Below are positions 1 through 64,000 of a stretch of DNA of 64,000 nt, piece by piece (the first letter of the stretch is position 1; every line of letters starts with the position of its first letter). A program made the translations under genes and the position numbers. A model generated the notes under the pieces. That model ran no database searches, was not told the origin of the DNA, and saw only the letters and a list, made by a program, of their open reading frames with translations. The DNA comes from Takakia lepidozioides. Its lineage: Eukaryota; Plantae; Bryophyta. The DNA is taken from contig CM060732.1 of NCBI GenBank assembly GCA_030704615.1, positions 83,018,001 through 83,082,000 on the forward strand, given 5' to 3'.

Positions 1-697
1 AGATGAGTTCTTGATTTAGAAGGGTTGTTTCTGTTATTAGATGTCTTGCATTCACATGAGTAGCAAATGCTTGTGCTTCAGATTGTGGAGAGGTTGTCAT
101 TAATTGGGAGAGTTGCAGACCTATGCTCTAAGCACCTCTAAAGTTGGGATGGGCATTTAACAGAGGAACACCCTATGATAGCTGCATCCATCAAGCATCC
201 TTTGCTTCTTTCCCAAAGGGACCTGATCAGCAGGCGCCTGTAATTAAGCCGGTGGTGCGGTTTCTGTATCAGGACTATGTTAGAAAACCACACGGGACTT
301 CTCGCTGGCTTTTGTTATAATTGCCACAGGCTTCTGGCCTGACAGCGATGCGGTGAAGTTCCCCAGGGGCTTCTAATTATAGATTCTAATGCAGATACTG
401 TTCACCTGGCGCCTGACGGCTTTGCAGCGCTACCTGATTTGGGAGTTTTCCAAATAGCATTCAGGTACTGTGGGTTGTTCTAGGATATCTATATCCACAA
501 CATATTTTCAAGGTTGCACAAGTTTCCCTTGGAAATCCCTATGTTAACTTTTCTAATGCAACAGCACTCTGAGCTGATTGCCTATTCTAACGAAGATGGA
601 TGCTCCCCTACATGTCTTTAATCCATAATTGTTAGCAACTGCCTCACTTGTTGCATAGTTGGATTGGTTCATATCAACAATATTTGCCTTTTTGCAG

Positions 698-3600
698 GTC
701 AACAGAGCTGACTATCTGAATGGCCGCACAGCACTCCATTTTGCAGCAGTGAGTGGGCATGCGCGCTGCGTACGCCTGATTGTTGCAGACTATGTACCCA
801 GTGTGCCCTACTTGTGGAATACATTGCAACCAGCCAACCAAGATGAGACACCATCCATGAAGAGCTATCTAGATCGAAGGTTGGCCTCCTTGTTCAAAAA
901 TGGGGATGGGTATCCACTTCATGGGAAGCTGTTTTATGGATATCCTATATGTAGACCTAAGTAAAATGTTGTCAGAATGATTACCAGTTCAAGAAAGTAC
1001 GTCCCAAGTCGCATAGGGAATAGACAACCCCAGCACCTGGTGTTCAGTTCTTACTTAGCTGTCCTCAAGATTGAGAAGGGCATCCTTAATATGGGCTACT
1101 TGGATGTCAAAACACCTGCGCTGGTGCTCTCTCTTGCTCACTCTGTTCTTTGTTGGATACTCTGTCTCTCTCACTCTCTCTCTCACACAAATAATTGATT
1201 CAGCACTTATGAAGTAGGACATCAAAGCCTGAGAACGTGAGTTTCTGAGTCACATGTTGGGAAGGTCAGAGAAGGTTAAGTTGGGAAGCAAACAAGCTGA
1301 AGCTGGTAAGAAAGACTTGAGCTTCTTCTCAACCTTGAATAAAATAGGCTGACAAAAGAATTGCTGTGGGGGTGGCAACGGCATGGGTTTGACCCACTGC
1401 ATAGGAGGATCATCAGTTCACCAAGTTGGGCAAGAAAGAGGGCCTATGTGGCTATGTTTGTCTATTAATGTCAGGAAAGGGTCTACAGTTGGGTGTGGTG
1501 CGCTTTGTTACTTTCTGAGGTAGAATTGTCCTATTTTATCACTTAAAGAGGGCTCTTGATACACTTCTTCCGGTCAGTTTTGTGATACTGGAGGCCACAG
1601 TAGAAAACCAGGGCTCTCCTGGGGTCTGAAACCCAGGTAAGCTTTCCAGACAATGACCTGCTCTGGTGGTAGGCTTTTGGGGGATGGGGATACTAGATGT
1701 TACCCACATTCAAATATTAGTTCCACCACAGGGTCAGGCCTTGAGAGCTGTAATGCCCCTTGGTCTTTCGTTTTGGGCTCCTCTCTCTCTCGTCCTTCTG
1801 TTCCTTCATTATTCAGCACGGGTTTTGGTCTAGATGGCCTCAAGGTATGTAATACCTTGCTGGAATGGTACTCTAGCCTTGAGCATTCTAGCCCCCTTGG
1901 CTCTCTCCTTCTGGTCCTTCACGTCTGCACACGGGTTTCAGAATGCTATAATAATGGCAACGTAATGAACTTTCTCTCAGCCTTTTTTCTGTCATGTTAT
2001 ACTTTCTCCCTCACTCTTCATTCGCTTTTGCAGTTCCTTGGCAAGGGTTGTTAACAAGGCGGCTGATGGAGGTATCACAGCACTTCATATGGCTGCACTC
2101 AATGGCCACACTGAGTGTGTGCAGTTGCTACTGGATCTGGCAGCAAATGTTTCAGCTGTCACAGTTCAAGATGGCACAACAATTGATTTGATAGGTACTT
2201 CCTCCTACTAGATGCTCAGATCATGGCAAACTTCTGGACTTATAGTTATTACAAGGGGAAAAGATAGAGGAGAAGAAAGAAGAAAGGAGGTTTAGAATGT
2301 CCATGAAAAGCTAACAGAGCTTAGGAACTGGAACGGATAGCACAAAGAACCACCTGGATTATTGTAGAGGCTGAGACATGTTTCAATCAGTGAGCATAGT
2401 CGGATGCTATTAAATTGTTGTCTTCCCTTGTTCACTGAAGTGGGTGTTTAATTTGACCAAGCGGCAGGGTGCATCTGTTTCTTCAACCAAAGCTTAAATC
2501 AGGAACTAAAATCGGCATCCTGATGGGTAGCGTTATATTTGATGGATAGGGGAAGGATACTGATTGGACATAGCATCATGCTATTCTGCGATTAATCAAT
2601 GTGTCTTTCCCACCAAAGAAACAGTACTAGAGGGCTTGAGCAAAGCTCTCTTTGGAAATATCAAAAACACATTAAAAGAGGTTCTGAGAACTTCTACCAG
2701 AAACTATGAGAAGATAGGAGTTCTTCTAATTTTGGGATGCTACATTAGTCCCTGCACTGTGCATTTCAACATCTGCAATGTCTAAGATTTTGAGGGCGTG
2801 ACATGGCTAGACACTTACTGGGGCCTTGCAGCCCTTTTCAAGGTCCCATGTCTATGCCCGGGTTTCTTGTTTTAATCCTGTGTTTCTTTTTGGTTGATAG
2901 ATAAGCATGAGAAGCATTGTACACTCTAGGACTAAAAATCTCGTAGAAGTTGCTGCACCACCTCTGATCTTTAAGAGTTGAGATTTTACCAGAGCTCACT
3001 TTGTCCAGACAATTTATCGTACCTGGTTGGATAGATGGTCGTCACCTTGTGTAACCTTTCGTTTATCATTTGACATGAGAGATCAGTAATCATATATAAT
3101 GTGGCCCGAGCACTGGGGTAGGTTTGTGGACATATGGTGGTCGTGTCTGTTGGCAGCGGGTTATCATTGGATGGTTTGGAAGGCTTGCAGGAGCTGGTAG
3201 TTCTGCATTGCATTATGCTGCTTGTGGCGGCAGTGTCCCTTGCTGTCAGGTGCCCACCTTGCCAATCTGTGCCTCTTGTTGCTCAAGTTTGTCCACCTAT
3301 TCTGGTTGCTTGTATCTGTTGTTTGCTGGGCAGTTCTTCTTCTCGTTGTTCATGGGTAAGAGACATCTTGCAAAGAATATTTCTTATCAAGTAATGTTGT
3401 TTGTGTAGTTCACAAACTACAAAAAGGTTGGTGATGAGGTGATGGCCATGTGATATGGTTGTTTTGGTGCACTAACTCATCACCCAGCTTGATGTCCTGA
3501 TATCTACACAGGCTTTGATAGCAAGGGGAGCCAGCCGTAGTGCCCTTAACTGCAACGGGTATGTTATTTTGCCATTTTTGCACCTGGATTATTTGAGAAC

Positions 3601-5924
3601 ATTTTTATTTTATTTTTTTAAGAGGAAACCTGGGAGCGACAGCCCATAATTCAGGCCCTTGTGGAAGGGGAAAAATTAACCCCCTTTCTTATGGGCCATG
3701 AGACCTACAACGCCCAGAAAGACGGCCACAAACAATCCACACACGGACGGGGCAGAGTAGCGGGTTTGAACCCCGAACCACTACACTGTGCACTTACCAG
3801 CTGAGCTACCAACCGATGTGCACAATTTTGCCAAGTGTTACTATATCTGCCACTAAGGCAGCATCTGATGCCATCTAATGCCATGTGTGCAACGTGGCTT
3901 GTCGCAGTATACATTTTTAACTTACATAGGTTGCTTACTTTCTGACTAGGTGATCTAGACAACCTCTAGAAAAGCATTGGGTTTTCGTCTTGTCAGGTAA
4001 TGATGCAGTTGTGTTGGTTGGATTTTTTTCAATATTTGGAAATGGATTCTGCAGAGAGTTTTCAGATCTTATGAAAAATCTGGATAAGAAGAAAACAGTG
4101 GCTGTGGGATGGATGTCTGTCAAGGCCATGGTGTCACAAGTAGTTATGTTATTCCATCTGAAGTCTGTTTGATTGATTTCTGGCCAAGCCTAATCCAAAG
4201 TGTTTCTGGGGTGGTTCTCATGTTACTCAGGTGGACAGCAGTTCAAGTTGCACGTCTCTGGCGTCGCCATTGGCTGGAGCCTCTGTTAGCTCCTGATTCA
4301 CCACTGCCCATCCCCTCTTTTCCTCCATCTCGCTACTTGGCACTCCCGCTTTCCAGCATCATGAAAATTGCCAGGTATTTTATAGACCTTCTGTTTTTTG
4401 GACACGTCACACTCGCACCCCATGTAGCCTGCATTAAATGAGTGATGTGGGGGGAGTTGGGCAGTATCTCTGAACAGAGTTGCACTACATGCCAGGAATA
4501 GATACTGATTGGCAACATTAAAATGATTCAAAGGAAGGTTTTGGTGTCTATTGTAGAGTTGGACTCGTTATCTGCAGTAACTCGGTAAAAACAGTAGGGG
4601 TACTAAAAGATTTACCAGAGTCACCACTTTTGTTATGTAAAAACTGGGAATGCGATTGAGTGGGGTCTCTTGGTGTGTCAGGGAGTGTGGATGGAGAAGT
4701 CTTGATATGGCACCTGCAGGCGCTGACCCCTGCGCTGTATGTTTAGAACGGCGTTGCACAGTGGCTGCTGAAGGTTTTTCATAACCGCCTTCCAATGTGT
4801 TGTGTTGACTTATATTTCTTAGTGTGATAGCCCTTCATCACAGTTGTTGAATCCAGGAACGGCCCCTTGCTTTGTCTAACCAGGGTTAGCTTCAGGGCAT
4901 CCTGGAACAAGAATTATTTTATTAAGTTGACCACTGCATTGTGTTGGGAATTTTATTTCTATAATTTTGCTTCAGGAAGAATCTCAATCAGACATTCAGT
5001 TAACCGCAGTTATAAGTAAACCAGCGACGACAATGTGGTTGCTTGGGACTTCAGGGGTCAATGAAGAGTTTTATCGAACAAATTTTACCGCAGTTGTATT
5101 TTTTCCACTAAAGACAGCTCAGGTTGATGGATTCTTTGTCCTGAAGGTGGAATGTCTCAATACATGTCAGAAAAAGTGCTGATTTGGCCAATATTCAAAG
5201 CAATTTGGGATGTGGGCATGGCAATGCAGGTTGTGGCCATGAGCTCTGCACCAGATGTGCTCTCTACCTCTGCTCTACCAACACAGTCTCTGCCACTGTT
5301 GCAAGTCCTCCAGGGTCTATCCCTTGCCCTCTCTGCAGGCATGGCATCGTGGCATTCCTCAAGCTTCCAACCACACTATCTATGAAGGAGCTAGCCAGAG
5401 TGAACATGCCATCTCTAACTCTTTGCACCACTTGCACCATGGAAGTCCAAGAGCCAGCTGCTGTGGGGGGTCTTCTCCAGAAGGGTGAGCACAGGGGAGG
5501 CTGCCGTGTCTCCCCCTTGTCATCAAATTCACTCAGGCTAACTTGCCCTGGATTTTCCTCTCTACATTGTCCAGGAGGTTTCGGCTCCAATGGTGACAAT
5601 TCTGGCTCTGCCTCTCCAGCAATGATGTGTAGTGGATTTTCCAGGTCAGATTCTAGGTCAGAGGCCAGGCCAGACGATTCAACAACAATAGAGAGCCTTG
5701 CATGGCCCCTTCCTTCACGAGTCCCAATGCTGCGGGAGACCTCTGCAGCGGTGCCCCTTTCTTCAGCGGGAAGCAATGAGGAACCCCCTTCAACCTCAAA
5801 GCCTGCTTGCAAACGTTCACAGCGGCAATGTTCAGGGCCCAAGAAAGTAGCCACCAGATGGTGGTCCCAGAAGCCTTTTCATTGGAGTAGCTACTCCAGC
5901 TTGCGATCTTCAACCAGGATGTAG
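698..5924 (+). CDS. XBAT32/XBAT33-like ankyrin-repeat RING E3 ubiquitin ligase, 3' seven exons (698-879, 2034-2194, 3191-3249, 3512-3558, 4231-4374, 4682-4773, 5230-5924); 5' exons not found in the window
   Basis: GT-AG junctions join in frame. Product has ankyrin repeats ([35 protein letters not shown]), [10 protein letters not shown], and a RING ([29 protein letters not shown]...PCPLCRHGI), ending at TAG 5922-5924. Resembles Arabidopsis XBAT32/33 from memory. Confidence 0.93.
3601..3821 (-). mobile_element. tRNA-derived SINE in an XBAT intron
   Basis: Minus strand has A box TAGCTCAGCTGG (3808-3797), B box GGTTCAAACCC (3772-3762) and an A-rich tail (T-run 3601-3619 on +). No clear TSD. Confidence 0.65.
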
Positions 5925-8900
5925 GATGTGCAAAGAAAATGATTTGTACAGCCTGTCTTTCCCCTTCATGTTTTTATATTTACATTTGACCCTACCAGGA
6001 AATGGTCCCCATTATATATCTCTAGCTTGTTGGTGAGTTGGGTTGGGGGAGGAGAAGAGTCCAAATAGTCTCTAATGGGTTTTGAAGTTGGTGAGGTTGA
6101 ATGGAGATCCTTTGGTAAATTGTCTCATGTATTACAGCCAAGTAGGCGAAGGAGCATGTACACTGCTTACGGTGGTCTCCTCATGGTGTAGGCCACTGCG
6201 GTATGTGCCTCCCCAGTCTGAGGGATTTGACAGGGGATGTCTGGGGATTTTACTGGGAATTGCATACCTGTACCCCTGCAACCTAGCTGGAGCTAGAGTA
6301 ATGTAAAAAGAATTGAAAGATTGGGCTAACTGTCCCTCGTGAGCTATTTTAGAAAGGAAATTGAGGGCAGGAAGTGGTTGATTTTGGGAGCTTAAATGAA
6401 GTGTTGAAGATATTCGGAGCCTATAGGTGGAATTTGGTGCGTTGGTATAAAGAGCAGAGTATGTGGGAAGCTCGAGTGTACAATGTTGAAGGCAGCAATT
6501 GAATTCGCTTTTCCAATACCTTGTGGTATGCTGAAGTGGCCATGGTGCAGAATTTGCAGTGGTGTTGGTGGTAAAACCAAGGAAAATTGTATCTCTCACC
6601 TTGTGCTCCAGTCAAACAGTGAAAGTTCAGGAACTGTCACCTAATGTTGTGTTGAGTACCTCAATCCTTGCAAAGCCTCTATGTTTGGTATGACACCTTC
6701 CATCCAAGTTATCTCAACAATGCAGAAGTACAGACTGTTTCTTCCACATGCACTGATCACACCAACCAATCTGAGATGACAAAAATTGACGAGAGTTTTA
6801 GGGGATTGAAAGATTCAGTGCTGAATAACTTGAAAGGATTGTTTGTATTCCCATCTCCCCTGTGCTTTGATGTCAGCACATGAGAGTATGCTCTTGAATG
6901 TTCAAGATCCGAGGTCCTACATCATCTTCATCGAATTCATGGTTTTGAAAGATGGTTACGACTGCAATTTAACCAAAGACCAGATCCACACGCCTCATTT
7001 CCTTGGATACCCGCTTCATCCTTATCCCAAAAGAGCAACTGCAGAGTTGTCTCTTGTTGATGTATACAATGGATACAGTCAGTTCAGTTTGTGGCTCTCA
7101 TTGCTCTCTTTCTCCATTGGTGCGCACAGATACACCCTCAGTGTACATGGGTGTGGTGGGTGGAGTGTTCGATTACATTACACGCGCCACACTTCCAACT
7201 CTTCTACAGAGCCGCTCATCTTGGCTGTTGGGTAGGAAGATCGAAAGCCTGCGAGTAGAAATTGCAAGGAGGGAAGGGCTGAAGAGCCTCTAAGATCTTG
7301 TCAATTGGTGTGATCGAATCAAAAATTGGACGGAGGCAAGGTTTGAAGTCGGCAATGCAGGCCAGAAGGTGTTTGGGCTTAGGAGGGAAGATGGTACAGG
7401 GTGTGCTGTCGAAGCACGTGAAATCACGTGCTGGGTCCAAAGCGGATCGATGGGTACACTCTTCTCAGTCGGACATTGGAAGTTTGGACACGAGAGCGGT
7501 GCCAGCGTTGCACTGGGTGATGCAGGCACGGCGCATGTCCTGCTGTGCTAACTTGGGCAACCCTGCTCCTCGTGAGGTCTCTCTCTCAACTATGTGGTGT
7601 GTATGTTATTGCTGTTCTGCATCTTTCAATTGATATTGCCGAGGCTTGCAGCTGGTTGCATCTCCTTCTCCGAGCTCATCTGTAAATGGATACTGTGAAA
7701 GGGAAAGGAATATCGAGTTTACACAGCATCTTCAACATTACTTATGAGCGCTCTTTCATGCAATGGAGCTGGTTGGAACTTATAGGCATGTTTTGAATGC
7801 AGTTAATTGTGGAATACTGTGAGGAAAGTGACCTAACTGATTACTTCATCGAGCTTGCGGACAAAGTTGGTGAGATTTGCAACTTCATTTCCTCTCTTTC
7901 GTAATGCCACTGTCGATGGAGTTCCTCGTTCTTGTTTTCTCTCTGTTTCACTTGCCTCGAGAAACAGTATCCAACATAGTCAATTGCATATAGAATCTGA
8001 TTTCGAAAATTGAACCTTCGGTTTTCCAATTGAAACAGGAGTATGAACTTCAACAGCCATGTAGATCATTTGGGTGCTGTATGTGAGAGAAGGATGATAT
8101 TCACTCCTATTTTTCAGTCTTGTAGACATGACAGGAGTTTACCACACTTGTCTTTGTGAATGTGAGTGCAGAGAATGCCCACCCTGAGATAGCTGTCCTG
8201 AGCAGCCCAGACAACTCAAAAGCCAGGTAATGCAAAAGTCATTTTTTTCGTTATTCCCCACAGGCAGAGTAGGTACTGCCAGTGTGTTGATTCCCTTGGA
8301 TCTGTGTCCACAAAATTGAGGGAGCTTTTCCCTGCCACCCTAGAATTCAGAATGGTGGTTGGAAGACTTTGCCTTGAGCTTTCTTATTTTTGTGATGAGT
8401 AGAAGTAATATGAAGAGATTCCATATCAATCATACTTAGTTTCATATCTTTCTACCAGAGTCTACAAATTTCGCATATTTGTTGTAGTTGCTGGATCGAA
8501 ATACCAGGTTCCTGATCCTGGAGGTATCATTATCATCATATTTTTCATCTTGCCACATTCGATTCCAGAAGTCTCAGTGAATCAAATGATTTAATTGAAT
8601 GTTTCTGATTGGGATGCCTTTTACACTTCAGATTGGGCCTTTCTTTACTCTGCAGGGTGGGCAATCTTCAGAGTAGATTTCCAAAAGATCTAGATGTGTT
8701 TCCTGCTTCTAAGAGAGATGAAGAAACTCTACCTAAGCATTATCAGGAGGTGGGCAATGTATCATGGCTGGTCTGGCAGGAAGGGGTCCTTTGAAGTAAC
8801 TTCGGGTGATCGCCTCCTCTTCTCAAAGCTGAAGGTAAGCAGGACTGCCAAATACTGAGTGTGTCAGTAAAAATGCTTTAGTTTCCCCAACCAGCAATTG

Positions 8901-11657
8901 GCACACCCAAGGCAGGTGATAAGAGTGAACTCCCATCGCCATATTTCACCTGTGGTTGCATCAAATAAGAGCAGAACGCAGCCAAGGGGTTTTATTGGGA
9001 GAATTTTCCCCAAGATTATGATCTGGTAGGCATTAGCTGTCCTTTTAGTTGCTGCTCAGCTAATATTCATCAGAATATGACCAATCTGCACGGACAGTGA
9101 TCTGGTGTTTGTTGTGAATTTGCTTGTAGACAAAACGGCTACCCAAGTTTGAGGATATTCTTAATGCAATTGCGGATCTTGAAGAATGTGAGTTGGAGGC
9201 AGCTGCTGTGAAAACTGCCAGAGGCTAGACAGCTTAGTTTTGCCATATAGGCTGAGATACTCTGTACATTCCTCGGAACTTTTCTCGTGGGTTTTTGGAA
9301 GGTACACATGGAAGTACCAGTTATAGGAATCAACTAGGGTTCGGGGTTTGCGGTGTAATGGTGAAAGCGATTCTACATTAAGAAAGAGTTGGGAGTCCTG
9401 ACCAGCAAATGGAGGAATGCTGCAGTTTGGAATATCTGGCCCAAGCACCGATGACATATCAAAAATGGAGTGTGTGGCTGGAATCGTTGTTCATATAAGT
9501 GAGCAGTTCTGGGACAGAAATTAGGGAGGCAGCTTAGAAAAGAGTACTAATTTGTGAGGAAGTGGGTGGTGTAATGCAGTCATCATGCAGATAACAGGAT
9601 GTAGAGTGTCTGAAACTTTCCTTACATTACAAATTTAAGGTTGGTGTTGCGTAGCATCACTTCATTTTCCTCAACGATACTATACCAATCAGATCTCTGC
9701 ACATATTGGAGTTTGCTTTGCTTGTTTGGGAAGAGCTGTTTTCAGGGATCCCAAACTTGGGGGTAGTAGTTTGGAATCTAGGACTAGGCAACCATCTTCC
9801 CAGCAAAAGCCATTGATAACACATTTCCACTTGGGCACACAGTCAGCAGGAAGTGTATGGAGGCATACACTACTGCAATAAACACAAAAAAGGAAGCTCC
9901 AGATCACAATGCCGCATACTAAACCATTTAGCTAGGCACACACATCAATATGTTCGAAATGTGCACTTTCAATGAGGATGGTGTACTTGATCAAGTACCA
10001 GCCCAAATGTATAGAAAGTTGTTTGATATTCACTCTATCACCACTCAAGATTTGTAAGAGTCTGCACATTGCAGGAGCCAAATGGCAGTATGGCATCAGA
10101 ACTGCATTGTTTGAGGTGCTGATCCTTAGTTCAGTCGAACAATCAAGATAATGTACACATCACTCCATTCTTTTGGGGACAATTTCCAATTGATATCCTG
10201 CTGTTGCTATGAATTCCACCCACCTGAAGTAGAAAATCCTCAGTTGCAGAGTTTGTGAAATGTAACAGTTCATCTATCCCTAATTATGCATACAAACCCA
10301 GGGTCAAGGTGGTACCCTAATAAGATCTTCTGAGCACTCGACCATGTTGCTTCCGCTCCCTTGTCCCTGATTGATTTTGTTAAGACGGTGTCCCCGTTGC
10401 ATGAGACCTTATTCGGTATGAACAGGCAGCTGAGATTGGCTTCCCTCGCATGCATATGGGAACATCACAACAAAGGTGGATGGACTTCAAGAAAATGTGA
10501 GATGGCCATTCAGCACAACAACATCCTGTGCCGGAGGTTTCCCATTTCTCTCCGACAACATCCTCTCTGCCACACTCAGGGCAGTCACCCCGATACCAGG
10601 ATACGTACCATGGAAATTTTAAGAAAGTTCCAGTTGCGTTATTTAGAGCCTTGAGCGGATAAATACAACAGGCTTATTCGTCAGTTCTCTGTGATTCGCC
10701 TTCGCTCCTGCATCCTCTTCCCCAGGTGCGTGCAAAATACGACTGTCAGTCACGTTCATCGTTGCTGCTTCCCCCTTAATCCTACTCACACCTCCGCACT
10801 CCACGTCTTTGAGGATTTTCACGTACTCTGGGTCTTGCTTGACTCCGCTCCACTGGATCTTTCCACGATTTTCTGAACTCTTTCCCTTTCTTTCCCGAAC
10901 CGTCTTCCGCAAATCCTCGTCAGTCTCTGGACTCTCTTGCCTGCGCCTCTCTCTTGCCTCCTTCCCTGAAATCAGAGCTGCAATTGGCTGCTCTCCTCCG
11001 AAGATTTCCGGGTTGACATGACGAGCTGCCTTTGTGAGAAGCTCCTGGGACGGCGAACAAATTGCTGACGACTTGTCACTGGCACGAGCTGGAACAATGT
11101 AGTACAAGAAGAGGCTCACAAGATTATTCATGGAGGATCGTCCTCCTCCCCTGCAAGACCTTCTCCGTCCACAATCGTAGCAGATCCGTGAACAACCCAA
11201 TGCTTTCACACCCACAACCTTCAGCCTGCAGCCTTGCCCAACCAAACCCAACCCAGTGCAGGTAACCCTAATTCTACAACTGAGATACACCCACTACAGT
11301 CGACCCTAGCTAAATGTGCCCTCTTTTGTTTTTTTTTTTTTTTTAACAGGGGGATTGTCCTGAGAATTTTATTAATAAGGTAAGGAAAAAATAACCTTAC
11401 AAGATGCCATAAGGCAGATTAATAAGGTACCACTCCGAACCCATAGTTCAAATGACAAAGAGTGAAGGGAACAAAGCAGAGATAAAGAGCCACCGAGATC
11501 ACTCTCTAACTAAGCCTAAGGGAAGGAGAGAGAGCCAGAATTAAGTACTCCCTAACAATGCAGAAGGATGTTACAGGGCTAGGCCCTTTTAACACCTAAG
11601 CAAGAATTCCCTTTCCTAGGTCCACTACGCTTGTGCCTCCAGTTCACTTCAGCTTCT

Positions 11658-14600
11658 TCAGATTCCAAGGGAGTTTGCTTGGTGCTGGTTAAGCTGCCAA
11701 CAGGCAGGGACGGAGTCTTCCCACACAATCCTTGTGTCTGAAATTCGTCTACAGAAAACGAGGTCCTTCCCCCATGATTTGTCGAAGGAGGTAAGCAGTT
11801 GTGTTCGCCTAGAGCTGCTACACTTGGAAAGAGCTGAAACAAGAACGGACCACGCTTTGCGAGCTTCAGACCTAAGATCTGAGTGAGCCAGGTATAGTAC
11901 TCTCTGCAAGCAGGGCCTCACCCCCTGAAACAACACTGCACATCTCATTTTCCATATCTGCCAAAGGATTATCCCTATCAGAGATTCCCAAACTGGACAG
12001 GAACAATGAATTCTGCCGTTCTTGGCATTAAGTAATAAAACAGAGGGGGAGGAATTCAGATCAGATGACCAAAAAGAGTACAAGAGAAGGGCCTTGTCCC
12101 ACACAGCTCTAGCAAACGGACAAAGGACCAAGCAGTGTTCCATGTCTTCAGCAGCATTAAGATTGCATGAGACACAATGAGCAGGTGTATCTGAAAGGTG
12201 TGCAGCCACTGGCAGGATCCTGTTAACTACCTTCCACAAGAAGGCTGTCACTTTTGAAGCCCTATGCTATTTCCAAACATCAGCCCATATTGGCTTCCAG
12301 GAAACAGGATGGCCAGGGATATGTTGCCATTTCTGAGTCCATTTACGGTCAAAACCACGCTTTGGCATCATCAGCTTATACCTGAGTTTGACAGAATACT
12401 TGAAGAAAGGATCGTGGCTCTTGTTCATCCATAGCCACTCGCCTGGGTCAAACTGCAACAGCTTAAGGGGGGCAGTTAAAAACCACCAGAAGGAATTCTT
12501 ATATTGCTGCAACTCCAAAGGAGGCATCGGGTTTGGATTGCCAGTGAGCCTACAGATAACTCTGGTTTGAAAGCAAACGATGGATGTAGGAATACTCACA
12601 GACGCCGGTGAGACCAGGGTACCATTTTTGCCAACAGAGAAGCCAGTGCCATGGATTGCAGCTCTGTCTATGGAAACTGCAAACAGGGCTTTGGGTTTTG
12701 AGTCAAGATAGTAACCAAACCAGCCGGGCACCTTTTGAAGATGAGGCTCATCCAACGCTCCGGAAGATCATCCATCACCGAATTCCATCCAAGATTAACA
12801 CGTCTGGCAGAAAGCTGCAGCGCAGCCGTTTCAGCCGAGATAAGAGAGTGAGTGGCATCATCCCAGAAATGCAGGATATGAGCCAGACCTGCAGCTTCCC
12901 ATTCAGCCCATTGTTTAGTGCAGGTAATTAACATCTCTTTATCCCGATTATAGTTGCCAAAGAGGGGTTGCCTCCGCACTTCACTGAAGTTAGAAGGGCT
13001 TATCTGAACCAGGAAAGGGCGCAACTTGCACCATGCCTGCAAACAGATCAATTGCCACGCTCTGGAACCCCGACAAGGGTTAGCATTTAGTTTCCCACCC
13101 TGAACAATCCATCTCAGCGAATGAGCCCACTTGTCACTGGTGCGAGGCATAGCAGCCAGCAGGTGCTGACTGACCAGTCGACTCCAAGGGCTAGTAAGGT
13201 GAGTCAGCGTTCTAGGAACCCACTTAGCAAGAAGCGCAGTGATCTGCGTTTGAGGATCCAATACACCCAAACCTCCATTCTTTTTACTTTGAGTCAGCTG
13301 ATCCCAGCTGACTAAGGCTCTTTTGTTGGATGAGGTTGAAGTAGCTCCCCAAATGAAGTTCCTCATCATTGACTTAACCTTCTTTATAATCAAAGATCCA
13401 GGAGACCACACCGAGGCCAGGAACCACAAGGATGCAAGAAGGACTTGATTAACAATCATGGCTCTGCCCACTACCGAGAGATGCAATGAACACCAATGCG
13501 AAAGCTTCCTTTTCAACTTTGAAAGGACAACAGCAAACCTGATATCATCATTAAGGTCAGTGCCCACCAACTGGCCCAGCAACTCGTGCGATTCCAAAAG
13601 CCATCTCAAGCCCAGCTCTATTCCCCAAGGGGCAATGTGGGAAGCTGTAGAGGGATCCGTTAGTTGGCTCAACAAGCCTACAGACTTCTTCCAATTTATT
13701 TTAAGGCCAGATGTACTACAAAAGGCTGCCAGCGAGCTTAGAGCAGCATTGACATTGGATATAGAGGAGTTGTTAATAAACAGAGAGGTATCATCAGCAT
13801 ACAGCAAAGATCTGATGGAGGAAGAAGGGGAATTACTAGAGGAGTTGGGGATAACCAGGCCCAAAGTGTCTTGCCTTTTATCCAACAAATGTCCGAGACC
13901 ATCCGCAGCCACTAAAAACAAAAAGGGAGCGAGCAGCAGCCCTGTCTGACCGACTTAAAGAGGGGGAAGGCTTTGGAGACCACTCCATTAACCATGACCC
14001 TGCTTGAGGCTGAAGAAAGAAGAATATGTACATCCACTTAAGAAAGTTCCCATTGATACCAGACACTTCCAAGGCCCCCAAAAGATATCTCCAGTTTATG
14101 TTATCAAATGCCTTTTCAAAGTCTAACATCAAAAGAGCCAGGGGTTGATTATCTAAGCGAGCCAGATGCAGGGCTTCATTGGTGAGAAGGATATTATCGA
14201 GAATCATTCTATGTTTCATGAACCCTGTCTGTTCTGGTCTTATCAGCTTAGACAACAAGGGCTGCAGACGTCTCGCAAGCGCCTTGGCAATGATTTTGTA
14301 AGTAGAATTCAACAACATAATGGGTCTATAGTTAGAAAGCAAGTCATGGTCACCTTTTTTGTACACTAGGGTGATGACTCCTTGCGATAACTAAGAGGGC
14401 ATTATCCCTTTGGCCAAAATATCGTTGGCCATTCGCAGGAAGTCTTCCCCAGCTTCCTCCAACCGGGCTTTGAAGAACTCCACCGGCAGCCCATCCAGAC
14501 CTGGTGTCTTGAGAGAGCTCAGAGCTTCAACAGCCTCCAGAAGCTCGGAGGCAGTGAAGGGAGCAGATAGACCAATCTGGTAATCATTGGAAAGGATACT

Positions 14601-15547
14601 AGGAAAGGAGTGAAGGACTTCAGACATGTATTCCGAATGTCGAGGGTCATCCAAATCTGCAGAGAAAAGAGTGGCAAAGTGCTCAGCGGCTGCAGCTGCC
14701 ATTTCCATGGGCTGAGATATGGTATCACCACTAGGAACCTTAATGGCACTGAGATGAGTGGCATCCCTCCTTTGCCTCACCTTCTGTCTACATGCAATCA
14801 ACCCGCTTTAAAATGTTGGGATTTAGCCTGAAATAACCTCTTCTTTTGGTATGCAGGCCAGGTGGTCTAAATTCCGTAGAAACCACAGCATGATCAAATT
14901 CAGCAAGGATTGGAGCCTGAGTCATACCTTTAGACCATGCGAGGGGAGATTGGGAACAGTAAATTTTGTCCAGGCGGGCCATACATAAATGTGGAGGAGC
15001 TCTCAGATTGGACCATGTGAACCTTAGATCAGGTGAGGAGTCTGAAAAAATGTCCACCAGCCCCACTGAGAAGCAAAGCATATCCCATGCAATTTGTTCC
15101 AAATTAGATAAAGAGTGAGAGGCATGCACCAGCCTATCATTGTAACTATCAACCATGTTGAAGTCACCAGCTAGGACCCAATTGAGAATTTCAGGAAAGC
15201 TAGTAATCTTATCTCTGATCTTCAGTGAAGAGACATTGGACCCGACCTTGAACCCAGGTCTGACCGTTATTAATTGAGACAGCGATAGATGGGGAAGCCG
15301 AGGAAGCCAAAATTGCGGTTCCCCCACTGGAGGAGGAGATAGTGGGATTCCACCAAGCAACTTGAGATGGCCAAAAACTATTGCCAATGGATCTGCTTTT
15401 ATTGTCATCCAACTTAGTCTCTTGGAGGAAAATGAGTGCGGGGGAAGAAATAAAGGAGGAGGCCCAAAGTTTGACACGCCTTCTATTAGGCATAATGGTA
15501 TCTGAGCCCATACCACGAATGTTCCAAGAATGCAAGGACCAGGTCAT
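11658..15547 (-). pseudogene. LINE #1 ORF2 (APE endonuclease, reverse transcriptase, zf-RVT), with frameshifts and stops
   Basis: Motifs SWNIRG, LQETK, LAGDFN, RLDKIY, KTPGLDG, NYRPIMLLN, LDFEKAFD, LLYADDT and CVSC...EHCLVLC, spread over several ORF-track fragments. Confidence 0.92.
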
Positions 15548-15642
15548 GTAGGAAATAGCTGGCAGCCCGTAGAGAAAACTCTGGGATTTGATGGCCGACA
15601 AGGCAAAGAAAAGATGAAGATGTAGGAAGGGGATGGGGAGCC

Positions 15643-16357
15643 TTAGGTTATCTTTGCCAGTAACAGGGCCGGGGTACCTTCAAGAAGGCTGAAGATTATC
15701 GGGGTAATGTGAACACCCACATAGACTGGACCATCAGAAAGAGAGGGGTCATCAGGAAGAAGAAGCCTGCGGAAGGATTTGAGTCTTCTACAGAAAGCAC
15801 CCAAGTTATCCATCTCGCCATTGCCAATCTTGTAAATTACAGCTTCCGCTCTGGAACGGGCAATCATTGGCGCAGGAGAGCTCAAAAACTCTCTTACATT
15901 AAACTGAATGGCAGAGGCAGGAGAGGATAACAATCTAGGTCTTTTGGCAGGATGCCCGTTGGACGGAGATGGGTTGTCACCAGCATTTCCACCCTGGCCC
16001 TGAGTATTGCCTGCACAAATGCGGTCACTCTCCCTGTGCCTCGCTTCATTAACCTTTCCCTGCGTTGCTATCACAGAAGGAGAAATGGCATTAGACAACT
16101 TGGCCTTCTTGTTTTGTGGGCAATCGACTTTGATATGCCCTTCCTTGTGACACAGATGACAAAGCACATTTAATGACTCCTCCAGCACTGCCACCGTGAT
16201 AAATGAGTTGTCCAACGTTGGGAGCTTGAGGGAGGCCTCGATCTTTGAATCCTTAGGCATCCACACCACGATTTTAGGGACTCCCGAGTCCCATGTGTGA
16301 TCAAAGCTGGTTACTGAATCAATACTGAGGAGGTCTTCTTCACCCAAATCATCAACA
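15643..16357 (-). pseudogene. LINE #1 ORF1, C-terminal part (zinc knuckle)
   Basis: CHLCHKEGHIKVDC CCHC motif. The first ~75 aa of ORF 15643..16578 are read from LINE #2's 3' UTR and poly(A). Confidence 0.8.
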
Positions 16358-19300
16358 TTTTTTATTTTTTTTTGGTGAAAGGGGATGAGGCCCAAGTTGT
16401 TAGTTTTATTGAATATTATTGAAGGGAAAAAAATTAAAACCCTTACATGCCCGTAGGCTGCCATGAGGCCTATCACACGATAAACGTGTTGGAGAATCCA
16501 TGAGAATAGAGACCGGATGCCTGCCATGAGGCAAAGAGCTGATTTTTGTCTAGGACCTAGATCTGAAGCAACGCCCAAGCTAGGGATCTGACTTTATAAG
16601 GATGAGACTGATGGCGGAAAAAGGGGCGGTAAGACCAATATGACCAAGGTGACAGACGGATCGATGATGAGGAAGACCGAGGAGAAGCCCTGACTGAGGG
16701 AAACACTGTTGCATGGAATCTAACCTAAGAACTGCAACCGAGCCCGAGAGGCCACCTTCACATGTTTCCAATTGATGTCTGATTTGTCAAATTCCGGAGA
16801 TGCCGAAGATGAGGGCCCAGTGATGCCTCCAAGGTTCGGGAATTCCTCGAGCATGAGCCTGCTCCAGTGCATCTGCAAATGAGTCCCTCCCTCCCCCATG
16901 TGTCTTGGAAAATGGCGAGGAAGGTGAACTGGCGTTGAGGCTTCCTGGTGATTTCTGCTCACATTTTTGCCCAAGCCAGTTTAGCAGCAACCGTCAAGTC
17001 AAAAAACACTTGAGTGAGGATGGCGGTGGGCGAGGTATTGTGCAAGTCCAAAGTCCATCTGCATCTGGCTTTCCATAATTGCCATAGAGTTGCAGATCTT
17101 AAGGCTTCAAAAACTGGACAGTCTGTTGCCCTGGATTTTTCGTTCTGATTGTAGTTGAGAAGCAAGGCAATGGGCCCGAAAGGGGGTTGTCCCCAAGGGC
17201 GATAGAAGGGCAGGATTAGGTGCCAGATCGTCATTGGGGCAATGCAGAAAAGAAGGCAGTGTTCCAAGCTTTCAATTGTATCTATTGAACAGCATTTGCA
17301 CAGGAGAGCATCCTGGAAACCTAGATATTGCCCTACCTTCAATACCCTGTTGGCAACTTGCCAAAGAAAAGCACTGAGTTTTGCTGGTTTTGCCTTGTCC
17401 CAGATCAGACTCCAAATACTGTTCCAGTTTTCCATCATGAAGCCTTCGTGCCCCCATCTAGTGTTCCATTTGACATAAACTGGTTTTGTTGAGTGCCCTG
17501 TAAGCCTTTTTCGAAGAGAAAGCAAAGAAGGGCTGGGGGGAGGTTCCGAATTTCCAAAGCCATTCAGCTGGGTCAATCTACAGATTTTGCAGTTGATGGC
17601 CTCCAATCCAGGTGAACCTTTCTTTTGCTATCCAGGCTGAGGTGGGGGCAGAGGGTTGAAGTTTTTGAATCTGAGCTCCAATGACAGATGGGTAGTTGCA
17701 GGGTTGAGTGGACCAAAAACGGCAGATCCTGCTCCATGAAAGTCCATGACCAAAAAACAAAAAGTTGATGATAATATCCAAAATATTTTTTTAAGTGATA
17801 GATAATCGTATACTGAACATATTTAGTAAAGAGTTCTACCCCAAATATTAAAGATATAATTCATTAAACATTATAGTCTATTATTTAGAGAAATTATGAA
17901 AAACTAAAAATTAGAGTTTAAAAAATAAATTCAATATGCCACCTAACCATTGAAGATTAGAGGTTTTTATACTTCTAGAAAAAAAATGACACCCAAAATC
18001 CAAAAAACAAGATGAGCTATGGACTTTTCAAAAAACGCCTATTTTTTTGACATATATTAGTCCATATGAGTCAAATGACAACTGATTTTTCCACTTCAAA
18101 TCCATACCTATGATGTGGACCAAAATGGCCACCTTAAGTCCAAATTTCAATGGAATTCACCAATGGCACATATGAGAACTTGAGTCCATTTTAATTCCAT
18201 TCACTACGGTAACAGTCCACAATGACGGTGTTCAAAAGTCCATAGCAGAGTCATTTCTTATCGGATTCATGATTGGAGAGTTGCTATGGGTGCGTATTGA
18301 AGCTAGGAATCCAATGACATATATATTTTCTGGTTTTAATGAGTTAATTCAAATTCAATTGATGACACCATCAATTGCAGTCATCTAAAACTGTGCCGGT
18401 AACATCCATTTTGGTCCAGTCAACCCTGCATTCACCCAGATGCGAGCTGGTCTTGCTCTCGCAGAGGGGGTAATGGCTTATTGAGGACTTAGAAGAGACA
18501 ACATACCAGAGAAGGGGTCAGCTAGGAACTTGTAACCTATGAGCATCGCATTCTGAGTTGCGGTAACATAAAGGACTTGGAACTCCCTGTCTTCAAACAT
18601 CACCCAATGGGTTGGCCTTTTTGGGAGATCACCAGCAGCAAGCAGCGTTCTCCAAGGGTCTGGGACAAAGGCTAGGACCTGATGAATTCCGGAAGTCAGT
18701 CTGCGGGAACCCAAAGCATCTTGGAGAGAAGCTGGTGTGTTGATCCAGAGGTCACTTACTTTGCTAATGCCTCCCAAGCCGCCCACCTCTTGGCTTGCTC
18801 TTTCTCAAGCATGGATGGATTGGCCGAGTTGAGGAAGAGCTGTTGTCTAAGGGTTTCTTGGAAGGTAGTGGGTGCTTGCTTTATCGAAAAAGGCCTAAAC
18901 CTGTTCCAAGCTCTCCAGATGGAGGTCCAGAGGGGAGATCCCACTATCTTGTGGTTGAAACCCTGAGCAATCCAACGCAACGAGGGGGCCCAAGAGGTAG
19001 ATTGGAGAGGGGAACTGGCAGATATGTTAGCGGTAATTAACAATTTCCACCATCCCCCTTCAGGACCCAAAAAGTGAGGAATCCATTTTCCAGCTAGCAG
19101 GGCTTGAATTTGAGTGCCAGGATCGAAAACCCCCAGACCCCCCAGTTTTTTTGGCTGGCAGATTTGATGCCACGAAACCTGCGGGCGTTTGTATTGCTCA
19201 TAACATTGAGCCCCCCAAATGAAGTTGCGCACACAACGCTTGACCTCCTGAATTATTTTCGAGTTAGGGCCCCAAGTTGATGCAAAATACCAGATTCCCG

Positions 19301-20570
19301 CTTGCAGGGTTTGGTTGGCTGCTAGGGCTCTTCCTGTAAGAGATAGGTGTCTGGATCCCCAATAAACCATTTGTCTCTTGAGATTTTTGATTGTGGGTTC
19401 CATTCTTTGCTCATCAGAGTTGTTATTGCCAAATGTATGGCCCAACAGAGTAGTGGTCTCCCCGTCCTTCAACCAGACCAAGCCAAGGCCAGATCCCTAT
19501 GTAGGAACAATACCAATTCTAGATTGAGAGGAGTCCCCCACTAGAAGAGCTTTGGTTTTGGACCAATTAACCCGAAACCCATAGATGGTACAAAACTTGA
19601 GGAGGGTATCTTCTGCAACTTGCTGGGTGGAGGGATGTGCCTCTAGGAGCAGGAACGTATCGTCCACAAACATAGAATCCTTGACCTAAATCCACAACTG
19701 GGATTTTGGGTTTTTAAGCCTAAGTCCCTTGATCAGGAGGTTGTCATCTAGGAGGTAACCCAGGGCATCAGCCACAAAAAAGAAGAGGAAGGGTGCCAAA
19801 GGGCAACCCTGCCTGACAGACCTCTGGAGCCAAAATTCTTTGGAGACATGTCCGTTAATTATGACCCTACTGGTGGAATTGAAGAGAAGAATTTGGACCC
19901 ACTGGCAAAAGCCATGAGGTAAACCTACTCTGCGAAGAACTGCCAACAATAAATTCCAATCCACCCTATCAAAGGCCTTTTCAAAGTCTAGAAGCCAAAG
20001 CGCTAGAGCCTGGTTGGAGTTTTTGGCGAAGATAGAGGCTTCATGGGCAAGGAGGACATTGTCCAGGATGTATCTACCTTTAATAAAACCCGCCTGGCCT
20101 GTCCGGATAATAGTGGGGAGCAAAGGTTGGATACAGAGTGCCAATGCTTTGGCAATTATCTTGTAGGAGACATTGAGGAGAGTGATTGGCCTATAGTTAC
20201 TGATATCAGCCCTATCCCCTTTCTTGAAGAGAAGGGTGATGACTCCTTGCGACATCTGGTTTGGCATCAGTCCTCTTTTTGTGATTTCATTGGCCATGTT
20301 GCAGAAGTCACCAGAAATTTTGGGCCATAGAGCCTTGTAAAACTCGACTGGCATACCGTCTATCCCTGGGCTCTTGTTGCTACTCATGAGATGTAAGGCT
20401 TTTCCCAGCTCCTCTGGAGTGAATTCAGCTTGGAGGGGCGCCGCCTCGGAGCCGACCAACTTGACTGGAATGGTCTGCAGGTATTGCACAAGAAGGGGAT
20501 TTTGGTGTTTTGGTCCTGGGGGTCCCTTGAAAAGAGGGAGCTGAAATGGGAGAAGGCTTTGTTGCAAAGT
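16358..20570 (-). mobile_element. L1-clade LINE #2, 5'-truncated, inserted in ORF1 of LINE #1
   Basis: T-run 16358-16373 is the poly(A) tail. RT motifs KSPGIDG, NYRPITLLN, LDFEKAFDRVDW, RQGCPLAP and FVDD; zf-RVT CKCC...EHCLLFC. Confidence 0.9.
17701..18426. mobile_element. MITE / non-autonomous TIR element inside LINE #2
   Basis: TIRs GGGTTGAGTGGACCAAAA and TTTTGGTCCAGTCAACCC (1 mismatch), flanked by TGCA on both sides (17697-17700, 18427-18430). AT-rich noncoding interior interrupts LINE ORF2. Confidence 0.85.
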
Positions 20571-20645
20571 TCTCTAGGGATAGAGGATTTGGTGCCTATA
20601 TTGTCTATGTAAAGCTCTCTAATCTTATGTGCGCATTCTTGACAG

Positions 20646-23600
20646 ACGAAAATACAGCAGGATTTGGCACATGCGTGGAGGTTCTACATGGTAAGAGAGA
20701 AGAATCCAACCCTCCCGGAACTCGAATCGTATGTCAAAGCTGCGGAGGTGAGGGCCCGCATAAAGTACAAGTCGCGGATGGTAAAGTACGTGGCCATAGT
20801 TGATCCCGCCCTTGGTGCCGACTTTCTGGTGGAGGTGGGGAAGCACTACTCTCGCGCTCTGAAGCCCACGATGACATTGGAGAAGCTCCATCGTCTAGCC
20901 ACATCCTGTGTGGATGCAACAGAAAAGGTGATACATTCTTAACCAAATTGTGGTGGCAACAACTCCTTTTTGTGGTGTTTGGCGCTTACAAATATGTTGG
21001 GTGGTTGGACAGACCCGGTGGCTCCAAATCTGGAATGGTTCCCAAAGAACCAGGGACATGTGGAGCTTCCCCAAACCGGACAAACTCTCTCACCCCACAT
21101 TCGACATGTGGATGAACCGCATGACATGGTGGTTTCAGGTACTTCCCCACGCTTCGTTTGGGGCTTCTACTCTAGTAGGGGGTGGATTCGTTGTATTTTT
21201 TCAGGAAAGCGATCTGATGGAGAATCTCCACAGGTGACGACGAATGCGCAAGAGCAGCTGGACACACAAACACATCAGTTCAAGATGGAGATATCTCCTG
21301 CAGCAGAGAGCCTACGCGACTATGTGACGAGGTACTTTCTGCTCTACAAAACCAACCTATTCTTTCAGGAGATAGCAGATGCTCGCCGGAGCCACGAGTT
21401 CACCGACCAGCCGAACGCGGACAAAGCAGCAATGTGCCTTCTGTACAGGTACATACGCGCTGCCTTTCTTTCAAGTCCTTGCATTTCAGGATGTTAGAGG
21501 CCTCATGTGGTGTTAGGGGAAATGGCGCCGAATTTCCAGTCAGGGCTCCGAAAATGGCTAAGTCCCTAGACTGGTTGGCCCTGAACTGGAAATTCGGCGC
21601 CATTTTCCAGTTCTAGGCCCTATTGCCGTTCAAGGACTTGGCCATTTTCGGGCTAAGTCCCTAGACTGGCTGGCCCGGAACTGGAAATTCGGCGCCATTT
21701 TCCAGTTCTAGGCCCTATTGCCGTTCAGGGACTTCGCCATTTTCGGGCTAAGTCCCTAGACTGGCTGGCCCTGAACTGGAAATTTGGCGCCATTTTCCAG
21801 TTCCAGGCCCTATTGCCGTTCAGGGACTTCGCCATTTTCGGGCTAAGTCCCTAGACTGGCTGGCCCTGAACTGGAAATTCGGCGCCATTTTCCAGTTCCA
21901 GGCCCTATTGCCGTTCAGGGACTTCGCCATTTTCGGGCTAAGTCCCTAGGGTTGCTGGCCCTGAGCTGGAAATTCGGCGCCATTTTCCAGTTCTAGGCCC
22001 TATTGCCGTTCAGGGACTTAGCCATTTTCGGGCTAAGTCCCTAGGGTGGCTGGCCCCGAGCTGGAAATTCGGTGCCATTTTCCAGTTCTAGGCCCTATTG
22101 CCGTTCAGGGACTTAGCCATTTTCGGGCTAAGTCCCTAGGGTGGCTGGCCCGGAACTGGAAATTCGGCGCCATTTTCCAGTTCTAGGCCCTATTGCCGTT
22201 CAGGGACTTAGCCATTTTCGGGCTAAGTCCCTAGGGTGGCTGGCCCTAAACTGGAAATTCGTCGCCATTTTCCAGTTCTAGGCCCTATTGCGGTTCTGGG
22301 ACTTAGCCATCTTCGGGCCAAACCGGGAAAAATGGCGCCGAATTTCCAGTTCAGGGCTCCCAAGATGGCTAAGTCCCTAGGGTGGCAGTCACCGAAAACC
22401 GAAATTCGGCGCCATTTTTCCATTTCTAGGCCCACTCACATCCGCCCCAACATGGGAAAATGGTGCCGAATATGCATTTCAGGGACCTCGTTGTGTTTTT
22501 CATGAATGCAGGTACTGCAAGTTCTCCCTTTTGGAGAAAGGTCATCTGTCTTTCGAGCCACCATTCTTCATGGCATGGAGGAACCCTGGGGTTGACTCCA
22601 TGTACACTGACGATATTGTGAAGGAGTGGCATCTGGAACATTTGCGTGATTGCCCTTGGTATGTGGACCTTCCACCCGGCTCGCTCGACCCATCCGAATT
22701 TCAATTGAAGCTGGATGCTGAATTCCGACGAAACCGGGCTCCGCTGCCTCCGTTGGGTGCAAAAGAGGCAAAAGCGCTTGCGAACTCCAGGAAAGCGGCA
22801 GAGCTTGCTCAGGCAGGAATTCGGGAGAAATTGCATGAGAAGAGTAAAGGCCAAAGGAAAATGACAAGGAAACAGGTGAGTGCAGTAACACCCAAAAAGA
22901 AGAAAACCATCGGGGCATCGGAGGAGGCGCAGGAGGGGACCCAAGAGAGTGACTCGGACGACGACTTTGTTCAAGGTCCTGCGACTGCTGTTGCTCCTAC
23001 CCAGTCACCGGTCATCCGGGTTCCCAAGTCAGTTCGGAGTGGGACTGGCTCTGCCAAGAAGTTGGCATTTGAGGGCGAGCCTACACGGCGGTATTCGGCG
23101 GTGACGTTTACGCACAGGCCAAAGCTAGAACCTCCAACCATCATCCAATGCGTCAATGAAGCTTCCTTGACGCTCTCGCTGCCAGGGCGAAGAAGGTGGC
23201 ACACAGCAAGTCTCTGGCGGAGCAGAAGGGGAAAGCCAAGAAGAGGGCTGGCGGTACAGAGCCTAAAGACACCCCTGGTTTTGAAGCCATGATGGAATTC
23301 TTCACGGCTGTGAGCACGAATTGCAAGAGCACTCGGGGGGGGGGGGGGGGGGGTTGAGGTGGAGAGAGCTTGCGACATGATTCTCCTCGACATTCCAGAT
23401 GGGGAGCTACTGGAGGGCCTGGATGGTGTGCCCACCTGGAACAGGTTTACTGAGGACTACTGGAAAGCCGGGTTTGGGCTGGCGGGGATGCTTTTGGATG
23501 ACGGTGGATGTGTGGTTGTCCTTGCCACGAGAGGGAAGACCACAGAGAATGCGGTGGCAAGGTGGACACCGAAAAGTGTCACCCCGGTCCTCCTCAGAAA

Positions 23601-24871
23601 ATGGTTCTGCATCAGTACACAAGGGTTGCGAACAGAGGGCCAAAGTGTAAGTTATCAATCTATTGCATTCACTTCATATTGTGGTGTATGTTAAGTAGAC
23701 CCTGGAGTTGATCCCTTCTTTGTTGGATGTGCAGACATTGGTGTTTGAGGCATATTGCTTTGTGAAGAGAGGGTCTACGTTCAAATTCCGCAACGACGGT
23801 CGTCTTGTTGATGCCGCTGTGGACCCTGTAACCTACGATGTCCTCTACAACTATGTGCCCCACTCCAGTATGCTGAAGGACACAAAGACAGGCAAACCGT
23901 GGCGGTACAGCCGGACCCGGAGCCCTGCTTTCATCCAAACCCTCATGGAGACGTGCTCGGATGTCCAAGGGCGGACTCTAGACCTCACATGCGGCACGGG
24001 TAAGCCTTCACGTGCTCAGTTTGTCCCCTGGCCCGATTGCAATTGCATGCCGCAAGCTATTAACCGCCCGCTTTGTTCCTCAGGTGCTTCAATGTGGGCA
24101 GGGACGTTGTCCGACAGGCATGTGTTCGCCTTCGAGCCAGATACTGCCCTCCACAACTCGGAACTTGCAGCGGCTGAACGTCTGCCGAAAGAGGAAGAGG
24201 CATCCTCGGAGGATGAGGAAAAATCCAAGAAGGAGCAGGGGGAGGAAGTTGGGATCGAGGCCGAGGAGCCCCCGGTTTACGAGTGAGTGGTGGCATTGTA
24301 AGTTGCCTCCAGATTTTGTGAGGCACCTCCCTCCGCTCTCTTATTTCATTGAAAACCCTTTCTGGTTGTGCTGGTATTGACATTCTTGAAGTGGATTTGT
24401 TCTTACTGTAGGATGTCAAGTACTGCCGGAGGGACGTCTACACCGGAGTTCATGGGCAGGAGGAATGTGCCTTTTTTTGCCAGGGGGGATTTCATGCCTA
24501 GTCCAGAAAGGGAGTACATCCTTCCTACTTATGCTGCCCGGCTTGCTTTGGTGTCCATTAGGAGGTGTTCCGAACCTAGTCGTGTACAGCAGATTTTAGA
24601 CGAGGCAAGCCTCAAGAAAATGAAGATGAGGGAGGAGGCAACAGCTATTAGTGCCCGTCGGGCTCGTAGATTTGTCTTGGATTCTGCTGAGGAAAGTGGG
24701 GGAGAAGACGCAGAAGATTCCCAGGAGGTGAGGTGGACAGTCCCCCAAGGAGAGGACGGGATTTTTGAGAGGCATAGTGGAACTGATGCATCACAGAGCT
24801 CGGAGGATGAGGGGGATGAGGGGGATGAGGAAGAAGGTGGGGCAAGTTCCTCGGAGGGTGTAGGAGAGTAG
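20646..24871 (+). pseudogene. Cargo gene copy 1 (5'-truncated): helical region, beta-class amino-methyltransferase fold and acidic tail. Exons ~20646-21139, 21234-21448, 22512-23646, 23736-23999, 24084-24282, 24412-24871
   Basis: GT-AG junctions give in-frame joins (LYR|YCKFSL, CGTG|ASMW, VYE|MSST). Motif order CDMILLDIPDG...LLDDGGCVVV...FEAYCFVK...RSPAFIQTLMETCSDVQGRTLDLTCGTGASMWAGTLSDRHVFAFE matches the N6_N4_Mtase layout (IV...X-I-II). Frameshifts and stops present. Confidence 0.75.
21517..22480. repeat. Intronic tandem array, 95-bp unit x ~8, built on AAATTCGGCGCCATTTT
   Basis: CTGGAAATT recurs at 21586, 21681, 21776, 21871, 21966, 22061, 22156 and 22251. Each unit has two internal inverted repeats. 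The array lies in intron 21449-22511. Confidence 0.95.
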
Positions 24872-25296
24872 TGCCCATTCCGGCTATGACAGTTAGAACA
24901 CACTTGTATAGACGTGGCTTGCCACAAAATTTGCAATAAAATGTTGCATTTCAACATTCCAACTTCACATGACCCTATTTCCGTGCCTCCTAACCCTATT
25001 TCCGTGGACTCACAATGGTCTGCTCATGCTTTTTTTTTTTTCCGCTCATGAAATAGCAGCCCCCGTTCCCAGTACTCTAGCCCAGTTTTCAGTATCTGGT
25101 ACTCCGGTCCAGTTTCCAGCATTCTAGTATTCAAGTCGTGTTCCAATATCTTGTACTCTTGTTCATTGTTATAAAGATCGTCTTGATTCATATTTACTCA
25201 TCATGCATTTGGCCACGCCGACCTTGACTTCTTGTCTAGCATTGTACCTCTAGTTTTATTTTTTGTTTGTGTTCAGTCATGTTCTCGTCTTTGACA

Positions 25297-28200
25297 GTTT
25301 GGATGAAAGTAGGGCTCCGGGTCCGGCTGTACCGCCACGGCTTGCCTGTCTTTGTGTCCTTCGGCATACTGGAGTGGGGCACATAGTTGTAGAGGACATT
25401 GTAGGTAACAAGGTCCACAGCGGCATCAACAAGACGACCGTCGTTGCAGAATTTGAACGTAGACCCTCTCTTCACAAAACAATATGCCTCAAACACCAAT
25501 GTCTGCACATCCAACAAAAGAGGGATCAACTCCAGGGTCTAGTTCAGATACACCACAATATGAAGTGAATGCAATAGATTGATAACTTACACTCTGGCCC
25601 TCTGTTCGCAACCCCTGCGTATTGATGCAGAACCATTTTTTGAGGAGGACCGGGGTGACAATTTTTGGTGTCCACCTTGCCACAACATTGTCTGTGGTCT
25701 TCCCTCTTGTGGCAAGGACCACAATACATCCACCGTCATCCAGGAGCATCCCCGCCAGCCCAAACCCGGCTCTCCAGTAGTCCTCAGTAAACCTGTTCCA
25801 GGTGGGCACACCATCCAGGCCCTCCAGCAGCTCCCCATTTGGAATATCGAGGAGAATCATATCGTAGGCTCTCTCCACCTCAACCCCCCCCCCCCCCCCC
25901 CCGAGTGCTCTTGCAATCCGTGCTCATAGCCGTGAAGAATTCCATCATGGATTCAAAACCAGGGGTGTCTTTAGGCTCTGTACTGGGAGCCCTCTTCTTG
26001 GCTTTCCCCTTCAGCTCCTCCACAGACTTGTTGTGTACCACCTTCTTCGCCCTGGCAGCCAGAGCGTCAAGCTCTCATTGACACATTGGATGATGGTCGG
26101 GGGTTCTAGCTTTGGCCTCTGCGGAAATGTCACCGCCGGATACCGCCGTGTAGGCTCGCCCTCAAATGCCAACTTCTTGGCAGAGCCAATCCCAGTCCGA
26201 ACTGACTTGGGAACCCGGACGACCGGTGACTTGGTACCAGCAGCAGCAGTCGCAGGACCTTGCACAAAGTCGTCGTCGGAGTCACTCCCTTGGGGCCCCT
26301 CCTGCGCCTCCTCTGGTGCCCCGGTGGTTTTCTGTTTTTTGGGGGTTACTGTACTCCCCTGTTTCCGTGTCCTTTTCTTTTGACCTTTATTCTTCTCATT
26401 CAATTTCTCCTGAATACCTGCCTGAGCAAGCTCTGCCGCTTTCCGGGACTTGGCAAGCGCTTTTGCCTCCTTTGGACCCAGCGGAGGCAGCGGAGCCCGG
26501 TTTCGTCGGGCCTCCGCATCCAGCTTCAATTGAAACTCGGATGAGTCGAGCGAGCTGGGCGGAAGGTCCACATACCAAGGGCAGTCGCGCAAATGTTCTA
26601 GATGCCACTCCTTCACGATAACGTCAGTGTACATGGAGTCAGCCCCAGGGTTCCTCCATGCGAGGAAGAATGGCGACTCGAAGGACAGATGATCTTTCTC
26701 CAAAAGGGAGTACTTGCAGTACCTGCATTCAAGAAACACACACATAATGAGGTCCCGGGAACAAGGTAAATTATAGGGAATGAAACTGCAAAATAGACGC
26801 GAAAAATGGCGCCGAATAGACGAATAGACGCCGAATTGACTGGGCTTGGAACTGGAAAAATGGCGCCGAATTTCCAGTTTCGGTGCCAGCCACCCTAGGG
26901 ACAGCCATTTTTGGGGCCCTGAAGTGGAAATTCGGCGCCATTTTCCCAGATTGGGGCTGAAAATGGCTAAGTCCCAGAACTGATTGGGCCCGGAACTGGA
27001 AAAATGGCGCCGAATTTCCAATTTCAGTGCCAGCCACCCCAGGGACAGCCATTTTTGGGGCCCTGAAGTGGAAATTCGGCGCCATTTTCCCAGACTGGGG
27101 CCGAAAATGGCCAAGTCCCAGAACTGATTGGGGCCGGAACTGGAAAAATGGCGCCGAATTTCCAGTTTTGGTGCCAGCCACCCAAGGGACTTAGCCATTT
27201 TCGGGGCCTTGAACTGGAAATTCGGCGCCATTTTCCCAGATTGGGGCCGAAAATGGCGAAGTCCCAGAACTGATTGGGGCCGAAACTGGAAAAATGGCAC
27301 CGAATTTCCGGTTTCGGTGCCAGCCATCCAAGGGACTTAGCCATTTTCGGGGTCCTGAACTGGAAATTCGGCGCCATTTTTTCAGGTTGGGGCCGAAAAT
27401 GGCTAAGTCCCAGAACTGACTGGGCCGGGGAGTGGAAAAATGGCTCCGAATTTCCGGTTTCGGTGCCAGACACCCCAATGACTTAGCCATTTTCGGGGCC
27501 CAGAACTGGAAATGCGGCGCCATTTTCCCAGGTTGGGGCCGAGAATGGCTAAGTCCCAGATCTGACTGGGCCTGCAACTGGAAAAGTGGCGCCGAATTTC
27601 CAGACTGAGTGCCAGCCACCCCCTGGACAGCCATCCCCCAGGGCCCGAATCTGGAAATTCGGCGCCATTTTTCCAAGGACTTCTTCACAACAAATTTTCA
27701 TGCGCCACATAAGGCCTCTTAAATCCTCAAAATGTAGGGACTAAAAAGAAAGGCATCGCGTATGTACCTGTACAGAAGACGCATTGCCGCTTTGTCCGCG
27801 TTCGGCTGGTCGGTGAACTCGTGGCTCCGGCGGGCATGGGGTATCTCTCCAAAGAATAGGTCGGTTTTGTAGAGCAGAAAGTACCTCGTCACATAGTCGC
27901 ATAGGCTCTCTGCTTCACCAGAAATCTCCAGCTTAAACTGATGTGCTTGTGTGTCAAGCTGCTCTTGCGCATTTGTTGTCACCTGTGGAGATTCTCCCTC
28001 AGACCGCTTTCCTCAAAAAATACAATAAATCCATCCGATACAAGAGTAGAAGCCCCAAATGAAGCATGGGAAAGTACCTGAAACCACCATGTCATGCGGT
28101 TCATCCACATGTCGAATGTGTGGTCGGACAGTTTGCCGGGTTTGGGGAAGCTCCACATGTCCCTTGTACTTTGGGAACCATTCCAGATTTGGAGCCACCG

Positions 28201-29994
28201 GGTCTGTCCAACCACCCAGCATATTAGTAAGCGCCAAACACCACAAAAACGAATTGCTGCCACGACATTTTTGGTTAAAAATGTATAACCTTTTCTGTTG
28301 CATCCACACAGGATGTGGCTAGACGATGTAGCTTCTCTAATGTCATCGTGGGCTTCAGAGCGCGGGAGTAGTGCTTCCCCACCTCCACCAGAAAGTCGGC
28401 ACCAAGGGCGGGAAAAGCTATGGCCACGTACTTTACCATCCGCGACTTGTACTTTATGCGGGCCTTTGCCTCCGCAGCTTTGAGATACAATTCCAGTGCC
28501 GGGAGGGTTAGTTTCTTCTCCTCTGACTCCATGTAGAACCTCCGCGCATGTGCCAAATCCTACTGAATTTTCGTCTGTCAAGAATGCGCAGATATGATTA
28601 GAAATCCTGGTCAACACTTTTTCTTCTATTGGGGGAGGAGAGACAGATAAGCTGAACAAAACAGTCAGGAGCTTTCCCCGAAATATGTAGTCCACCATGG
28701 CGTCCATGCTCAGCCTATACCAGGTTCTGTTTGCCTTTGCCTCCGACTTGCGCAGCAGGTCGGCACTGAGCGAATTGGCAAACTCTTGCACCCCCTGCTT
28801 CCCGACATCCTTCACTCGGAAGAGCATATGGGACAAGTTGGTGGCAATGAAGGCATTCTCAGTCACCTTGCAATGCCACATTTCCATTAAACAATACAGA
28901 AATAAGAATTTGCAACAAATATGACGATTGGCAATGAAGTGACTGTTTCAAATTCAAAGTTCCAAAGCAAGAGGCATTGTAACTTACGAGTTGATGTCTG
29001 CCATTGCCGCTTTGAGAAGACTGCGATCTTTGGGCCCCGCAACCTTGAGCACAACACACTCCACGACAAAATGCCAATCCAGGTCGTTGGGGTGGGCTTG
29101 GGCTATGTACTCCATCCATGCCAGGAGGCGATGATTGTCGTCCCACACGTAAAACATCTTTCCGGACAAGTGCTGGAAAAGAGGATCAGTAGCAATCAAT
29201 CTCTCGAACTCCTCATTTCGCCTTTGCCAATGGGGACCCCATTTGTCCACCTCATCGGAAGTGTGGGCACGAGAAGCTCCGTGGTCGTTCTCCATGGAAA
29301 CGTAAAACGCAGCAGACCCCATTCGATATCCCTCCCGGAAAGAGAATTTCAGCTTGTCGATATCACCTGGGAGGGCAGGTCTCACCACCTGCAATGAAAC
29401 CAAGTGGCAAAGGGGAATCCGAAGCTTGGCCGGGTACACCGTGCCCCCCAGGACCCTGCCAATGTTGCTGTGGGTTGCCTCCAACATCTTGGCAGCACCC
29501 AACTTCATATCTGCCTCCGACATGACGTCTGTTGCAGGGGGGTTCTCCGGCAGCCCACCCGGACCGCCAAATCCAGCCTGTATGCTCCGGGTTTGGGGCC
29601 TGGGGATGTCCGGGAGGATGTCATCCTGGTCAGAAAGCTCCCTCTCGTCGTCCTCAACATGGTCAACCACCGCCGGAACCACCTCGAGCACTCTCCCCGT
29701 CTCTACTGCCCTCTCCCCGGCTTCACCTCGAACTTCCACAATCCGTGCTCTTTGTGGTGTTGTTTCCCCTCCTCCAGTCTCCACCGTATGGGTAATTTGG
29801 TGGGTTGCTCCCACCCGCGATGGTGTAACCGGTGTGTTACTGCCTGTTTGTGGTGTCTTGGAGGGATCCACCGTCTCTGTGCGTCCCTCGCTTACATGGG
29901 CATCTTTTGTGGCTGGTGACGATAATGCGGAGGCGAGCAACTCAGACCGACGACGAGCAGGTGGATGATAAAGGAACCCTAAGCTTGTTGGCAC
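25297..29994 (-). pseudogene. Cargo gene copy 2: ParB/Srx-like domain, helical region and beta-class MTase fold (3'-truncated after TFIQT)
   Basis: LRIPLCHLVSLQVVRPALPGDIDKLKFSFREGY...FYVWDDNHRLLAW (ParB-like). Downstream exons are inverted homologues of copy 1 (YDMILLDIPNG, LLDDGGC, FEAYCFVK) with the same intron positions. Confidence 0.75.
26800..27680. repeat. Intronic tandem array, ~145-bp unit x ~6, same GGCGCC-core motif
   Basis: (A)CTGGAAAAATGGC-like sequence recurs at about 26851, 26995, 27139, 27285, 27431 and 27578, within intron 26723-27767 of copy 2. Confidence 0.93.
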
Positions 29995-32900
29995 CCGATG
30001 ATTTCAGTTCTTCTCCACTCCATTCACTGCGAGAGGCACAAGAAGAAGCCATAGCAATCATAGTGAAAAGACCCTACACCCTTTTTCTCCAGTTCAACCA
30101 CTGCTTTCCCTTTCCTTGAGGTCTGACCATCCTACTCGCATGCAGCCTCTCCGAAACCAGGTGGCGGCGATGGAGAAGGGCAGCAAAAGGGACGGATCAG
30201 GACCATCAGGCCCAGGAGAGAACCCGACATAGGTTTGTTTCTACACCTTACTTTTGTTTGTGAGAACACTGTCCAGGGTTGTGTCAACAAAACCCTGAAA
30301 CGCGATCTCTATTGAAACACATCCCGCATGCATTTCGGAGCTAGAGAGAGCACAAGGCCATGTTTGAGAGACCTCCAGAACAGGCTTGCGGTGACGCAAG
30401 CCTGATCATGTGGAGCTCTTTGGCAGCTTCAAGTTCCTCCATTGTTGTGAATCTCCTCGGTTGTCTGCTATGAAGGCAGGGCTCCCTCTTACAATGACTG
30501 TGAATAAACACTGAGGTTTTCAGACCTCCATACCAGGCTTGCGTTGACGCAAGCCTGAAATGGAGGCTCTGAAATCCTCTGCAGGAGCCCATGAGTTTTG
30601 TGGCAAAGCTTGTATGGGAGTCGTAATGTGTGCGTAAGATAGGAGAAATGTCTTATGGGAGAGTGCATGTTTGAGGTCCAAAGCATGCTTGCATTGACGC
30701 CCATGGAAACTGGAGGCTGCAAATGCCCCGTTTCCAGGACTTCCGCATTCGGTTTGTGCTTTGGATGTGGGTGCTTGCAAGACCTCCATGTTATGCTTGC
30801 GTTGACGCAAGCCTGATATTGAGGGCTCAAAGGCACCCACATTTCAATTGGAATGCTCACACCTGTATCTCCTATTTCTTGTGGTGAGCAGAAGAAGAGG
30901 AGGAAGGGCAAAGAACTTGTTGTGGCGGCTGCCGTCCAGACAGAAGTGCAGGACACTGATTTGGATTACAAGGGCAGAGCCATCAAGATTATGGCGGGGT
31001 CCAAGGTGAAATCACGACAGGTAATCCGGTCCATGATGGTTATGGAGGCAAACATTATGATACCCCTTTGCAGGATGATTTCAATGCCCGTTGTTTGCCC
31101 TGCCCTGACGGGAGATATCAGGAAGCTCCAGGGAGATTTTGTGCACGGGTATGTGTTTGGAACCCCAATTTTTTACATTTCTGTAGGAGATTCCAATGGG
31201 AACGAGAGAGTGGTTGACGAGGAGATCATGGATAAGTGGGATGACTATTGGAGGGAAGTCAATTTGGAGTTCGAGCAGTATCTGTCCAGGAGTCTCGAGT
31301 TGCAGGTGTATAGTAACAAGATGTTCTTTGTGTGGGACGGAAACCACCACTTGCTTGCACGGATGGAGTACATCGAGTCCATGCATCTAGAGGAGAAAGA
31401 ATGGCACTACTCGGTTGCGGCATGCGTTTCGGATCTGAGGGGGAACATCACCCAGCTACTAACAGCCATGCATGATATCAACAAGTGAGTGTTCTTAATT
31501 CATCACCAGCTTCTGCCTAAACTTCACCTTCATTTCATTGTCATGAGGCCCTTTGTGTCTTTGTTTCACACTGGGTTTGATTTTGCAGGCAGACAGAGTC
31601 TTCCCATGTCACAACAAATTTGGTGCACACACTCTTCAGGATGCAAAAGCTGGGAAGGATGCCATTGTCCAGCTTCAAGACTATTCTGACCTCTGAGGCC
31701 TTCAAGAAATGCGAGACCTCTAAAAGGGCAAAAACATGGTACACACTCACCAGGGATGCGTTCTCGGAATACTTGTACACGGTAAGTCCTGCATTTGAGA
31801 GTTTGTTTTCATTCTAGACCTGCACAAGCTCAGGCCAACGACGCTACCGCGTGAGCGTGTGAGCGTATGCTCACACAATGATGATGTGGCGTGAGCCTAC
31901 GCTCACGTAGCTGACGTGGCGCTGATGCTGACGTGGCATGAGCCTGGTCTAGGTCATGCCACGTCACCACAAAGAAGGTGGGCCTATAACCGTGGGGCCC
32001 CCAACTGCTGATTTCACCACATGAAGGTGAAACGGAGGAAGGATTTCGGGCTTTCCTGGAGTTCAACCTTCTGTTAACAGGAGCTTCATTTCCTAGAACT
32101 GAAATGAACGTTGTGTTAACACGAGGTTGTTTTCCTAGAACTAAAATCAACCTCGTGTTGACACGATGTTGTTTTCTTAGAACTAAAATCAACCTTGTGT
32201 CGGCACAAGGGGGATTTGGAAAACTCCAAGTAAACCTCGTGTTAACACGAGGTTGATTTGATCATCTGTCTATCTGAAGGTAGTTTCTTGTGCTTGCTAA
32301 TGAAAACAGAATGACAAACCAATGCGACAAATGCATTGACCCATGCATAGCAAAGATGTTAGACGACATACATTGAGAGACACTAGACTTGAATAGTCAT
32401 TCCATTACAAGTTGTAGTCAAGGAAAACACAGATTTTGGAGTGTCAAGTGCATGCTTTCTATGGGCTTGTATCATGCTGTAGAAGTGTGTTGACTTCGTT
32501 GAAACTCATAGTGGCTTCGTGAATGAAGAAATCCCACTTTGGATCACAAACCATCCTTCTCAAGAAGACGAAGTAAAGGTGTTTGCACAGTATGAACTTC
32601 CCTTTCTTTCCCAAACTACTTGAAAGCATACCAACAAAATCAGGACAGGTACAATTGGGAAAATTGGAAACAGTGATGTCGTACGTCTTGTCCTGCAGCG
32701 CAGATGCGGATGAGATCATGGGGAAGACCCGACCATACCCTGGATCAGGCACTTCCATTGTTCCCGCAACACGAGCGTGAAGCTTTCTCGCGGACTCGAT
32801 TTTGCCATAGTGTTCTGCGGTTGGAGGGAATCGTCGAACCAGCTTCCCATTCCGTCTGGTTGGCCACAAGTGAGCATCAGGCGGAGGTACCCGTGAACCG

Positions 32901-34462
32901 CTTGTACTTGAAGCACCTTCACGTGTAATGGAATGTCTGGCTAGGGAGAAACCCGCCTCTTCCAGCATTGCGATCACTTGGTGAGTGAGACCTGTGCCCA
33001 TCTTCACAGGCCACACGGTTGGTGGAGTAGGTTTCCTCACCACGAAGGACCTCACTGTCCCACGCACACATCTCCCGCAATCGTCAGCGCAAAACCAGAA
33101 CTTGTGGTTCTTTGCCTCTCCTTGGCCATAAGGGAGAAACAAACCAGTGAATGTAGGAGCTGCAGTGCGTTCTTTCCCTCTGGATATTAATGATGTACAT
33201 TTTTCATGATTGGTGGCCCTGATCGCCGCGCATTTCACACGTGATCCAGCACTTGTGCGTTCTATATGCCAAACCTCGTCCAAGCACATGGACTCTATTA
33301 CATGCGGCACCACGCTCTGGTCTTCAACCATTGTAGTGACAGTGCTTGATGCAGGGGTCCGGTCTGGGGCAGAATGGCCCTCACCTGTGGATGTTCCGCA
33401 ATTCCATCTCTGATCCAAGGGAACACGTGGCGTTGAGAAGTTGACCCTATCCGCCCTATGGGAATCTGCATCCGATCCGGGAGGGGTATCCAATTTCCGT
33501 TTGCAAGACCCGAATCTCTCTTTGCCTTCCAGATGGGGAACTCTTCCCACGAGAAGGGTGCCATCTGCACATATGCTCACTGCCCGCGCTATTTTGCTGG
33601 GATCCCCCGATCTTCTGGCTGCCCGCAACATCAACTCGCTCCTGTCCGGGCCTTTGCCTCCAAGGCCACCCCTCGAGAATGACATGTATCTGGTTTGCTG
33701 CTGCAGAGCACGGATAAGGTCATCGGCCGTAGCCGCATACAAATCTCTTCCCTTTTTGCCGGATTGCTGCAACCAGGCATTGTGCACTATCTCCGCTAGA
33801 TTGCAAGACGGCATGTCCGCCATCTCCTCAATGGACATATGCTGCAAGGCAAAAAAACACAAAGCCAATATTAGGATGGGACCCTGAAAGATATATCCGA
33901 AGCACCCAAAGGAAGGTGAATGCAAACCGCTCACCGTTGTCATGGCCGCTCCCCATTGTCGGTAACGGAAGTGCCAAAATGTGAACCAGTTTTCCAATGC
34001 CCTCATGTTGTCCTCCGATGCCGCTCCAGATGAGTACCACCAGGCACGAATTGTCTGGAACAATGTATTTGCTTCCCCTATAGTTTTGGCTTCTTTGTAC
34101 TGTTTGCACAGTTGATGATGCATACTCTGCATATCTGGCTTAATGTCTGCCTTTGTGTGTTTGTCCAAGGATTGTGTCCAATGGAAAAGACACGTACGTT
34201 GTCTTCCAGACATTGGCACTTTTGGATCTCCCGTCCCGAATACAATGCGGACAGCGTTGAAGTTAGCTTGAGCACTGTCGGCCATGAAACCAACAAAATT
34301 GGGAGATGGGAGACCATTGGAGGCCATAACACGAATGAGAGCTTCCCACATGAGCTGCTGTGAATCTGTGTCCTCTGACTGCATGTCACACACTGCAATT
34401 GTCATGACACGCTGGTACACAGGGTCGTAAACATGACATGCCATTGTGGTCCAGTCTTTAAC

Positions 34463-35185
34463 TGTCGCGGCCCTTTGCCTTGAGGGCAAGGGGGTCGGGA
34501 CACATGAGGGGTTGCAGTGGGGGCAGCGGCAGCGATAGGTATGGGGGGCTGAAGCACCCTTGAGTGCTCAAGGCACCCAAGGAGGCGGAGGCGCTCACTA
34601 GGTGGAGCCCCGCACACCGGGTTGCGGTGGGGGTGGCTCCACAAGGGGTGGTGGTAGCTTAGCGGGACTTAGTGGGGGTGGCATAGGACTCACCATGGGG
34701 GCGGAGACCTCGTGGTGGGAGTCGTGGGGAGTCTTGGGACTCATCACGGTCCATAGGGGCCGTAGTGAGTGGGCCAAGACTCACCGCGACTCATCACCGG
34801 GAGTCGAGGGTTTTCGTGGTGGTTCGCCATAAAATGGCATGGCTGGTTGTGAAACCCCCGCGGACAGCTATAGAAGTATATATAAGGGGAGTAGTGACCC
34901 CGAGAACGGTGCAAGCCCGTTGGTGACCAAAAACTAGTGAGTAAGCGAGCGAGCCGGAAAGCGACCAAAGAGTGGGGAGCTGTTCCGGACTGCCATCTAC
35001 CAAAGGGAATTCTCCTAGTCCCAAATAGGTGGAGGGTTTAGTGGGAAGCAAAGGGGGACCGTTATGTCCCGGTGAGCAGCCGAAGCTCCAAGTTGGCCCA
35101 GGCGGCCAGGTTGGGAGTCAGGCGCGCGCATCAAAGCGAGTAACTATGACTTGAAGGGGAGCTTATCGAAGTGAGGTGCGCGACA
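34463..35185 (+). repeat. 5' LTR
   Basis: TGTCGCGG...GCGCGACA, with TATATAA at ~34877-34885; matches 40680-41390. Confidence 0.97.
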
Positions 35186-35187
35186 CT

Positions 35188-35199
35188 TGGTATCAGAGC
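35188..35199 (+). promoter_or_regulatory. Primer binding site (initiator tRNA-Met)
   Basis: TGGTATCAGAGC, 2 nt after the 5' LTR. Confidence 0.92.
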
Positions 35200-35240
35200 T
35201 TAGAGTTCAGTACGCAATCGTCCTTGGGATTGGCCTCATC

Positions 35241-38200
35241 ATGGGGTCGGGCAAGCCAAAGCGAAAGCGGAACGGCCCAAAAGATGATGATCCTAGTGAG
35301 CCCGATGGGGGCGACGTGTCACCGAAGCGGCCGTTTGAGGAAGCAACGCAGGTTTCTGAAAGCGAGGCCGCTCAAGAGCGGGAGGAATCTGAGGAGTCGG
35401 AGCCCGAGGAATCCGTGAGAGCTCCGACCCACCAACAGATGCCTCCCATGCCGGCAGCCTTTTGGGAAGGGTTGTTGGCGCAGTTTGGCGGGACGTTGAA
35501 AGACGTGTTGAAGGCGGCTAATGCCACTTCCACTAAGGCAAAGTTTAAGGTGAAGCCTAAGGAACCCGGCACCTTCGAGGGCATCCGAAATCAGAAGGCA
35601 CTCAACACCTGGCTCCTGGAGCTAGAGCAGTACTTCCGGGCGGCCAAGTTGAGTGACGAGGATCGGGTGGAAGTGGCTCCCACCTATTTGAGGGGCTATG
35701 CTCAACAATGGTGGCAGAAATGCCTTCACGACCGAGGTCCAAGCCCAGAAACCTTGGACTGGAGTGGGTTCAAGGAATTGATGAAGAGACAGTTTGTGCC
35801 CCTCAATGCGTCCTGGCTTGCCCGGGACAAGATGAGGAATTTGAAGCAAACAGATGACATTCGGGGTATGTCCAGGCTTTCAATGTGCTGTTGCTCGAAG
35901 TCGCGGACATGGCAAAACCAGAAATGGTCTTCAACTTTGTGGCGGGACTGGCCCCATGGGCCAGGCGGAAGTTGGAGGAGAAGCCACCCAAGACTTTGAA
36001 CCAATTGAGAGGGCTGAATGTTTCTCGGATATCCCTAGGGGTGAGAGACAAGGCCGTACGGAGCTGAACCACAAGAAAACCTGGCGGGAAGGTGACTCCT
36101 CCGACGGAAAAGAAGTGGGATAGGCCACGCGGCGACAATGGCATGTGGAAATCAAAGGGAGGGCCTTCACACGTCAAGGCGGCGGCACCCGGTGCTTCGA
36201 AAGGAAAAGCGGGTGGAGCGGCTTATGGCGGACAGAAGGCGACCTTTGATGGAGTGTGTGATTCAATTGCGGGGAGCCCGGGCACATGGCCAAGAAGTGC
36301 ACAAAACCCGACAATTGAACATGACTCGGGCAACCAGGGAGCTGTCGGAAGATACCATCAGTCGCTTGGTGGAAGCGGTGGTCGCCAGGACTTGCAAGGT
36401 AGGCAACTATTCTTGTGAGTTGTATCAGGAAATTGGTGCCCTGCGTAAAGGGAGTCAGTTATTGTTCGTGGATGGATAATATCCGGAACTAACGTGTCGT
36501 TGTTCGTGGACACAGGAGCGTCGCACTCCTTTATGACGCCGGCGGCGGCGCGAAAGTTGGGACTCCCGACAAGTGACGTGGGGGCCTCTATTGAGGTGCG
36601 TTCTGCCAAAGGAGAACCACAGTTGGCGACAAGGTTGGCGTTTGATGTTCCTCTTCAACTGGGAGTTGGGAGGGACGTGAGAACTTCACCATCTGCGAGA
36701 TCGATGGAGTGGATCTCATTTGGGGATGATCTTTTTGAGCAAATCCGGAGCGGTCATAGATGGCCGCAAGAGAGTAGTCACGCTGCCATGTGGGAATGGT
36801 GGCGAGGTTTACGAGTGTCGGAAACGCCCAAATCCGTGGGAGGGCGATAAAACCTTCTGTCAGCAAAGGAGTGGGCCGTGGAGGAGGCACACGAGCCCAA
36901 TTTTTGCTTTACATTAGAGAAGTGTGAAAGGAGAAGGCGATGGGGAGCCGAGCCCAGATTGGATCAAGGGGATTTTGGAGAAAATACCAGGATGTGATGC
37001 CGGAGGATTTACCAAGCGGCTTGCCACCGCGAAGAGGAGTTGACCACAAGATTGAGGTGATATCGGGATCGGAACCGCCTGCCAAGGCGCCCTACCGGTT
37101 GAGCCACAAAGAGTTGGTCGAGCTGAAGACTCAGCTCAAGGATCTAATGTCAAAGGGGGTACATCCGGCCGAGTAAGTCACCTTACGGAGCCCCGGTGCT
37201 ATTGCAGACAAGAAGGATGGACGCTGCGGATGTGTGTCGATTACAGGGCTCTGAATAAGGTGACTATCAAAACCGGTACCCTTTGCCAAGGATGACGACC
37301 TCTTCGATCGGTTGGCAGGAGAGCGAAGTATTTCAGCCGGATCGACTTGCGCTCCGGCTATCATCAAATTCGGGTGGCGGAAGGAGATGAGGAGAAGACC
37401 GCGTGTAGGACAAGGTATGGTTCATATGAGTTCTTGGTGATGCCTTTTGGGCTCACCAATGCACTAGCGACATTTAGCACGCTAATGAACAGCCTTTTCC
37501 AGGAGTGGTTGGATGACTTTGTGATCGTGTACATCGACGACATCTTGGTGTACTCGAAAACAAAGGAAGAACACCTGGAGCACCTAAAAGGGTGTTCCAA
37601 AAATTGCGAGAAGGGAAGCTGTATGCCAAAGCTTCAAAGTGCGAATTCGGGGTCACAGAAGTGGAGTTCCTGGGGCATGTGATTACACAGGATGGGATCA
37701 AAATGGATGACAGAAAGGTGAGGGCGATCTTGGACTTGGGAGCCTCCGACTTCGGTCCCGGGAGTGCGATCCTTCCTAGGATTCGCCTCCTATTACCGGA
37801 AGTATGTGAGAAATTTCGCCAAGATCGCGGGGCCGTTGTCGACCTTCTGTGTAAATCCAAAGAATGGAATACATTTTGTGGCCAAGCTTTTGCTGAATTG
37901 AAGCAGCGGATGGCGGAAGCTCCAGTCTTGAAAATCCCGGAGTTCGATCGTCCATTTGAGATTCATACAGATGCGTCGGACTTCGTGATTGGGGTGTACT
38001 TATGCAAGATGGACGTCCAGTGGCTTACGAAAGTAAGAAACTGAATGAAGTGGAGCGACGGTGGCCGACGCACAAAAAAGATATGAAGGCGGTGGTGCAT
38101 TGCCTCGAGCTTTGGCGCCACTATGTTGGTTCCAACCCAGTGAAGGTGTTCACGGACAATGTCACGGTGAAGTATTTTGCCACGCAGCCCAAGTTGTCCC

Positions 38201-39779
38201 CAAAACAACTTAGGTGGCAAGATACTTTGGCGGTGTTTGACGTGGATATCCAGTACAAACCGGGACGAGACAACGTGGTGGCCGATGCTTTAAGTAGAAA
38301 GCAGCAGCTCTTGTTGGTGTACAAGGGCGAGACGGCGCTCCAAAAGAAGATCCGGAAAGGCTTGCCGGAAGGATGAGCTGGCAAAGTCCGCGATGCAGGA
38401 CTTGAGGATGGGGGGTAAATTGCAGTTCCACTTGCAAAAATGGATTGCTCTGGTATAAGCAAAAACGTCTCTACGTGCCGAAGGGAGGGATCAGAGATAG
38501 CCTCTTGAGAGAATGCCATGATAGCCCGCTTGCGGGCCACGGCGGAGCCAAGCGCACTGGTCACTCTTGAAGAAAGAGTATTTCTGGCCCAAACTGAGGG
38601 AGGAGGCAGAGGAGTATGTCAAGACATGCACCACATGCCAACAAAACCGGAGCGAGTACAAAAAGCAAGCGGGGCTGTTACAACCCTTGCCAATTCCAGA
38701 GGGGACTTGGGATTTCATGACTGCTATGCCGCTGTCAAAAGGATTCGATGCAATCATGGTGGTGGTGGATAGGTTCAGTAAAATGGGCCATTTCATCCCC
38801 ACCAAGGAGACGGCAACGGCGCAGGAGACAGGGGCGACTTTACTTCGCCCACGTCTTAAAACATCATGGAGTCCCGAAGGATATTGTCTCGGACCGCGAT
38901 CCAAAGTTTATGAGTAAATTTTGGAGGGCACTTTGGAAGAAGATGGGGACAAGGCTGAAGATGAGCACCGCCTTCCGACCTACGACCGACGGCCAAACAG
39001 AAAGGGTGAATTCCGTAGTGAAGCAGATCTTGCGGAATTACGTGTCGGCAGACCAAACAGACTGGGTGGAACACTTAGACGCGGCAGAGTTCTGTTATAA
39101 TAACACAGAACACTCCGCAACGGGAGTTTCCCCTTTCGTATTGGTCTATGGAAAAGCACCTCTGGTGCCGACAAGTTGGGCCGCCCAGGACGTTGAGGAA
39201 CCGGCAGTAGCGGCGGTACTGGAAGAACGCGAGCGTTTGTTGAAGCTCGCAAAGTACAATATTGCCAAAGCTAGGAAACGGTATGAAAGGCAGGCGAATC
39301 GGAAGCGGAGGGAAGTGAAGTTTGAGGCAGGCACAGAGGTCTGGTTGAACATCAAGAATTTCCGACTACCTCCGGAAGTGAGTCCGAAGTTCGTACCTCC
39401 GTATGCGGGACCCTTTCGCATTCGGAAGGTTATGAATGAGGATGTGTATGAATTGGAGCTGCCGGCAAACAGTAAGGTGCACCCAGTATTCCATGTATCC
39501 CTTTTGAAGCCTTACTTCAAAGATGAAGCGCGTCCGAATCGGCATCAAGTGTTGCGTCCACCACCTATGCTGTTGGATCATGAAAATGAACCTGAGTACG
39601 AGGTGGAGGCAATACTTAAGTCGAGGAGGTTCAGGAACCGAGAAACGGAGTATCTCGTCAAATGGAAGGGCTATCATCATGTGGAGGCATCTTGGGTGTG
39701 TGCCTCAGAAATGGGAAACGCATCCGAGGCGGTTGCAGCTTTCAAAGGGCGACCTCAAAAGCGGAAGAAGAAGCGTTGA
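35241..39779 (+). pseudogene. gag-pol (Gag, protease, RT, RNase H, integrase, chromodomain), frameshifted as assembled
   Basis: KPKEPGTFEG (gag), [62 protein letters not shown]...YLVKWKGY...SW. Confidence 0.93.
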
Positions 39780-40679
39780 TGGGGACATCAACCTTGGAGC
39801 GTGGGGAGGAAATGCATGCTTAGCCCGGCTTAGCTAGCTCATGAATCCAATTGCAAAAACTTGTATTGTACAAAATTTGCTTTAAATGAAATGTTTCAAA
39901 ATGTTGTGCTTCCTATTTTGTTTGGAATGGCGATGCATGGTATGGTTGGCTAGTGTGTAGAAGGCATGCTACTTACAAAAGCGGGAGAGGTAAATTGGGT
40001 TAATCGTGTGTTTGCGCAGTGCCAAAATCGGGTGACTCCCATCCAAGGGGCAAAGAAACTTGCGCCTTCTTTGGGAGTTCACGTGCTAGTGCGCACCTGG
40101 CGCGTGCGCGTACTATAATTGCGCTACCGAGGGAGTTGTCTTGTAGTGCGGGCTACGCGGAAGCTACGTGCTTCCGTTCACGTACTATAATCGTGTAGCC
40201 TCGGGACGAAGTCGTAGTGCGGCTTCGGCGTGTTCCCGTACCTCAGGCCAACATTCCAAGGCGGACCCAATTGTAGTGATTGGGGCGCACGGTTGGTTCA
40301 AGGTTATCTTCCTAGTCAAAGAGGGTTCCAGGTGAACCCTTGCTCAAGGTGATGCCAAAAGCGGCATCATGAGCGATCGCAAGCAATGTTGTTGCAGTAA
40401 GGCGATTCGATCCTCGGGGAGGATCGTTCCTTGGCCTTGAAGTAGGCCAAGAAGAGTGCACTGGGAGGAGCTGGAGAGGCTCCACCCTTGGCCGGGACTT
40501 GGAGGAAGTCGGCCGAACTAGCTAGTGGAGAGTAGAGTCAAGTGTGGGGTTTGGTTCTTTGCCATGGGACGCCATGGTACGGAAACAAACTCCTTGATGT
40601 GGGACGCCACAACTTGGAAGTTCGTTTCTACAAAATGAACAAGTCGATGAGGACATCGACTCCCTATTGGTAGGGTGTG

Positions 40680-41390
40680 TGTCGCGGCCCTTTGCCTTGA
40701 GGCAGGGGTATGAAGGGGTGCTGTGGTGGGGCAGCGGCAGCGATAGGTATGGGGGGCTGAAGCACCCTTGAGTGCTCAAGGCACCCAAGGAGGCGGAGGC
40801 GCTCACTAGGTGGAGCCCCGCACACCGTGTTGCGGTGGGGGTGGCTCCACAAGGGGTGGTGGTAGCTTAGCGGGACTTAGTGGGGGTGGCATAGGACTCA
40901 CCATGGGGGCGGAGACCTCGTGGGAGTCGTGGGGAGTCTTGGGACTCATCACGGTCCATAGGGGCCGTAGTGAGTGGGCCAAGACTCACCGCGACTCATC
41001 ACCGGGAGTCGAGGGTTTTCGTGGTGGTTCGCCATAAAATGGCATGGCTGGTTGTGAAACCCCCGCGGACAGCTACAGAAGTATATATAAGGGGAGTAGT
41101 GACCCCGAGAACGGTGCAAGCCCGTTGGTGACCAAAAACTAGTGAGTAAGCGAGCGAGCCGGAAAGCGACCAAAGAGTGGGGAGCTGTTCCGGACTGCCA
41201 TCTACCAAAGGGAATTCTCCTAGTCCCAAATAGGTGGAGGGTTTAGTGGGAAGCGAAGGGGGACCGTTATGTCCCGGTGAGCAGCCGAAGCTCCAAGTTG
41301 GCCCGGGTGGCCAGGTTGGGAGTCAGGCGCGCGCATCAAAGCGAGTAACTATGACTTGAAGGGGAGCTTATCGAAGTGAGGTGCGCGACA
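40680..41390 (+). repeat. 3' LTR
   Basis: Matches the 5' LTR and is followed by TSD TTAAC (41391-41395). Confidence 0.97.
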
Positions 41391-43749
41391 TTAACCCTCT
41401 TGATGTGATCGAACATAAGGAAGCAGTTGCCAAGATCGTCACCCTTCTGCATACGTTTAACCAGGCTGACTGTGCTGCCCTCACCTTTTGTGGACATTTT
41501 GAACAGGAACACTTTCCTGGCTCCTTGCCCCGGGAAAACGTTGTCTTGGATGTAGTCGTACATGCTCATTTTCTTCAAATCCATAATATTGTCCATATAA
41601 CCTGGGCTCCCAGAGCCCATTCTTAAAGCGTTCACCTGATTCCTAACGTTTGGAGAAATCAAAGTTGAGAAATGGTCCATAACAGTGTCCAAAGCTGGTC
41701 CCTCCAATTTTCCTCCAACCGAATCCGATGCACATAAAATACGGCTTTCCAGAAAGGACTTGCTCGCCCCCATGGCAATTGCAGATGTGGTTCCAGTTGG
41801 ATTGGTATCCAACTCTTGCCTTATCAGACGCAAGACTGTCTCAACGCTCTCCCTGTAATCCCCCTTGGACACAGGGTGGTTGTGAAAACCGAAATGGACA
41901 CAGGCTCTAGTCAAGGTTTTGAATCGATGCACCACATAGTACATTCTGGCGCCACACATTGTAAGGAGGCAAGGTGGTACCCTACAGAACTTGCACACAA
42001 AAGTGTTACTATATGGTGGTGTCATACCAGGCTTGAATGGATTCTCACTGACACCATCCTATTCGCTTTGGTTTTGCACACCCGACAATGCAAAGTGTTT
42101 GCATTTCATGTTCTCGCATTTCAGGTGCCCATTACAGACTGTTCGCCTGAATATGAGGTTGTTGTGGTTGTGAATATTGGAGGTTTTTGTGCGGCACCAA
42201 GGGTGCCCATCGTGCTTTTTGTCCATTCCTTCCATGAGACTGGAAATGCCCCCCACGCGACCAGGAGGAGGCAGCTCGAAAACAATTTTACCATCAAAAG
42301 ATTCCGGCAAGAATGCCACCCTCTAAACATTGAAAGTGCTCCAGTCAATCCCCCTCAACTCACTCTTGAATCCTGCCATCCCACCCATGGCTTTCAGTTT
42401 AGGAATGACACTGGTGATCTCCTCCACATCTGCTTCCTGATGTGGACATGGCTGATCCACCGGCGGTATTTCACAGGCGTCATCGGAGGATGAGTCTGAA
42501 AGCTCAACTACAGTGTTAACGGTACTTGACTCCTTCTCGACAACCACGGGTGTTTTCTCCTGGGCCACTGATGCTGCCGTGCCAAGAGTAACGAACGATC
42601 CTGCAGACTGTCTCCAAGGAGCACTGAGCACCCTGTATTTGCCTGGAGTCACTCTCCATTGTGTGGTTGGTGCAATATGCGAAGGTTTCTGGAACGAGTA
42701 CTTGAGCAGTTTTCCATTGGCATCGTACACTTCCCTTTCAAGGAATAGAGTTCCATTTTCCAACCGAAACTACGTTGCGAGCACGTGTTCATGCACCACC
42801 GCAAAACCGTCATCTTCCACCTCGTAAGAAAAGGGGACAGGGTGGTCCTCACTGAAGAAGTCCGCGTCAAGGGAGCCCATGGGCTGGGAGGCCATCTGTC
42901 AATATTGCTTCAAAACGCACAGTTCACAGTCCGACGTTGCTTCTGATTGCAGGTTGTACTAGAGTGCAGTTTTTTGGCTATATAGAAGACGTCCTTACAC
43001 ACAATTGCAGGTGTCGCTCCCGCTTGCAGGTCTCCTAGCGCGGTTTGGCACATCATAGAAATGTGTCCCCATGCGAACCAAGTGGATGGTCGTAGAGTGT
43101 CCAAATGCGGAGTGGATAATGTCAGCCCTAATCAAAGAATCCAACTGTTTTCTCACAGGTGCCCCACCAGTGCATTGGACAACCAACTCAGTAAGATTGA
43201 CTGACAGAGCCGCCATTTGCCTGTCATGTCAAAGATTCCAGATGAGATGCCTATTTCCATTCAATTTTAACGGCACCTGCACCACTGTACAACTGTACAT
43301 ACTTCACATTCTTCTGAAACATCCCAAAAGCTATTACTCAACAATGAACTTTTTCGGATGAGAGGTGGACCCGAACGAATTTCGGTGGATGAGAAAAAAA
43401 TGATTTCCGGAGATTTTCATAACGGTTAGATGGGCACGTGTTCGCCATGCATGTGGAATGAGCATGTGGCGCACAGGTCGTTCCGAGCGATCATCTTGGT
43501 GTGGAAGGCCTTGCGGTGAATCCACCGTAGCCCCCTTTTTTCCTTCTTCTCCTTATTGTCCTTGCAACCCTGGATTCTGTAGAGACAGTGACCACATCCC
43601 GAGGGAGAAGAAAACGTCAAAGAATACTTTACTTCACATCAAACAAGCAAAGGGTACGCGCTAAGGAGAGGATGAGGAAGGCGAGACGGAAACTTAGAAT
43701 GGGAGAAGAAACCTCTGGCGGAGATGAGGACGAACGCCAAAACCCGATT

Positions 43750-46365
43750 CTGCAAGGTTGATGTCGACCTCCAAAGTGTATGTTCTGGGCATGAAACGAG
43801 TGCAGATGCTGCACTCGAATCAACCTTGCGTTGACGCAAGGTTGATTCGTGTGCCTTTTTTGTTCATTCCCACCAACCCTAAACGCCTGGCAGCCATGGA
43901 ACTGTTGAATGCTCCCGGTGCATCATCAAGTGCCAAGAAGAAACCATAAGTTGCAATGTGCTTTTCCATCTGATTTTTTTGTTTGTTGAACACCAATCTG
44001 AGAGCTCGGCATCAACCTTGCGTCAATGCAAGGTTGATGTTGACCTCCAAAGTGTATGTTTATGAAGGTGACATGAAGCAGATTCAGCACTTGAATCAAC
44101 CTTGTGTTGACGCGAGGCTGATTTTGATGCCACTCCTAGCATCCGAAGTCTCGCACCAGGAACCGCAAAGTAGGGAAAGTCGATTATCTAAAGCCCCCAA
44201 AAGAACCCTGCGTCAACGCAAAGCATTTAGTGGGTTCAATGGACTGTTGCGGTATGCATTTTAGACTAAGCTACATCCCCATCAATCAACCTTGCGTCAA
44301 CGCAAGGTTGATCCATGGGAGCTCAATCTGTCACTCACAAGGATATTCATTATCTGCAGAAGAAAAGAAAAAAGAAATCCGTGGGGGGTGATGCGGCAGT
44401 GGCAGAAGGTGATGGTGAGGAAGAGTCATTTGAGGGACACTATGAAGACAAGGCCGAAGAGGTTATGGGTGGGCAGAAAGTGAACTCCTCGAAGGTGATT
44501 CTGTCGATGGAGGTTCCCGGCGGAAACCTGGTTATCCCACTATGCAAGATGATCTCCATGCCCGCGGTTCGACCCGCATTGAGGAACAACATCACGAAGT
44601 TGAAGAACGATTTTGTTCACGGCTATGTCAAGGGATCTGCAGTGTTCTATGTATCCACTGTGAACACGAAAGGAGAGGAGTGTCTTGTAACAGAGGACAT
44701 AGAGCAAAGTTGGGATGCATGCTGGCGGGATGTAAACAGGGAGTTTGATGTCCAAAAAGGCCTCCACAAAAGCGTTTATGGGAAAGATGGTTTTTGTCTG
44801 GGATGGGAACCATAGACTGCTTGCCTGGATGGATTACATTTCAAGCTTGCACTCGGACAAGATCGAATGGTACTGGAGCGTGGTTTCCATGGTACTCGAC
44901 CACAAAGGACGTGTCACGCAGCTCTTGACAGCCATGCACGACATAAACAAGTAAGTTACCAACATTGTTCCCGTTCCGATCTGCGTTTGCACAATTAGAA
45001 ATCATCTTATGAGTTGAAGGTTTTTCCAGGTCCAATGAAACCTCCCATGTGACGACAAATCTTTGCCACACTCTATTATGTATCCAGAAGATAGGGCTGA
45101 TGCCACTGGAGTCATTCACGAGCGTGCTCAGTCCTCAGCAGATGAAGAGGTGTGCTGAAAAGAAGACAAGCACATGGTACAGCCTGACAAGAGAGGCTTT
45201 TCTTGACTACATGTACATGGTAAGCTTCTTGACATCTGTTTGATTGTTGTTACTGCAAATTTTATCAAGAAACGGCAGTGTTTGATTCTTTCTCCCTGTA
45301 ATGTATGCAGCAAGAAATAGCAGAAACTGGTTTGAAGGCGAAAGCAGAGTACTATGCTTCCCACACAGAAGAGCAGAGGTCTGCAACTGGGCTTGAGGAC
45401 ATTATGAAATTTGAGATGAACAATCAAAGGAAAAACCTCATGAGTGCGTTCGACAAACAAATCCGCATAGCAGATCCAAGTCTTGGCACGGAATTTTTGG
45501 AACAGGTGAAAGCACATTATGACAAGTATGGCTCCAAGCCAGAGATGACCCAAGAGAAACTGCATCGCCTTTCCATTTCAATGGTGGACAATGCAACCAA
45601 AATCAGGTGGTTGGAGATCTGGAACACTTGCCCCCGGATCACACTGGAGGCCTATATCAGGAGATGGAAGCTCGCTGTCTAGAACAACTGTTTCTTCAGG
45701 GAGTTTGAGAGAGACAAAGGAATCTCCAGGTCCTACGAATTCAAAAACCAGTACAACAACGAGCAAGCAATGAAACGAGTGTTGTACAGGTGTGACCTCC
45801 AAGAAACAAATATGGTACTTGAAGTGTATGTTTCTGTATTCTTGTGTCGTTTTTTCCATGTAAAACTATGAATTTGGAGGTTTTGAGGGAGCTCTGAAGG
45901 CTCTGGACGTGCAGCCGAGCAACATTGCGTTAACGCAAGCTTGTATCCCATTGTTTTGGTTTCACTTTCATGTACCTGGTGTATCCAATGATGTCGTTTT
46001 TCTGCATGTGAAAGGGCAAAAAATGACAGGCAAATCAACCTTGCGTCAACGCAAGGTTGATGAAGGGCCAGGCTATGTAGGTTTTCATGTGTTCTTGGGC
46101 TGTTTTTTTGGTGGTTTCCAGTTCCAATGCTGCCAGGATGAACTTAAAGTCTGTTTGGAGTCTGTTTGAAATGTTGTTTAGAGCTTACACTGTACCAACA
46201 AACAGCCTTGTGTTGACGCAACGTTGTTTGACGGTATTGATTGCTAGAAATGTCCCACAGAAATACCCCGATTTCCATACAATTGTAGGAAAGTTAAGGT
46301 TATCAAATACCATGGACAGGTGTTTCAGCAGAGGAATTCAACCTTGCGTCAATGCAAGGTTGATT
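43750..46365. repeat. Dispersed ~28-30 bp palindromes AATCAACCTTGCGT(TG/CA)ACGCAAGGTTGATT (~10 copies)
   Basis: Copies at about 43818, 44011, 44094, 44205, 44284, 45921, 46033, 46205 and 46337. Variant AACCTCGTGTTAACACGAGGTT copies at 32060-32260. Confidence 0.92.
44315..45789 (+). pseudogene. Cargo gene copy 4 (ParB-like, no MTase seen before the element end). Exons ~44315-44950, 45030-45219, 45311-45789
   Basis: VIPLCKMISMPAVRPAL...FVWDGNHRLLAW...LLTAMHDINK|, with introns at positions shared with copies 2 and 3. One frameshift near 44750. Confidence 0.78.
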
Positions 46366-48419
46366 GGGATTCCATGTTGTGCATGAGATGAGCGGAAGCT
46401 TGCGCACGGGTGTTGTCCCAACAAACAATGTATTCGCCTCTCCATGGGGGTCGCGGAAAAAAAAACGTCGCGGATGGGCTGCTGTGTTCATAGATGATAT
46501 TACTGCAGACTCTGGAAGTAGTTCCTCTGAAACCTCCAATAATTCTTGAGGTTCAAGTACCGAGACTTAATAAAATGTGTTTTGGTTTTGGTTCTATCCC
46601 CAAACTATTTTTCAAGTTCTTCGCGCGTTCCTGTAAGTACTGTTAGGGATTGCCTGGGGTAGGTTTTCAGATTCCGACATTGAAAAATGTTTGTGGGTTG
46701 GAATGAATGAACTACTTTGCAAAAAAAGGGGTTTGTTGTTAATATTCAATTCTCTAGCGGGCGATCTCCTCATTAAAAATTCATGTCCTCGATCCTAAAC
46801 CATCCACAAACCTACCATTGTTCTCGGTCGGAAAGAATATTCATGTGGGGGGGATGACGAGGGATCAAAAAATAAGGACATAGGCGACAACCGATCCGCG
46901 GTAATAGGGGGGGGGGGGGGGGGGGGAGCTCGGAATTAGGGCCTGCACACGTGGATGATTGCTGACGTGGCGTGATCCTAGCCAGGCTCACGCGCAAGCA
47001 TTCCCCGGCTCAGGCTTGTGTTGACGCAAACCTGATTCCCTATGGACTTTCAAATCAGGTTTCTTGTCCGCATTTGGTGACTGACCTCATTTTCACGATG
47101 TCTGTGGGTTGGGTATCAAGAAATTGCTGATGCGGGAGAGCGGGGGAAAGCGGAGTACTACGGCAAAACTCCAGAGAGTGAACGAATTCCGCGGGAAGGT
47201 GGTGACGGCGTTCACCAAATAGCTGCGCATAGCTGATCCTGGTCTTGGCACACAGTTTCTGGAAGAGGTCCGCATTCATTGGAGCAAGACAACCAAGCCA
47301 AAAATGACTCAGGAGAAGCTGCACAGGAGAAGCTGCACAGGCTTGCCATGGCCATGGTGGAACCTGGAGTGAAAGTGCGGTGGCTTCAGATTTGGAACTC
47401 TGAGGCTGTTCTCCGCCAGGAAAATAGTTTTCCCATGGGGGAGAACAACACCACTGGAGTCGTCACCCCTTTCAGTGACCAAGTTTGGGACGTGTGGCTC
47501 CACAAAGCCACATTTTGGGCGCAGGTAAGACTTCCTGCATACATTTGTCCCCTCAATACTTGGATTGAAAGTGTTTGAGCGCATCTGAAGATTCTAACAG
47601 AGTGGTCGAGTCATTCAAGACCTGGATAAGGAGGTGGAAAGGGATCGTTTGGAACCATGCGTTCTTCCAGGAGTTTGCCATGGAAGGTGGCATAACTCGC
47701 TCCAACTTGTTCGATGCGCAGTACAATGGGGAGCAGGTGATGAAGCGAGTCATATACAGGTTTGTCTGTCATGCATTTTGATTTTTGACTGCTGTTTTCA
47801 GTTGCCTATCTTGGGGCTTGCGTTAATGCAAGCCTGCAGACCCCGCTCATCGTGCCTTGCAGTCTTTGCTATGTCTTGGGGCAGGGATCAGGCTTGCATT
47901 GACACAAGCATGAAATGTGGGTGTAATGGAGCTTAACTGAGTGTGGGAGAGGGGTCTGTTGAGAGGCTTTGGAGTACATGGTTTGCAGGTATCCTGAGTG
48001 CACAGACTGTGAGGGAGGGGTCTTCTTTCGGGTCTGCATTAGGCTTGCGTTGACGCAAGCCTGATTAAGGTCAGTCGGCACTGTGGGTGAGGTGATAGAA
48101 AAAGCAATTGTTGGGGGTCAAGGAGGATTTTTCTGACTTGGGATCAGGCTTTCATTGACGCAAGGATGAGTCCAGCATGCACTTAGAGTGTGTTTTGTCC
48201 ATTGTTATTGCGAAGGTATGGTAGCTGCTGTCATGGGTGTCTTTGGCTTGTGTTAATTTTCTGGTTGCTCTCACCGCAGATATATCCACCGAGTGCTTTT
48301 CCCTGGGGGTTTTCTAAGCGCCTACCCATTCTTCATTGACAGCGGGGGCTGCTATTTCATGAGCCATGAGCCATGAGCGGCATGAGCCATGAGCAGACTC
48401 GTAACTGTCGAAAAAATCA

Positions 48420-50390
48420 TAAGCAGTAATTTTTTTCAGAAATGATTGTCCACAGGAATAGGGTACTTATCCGCGGTCATAGGATCCGTGAAAGCAATTG
48501 CGGCACCTTATTTCCACCGGGTACATACAGTCCGATGAGAAAAGCGGCGCATGGTTTCCATGGCACAGATGGAAACTGAAAACGGCTCCATTCATAGAGC
48601 AGCCAATCTTCATCCGTGCAAGTCCCTGTAAGGGGGGAAATCAAATATCTTGTGGAGTATAAGCAATGAAGGGTAGCGTTTGCAAACTCATTCTCATCTC
48701 CATACACAGTCTCCTGAGTGCCAAAATACTGTTCTTGTAGCATCGTCCGCGATTCCTTTGCAAGGATGCCGTGCCGCCGAAATCCAATGGACCCCATTCA
48801 TAAGCAGAATTTGGCACCGCATTCCAATCCACAGTTACAAATGCCAACCGGTTTCTGTTTGGCAGTACGGTAATTATCTGGTTTCCCTTGGAGCGAGGCC
48901 TATGAGTTGATGCAGGTCCACATCTTCTCAGAACTGGGACGCCACTCTTACGGGTCCACTTGGCAATTCCCGCCTCTGTGTTTTTCCTTTGCTGGCAAGG
49001 ACCACCACACAACCTTTGTCATCCAATACCATGCAGGCTAGCCCAAACCCTTTCTCCAAAAGTCCTCAGAAATACTTGCTCCAAGAGGGCACAATATACA
49101 GTCCTTCCAGAGGCTCTCCATCTGGAATATCCAAAGATGATCAAATCACATGACCAGTCGGTCCGTTTTCCACGCCTCATGCAATTCTTCCCTTCACTTG
49201 TCATTGCAAAGAAATCCATCATGGCTACAAATCCTGGAGTGTCTACAGGCTTTCAGGCCTTCCATTTGCTTGATGTGTGCTAACTTGGCGGCCGGCCGGC
49301 CATCCAATGCCCTCAAAAAACTCTCATTCACACACTGAATCACTGTTTTTGGCTCCAACTTTGGCCTGCCCTTCATTTCCACTAGCTCGCACGGGTGCCC
49401 CCGGGAGGTTGAAGAGTGTCTTCTTTGCTGAGCCAGTTTTCACAGCTTTCATAGTAAGAGGGGTTAGAGGGGATTTGGCTGGCCACCGAACACCGCATCA
49501 TCCTTCAGCATTTTTTTGAATTCCGTGTTGCGAGTGTGGCAGTGGGGATCCTAGGCTGCTAACTCTTCTGCTGTCGGGCATGCGATCCACCTTCCTCATT
49601 CTCAATGGAAACATAGAAGGCGGCAGACCCCAGCCAATAGCCTTCTTGGAATGCAAACTTCATCTTATCCACATCCCTTGCGAGAGCAAGCCTCACTATC
49701 AGGAGGGAGACCATTCGACAGAGTGGAATTCGCAGTGTGCAAGGGAAGACCTTGGTCCTAAGAACTCTGCCAATGCTGCTGTGAGTCTCCTCCACCATTT
49801 GATTCTCTGCACTATGAAAATCCTCCTACGACATTTTTGGGGGTGGGAGAAGGGGCTGTTCAGATGGACCACCCAGAGCCGTGCCTGTATTCTTGGGAAT
49901 GTAGCCGGGCAGATCATGTGGGAGAATGTAGTCGTCCATACCTCCCCTATTGTCACGAAAGTCCTAATCTAGGTAGGAGAAGTCGAGCTCCCCATGTTAA
50001 GAAACAACACCTTCATCCGCTGAAAGATCGACCAGGACAAGAGTGTTAGAGATCGTCGTCGAAGCAGCTGCCTGAGCTTCTGCAGAGTTGCCCCCGGTTT
50101 CCTTCTGAAACTCCTGCAAGAACTGAGCTTCAACTGGTGGAGGGGTTTTGCTGGTGACTGCTCTGCCCTTGCTTTCGCCCCCTTCTGCTTCTTACTCTTT
50201 GCAAGGGAAGGGGACTCCTCCGTTCTCGTCCGATTCTCGGTGCCGAATTTCCATCCGGGGGTAGTAATGTGACGCCCGGGTGTCGGCTTCTCCCCTTCAG
50301 CCGACATCATCCGGACGGCCCCCCACTTTCTGACTGCATACCGTTGGCAGTTATTGCGCAAAGACCAGGGGCCGCATTCCGGAGACAAGG
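48420..50390 (-). pseudogene. Cargo gene copy 5, deleted: ParB N-part joined to the MTase region
   Basis: LRIPLCRMVSLLIVRLALARDVDKMKFAFQEGY; GRPKLEPKTVIQCVNES; TGTGATTTGATCATCTTTGGATATTCCAGATGG reads CDLII-LDIPDG across a frameshift. Confidence 0.7.
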
Positions 50391-50557
50391 TTCATTAACA
50401 CTCTGACGGTGGATTTTTGAGATAGTTGGCTCCCTGGTTTGGATCAGGCTTCGTCGCACGGACAAATCGGCACTGCATTCCTTCCCATCGCTGCATCCCC
50501 CTTCTACCAGGGAGCTTGCCCGCACGCCATCCTGGCTGTCTTGTGTGCACATCTCCC

Positions 50558-51311
50558 ATGGCGGAAAACCCGAGCGCTACAGTGTACTGCCCTCCTCACG
50601 AGCATAGAGCTTCATTTCCGTGCAAAGGGGACATCTGCCGTGTGATGGAGAAATATCTGTGCGTTCGATACCACCTGAAACCGGGTCGGTTTTTTTGGAG
50701 GAGGAAATAAGTACTCAAACGGCGTTGTTGTCGAGAGTATTGTTGTGCTCCACGATGATTTCGGCGATGGCAGGGAATGACGAGTTCCACCATCGGACAG
50801 CGTCATATACAGGGCTGTTGGGGACTTCATTTGCCCGCCAAATGCACCTTCTATCCTGGCGCCTTCCACGAAACAATCCGCGAATCAGAGTGTGGGTACC
50901 TCAAAGAGAGAAGTCCGCAACGAAGTAAATCCAGAGCCGAACCCATCAATGAAGATGAGCGAGAACCGGGTTGTTCACAACCTGTCCGACTCAGACGAGG
51001 TCATGGAAGTTCCGAGATCGTCCTGGAGATCAGGCAAGTCCTCAATGGACGTCAGTGGACGAGGGAGTCATATTCCCAGCACGAGCACCGCAGTTCGATC
51101 CATTCTTGAAATTCTGCGAGGGCTTCACATGGAGGGACACCGCTCGGAGCTGGCCGGGCTGGACTACAGCAAATTCGCAATTAAATCGGTTACATGCCTT
51201 CCCGGAGACGTCGACGGTAATATCTTCTTCGAGTTCCCTCCTCGGGCGGCCTTGCGAGAGGGCCTTCGGGACACGCCATTGCTTCGAAGAGGGCAACAGC
51301 CGATGCGTTGA
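50558..51311 (+). pseudogene. N-terminal remnant of the MULE transposase
   Basis: RSELAGLDYSKFAIKSVTCLPGDVDGNIFFEFPP aligns with KSELRGIDWSTFNV..AFLPESFDGKIVFELPP at 42370-42270; NLSDSD aligns with ELSDSS. Confidence 0.72.
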
Positions 51312-52152
51312 GCGTGAACGAGCTGCACAAACTCCTCCTTAGGGATTCCAGAAATCATTGATGGGGCAAAGAGAATCCTCCATATGGATATTTTCAATTG
51401 CATTTTCATGTATCAGACTTTTTTTGCAGTGTAATGAAATGCACCCCAAAACTCCTGGAATGAGGCAATATTCCATTCAAACTGAGATCCAACAACAGAA
51501 GCAGTTGTGGGGCCATTTCTGGAAAAATGGCGCCGAATTTCTCTATTTTGGGCCGAAAACTGGCTAAGTCCCAACATGCACTGGTCTGGATGTGTCTGGA
51601 AAAATGGCGCCGAATTTCCCTATTTTGGGCCGAAAACTGGCTAAGTCCAAACATGCACGGGAACGATGTCTGGAAAAATGGCGTCGAATTTCCAGTTACA
51701 TGACCCAGAAGTGCCCAACATCTGTGCAATCCCCGGCACACCATGTACCGAAATTCGGCGCCACATTTCCAAATTTTGGGCTTACACACCTGTCATGAGG
51801 GGACCGATAGCCGCGGAATTCGGCACCATTTTTCGCCAGATAGACCTATTACCGCGAAATACGTCACGGATTTTTCCGGTTACGGACCCTATTACTGCGA
51901 AATTCGGCGCCATTTTTGCACATGTCGCTGGGAATTGGCATGAGCGGAAGACGAAATATCATGAGCACAACTCTCAAAACTACAATTTTTCCTTCAAGGT
52001 GCCGAATAATATATTTGTTTTTTTTCTGACACATTGCATTAAATTAATGTTTTATAATGTTTTTTATTTTCGAAATCTGTACTTCTGCTCATGAAAACCG
52101 ATTGTCTTGCTACTCCGCTCATGCCGCTCATGCTCATGAAATAGCTAACCTC

Positions 52153-52872
52153 TTGATGATGGTGGGACTGCAGGCGCAGAGGACGATCCCTCCAAGCTCC
52201 ATGGCGTAAAACGACTGTCCATTTTGTTCAACTTGCCTTACTGGGAGGTGGGAATATCACACCTATGTTCTGGGGGTTTCTTTGTGCATAATAGTCCATA
52301 TTTAACATCACTTGTAGTGTTTACAACATTCATGCAATTTACTGAATTTGTGACACCGCATGGTGCAACATCTTCTCATCCGCCACACTCTGGATACCAT
52401 GCATTGTAAAAAGAACGTGACGGAGAACATAATGAAGACTATCTTTGGATAAAAGGACACCATGAAAGTTCGGCGTGATCTGGAATTGCAGGGCATTCGC
52501 AGGCCTCTGTGGTTACAACGCCATCCCACCAGAGTCGACACATTGGTAATGCCTGATGCGCCATATATGCTCACAAAGCCAGAACAGCGGGTGATCCTGG
52601 ACATTATCACCAATCTAAAAGTGCCCACTGGCTATGCCTCTGCTTTCAAAAAGCATGTGGTCAAACAAAAGTTGAGCCAATTGAAGTCACACGATTATCA
52701 TGTGCTCATGCAACAGATTCTCCCTCTTGCGCTACGAGGGTTAATGGCACCAGGGGTTCGCAATGCCATACTAAGAGTGTCTCGTGTATTTCGCAAGCTC
52801 TGTGCAAAATCGATTGATCCAACCGAGCATGAGGAATTGAAGAAGGAGGTGGCACTAACTCTTTGTGTTCTA
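52153..52872 (+). pseudogene. CACTA/EnSpm TnpD-type transposase fragment
   Basis: GVKRLSILFNLPYWE|...LDTMHCKKNV...LKVPTGYAS...LKSHDYHVLMQQILPLALRGL...FRKLCAK, typical of CACTA transposases. Confidence 0.88.
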
Positions 52873-54849
52873 CTAGGCTCACATTCCATCCCACAAGTTA
52901 TTTTGTGGTTCTCTTACTGGCCATATTCCTGGATTTATGGACCAATGAATACACATGCCGCTGTTTTAAGCTTGGTCGTTATTATCATGAAACATTTTTT
53001 CCCCAAACGAGGTTCATCGTTCCGTATCTGATGGCCTAGCTCTGTCTATGGGTTCTTTGCACACTGGCATTTAGACTGCAATTTTCTTGGGCACATGAGA
53101 GAGAACTCCCATCTCACCTTTTCTTAGTTGTTTTGCCATACATGAAGTTCAATTCATGGGCTCTCCCCTACTTAGACCAGCCCCCCATGGCAACTACCAA
53201 ATGTGTAAATGGTCGATTGCATCCCATAATTGTCTTATCCCACATGGATACCACAAATACTGCAAGTATCAATTTGTTCTTTGAAGAAACCGCCATGCAA
53301 TGTATGGCTGCGGTTTACTGAAAATGTTCACTGTGGAAACTAGCATGCCCATGTGGAAAGCTGCAAGCTCACTTAAATTTGTTTATTGAGATCCCACTAG
53401 AATGTTTGACATGTAGGCCCTACAGGAACCCATTGCAGAGTATGCTACAGGCCTTCTGCAGGACCTGAATGACAACGAACTCACCATTTTTCAATTTTCT
53501 CACCTTCTGCGGCTTGGTCTGTCGTGAAGGTGGAAATCGTCTCTCATTGATGCGCCATCCTAGCCTCAGCCTTGCAACGTTCCCCCGTTCCGTTGCAAGC
53601 TTGTGAGGATGGCGGGAGTTTTGGGTACATATGAGCCTTTCCCTCCAATTCCGAATGTAGCCAAAGACGGTCCATTCCTCTGTCGACGCTCTCTTCGCTT
53701 GCAGCCCACTTTTTGTCTCTTCCAATGCTATGCATTCAAAGGGCGTGCTCATGCGCCGTCGACGCCAGACACCCCACACTGCTTCATGGCATCGGAGCAT
53801 GGCAGAAATACAACGAAAGCACAAAATTCGCGCTGCTGCACATGCAGCTGAAGCATTGCGCATCAGCAAGAGAGTGAAAGACGCTTGTGTACTCGTCCTT
53901 CGTTGGCTGGGAGAGAGCGGGATCCACAGGAGGGAGGCCGTCCCTCACTTCTTCTGTCTTTCCGCTTGCAGCAAGAGACTCGATGCCCAAGGCCAAAAGT
54001 ACCCGCTTTTGTACGGTTATGGTGTTGGTACCACCTCCTGAAGCTCCCATGCCCTATTGGTTTCAGCCTGTGAGTTTTGTGCATCTCATATTCACTTCGA
54101 TTTAGTGTATGTACTTGTCAACTCTACCTGATTTCAATGCCATTCACATTCGTAACCAGTATTTTTCTCTTTAGCTGGGCCATGTTTTGGCGTGCGATTG
54201 GGTGGATGTGAACAAATGTATCCCCAGGCGTGTATTCCAGTAATCGAAGTGCTCGAGCGCGCGAACGGCCTGCTACGATTGTTGCACGGTGGCAATCCTG
54301 CCAGACTCCGAGGGGTCACTAATTGTACACGGCGCACACAGGGCGATCTGTTTCAAAGTCGGTTATGTGATTTTTTCCGTTGTCGGTGTACTGAATTTGA
54401 TGTTATCTTGGGTGCCCTTCAGTGGCCACATACATCTGTTCTGTAATCTTTTGAAACATAAGAGCATGAGAGAAATCAATTTTTTGCATGACTGTGCCTA
54501 CCAATCGAATGCCTTAAGGTGATCGTGTGTCGTTTCGTAGTATGAGGCACATTTTTGATCCTGTCCGCGATAAAGAAACTCCTGTCATGCACGGCTATCA
54601 TTTACACAAAAACTCACACACAAAGTGCAGTGCACTGTCCCCTCTCTAGCCTACTCGTTGTGTTCAATTGTTCTCCACACAACCCAAACGCCTTACTAAT
54701 CTGCTATGTATGCAACCGTTAGATTCGCTTCCATCCCCCGCACCACAATATCTCAACCACTTAACCAATCATATGTAGACACCCCAGAAGTTGTTCTCTC
54801 TCATAGGATCACCCTGTCATCCATCCATGTGATGATCTGGCAGAATGCA

Positions 54850-55134
54850 TTAGAGTGAGAGTCATGAAGTCATATGTCTGTCTCGCAATATGCACACGTC
54901 ATTCCAGTGTAGCCATGACCGTGACTGGCAGTCATATCCGCCATGGCAATATTCGTTGTCAAACATCGCTGACCTGTGTTGCACAGAGTCCGGAGTCATG
55001 CAGTCGCATATACGACTTCCCTAGACCTTGGTTATGACTTCAAAGGCATTTACTACTGCAAATGGCATTTCTGCCACAAATTTGTCATGACTGCGTAACC
55101 ATGGGAGTCGTATAAGCCGCAATCTGTTGTAGTG
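54850..55134 (+). mobile_element. CACTA right terminus with subterminal repeats
   Basis: Ends ...TCTGTTGTAGTG (reverse complement CACTACAACAGA), with GTCAT/GTCGCA/ATGAC repeats upstream. The left terminus was not found. Confidence 0.75.
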
Positions 55135-55220
55135 TAATAAGATGATTCCACCCTACGTAATTGATTAGTGATGGCCACAAGTCAACCTTTTTGCAGCTGC
55201 ATAAACAGTGATTGCACAAG

Positions 55221-55404
55221 GACAACCAGCATGTAGCCCAGTGGTAATGGGCACATACCACGTTGGATGTGGTTGTGGGTTCAAACCCCGGTCTGGTGTG
55301 TCATAAAGGTGTCCACCTTCCTAGCGGAAGGCAGTAGCCCTTGGGGGTGAAGTGACTCCTAAGTTACGTTTCTTTCGGGAGGCGTCATACTTTTTTTCCT
55401 TTTT
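55221..55404 (+). mobile_element. tRNA-derived SINE with T-rich tail
   Basis: A box TAGCCCAGTGG (55234-55244), B box GGTTCAAACCC (55278-55288), T tail 55391-55404, and 12-bp TSD TGATTGCACAAG (55209-55220 and 55405-55416). Confidence 0.85.
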
Positions 55405-57997
55405 TGATTGCACAAGTGAAACGAGCTATTGACTTGCTCACAGAGTTTTTGTGAGTGTAGAATGCATTTACTTGCACAATGTATTTGATGGTCAGTTGAG
55501 GTAAGGGTATCTCAGTATTATACTACTTGCCCCAACATTTGGTACCTGCAATTCCCAGCTACTGATATCCTAATACTGATATCAAACCCCATCCACCAGG
55601 TTAGGTCTGTGATTTTCTAGGTAACCTCAATAGTAAGAATAGTAGAGTAACGCAAGTTATTTTCTTTCCTCCTCCCCCACCCCGGTTTGGCTGCAAAGCA
55701 ATTTGTATGTCATGTTCAGGACTGTGGCCTCTCGGATATATTAGTTGAAGATCTTCAATTGACCAATGTGAGATCCTTATGTACTCTGACCTCAACTTTG
55801 AGAGAGAGCCAAAACGTAAAATGAAGTAGTCACATGCAAGGTACAGGAGCATTTGCTAACAGCAAGGCAATGATGTATGCATGATCTATGCAGAGACATG
55901 GGAAAGGGAAAGGGAGGTTGTTAATGCCGGATGTGCGGTTGGCCTGAAGACAACATCCATTTTCTGATACAATGTCGAGGGTATTCTCAAGTCTAATTGT
56001 TGGGCTCAACTACAAGAAGATGAGCCCTCCTCAACCCTCACAAGGGGAAAACCCTTCCCCATGTCCCAAGTGAGGCTTGACACCTCACTTGGCATATGAG
56101 ACCAAATGAAGTCCCAACACACAAAATGCACATATAAATATCCAAAATGTCCTAGTTAACTAGAAGTAGGTAATTCTAGTTAACCATGACTAAAACCATG
56201 ACAGGACAGAGGGAGACAGAGGGACAGAGGGGGAGAGGGAAGATACTTTTTGTCATGTCAAGACAAAGATAGGACCCCTAGGGTTGTTGTCATAAAAGAA
56301 TAAACAGACATATCAGCCACTTAACAGTGGCACCATCCATCAATCATCAAGCTTAGAAAATCCAAAAAAATTCCCCTATAACCAGATTGCAGGTCTGGAG
56401 ATAACCTCCAAAACCAAGCCCTTCAAGCAACAAGTGTCTTTCTTGCTTAGTTTTATCTAAGTAAGAATATCTCTACACCTAGCAAGGTGTATCATGACCA
56501 GGTTTAGGCCATGAAAAAGTATTTAAAACTGTCATGCTAGGCTACTTGCTGGACCATAAAGAGTTATAGAGGGAGAGGGAGAGAGGGAGAGAGAGGGACC
56601 CACCAGCCAATCCCCTGGCATGGCAAAACCTTACGGAGTGAGTGTGGTATGCACTCACCCCGTAAGGGAGTGCATACCAAACCCCTTCTCATAAGGTTTC
56701 CCCTCTTCCATGTAGTTCTATCCTTAGATTATATTATCCAAGGGAGTAGAATCCTACATCCTCTCTTCCTCCGGTCATGAATGAAACATTGGCATAAAGT
56801 GTATCATAGCAAGACTGGTATAGTATCGCGAGAAAAGAACAGAGAGTTCAGTGGTATACTTAGCTCTGGATAGGTACAAGTTTTTAGAAAATACCTTTCA
56901 GTTTCTCAATAAGCTCTCGCACAGGGAAGAACGGGCTAGGGAAGGAACCTCGTTCAAGGAACCTTGTCAAGATATAGCAACAGCTCAGGTCTGTAGTACC
57001 ATGCCTGTGATATAGACAAAACATCTTCTAGCAACAGATTAGAGTTGGGTATTTTTTTATGGTGCCACAAGGAGCGAAGCCATATCTAAGAGAAGTATAG
57101 AAGCACTTGATCAAAGGACTTGGTAGTCACTCAATCATAAGGTATTTGATTCTGATATAAGGCATCGGCTACAAGGGACTAGCTAACAAAAGTAGTGTGC
57201 ATTGACCGGATCAAGTATAAGGTGTACACATACTCCCGTAAGCTGTCTTACCAGGGCTTAGCTCATAATATCGGCATTCAAAAGTCCTTTAGATGCTCAG
57301 GTATCATCAAGGATGCCTTACTTTTCATACCCAATCAATCAACCATACTATTGCTGGAGAAGATCATACGTGGCCAAGGGGGATTCATACCCCAAGGCTT
57401 TCAGTTCATCATTCCAGTTTGGAATGTGTTTGCTGCCTATCTGCGTGCAAGGCTCCTCAAAAAATATCGTCAGTACATCAGAATGAGAAGGTGAAAGAGG
57501 AAAGGAGAAGGGTAGATGGTGTGTACAAAAACCACTAAGTACACTGATCAGATAAAGAGAGGGAAGATATACATGTCATGTCAAGACATGGACAAGACCA
57601 CTAAGGTCATTGTCATTGAAAGACAAAGCAGCCCTTTACAGGGCACCATCTAACAACCACTTCCATGTTTACCATCTCATTTGAATATCCCATTACATTT
57701 CAGGGTATCTGAAAAAACAGGGTGGGAGGGTGGGATTCTTGGTCAATCATATTATGAAAGCACCATAGTTTGACATACAACGATCACCACCATACTTGCC
57801 GATTGTAACATCATTTCAAAAACCAGATTGCAGGTCTGGAGATAAATCTCGAGAGCCAAGCACATAGTACTTTAAATTGCAATTGAAACAGCAAGCCATA
57901 CATGTCTTAAGCATTTGCCTGTTGACATAATGATTCCTCATTTTTTGTTGACGTGGGTCAAGCCTTACATAATCCAGTTCTTGAGCCATTCATCTTC

Positions 57998-58931
57998 CTA
58001 AAAAGACAACCTGTGTTGGCTTGAAACCGATCTATCAGTCGTGTGATTGTTTTTCAGCCACGTTAACCAGGTCGTCACAGCAAGTCTACGTACGTATAGC
58101 AAATTACATGTTTTTATGACATTAATGGATGGATGTGAAGTGCCGACGAAGTGGACGACGACCATATCTGATAATGAATCTAAGGGAGGTGGCAATTTGT
58201 TCAACAATTCGACTGCACGGCCTGGATTTTGAGCAAAACTCACCAAATTTCCTCTCAATGCGCGTTGTCCCTTTCCGCCCTTATTTACATATCGTAATTT
58301 GAACAACATGACACGACAACGGTATCTTGCTATTAATGCTTTTTCAACCATGGTTAACTTTGGCAAAATGTCGTGAACTTTTTCAATCCACCAACCATTA
58401 GCGAGTGCAAATTTTGGCATCTTGTTTTTTTTCAAGGTGGAACTACAGTTTTTGCAAATGAAGATTGTACGTGCAGTATTTGATACTCCTCGTTTGTCCA
58501 ATAACAACCCATTTAATTCGTCCAGTTGATGTTTTGTGTCATTGATAAATTCTTGGGGAATGTCTTCTAAGAGAACATGTTCTTCGAAGTGGTTTTCTAC
58601 TTGTAGGCTTAGCCATTTTTTCACGTGTTTCAAGATGTCGCTTTGTAATTCATCGATTCTCCATTTGAACATATTAGAGGTTGCTACGTCTCTGCTGCAA
58701 ACACAACAATACTGATTGGTGAAAGTCGCATTGCTGATGTATTCGTTGACGTTGGATAAACAAAATAAGTTGTTTTCCAAGCATATTTCTGGTGGAAACA
58801 TATTATGCTTTGGCTTTTTTACAGGAGTGCAATACATTTGTTCTTGTTTTCTTTTGAGTTTTTCTTTCTTGTCATTTTCGATTGCGATATATTTTTGAAT
58901 TTTTGTAGCACATGTTTGATCTTTGATCAGT

Positions 58932-58967
<36 letters not shown>

Positions 58968-59483
58968 GAATTTGTATTTTCCCCTTCGATTAACATTTGT
59001 TTCGTCTGGATCTATTTTCGTGGTTTGTGTTGGGTTTTTGGATCTGTATTTGTCCCTTCGTTTAGCATTTGTTTCGTCCGGGTCGGGAGGCAGATGGGAT
59101 TCTATTCCCGTGGTTTGTGGTGGATGTTCAGATCTGTATTTGTCCCTTCGTTTAGCATTTGTTTCGTCCGGATCGGGAGGCGGATGGGATTCTATTCCCG
59201 TGGTTTGTGGTGGATGTTCAGATCTGTATTTGTCCCTTCGTTTAGCATTTGTTTCGTCCGGATCGGGAGGCGGATGGGATTCTATGCCCGTGGTTTGTGG
59301 TGGATGTTCAGATCTGTATTTGTCCCTTCGTTTAGCATTTGTTTCGTCCGGATCGGGAGGCGGATGGGATTCTATGCCCGTGGTTTGTGGTGGATGTTCA
59401 CATCTGTAGTTGTCCCTTCGCTTAACATTTGTTTCTTTTGGATGGGGAGTCGGTTGTTTATATCTTTTTCCGTCGTTCATCAT
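57998..59483 (-). pseudogene. Helentron/Helitron-type Rep-helicase N-terminal region (DUF6570-like), 3'-truncated; frame break at the poly(A) run
   Basis: CCVC; CKNC..LKKNKMPKFALANG.W...LPKLTMVEKALIAR...QRALRGNLVSFAQN...LYVRR..V..WL.WLK.NH. Confidence 0.78.
58990..59450 (-). repeat. Coding 90-bp tandem repeat x ~4.5-5 (DPDETNAKRRDKYRSEHPPQTTGIESHPPP)
   Basis: GATCTGTATTTGTCCCTTCG recurs at 59041, 59130, 59221 and 59310. Confidence 0.95.
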
Positions 59484-59709
59484 TTAGTTTCTCTTTATTT
59501 AAAGCATACTTTCTTCGTCTCTTATCATTAGCAGTTTCTTTTGCCATGTTAAGTTGAAATTATAGACATCTAGAGATATGTTTACAAATAAATAATTGTA
59601 TTCACATAAGACATTGGTCTTTTGATAAAATAAATAATTGTTGTATAGGTCTAGATGTTTTTTTCATAAAATAATTATCTTTGATGGAAATCATTTGTCT
59701 GGAAAGATG

Positions 59710-61715
59710 AAAAAGAAATAGATCAAGAAAATAAAGGTTTCAAACCTGTCCGCCTCTCTCTCTTCGGACAGAGTTCGAGTGCCCAGATTAAAATTGTTTC
59801 AAATCCGCCATTCTCCCCCACCGGATTGGGCTCGAATCCCCTAGTGATGCTGCAAGATATGGGAGAGATGGAAACTAAAAAGGAAAAGATAATAAATTTT
59901 TCAAACCCGTCCCGATCTCCCTCTTCGGAGAGAGTTCGAGCCCCCAGATTAAAATTGTTTCAAAACCGCCATCCTCCCCCACCGGACTGGGCTCGAATCC
60001 CCTAGTGATGCTGCAAGATATGGGAGAGATGGAAACTAAAAAAGAAAAGATAATAATTTTTTTAAACCCGTTCTGCACTCCCTCTTCGGAGAGAGTTCGA
60101 GCCCCCAGATAAAATTGTTTCAAAACCGCCATTCTCCCCCACCGGACTGGGCTCAAATCCCCTAGTGACGCTGCAAGATATGGGAGAGATGGAAACTAAA
60201 AAGGAAAAGATAATAAATTTTTCAAACCCGTCCCGCTCTCCTTCTTCGGAGAGAGTTCGAGCCCCCAGATAAAAATTGTTTCAAAACCACCATTCTCCCC
60301 CACCGGACTGGGCTCGAATCCCCTAGTGATGCTGCAAGATTTGGGAGAGAGGGAAAATAAAGAGGAAAAGATAATAAAGGTTTCAAACCCGTCCGCCTCT
60401 CTCTCTTCGGAGAGAGTTCGAGTGCCCTGATAAAAATTGTTTCAAATCCGCCATTCTCCCCCACCGGACTGGGCTCGAATCCCCTAGTGATGCTGTAAGA
60501 TTTGGGAGCGAAGGAAAATAAAGAGGAAAAGATAATAAAGGTTTCAAACCCGTCCGCCTCTCTCTCTTCGGAGAGAGTTCGAGTGCCCAGATAAAAATTG
60601 TTTCAAATCCGCCATTCTCCCCCACCGGACTGGGCTCGAATCCCTTAGTGATGCTGCAAGATATGGTCGGTGCAAGGTGGATTGTTCTACATTCTCCCCC
60701 ACCGAACTGGGCTCGAATCCCCAAGTGATGCTGCAAGGTATGGTCTGTGCAAGGTGAATTGTTCTATTAATCTAACAAGCCTTGGAAGGGCCTTGAGCCT
60801 GCGTTGGTATATCGGTGGGCAAAGATTGGATACTTTCTACGCCTCAGAGGACCGTACTTTGGCTTTTTCTAAAGAGGACTTCGGATCGGACCTGACCAGA
60901 CAAACAATACTTCTACTTATAGAAGGGAGTTTGGGTCTCTTTGGCTTTTTCTAAAGAGGACTTCGGTTCGGACCCGACCAGACAAACACTACTTCTACTT
61001 ATAGAAGGGAGTTTGGGTGTCCGGGAGGAGAGAGGAAAACTAAAAAGAAAAAGATAATAAATTTTTCAAACCCGTCCCGCTCTCCCTCTTCGGAGAGAGT
61101 TCGAGCCCCCAGATTAAAATTGTTTCAAAACCGCCATTCTCCCCCACCGGACTGGGCTCGAATCCCCTAGTGATGCTGCAAGATATGGGAGGGAGGGAAA
61201 ATAAAGAGGAAAAGATAATAAAGGTTTCAAACCCGTCCGCCTCTCTCTCGTCGGAGAGAGTTCGAGTGCCCAGATAAAAATTGTTTCAAAACCGCCATTC
61301 TGCCCCACCGGACTGGGCTTGAATCCCCTAGTGATGCTGCAAGATATGGTCGGTGCAAGGTGGATTGTTCTACATTCTCCCCCACCGGACTGGGCTCGAA
61401 TCCCCTAGTGATGCTGCAAGGTATGGTCTGTGCAAGGTGGATTGTTCTATTAATCTAACAAGCCTGACCAGGCAAACACTAATTTTACTTATAGAAGGGA
61501 GTTTGGATCTCCGCACTTTGGCTTCTTCCAAAGAGGACTTCGGATCAGACCCGGCCAGGTTAACACTACTTCTACTTATTGAAGGGAGTTTGGGTCTCCG
61601 GAGGAGAAGGAAAAATAAAAAGGAAAAGATAATAAAGGTTTCAAACCCGTCCCGCTCTCCCTCTTCGGAGAGAGTTTGAGGCCCTAGATGCAAATTGTTT
61701 CAAAACCGCCATTTG
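59710..61715. repeat. ~160-bp tandem array (~9 units) with an interspersed ~80-bp second motif, upstream of the Helentron ORF
   Basis: AAAAGATAATAA recurs at about 59884, 60045, 60205, 60366, 60527, 61029, 61210 and 61624. Second motif TTGGCTT..AAAGAGGACTTCGG at about 60859, 60941 and 61517. Confidence 0.93.
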
Positions 61716-62112
61716 TTGGAGCCTGAATCATCAACTCACCCCGCAACTATTAGTTTACACACATAAAATGTCTAAGGAAGGCTAGTTTTTTTTTTAAATG
61801 ATGCAAAATTTGAGATTATCATTTGAGGAGCGGTTGCCAAGGAGCAAGAGATGTATCATAAGTCAAACAGTAAAGATATTTTAGCGGAGGAGTCGAACCA
61901 TTCGGAACGAGCTGTGAATCGCTTGTTGAAAAACTTCTATAGTAATTTTTATTAACATGCAATTATTTATTGTCTATATATCATGGAACATTGGAACATT
62001 GGAACATATAAGCAGTGAGAGAGTACACAGTACATGCACGATCAAAATTCACTTTTGTCTTTGAAACTGTACTATGCTACGGCCGCAAAATTAGTATGTA
62101 TGCAAGTATGGT

Positions 62113-63824
62113 CTATTCCATCCTGTAGACGTCTCGGGGCTCTACCCAACTGAATGGTTTGTTCATGAAGCGGAACACTACTTGGGCTAATGTGAGCCTC
62201 TCGGACGGGACCGTGCTATCATATAACCCTCGTAGGGCGGAATCCCAACATAGGCCCGTGTATTGATCATTGAAAAGACTGGCATCATACGAATCGCCAC
62301 CATTTATTCTTACCGCTATCTTCCCAACTGCAAAGGCCTCCGAGGTCATGTCCCGGGTGTGCATGTGTGGTGTGTCATCCACCTGGCTGTTTTCCTTGTT
62401 AAAAGCCATGACAATTGCAGGTTCCATCCACCATCTATGTTTGAGAGCCCGCGTCATTTTGTCTTTGTTTTCAAACTGGTACGACGAGGTTTTGCGTATC
62501 TCCATTGAGGTGGCCAACCCCCAATCACACACTCCAATCTTAACCTCCTCGGTGTCATGTGGAAAATGCAACAAGATGATGTCGGGAGACAAGTTGTTGT
62601 GCATGACATGGTTCTTATGGACAGCATGCATAATGCTCACTAGTGCCATGCAAGTTTGCTGCGCTCTCTCCGGAAACGAATCAAGCGATCGATTTCCTGG
62701 TAATGTTCTTCCGTTCCCGGCTGTCTTTGAATCTTCCTATTGTTCCAATCACTTCCCCATTTTTTGTCAATGTTCAACATGTCGCGTATTGTTCCTCCAT
62801 TCCACCAGCGAGTATAACCTTCTAGCTCACGTGCATTCACAGCAAAGTATGTAATGACTCCCGCATGTTGGAATTTAATTGCCAAAGACTCGTCGTTATA
62901 TTGCCTTACCGCGACTTCCGGGTTTTTCGCCTTGGGTGTTTTCCCTATTAGCTCCCAACTACACGGTATTCGTGAATCGCCAACAATCCTACACTTACGA
63001 ACCTTGGCATATCCTCTTTCTTTGTAGGGGCCAAGTTGTTGGACCTGAGCACTTGTGTTGACGTAAATAAGACTTATTGTGCCTCCCCCGCTCGATGACG
63101 CCGCCTTCCAAGGGAGTAACTTTGTCCGGTGATGTGCATTGGCGCTTGCCGAATGCGCCCACCACTCGACAAGTTGGAATAACTCGATTTCCCAGCTAGG
63201 CACTCGATCTTTGGTTGTTCTATCCTTCTATGTGCTCATTACCTGCCTCAGATTCCATGTGGCGTCTTTTGCCCTACTCTCGAGCCACTGCAAAAATTTC
63301 GGCTTGTTTCTATCCTCTGTCCATTGATCTCCAGCCAAAGCCTCCCTCATTCTTTTCTCCATATTTTGCTGAAAAATACAAAACCCCTCGTGTCCATGCC
63401 GGACATAAGCACTTTGCAGCCTCATCATGTCTTTTTCTTTGAAATAATCAAATATTAATTTTTTAACCTTGTCCTCTGGTCCTGGATAGTGTTGCTTGTT
63501 GACCTGACTATCTCGCTCGTGGGCATGTTTTCTCTTCCTCCGACCCCCAGATGACGACCCCGGCCCAGAATTTGAGTTTGCACTCCCTGATATTATAAAC
63601 CTTTGCCCACTGCAGGGGATGGGAGGGAAAATAGATAATGGATGTGCGTGGCTGCAATCTTCGTATTTTCTGCACAAACGGGTCACATGAGATCCTAAAA
63701 CGATAAAATGGTGAAGAAATGATGCTATAATGATGGAATGGTGAATAGGGGCTCGAATAGGTGTGGGACCAACCCAATTAAAAATCGACAAAACTTCTCC
63801 CTTTCCAAACAAACACCTTTGCAC
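62113..63824 (-). pseudogene. Intronless protein-kinase-like pseudogene (internal stop at 63228, frameshift at ~62645); true start uncertain
   Basis: ERGYAKVRKC (Gly loop), LIGKTPK, NDESLA, WWNGGTI, MHNNLSPDIILL (catalytic loop), VCDWGLAT, WWMEP, SEAFAVG. Confidence 0.75.
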
Positions 63825-64000
63825 ACGTTGGCAGTGCCACGCAACGAAGTCCGAAGACTATAGGAAGCCAAGGAACTACACTCATGGAGGAGCAAAAGTG
63901 ATCATAAAGCGGAGGGAGATGTTTGTCCATGTTTGTGCATGCGATTGTCTTAACTCTATTGGGACACATGTGACCCTCAAGGCGCGTGTCACCCGTTGGA

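Follow-up and report, generated by a model that had tools for sequence, protein, structure and literature searches.

Subfamily-specific palindromes and predicted ParB-fold cargo genes in nested Mutator-like transposons of Takakia lepidozioides

The window, a 64,000-nucleotide stretch of the Takakia lepidozioides genome, contains two non-TIR Mutator-like transposons, one nested within the other (Table 1). The left piece of the outer element A comprises the upstream region, cargo exons, and the beginning of the following intron, and the element is truncated at about 48342. In blastn comparisons with A-type loci (L021-L028), the match to A begins at 29941 and breaks at 31793. The inner element B belongs to lineage B1. 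The nesting was verified by the blastn breaks and by the target-site duplication of B, and locus L023 carries the counterpart of the palindrome at 47011 without interruption. The LTR retrotransposon that interrupts the B transposase gene contains none of the palindromes. In the B cargo gene, a deletion of ~420 bp, with a palindrome as its endpoint, truncates the first exon, and the predicted ParB/Srx-fold exon carries a frameshift. A 2.25-kb deletion directly after the palindrome at 46337 has removed the methyltransferase-like exons, a loss that carries no information on methyltransferase function.

Table 1. Features of the two nested elements (window positions; mismatches for A-type sites are to the 24-mer and for B-type sites to the 28-mer)
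Feature	Position	Strand	Remarks
Outer element A, left piece	29941..31835	+	Mutator-like; transposase side missing
Weak outer-type copy	30274		5 mismatches
A-type palindrome	30381..30404		1 mismatch; arm CAGGCTTG-CG, spacer GTGA
A-type palindrome	30534..30557		0 mismatches; sole exact outer-type site among those in the window
A-type palindrome	30792..30815		2 mismatches; ~200 bp upstream of the ParB-fold exon
A cargo, predicted ParB/Srx-fold exon	31012..31485	+	tblastn; fold via homologue alignment
A cargo, following exon	31587..31784	+	
B target-site duplication, left copy	31827..31835		9 bp; 8/9 match to right copy
Element B (lineage B1)	31836..47006		non-TIR Mutator-like; inside intron of A cargo gene
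Left terminal cluster of short CGTGAGC-type repeats	31848..31945		starts ~12 bp from B end
Variant B-like palindromes	32063..32259		42-bp x 4.7 tandem array past transposase 3' end; inner CG replaced by TG/CA; exact copy at 32233-32254
B transposase, C-terminal part	32462..34462	-	with putative SWIM finger
LTR retrotransposon in B transposase gene	34463..41390	+	5-bp target duplication; TG...CA ends
B transposase, N-terminal part	41393..42895	-	GCM/FAR1-like features
B cargo, first exon	43651..43764	+	remnant
B-type palindrome cluster	43819..44312		predicted first intron of B cargo; 43819 (0), 44011 (1), 44095 (3), weak 44201 (8), 44285 (0)
B cargo, predicted ParB/Srx-fold exon and later exons	44486..45799	+	
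B-type palindrome cluster	45918..46364		large intron of B cargo; 45918 (6), 46034 (0), 46201 (5), 46337 (2)
Right end of B with terminal CGTGAGC-type repeats	46966..47006		
B target-site duplication, right copy	47007..47015		overlaps first 5 bases of the palindrome at 47011
A-type palindrome	47011..47034		2 mismatches; A cargo intron
A cargo, middle exons	47117..47760	+	47117-47527 and 47611-47760
A-type palindrome cluster	47813..48168		large intron of A cargo; 47813 (4), 47889 (3), 48040 (1), 48145 (4)

The carrier class was assigned from several features. Among seven copies with both ends visible, the target-site duplication was 9 bp in six and 8 bp in one; Mutator-like elements are reported to have duplications of 8-11 bp (PMC6446971). 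A candidate SWIM finger in the B transposase scored just under the Pfam cut-off (E 7.9e-4, 19.3 against 19.6 bits), and the transposase had no MULE match in Pfam. Atlas features for GCM, FAR1, MULE, and ZSWIM RNaseH-like domains appeared at 0.80-0.91 with a low recognition score. The two ends differ and have no long terminal inverted repeats, which fits the non-TIR type. Short inverted CGTGAGC/CATGAGC repeats lie ~12 bp inside each end, and the left-end cluster is common to all subfamilies examined; these repeats are likely transposase sites. The preliminary description did not mention the Mutator-like carrier with its separate terminal repeats.

In each element, the transposase gene lies head-to-head with a cargo gene, whose product has a predicted ParB/Sulfiredoxin-fold domain at its N-terminus, a helical part in the middle, and a methyltransferase-like domain of the beta class at its C-terminus. 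Structure prediction assigns the N-terminal domain to the ParB/Sulfiredoxin fold with a GxxR box, in agreement with the earlier naming of the cargo as ParB. The model was built for homologue P0009 from a 93-row alignment, with pLDDT 90+ over the ParB/Srx domain; a single-sequence model of P0001 was unusable (pLDDT 35). The top ten Foldseek matches were all Noc, Srx, KorB, or PadC (best E 5e-3, prob 0.97), and the top seven VIA matches all had the ParB/Srx fold (Z 6.0-7.2), with KorB as the best (Z 7.2, rmsd 2.6, 94 aligned), although these scores are modest overall. Pfam gave no ParB match for the window exons or homologues, and a profile search of PDB sequences with the cargo gave chance matches only, so that the fold call rests on predicted structure. 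Box II reads DGNHR in the majority of copies in all nine site classes; its D, N, and H are invariant in alignment A1, and G and R nearly so. The whole cargo is under purifying selection. Among sequencing runs recorded as RNA, none was listed for the element; two runs presumed to be RNA, compared as contigs, covered 13/30 and 9/30 element bins, uncovered bins being uninformative.

No ParB-type HTH was matched, and in VIA the alignments with ParB-fold chains extend no further than residue 242. Beyond it, the helical part has pLDDT 55-85 and no clear structural match, and the middle region retrieved nothing from the atlas at 0.9 or above. The six frames of one complete young B element contained no ParA-type Walker A, and its cargo exons contained no ParA-binding motif (LGRGL); a single generic Walker-like match fell in an intron, and a single LGRGL match in the region of the transposase. 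As ParA is missing, the system is not ParABS, contrary to the parS reading first given.

The C-terminal N6/N4-methyltransferase-like domain was likewise absent from the preliminary description. Pfam PF01555 (N6_N4_Mtase) was found above its cut-off in the Ceratodon homologues P0001 and P0008 (E 4.9e-7 and 1.9e-8), and methyltransferase-like exons of the Takakia genome match P0001 by tblastn; searched singly, these exons had no Pfam match. Motif IV precedes motif I, as in the beta class, and the nearest solved structures are the beta-class enzymes DpnA (E 0.005) and CcrM (E 0.07). The canonical motif IV is [DNS]PP[YFW]. In Takakia, read across all subfamilies, it is DIPD in 44/46 copies (one has DSPD and one a stop), without the terminal aromatic residue, and in the Ceratodon homologues it is DTPF and DQPY. 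The domain is under purifying selection and retains its SAM-motif region.

The palindromes are real, and every site position listed in the preliminary description was recovered within 1-2 bases. Between 30300 and 48200, 12 sites have the form arm-CG-N4-CG-arm, against a mean of 0.5 and a maximum of 2 in 20 dinucleotide-token shuffles. Genome-wide, exact 22-mers number 553 for the inner and 64 for the outer type, reversed controls 0, and a hybrid with one arm of each type 1. This grammar, with fixed spacing, recurs in every subfamily sampled: the arms are separated by exactly 8 bp in 612/620 pairs, and the inner dinucleotide is CG in 1069/1224 half-sites, CG not being imposed in the search. Coding position and spacer were scored for 691 sites. 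None overlaps a protein-matching stretch, where 247 were expected, and the intergenic or intronic placement first described thus holds. The GTYRAC centre described with it is not invariant (387/691 spacers fit); CG-N4-CG is, and the spacers GTGG of subfamily F and GCGC of subfamily C depart from GTYRAC. A role of GTYRAC as the target of a HincII-like methylase was rejected, since F and C lack it. Decay of a central GTCGAC through CpG loss is not general either, because TCGA spacers occur in only 4/691 sites and the remaining spacers vary freely.

Site positions recur between subfamilies at about -200, ahead of the ParB-fold exon in most of them, and at +1600 to +1850. The most amplified lineages, C, G, and I, have arrays of 10-50 sites. 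In A, B, and F the spacers occur in both orientations, as double-stranded binding would predict; in the upstream tandem arrays of subfamilies G and I, one orientation strongly prevails. In all nine loci with both clusters, upstream and intronic flanks are ~30% alike, so one word is kept in unrelated places. A cargo-type array past the transposase 3' end was found in B1 (2/2), G (2/2), C (1/1), and F (1/1, one site), and was absent in H (0/4), A (0/3), and B2 (0/3). Longer fold-back extensions occur at single sites in L073 and L077. In 20 old B copies, CG transitions amounted to 6.4% in palindromes, 5.1-6.1% at 13-2000 bp, and 3.9% beyond 2 kb, and there was no protection from 5mC decay (CG/CHG transitions) near sites, an indirect comparison in which a transient demethylating activity would leave no footprint. 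An independent MITE family, considered earlier as an origin of the sites, is unsupported: of the first 15 of the 553 exact B sites, 13 adjoin cargo exons, and the other two lie together in one 1.5-kb deletion derivative with its parent's termini and an exon remnant.

To follow the sites through the family, 74 loci of the Takakia lepidozioides genome were sampled out of ~3,700 candidates. They fall into some nine subfamilies of the cargo, and each of these has a palindrome of its own whose two arms vary together, as proposed from the window. On the ParB-exon tree of all 74 loci, nine site classes require eight changes, the minimum. B1 and B2 have identical sites (9/9) and cargo parts 75-86% identical, with transposases at 58%. 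B1 and H have transposases 68-71% identical, with 3/9 of the site in common and cargos 49-58% identical, and F and H share 7/9 of the site, with cargos 65-81% identical and transposases at 54-55%. A parsimony count of changes (cargo 5, transposase 5) did not separate the two genes, and identity tables and AU tests were therefore used. The tests rejected a B1+B2 clade for the transposase (p 1e-43), and B1+H (8e-77) and B2+A (2e-6) for the cargo. Over 28 lineage pairs, site similarity correlates with ParB exon identity at rho 0.86 and with transposase identity at rho 0.48 (p 0.03).

The B1 and B2 cargos are saturated at synonymous positions (pS 0.79, pN 0.09), and the introns that carry their sites cannot be aligned over 45 bp or more; the 22-mer is nonetheless identical. 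Element termini track the transposase, and the terminal motif is distinct from the palindrome and common to subfamilies. A and B agree at 7/9 arm positions despite a cargo identity of only 49-60% and the grouping of B with G. A residue scan for columns tracking the site found none in four cargo parts and one in each of two, and no specificity-determining residues emerged from column patterns. Most sites sit in introns of the cargo module itself, and would therefore co-travel in any swap, whoever binds them. Where modules appear to have been exchanged, the sites have stayed with the cargo. From the first interpretation, the ParB fold, the subfamily palindromes, their tracking of cargo rather than transposase phylogeny, and their not being a MITE are retained, and the GTYRAC centre and the ParABS role are not; a ParB-type HTH and binding of the sites themselves are putative.

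Because the words are non-coding, subfamily-specific, and follow the cargo rather than the transposase, they are likely docking sites. We give about an even chance to the reading that they bind a cargo dimer, which would keep its own subfamily's copies active in the face of host silencing. By analogy, the best reading is likely VANC-like self-recognition by a putative ParB-fold dimer. In Arabidopsis VANDAL elements, which are of the non-TIR Mutator type, VANC recognizes motifs that are specific to a family and lie upstream or within introns, and both binding and demethylation were demonstrated experimentally (PMC5735166). The likeness extends to the non-TIR Mutator-like carrier with an accessory gene and to short motifs, often in tandem, that turn over with the accessory protein (PMC5735166); in Takakia, too, family-specific non-coding motifs co-vary with such a protein. 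VANC motifs, however, are 8-9 bp, non-palindromic, and in one orientation (PMC5735166), whereas Takakia sites are palindromes of 22-26 bp with a fixed CG-N4-CG core. The Takakia protein also differs in its predicted ParB/Srx fold and methyltransferase-like domain.

A putative homodimer would read the two half-sites on double-stranded DNA, with the outer 7-9 bp of the arms setting subfamily specificity, and nucleotide binding by the ParB fold may gate loading or release. Site clusters close to the divergent promoter region and within introns would concentrate the protein locally. Since its usual aromatic catalytic residue is missing in the Takakia genome, the methyltransferase-like domain is more likely to read, flip, or shield bases than to methylate them. 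The direction of the effect, keeping elements active instead of damping them, is probable by analogy with VANC. An accessory activator is not required, as transposases alone can activate their own family, which has been described for AtMu1 and its cognate copies (bioRxiv 10.64898/2026.08.24.746577). A bolder and rather doubtful version is a nucleotide-gated ParB clamp that serves as a swappable self/non-self module: each cargo dimer would load at its own CG-N4-CG palindrome, spread over the element, and shield or re-mark it by means of a methyltransferase-fold domain whose active site is non-canonical, with the cassette exchanged among transposase backbones and about nine protein-site pairs in a single genome forming the code.

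Every recognition datum would apply equally to a cargo protein that acts, like KorB or DndB, as an auto-repressor of the operator type or as a limiter of copy number and damps its own and the transposase promoter. KorB, the RK2 repressor according to its PDB title, is the best VIA match, within 1 Z of other ParB/Srx proteins. DndB is a weak Pfam hint (2/93 members, E 0.059), and the site ~200 bp ahead of the ParB exon and the missing demethylation footprint are also compatible with repression. We consider it unlikely, as the arrays of 10-50 sites and the fast turnover of specificity may better suit an arms race. An active N4C/N6A methyltransferase, guided by the palindromes to write a self mark on its own element, has in its favor the Pfam matches and DTPF and DQPY motifs of the Ceratodon homologues, the proximity to DpnA and CcrM, purifying selection, and the retained SAM-motif region, and the same role was proposed for algal elements (PMC12477816). 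The DIPD motif without an aromatic residue in 44/46 Takakia copies makes this quite improbable.

If no element-encoded reader existed, the palindromes could be hairpin or cruciform by-products that template switching and tandem duplication have homogenized, or they could serve a host factor or RNA processing. Tandem repeats in some arrays (flank identity 0.5-0.66 in G, I, and C), deletion endpoints at palindromes, and the fold-backs of L073 and L077 point this way, and linkage would account for co-travel with the cargo. The chance of this appears slim, because the fixed 8-bp core keeps CG where CG in the genome decays ~15-fold faster than A/T sites, the same word stands amid unrelated flanks, its identity is maintained across saturated divergence, and a host factor would have no need of arms that differ between subfamilies. 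Slimmer still is the chance that the transposase binds the palindromes through its GCM/WRKY-like N-terminus as extra subterminal or enhancer sites. Its GCM/FAR1-like features (0.91, weak recognition score), the correlation of site similarity with transposase identity as well, and the activation of cognate copies by the AtMu1 transposase (bioRxiv 10.64898/2026.08.24.746577) would agree with such binding. B1 and B2, however, share a site despite non-sister transposases, the sister transposases of B1 and H go with different sites, the termini already have a common motif that tracks the transposase, and most sites lie kilobases from the ends.

Related accessory genes are known from other transposons. 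Sola1-1_Ec32 of Ectocarpus encodes a ParB-like and N4C/N6A methyltransferase protein with the same domain order as the Takakia cargo, of 1104 aa compared with 1147 aa in a Ceratodon homologue, and likewise on the strand opposite the transposase; binding and modification of the element that encodes it have been proposed (PMC12477816). The likeness is one of description; transposon superfamily and host differ, the main text has no occurrence of 'palindrom', and the text consulted describes no subfamily code (PMC12477816). In red-algal Plavaka elements, the ParB-like gene PAG3 adjoins tandem inverted-repeat arrays across families; self-binding was proposed, and accessory genes move among transposon types (bioRxiv 10.1101/2025.02.11.637652). 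PAG3 differs in its fusion to a 2OG-oxygenase, its separate methylase gene, and its EnSpm-type carrier, and the preprint text consulted describes no comparison of site and protein phylogeny (bioRxiv 10.1101/2025.02.11.637652). With bacterial ParB, Noc, and KorB (parS, NBS, and operators), the cargo shares the predicted ParB/Srx fold, the GxxR box, and palindromes near the gene, and fusions of ParB with N6/N4-methyltransferases are common in phages (PMC12704722). According to this survey, nucleotide use by ParB-fold proteins is not predictable from sequence (PMC12704722). Unlike the bacterial systems, the Takakia elements lack a ParA gene, and their cargo, a eukaryotic intron-bearing gene inside a DNA transposon, has neither a ParA-binding motif nor a matched HTH.

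For algal transposons, self-recognition by a ParB-like/methyltransferase accessory protein was put forward earlier as a hypothesis still to be tested (PMC12477816); new here are the multi-subfamily code and the evidence of module swaps. A literature search outside subscription journals found no land-plant Mutator element with ParB-methyltransferase cargo and no subfamily-specific palindromes, and the Bostrychia and Ectocarpus supplements may detail the repeats further. The Takakia genome offers some nine natural protein-site pairs that obey a single grammar, probes predicted to be cognate or non-cognate, and lineages whose cargo and transposase have been reshuffled. If binding is true, these elements would represent a second self-recognition system of independent evolutionary origin, built on a ParB-methyltransferase module of bacteria or phages, and would supply a series of orthogonal DNA-binding specificities.

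A Mutator-like name may be given to the carrier of the cargo gene, because the SWIM finger of its transposase scores just below the Pfam cut-off and the protein has GCM/FAR1/MULE-like features. Target duplications were 9 bp in six and 8 bp in one of the seven copies with both ends visible; these copies lack long TIRs, and roughly 12 bp in from either terminus they bear short CGTGAGC-/CATGAGC-type repeats. Duplications of 8-11 bp and non-TIR forms are on record for Mutator elements (PMC6446971). The cargo gene contains introns and lies head-to-head with the transposase. In the nested element B, its methyltransferase-like exons have been removed by a deletion starting at a palindrome.

Features of the window and their positions
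Feature	Position	Orientation	Remarks
Presumed non-LTR reverse transcriptase fragment	19686-20573		assigned by eye
Subfamily C cargo copy	20697-25070	+	own GCGC-spacer array in large intron: 21556-22318, 95-bp period
Subfamily C cargo copy	25293-29940	-	own GCGC-spacer array in large intron: 26833-27675, 146-bp period
Element B	31836-47006		inside intron of element A cargo gene; 8/9 target duplication
Distal array of lineage B1	32063-32259		TG/CA at inner CG and shifted CG in arm, symmetric; kept in young loci L041 and L049
Gypsy-type LTR retrotransposon	34463-41390		in B transposase; 5-bp duplication, canonical ends; LTR stretches 99-100% identical, coding region with frameshifts
Internal deletion ends	43755; 46363-46392		at palindromes
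Target duplication of B	47007-47015		covers 5 bases of A palindrome; B landed in its outer arm (single case)
Heavily deleted C-like element	48343-52152	reverse	both termini and terminal array (51500-51920); truncates element A; flanks without matching target duplication
Presumed CACTA-like transposase fragment	52150-52870		assigned by eye; Pfam search without match
Tandem arrays of 90, 161, 77 and 82 bp	59011-61449

All palindromes named in the preliminary description are present in the window, at positions agreeing to 1-2 bases. Only those at 30534 (outer type, element A), 43819, 44285 and 46034 (28-mer of the inner type, element B) and 32233 (B-like variant) are exact; the others carry 1-6 mismatches, with frequent CG to TG/CA changes. 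Sites of the form arm-CG-N4-CG-arm numbered 12 in the region, against 0.5 (maximum 2) in 20 shuffles. Throughout the 325.6-Mb genome, exact 22-mers occur 553 times for the inner and 64 times for the outer type, while reversed controls are absent and a hybrid of outer and inner arms occurs once. An independent MITE family is not supported for these sites: when the first 15 of the 553 exact B matches were fetched, 13 proved to adjoin cargo exons. A MITE origin was also rejected for the other two, which lie in a 1.5-kb non-autonomous deletion derivative (locus L146, 750-2272) that retains both termini of its parent and the intron array.

Three exon queries gave about 3,700 first-look candidates each, of which 150 were scored; 74 loci were picked from these lists so as to cover a wide spread, and they are therefore not a random sample. 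When palindromes were sought de novo, a distinct site emerged in every cargo clade, with both arms changing together, as had been proposed for subfamily-specific palindromes. The half-sites are CAGGCTTG-CG (A), ATGCTTG-CG (A2), CAACCTTG-CG (B), AACTGAGTG-CG (F), TTAAGRYRT-CG (G), AATTGCGTG-CG (H), AACAGTGTG-CG (I), AAGAGTGTG-CG (K; one locus, two sites) and TGGAAATT-CG (C). Of the 74 loci, 71 were classed and three had fewer than two sites; L062 and L065 were assigned by hand to the nearest sites, since a second array stands further upstream. In L062, an extra arm-CG-GTGC-CG-arm array with the arm ACGGAAATG, unassigned to any cargo clade, precedes the ParB exon by 3500-4000 bp. The arms stand 8 bp apart in 612/620 pairs, 1069/1224 half-sites have CG as their inner dinucleotide, and 0/691 sites are coding (247 expected), in line with the intergenic or intronic placement described earlier, although these counts include near-identical, non-independent copies. 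The GTYRAC centre fits the spacer of 387 of the 691 sites (same copies included) and is not general. Subfamily C, with at least 150 copies at ≥92% exon identity and many identical scores, looks recently active.

On the ParB-exon tree, the site classes require 8 changes, which is the minimum. The transposase tree (45 loci) splits B, placing B1 with H (100) and B2 with A (98), and the termini resemble each other likewise; the cargo tree (33 loci, 9 lineages) joins B1 with B2 (100) and F with H (100). B1 and B2 share 9/9 site positions, 75-86% cargo identity and 58% transposase identity; the values are 3/9 and 68-71% (transposase) for B1/H, and 7/9, 65-81% and 54-55% for F/H. The B1+B2 group, fixed from the sites beforehand, is rejected by the AU test on the transposase (p 1e-43), and AU tests on the cargo reject B1+H (8e-77) and B2+A (2e-6). 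Across 28 lineage pairs (C excluded), site similarity gives a rank correlation of 0.86 with the identity of the ParB exon and with that of one middle exon; other cargo parts reach 0.52-0.72 and the transposase 0.48. The palindromes thus follow the cargo protein, as anticipated; a parsimony count did not discriminate between cargo and transposase (5 vs 5 changes). That the transposase binds the palindromes is very improbable, even though activation of its own family by a transposase has been described (bioRxiv 10.64898/2026.08.24.746577).

Linkage alone would carry the sites with the cargo, because most of them lie inside the cargo module, and a system with no element-encoded reader has a slim chance. 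Synonymous sites of B1 and B2 are saturated (pS 0.79, pN 0.09), their 22-mer is nonetheless identical, and none of their site-bearing introns align. Site positions recur between subfamilies, and upstream and intronic flanks are unrelated (~30%). The sole unlinked test is provided by arrays beyond the transposase 3' end, which are of cargo type in 6/16 loci, from B1, G, C and F, and lacking in the other 10, from H, A and B2. The B1 array is B-like beside an H-like transposase, but TG/CA replaces its inner CG; speculatively, this variant may mimic a methylated site.

Co-variation on the trees points to the cargo as the putative reader, and a dimer on double-stranded DNA is suggested by the constant distance between symmetric arms, the free spacer sequence and the mixed orientation of the sites. 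Taking all readings together, binding of the sites by the cargo is probable. Its closest named relatives, Ceratodon P0001 and P0008, both contain Pfam N6_N4_Mtase and suggest a host of bryophyte type. A model of the homologue P0009 (93-row alignment) matches Noc, sulfiredoxin, KorB and PadC with a modest best Z of 7.2, and the DGNHR motif of the cargo fits the Box II GxxR described for the ParB fold (PMC12704722). The cargo contains neither ParA nor a ParA-binding motif, as read in six frames of a complete young B element, and its model gave no HTH match. A weak hint of spliced transcripts comes from two contigs of presumed RNA origin, which join across GT..AG gaps in the methyltransferase-like part of a related copy.

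The system is best read as VANC/VANDAL-like in its working and is not a member of ParABS. VANC demethylates non-TIR Mutator elements whose introns and upstream regions carry the family-specific motifs that it binds (PMC5735166). This precedent and the status of the elements as 5mC targets (CG and CHG transitions ~5% vs 0.3% for A/T) favour self-activation, by which the cargo would activate its own copies; the absence of visible protection near sites in 20 old copies (columns of depth <8 and lineage-split columns dropped) counts against it, leaving an even chance. Auto-repression by the cargo is unlikely. Active self-methylation has only a small chance. Motif IV of the methyltransferase-like domain is DIPD in 44/46 copies, although purifying selection acts on the domain. 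The Ceratodon motifs, DTPF and DQPY, keep the aromatic residue, so mosses may harbour both active and altered forms.

Self-modification has been proposed for an Ectocarpus Sola element whose accessory gene combines ParB-like and N4C/N6A methyltransferase domains (PMC12477816), and self-binding for red-algal Plavaka elements with a ParB-like gene and adjoining inverted-repeat arrays (bioRxiv 10.1101/2025.02.11.637652). ParB-linked adenine methylases are described in phages and chlorophytes (PMC4738411). Our literature search found no land-plant Mutator with such cargo, nor a subfamily code. A natural set of protein-site pairs, together with the evidence for swaps, makes the algal hypothesis directly testable.
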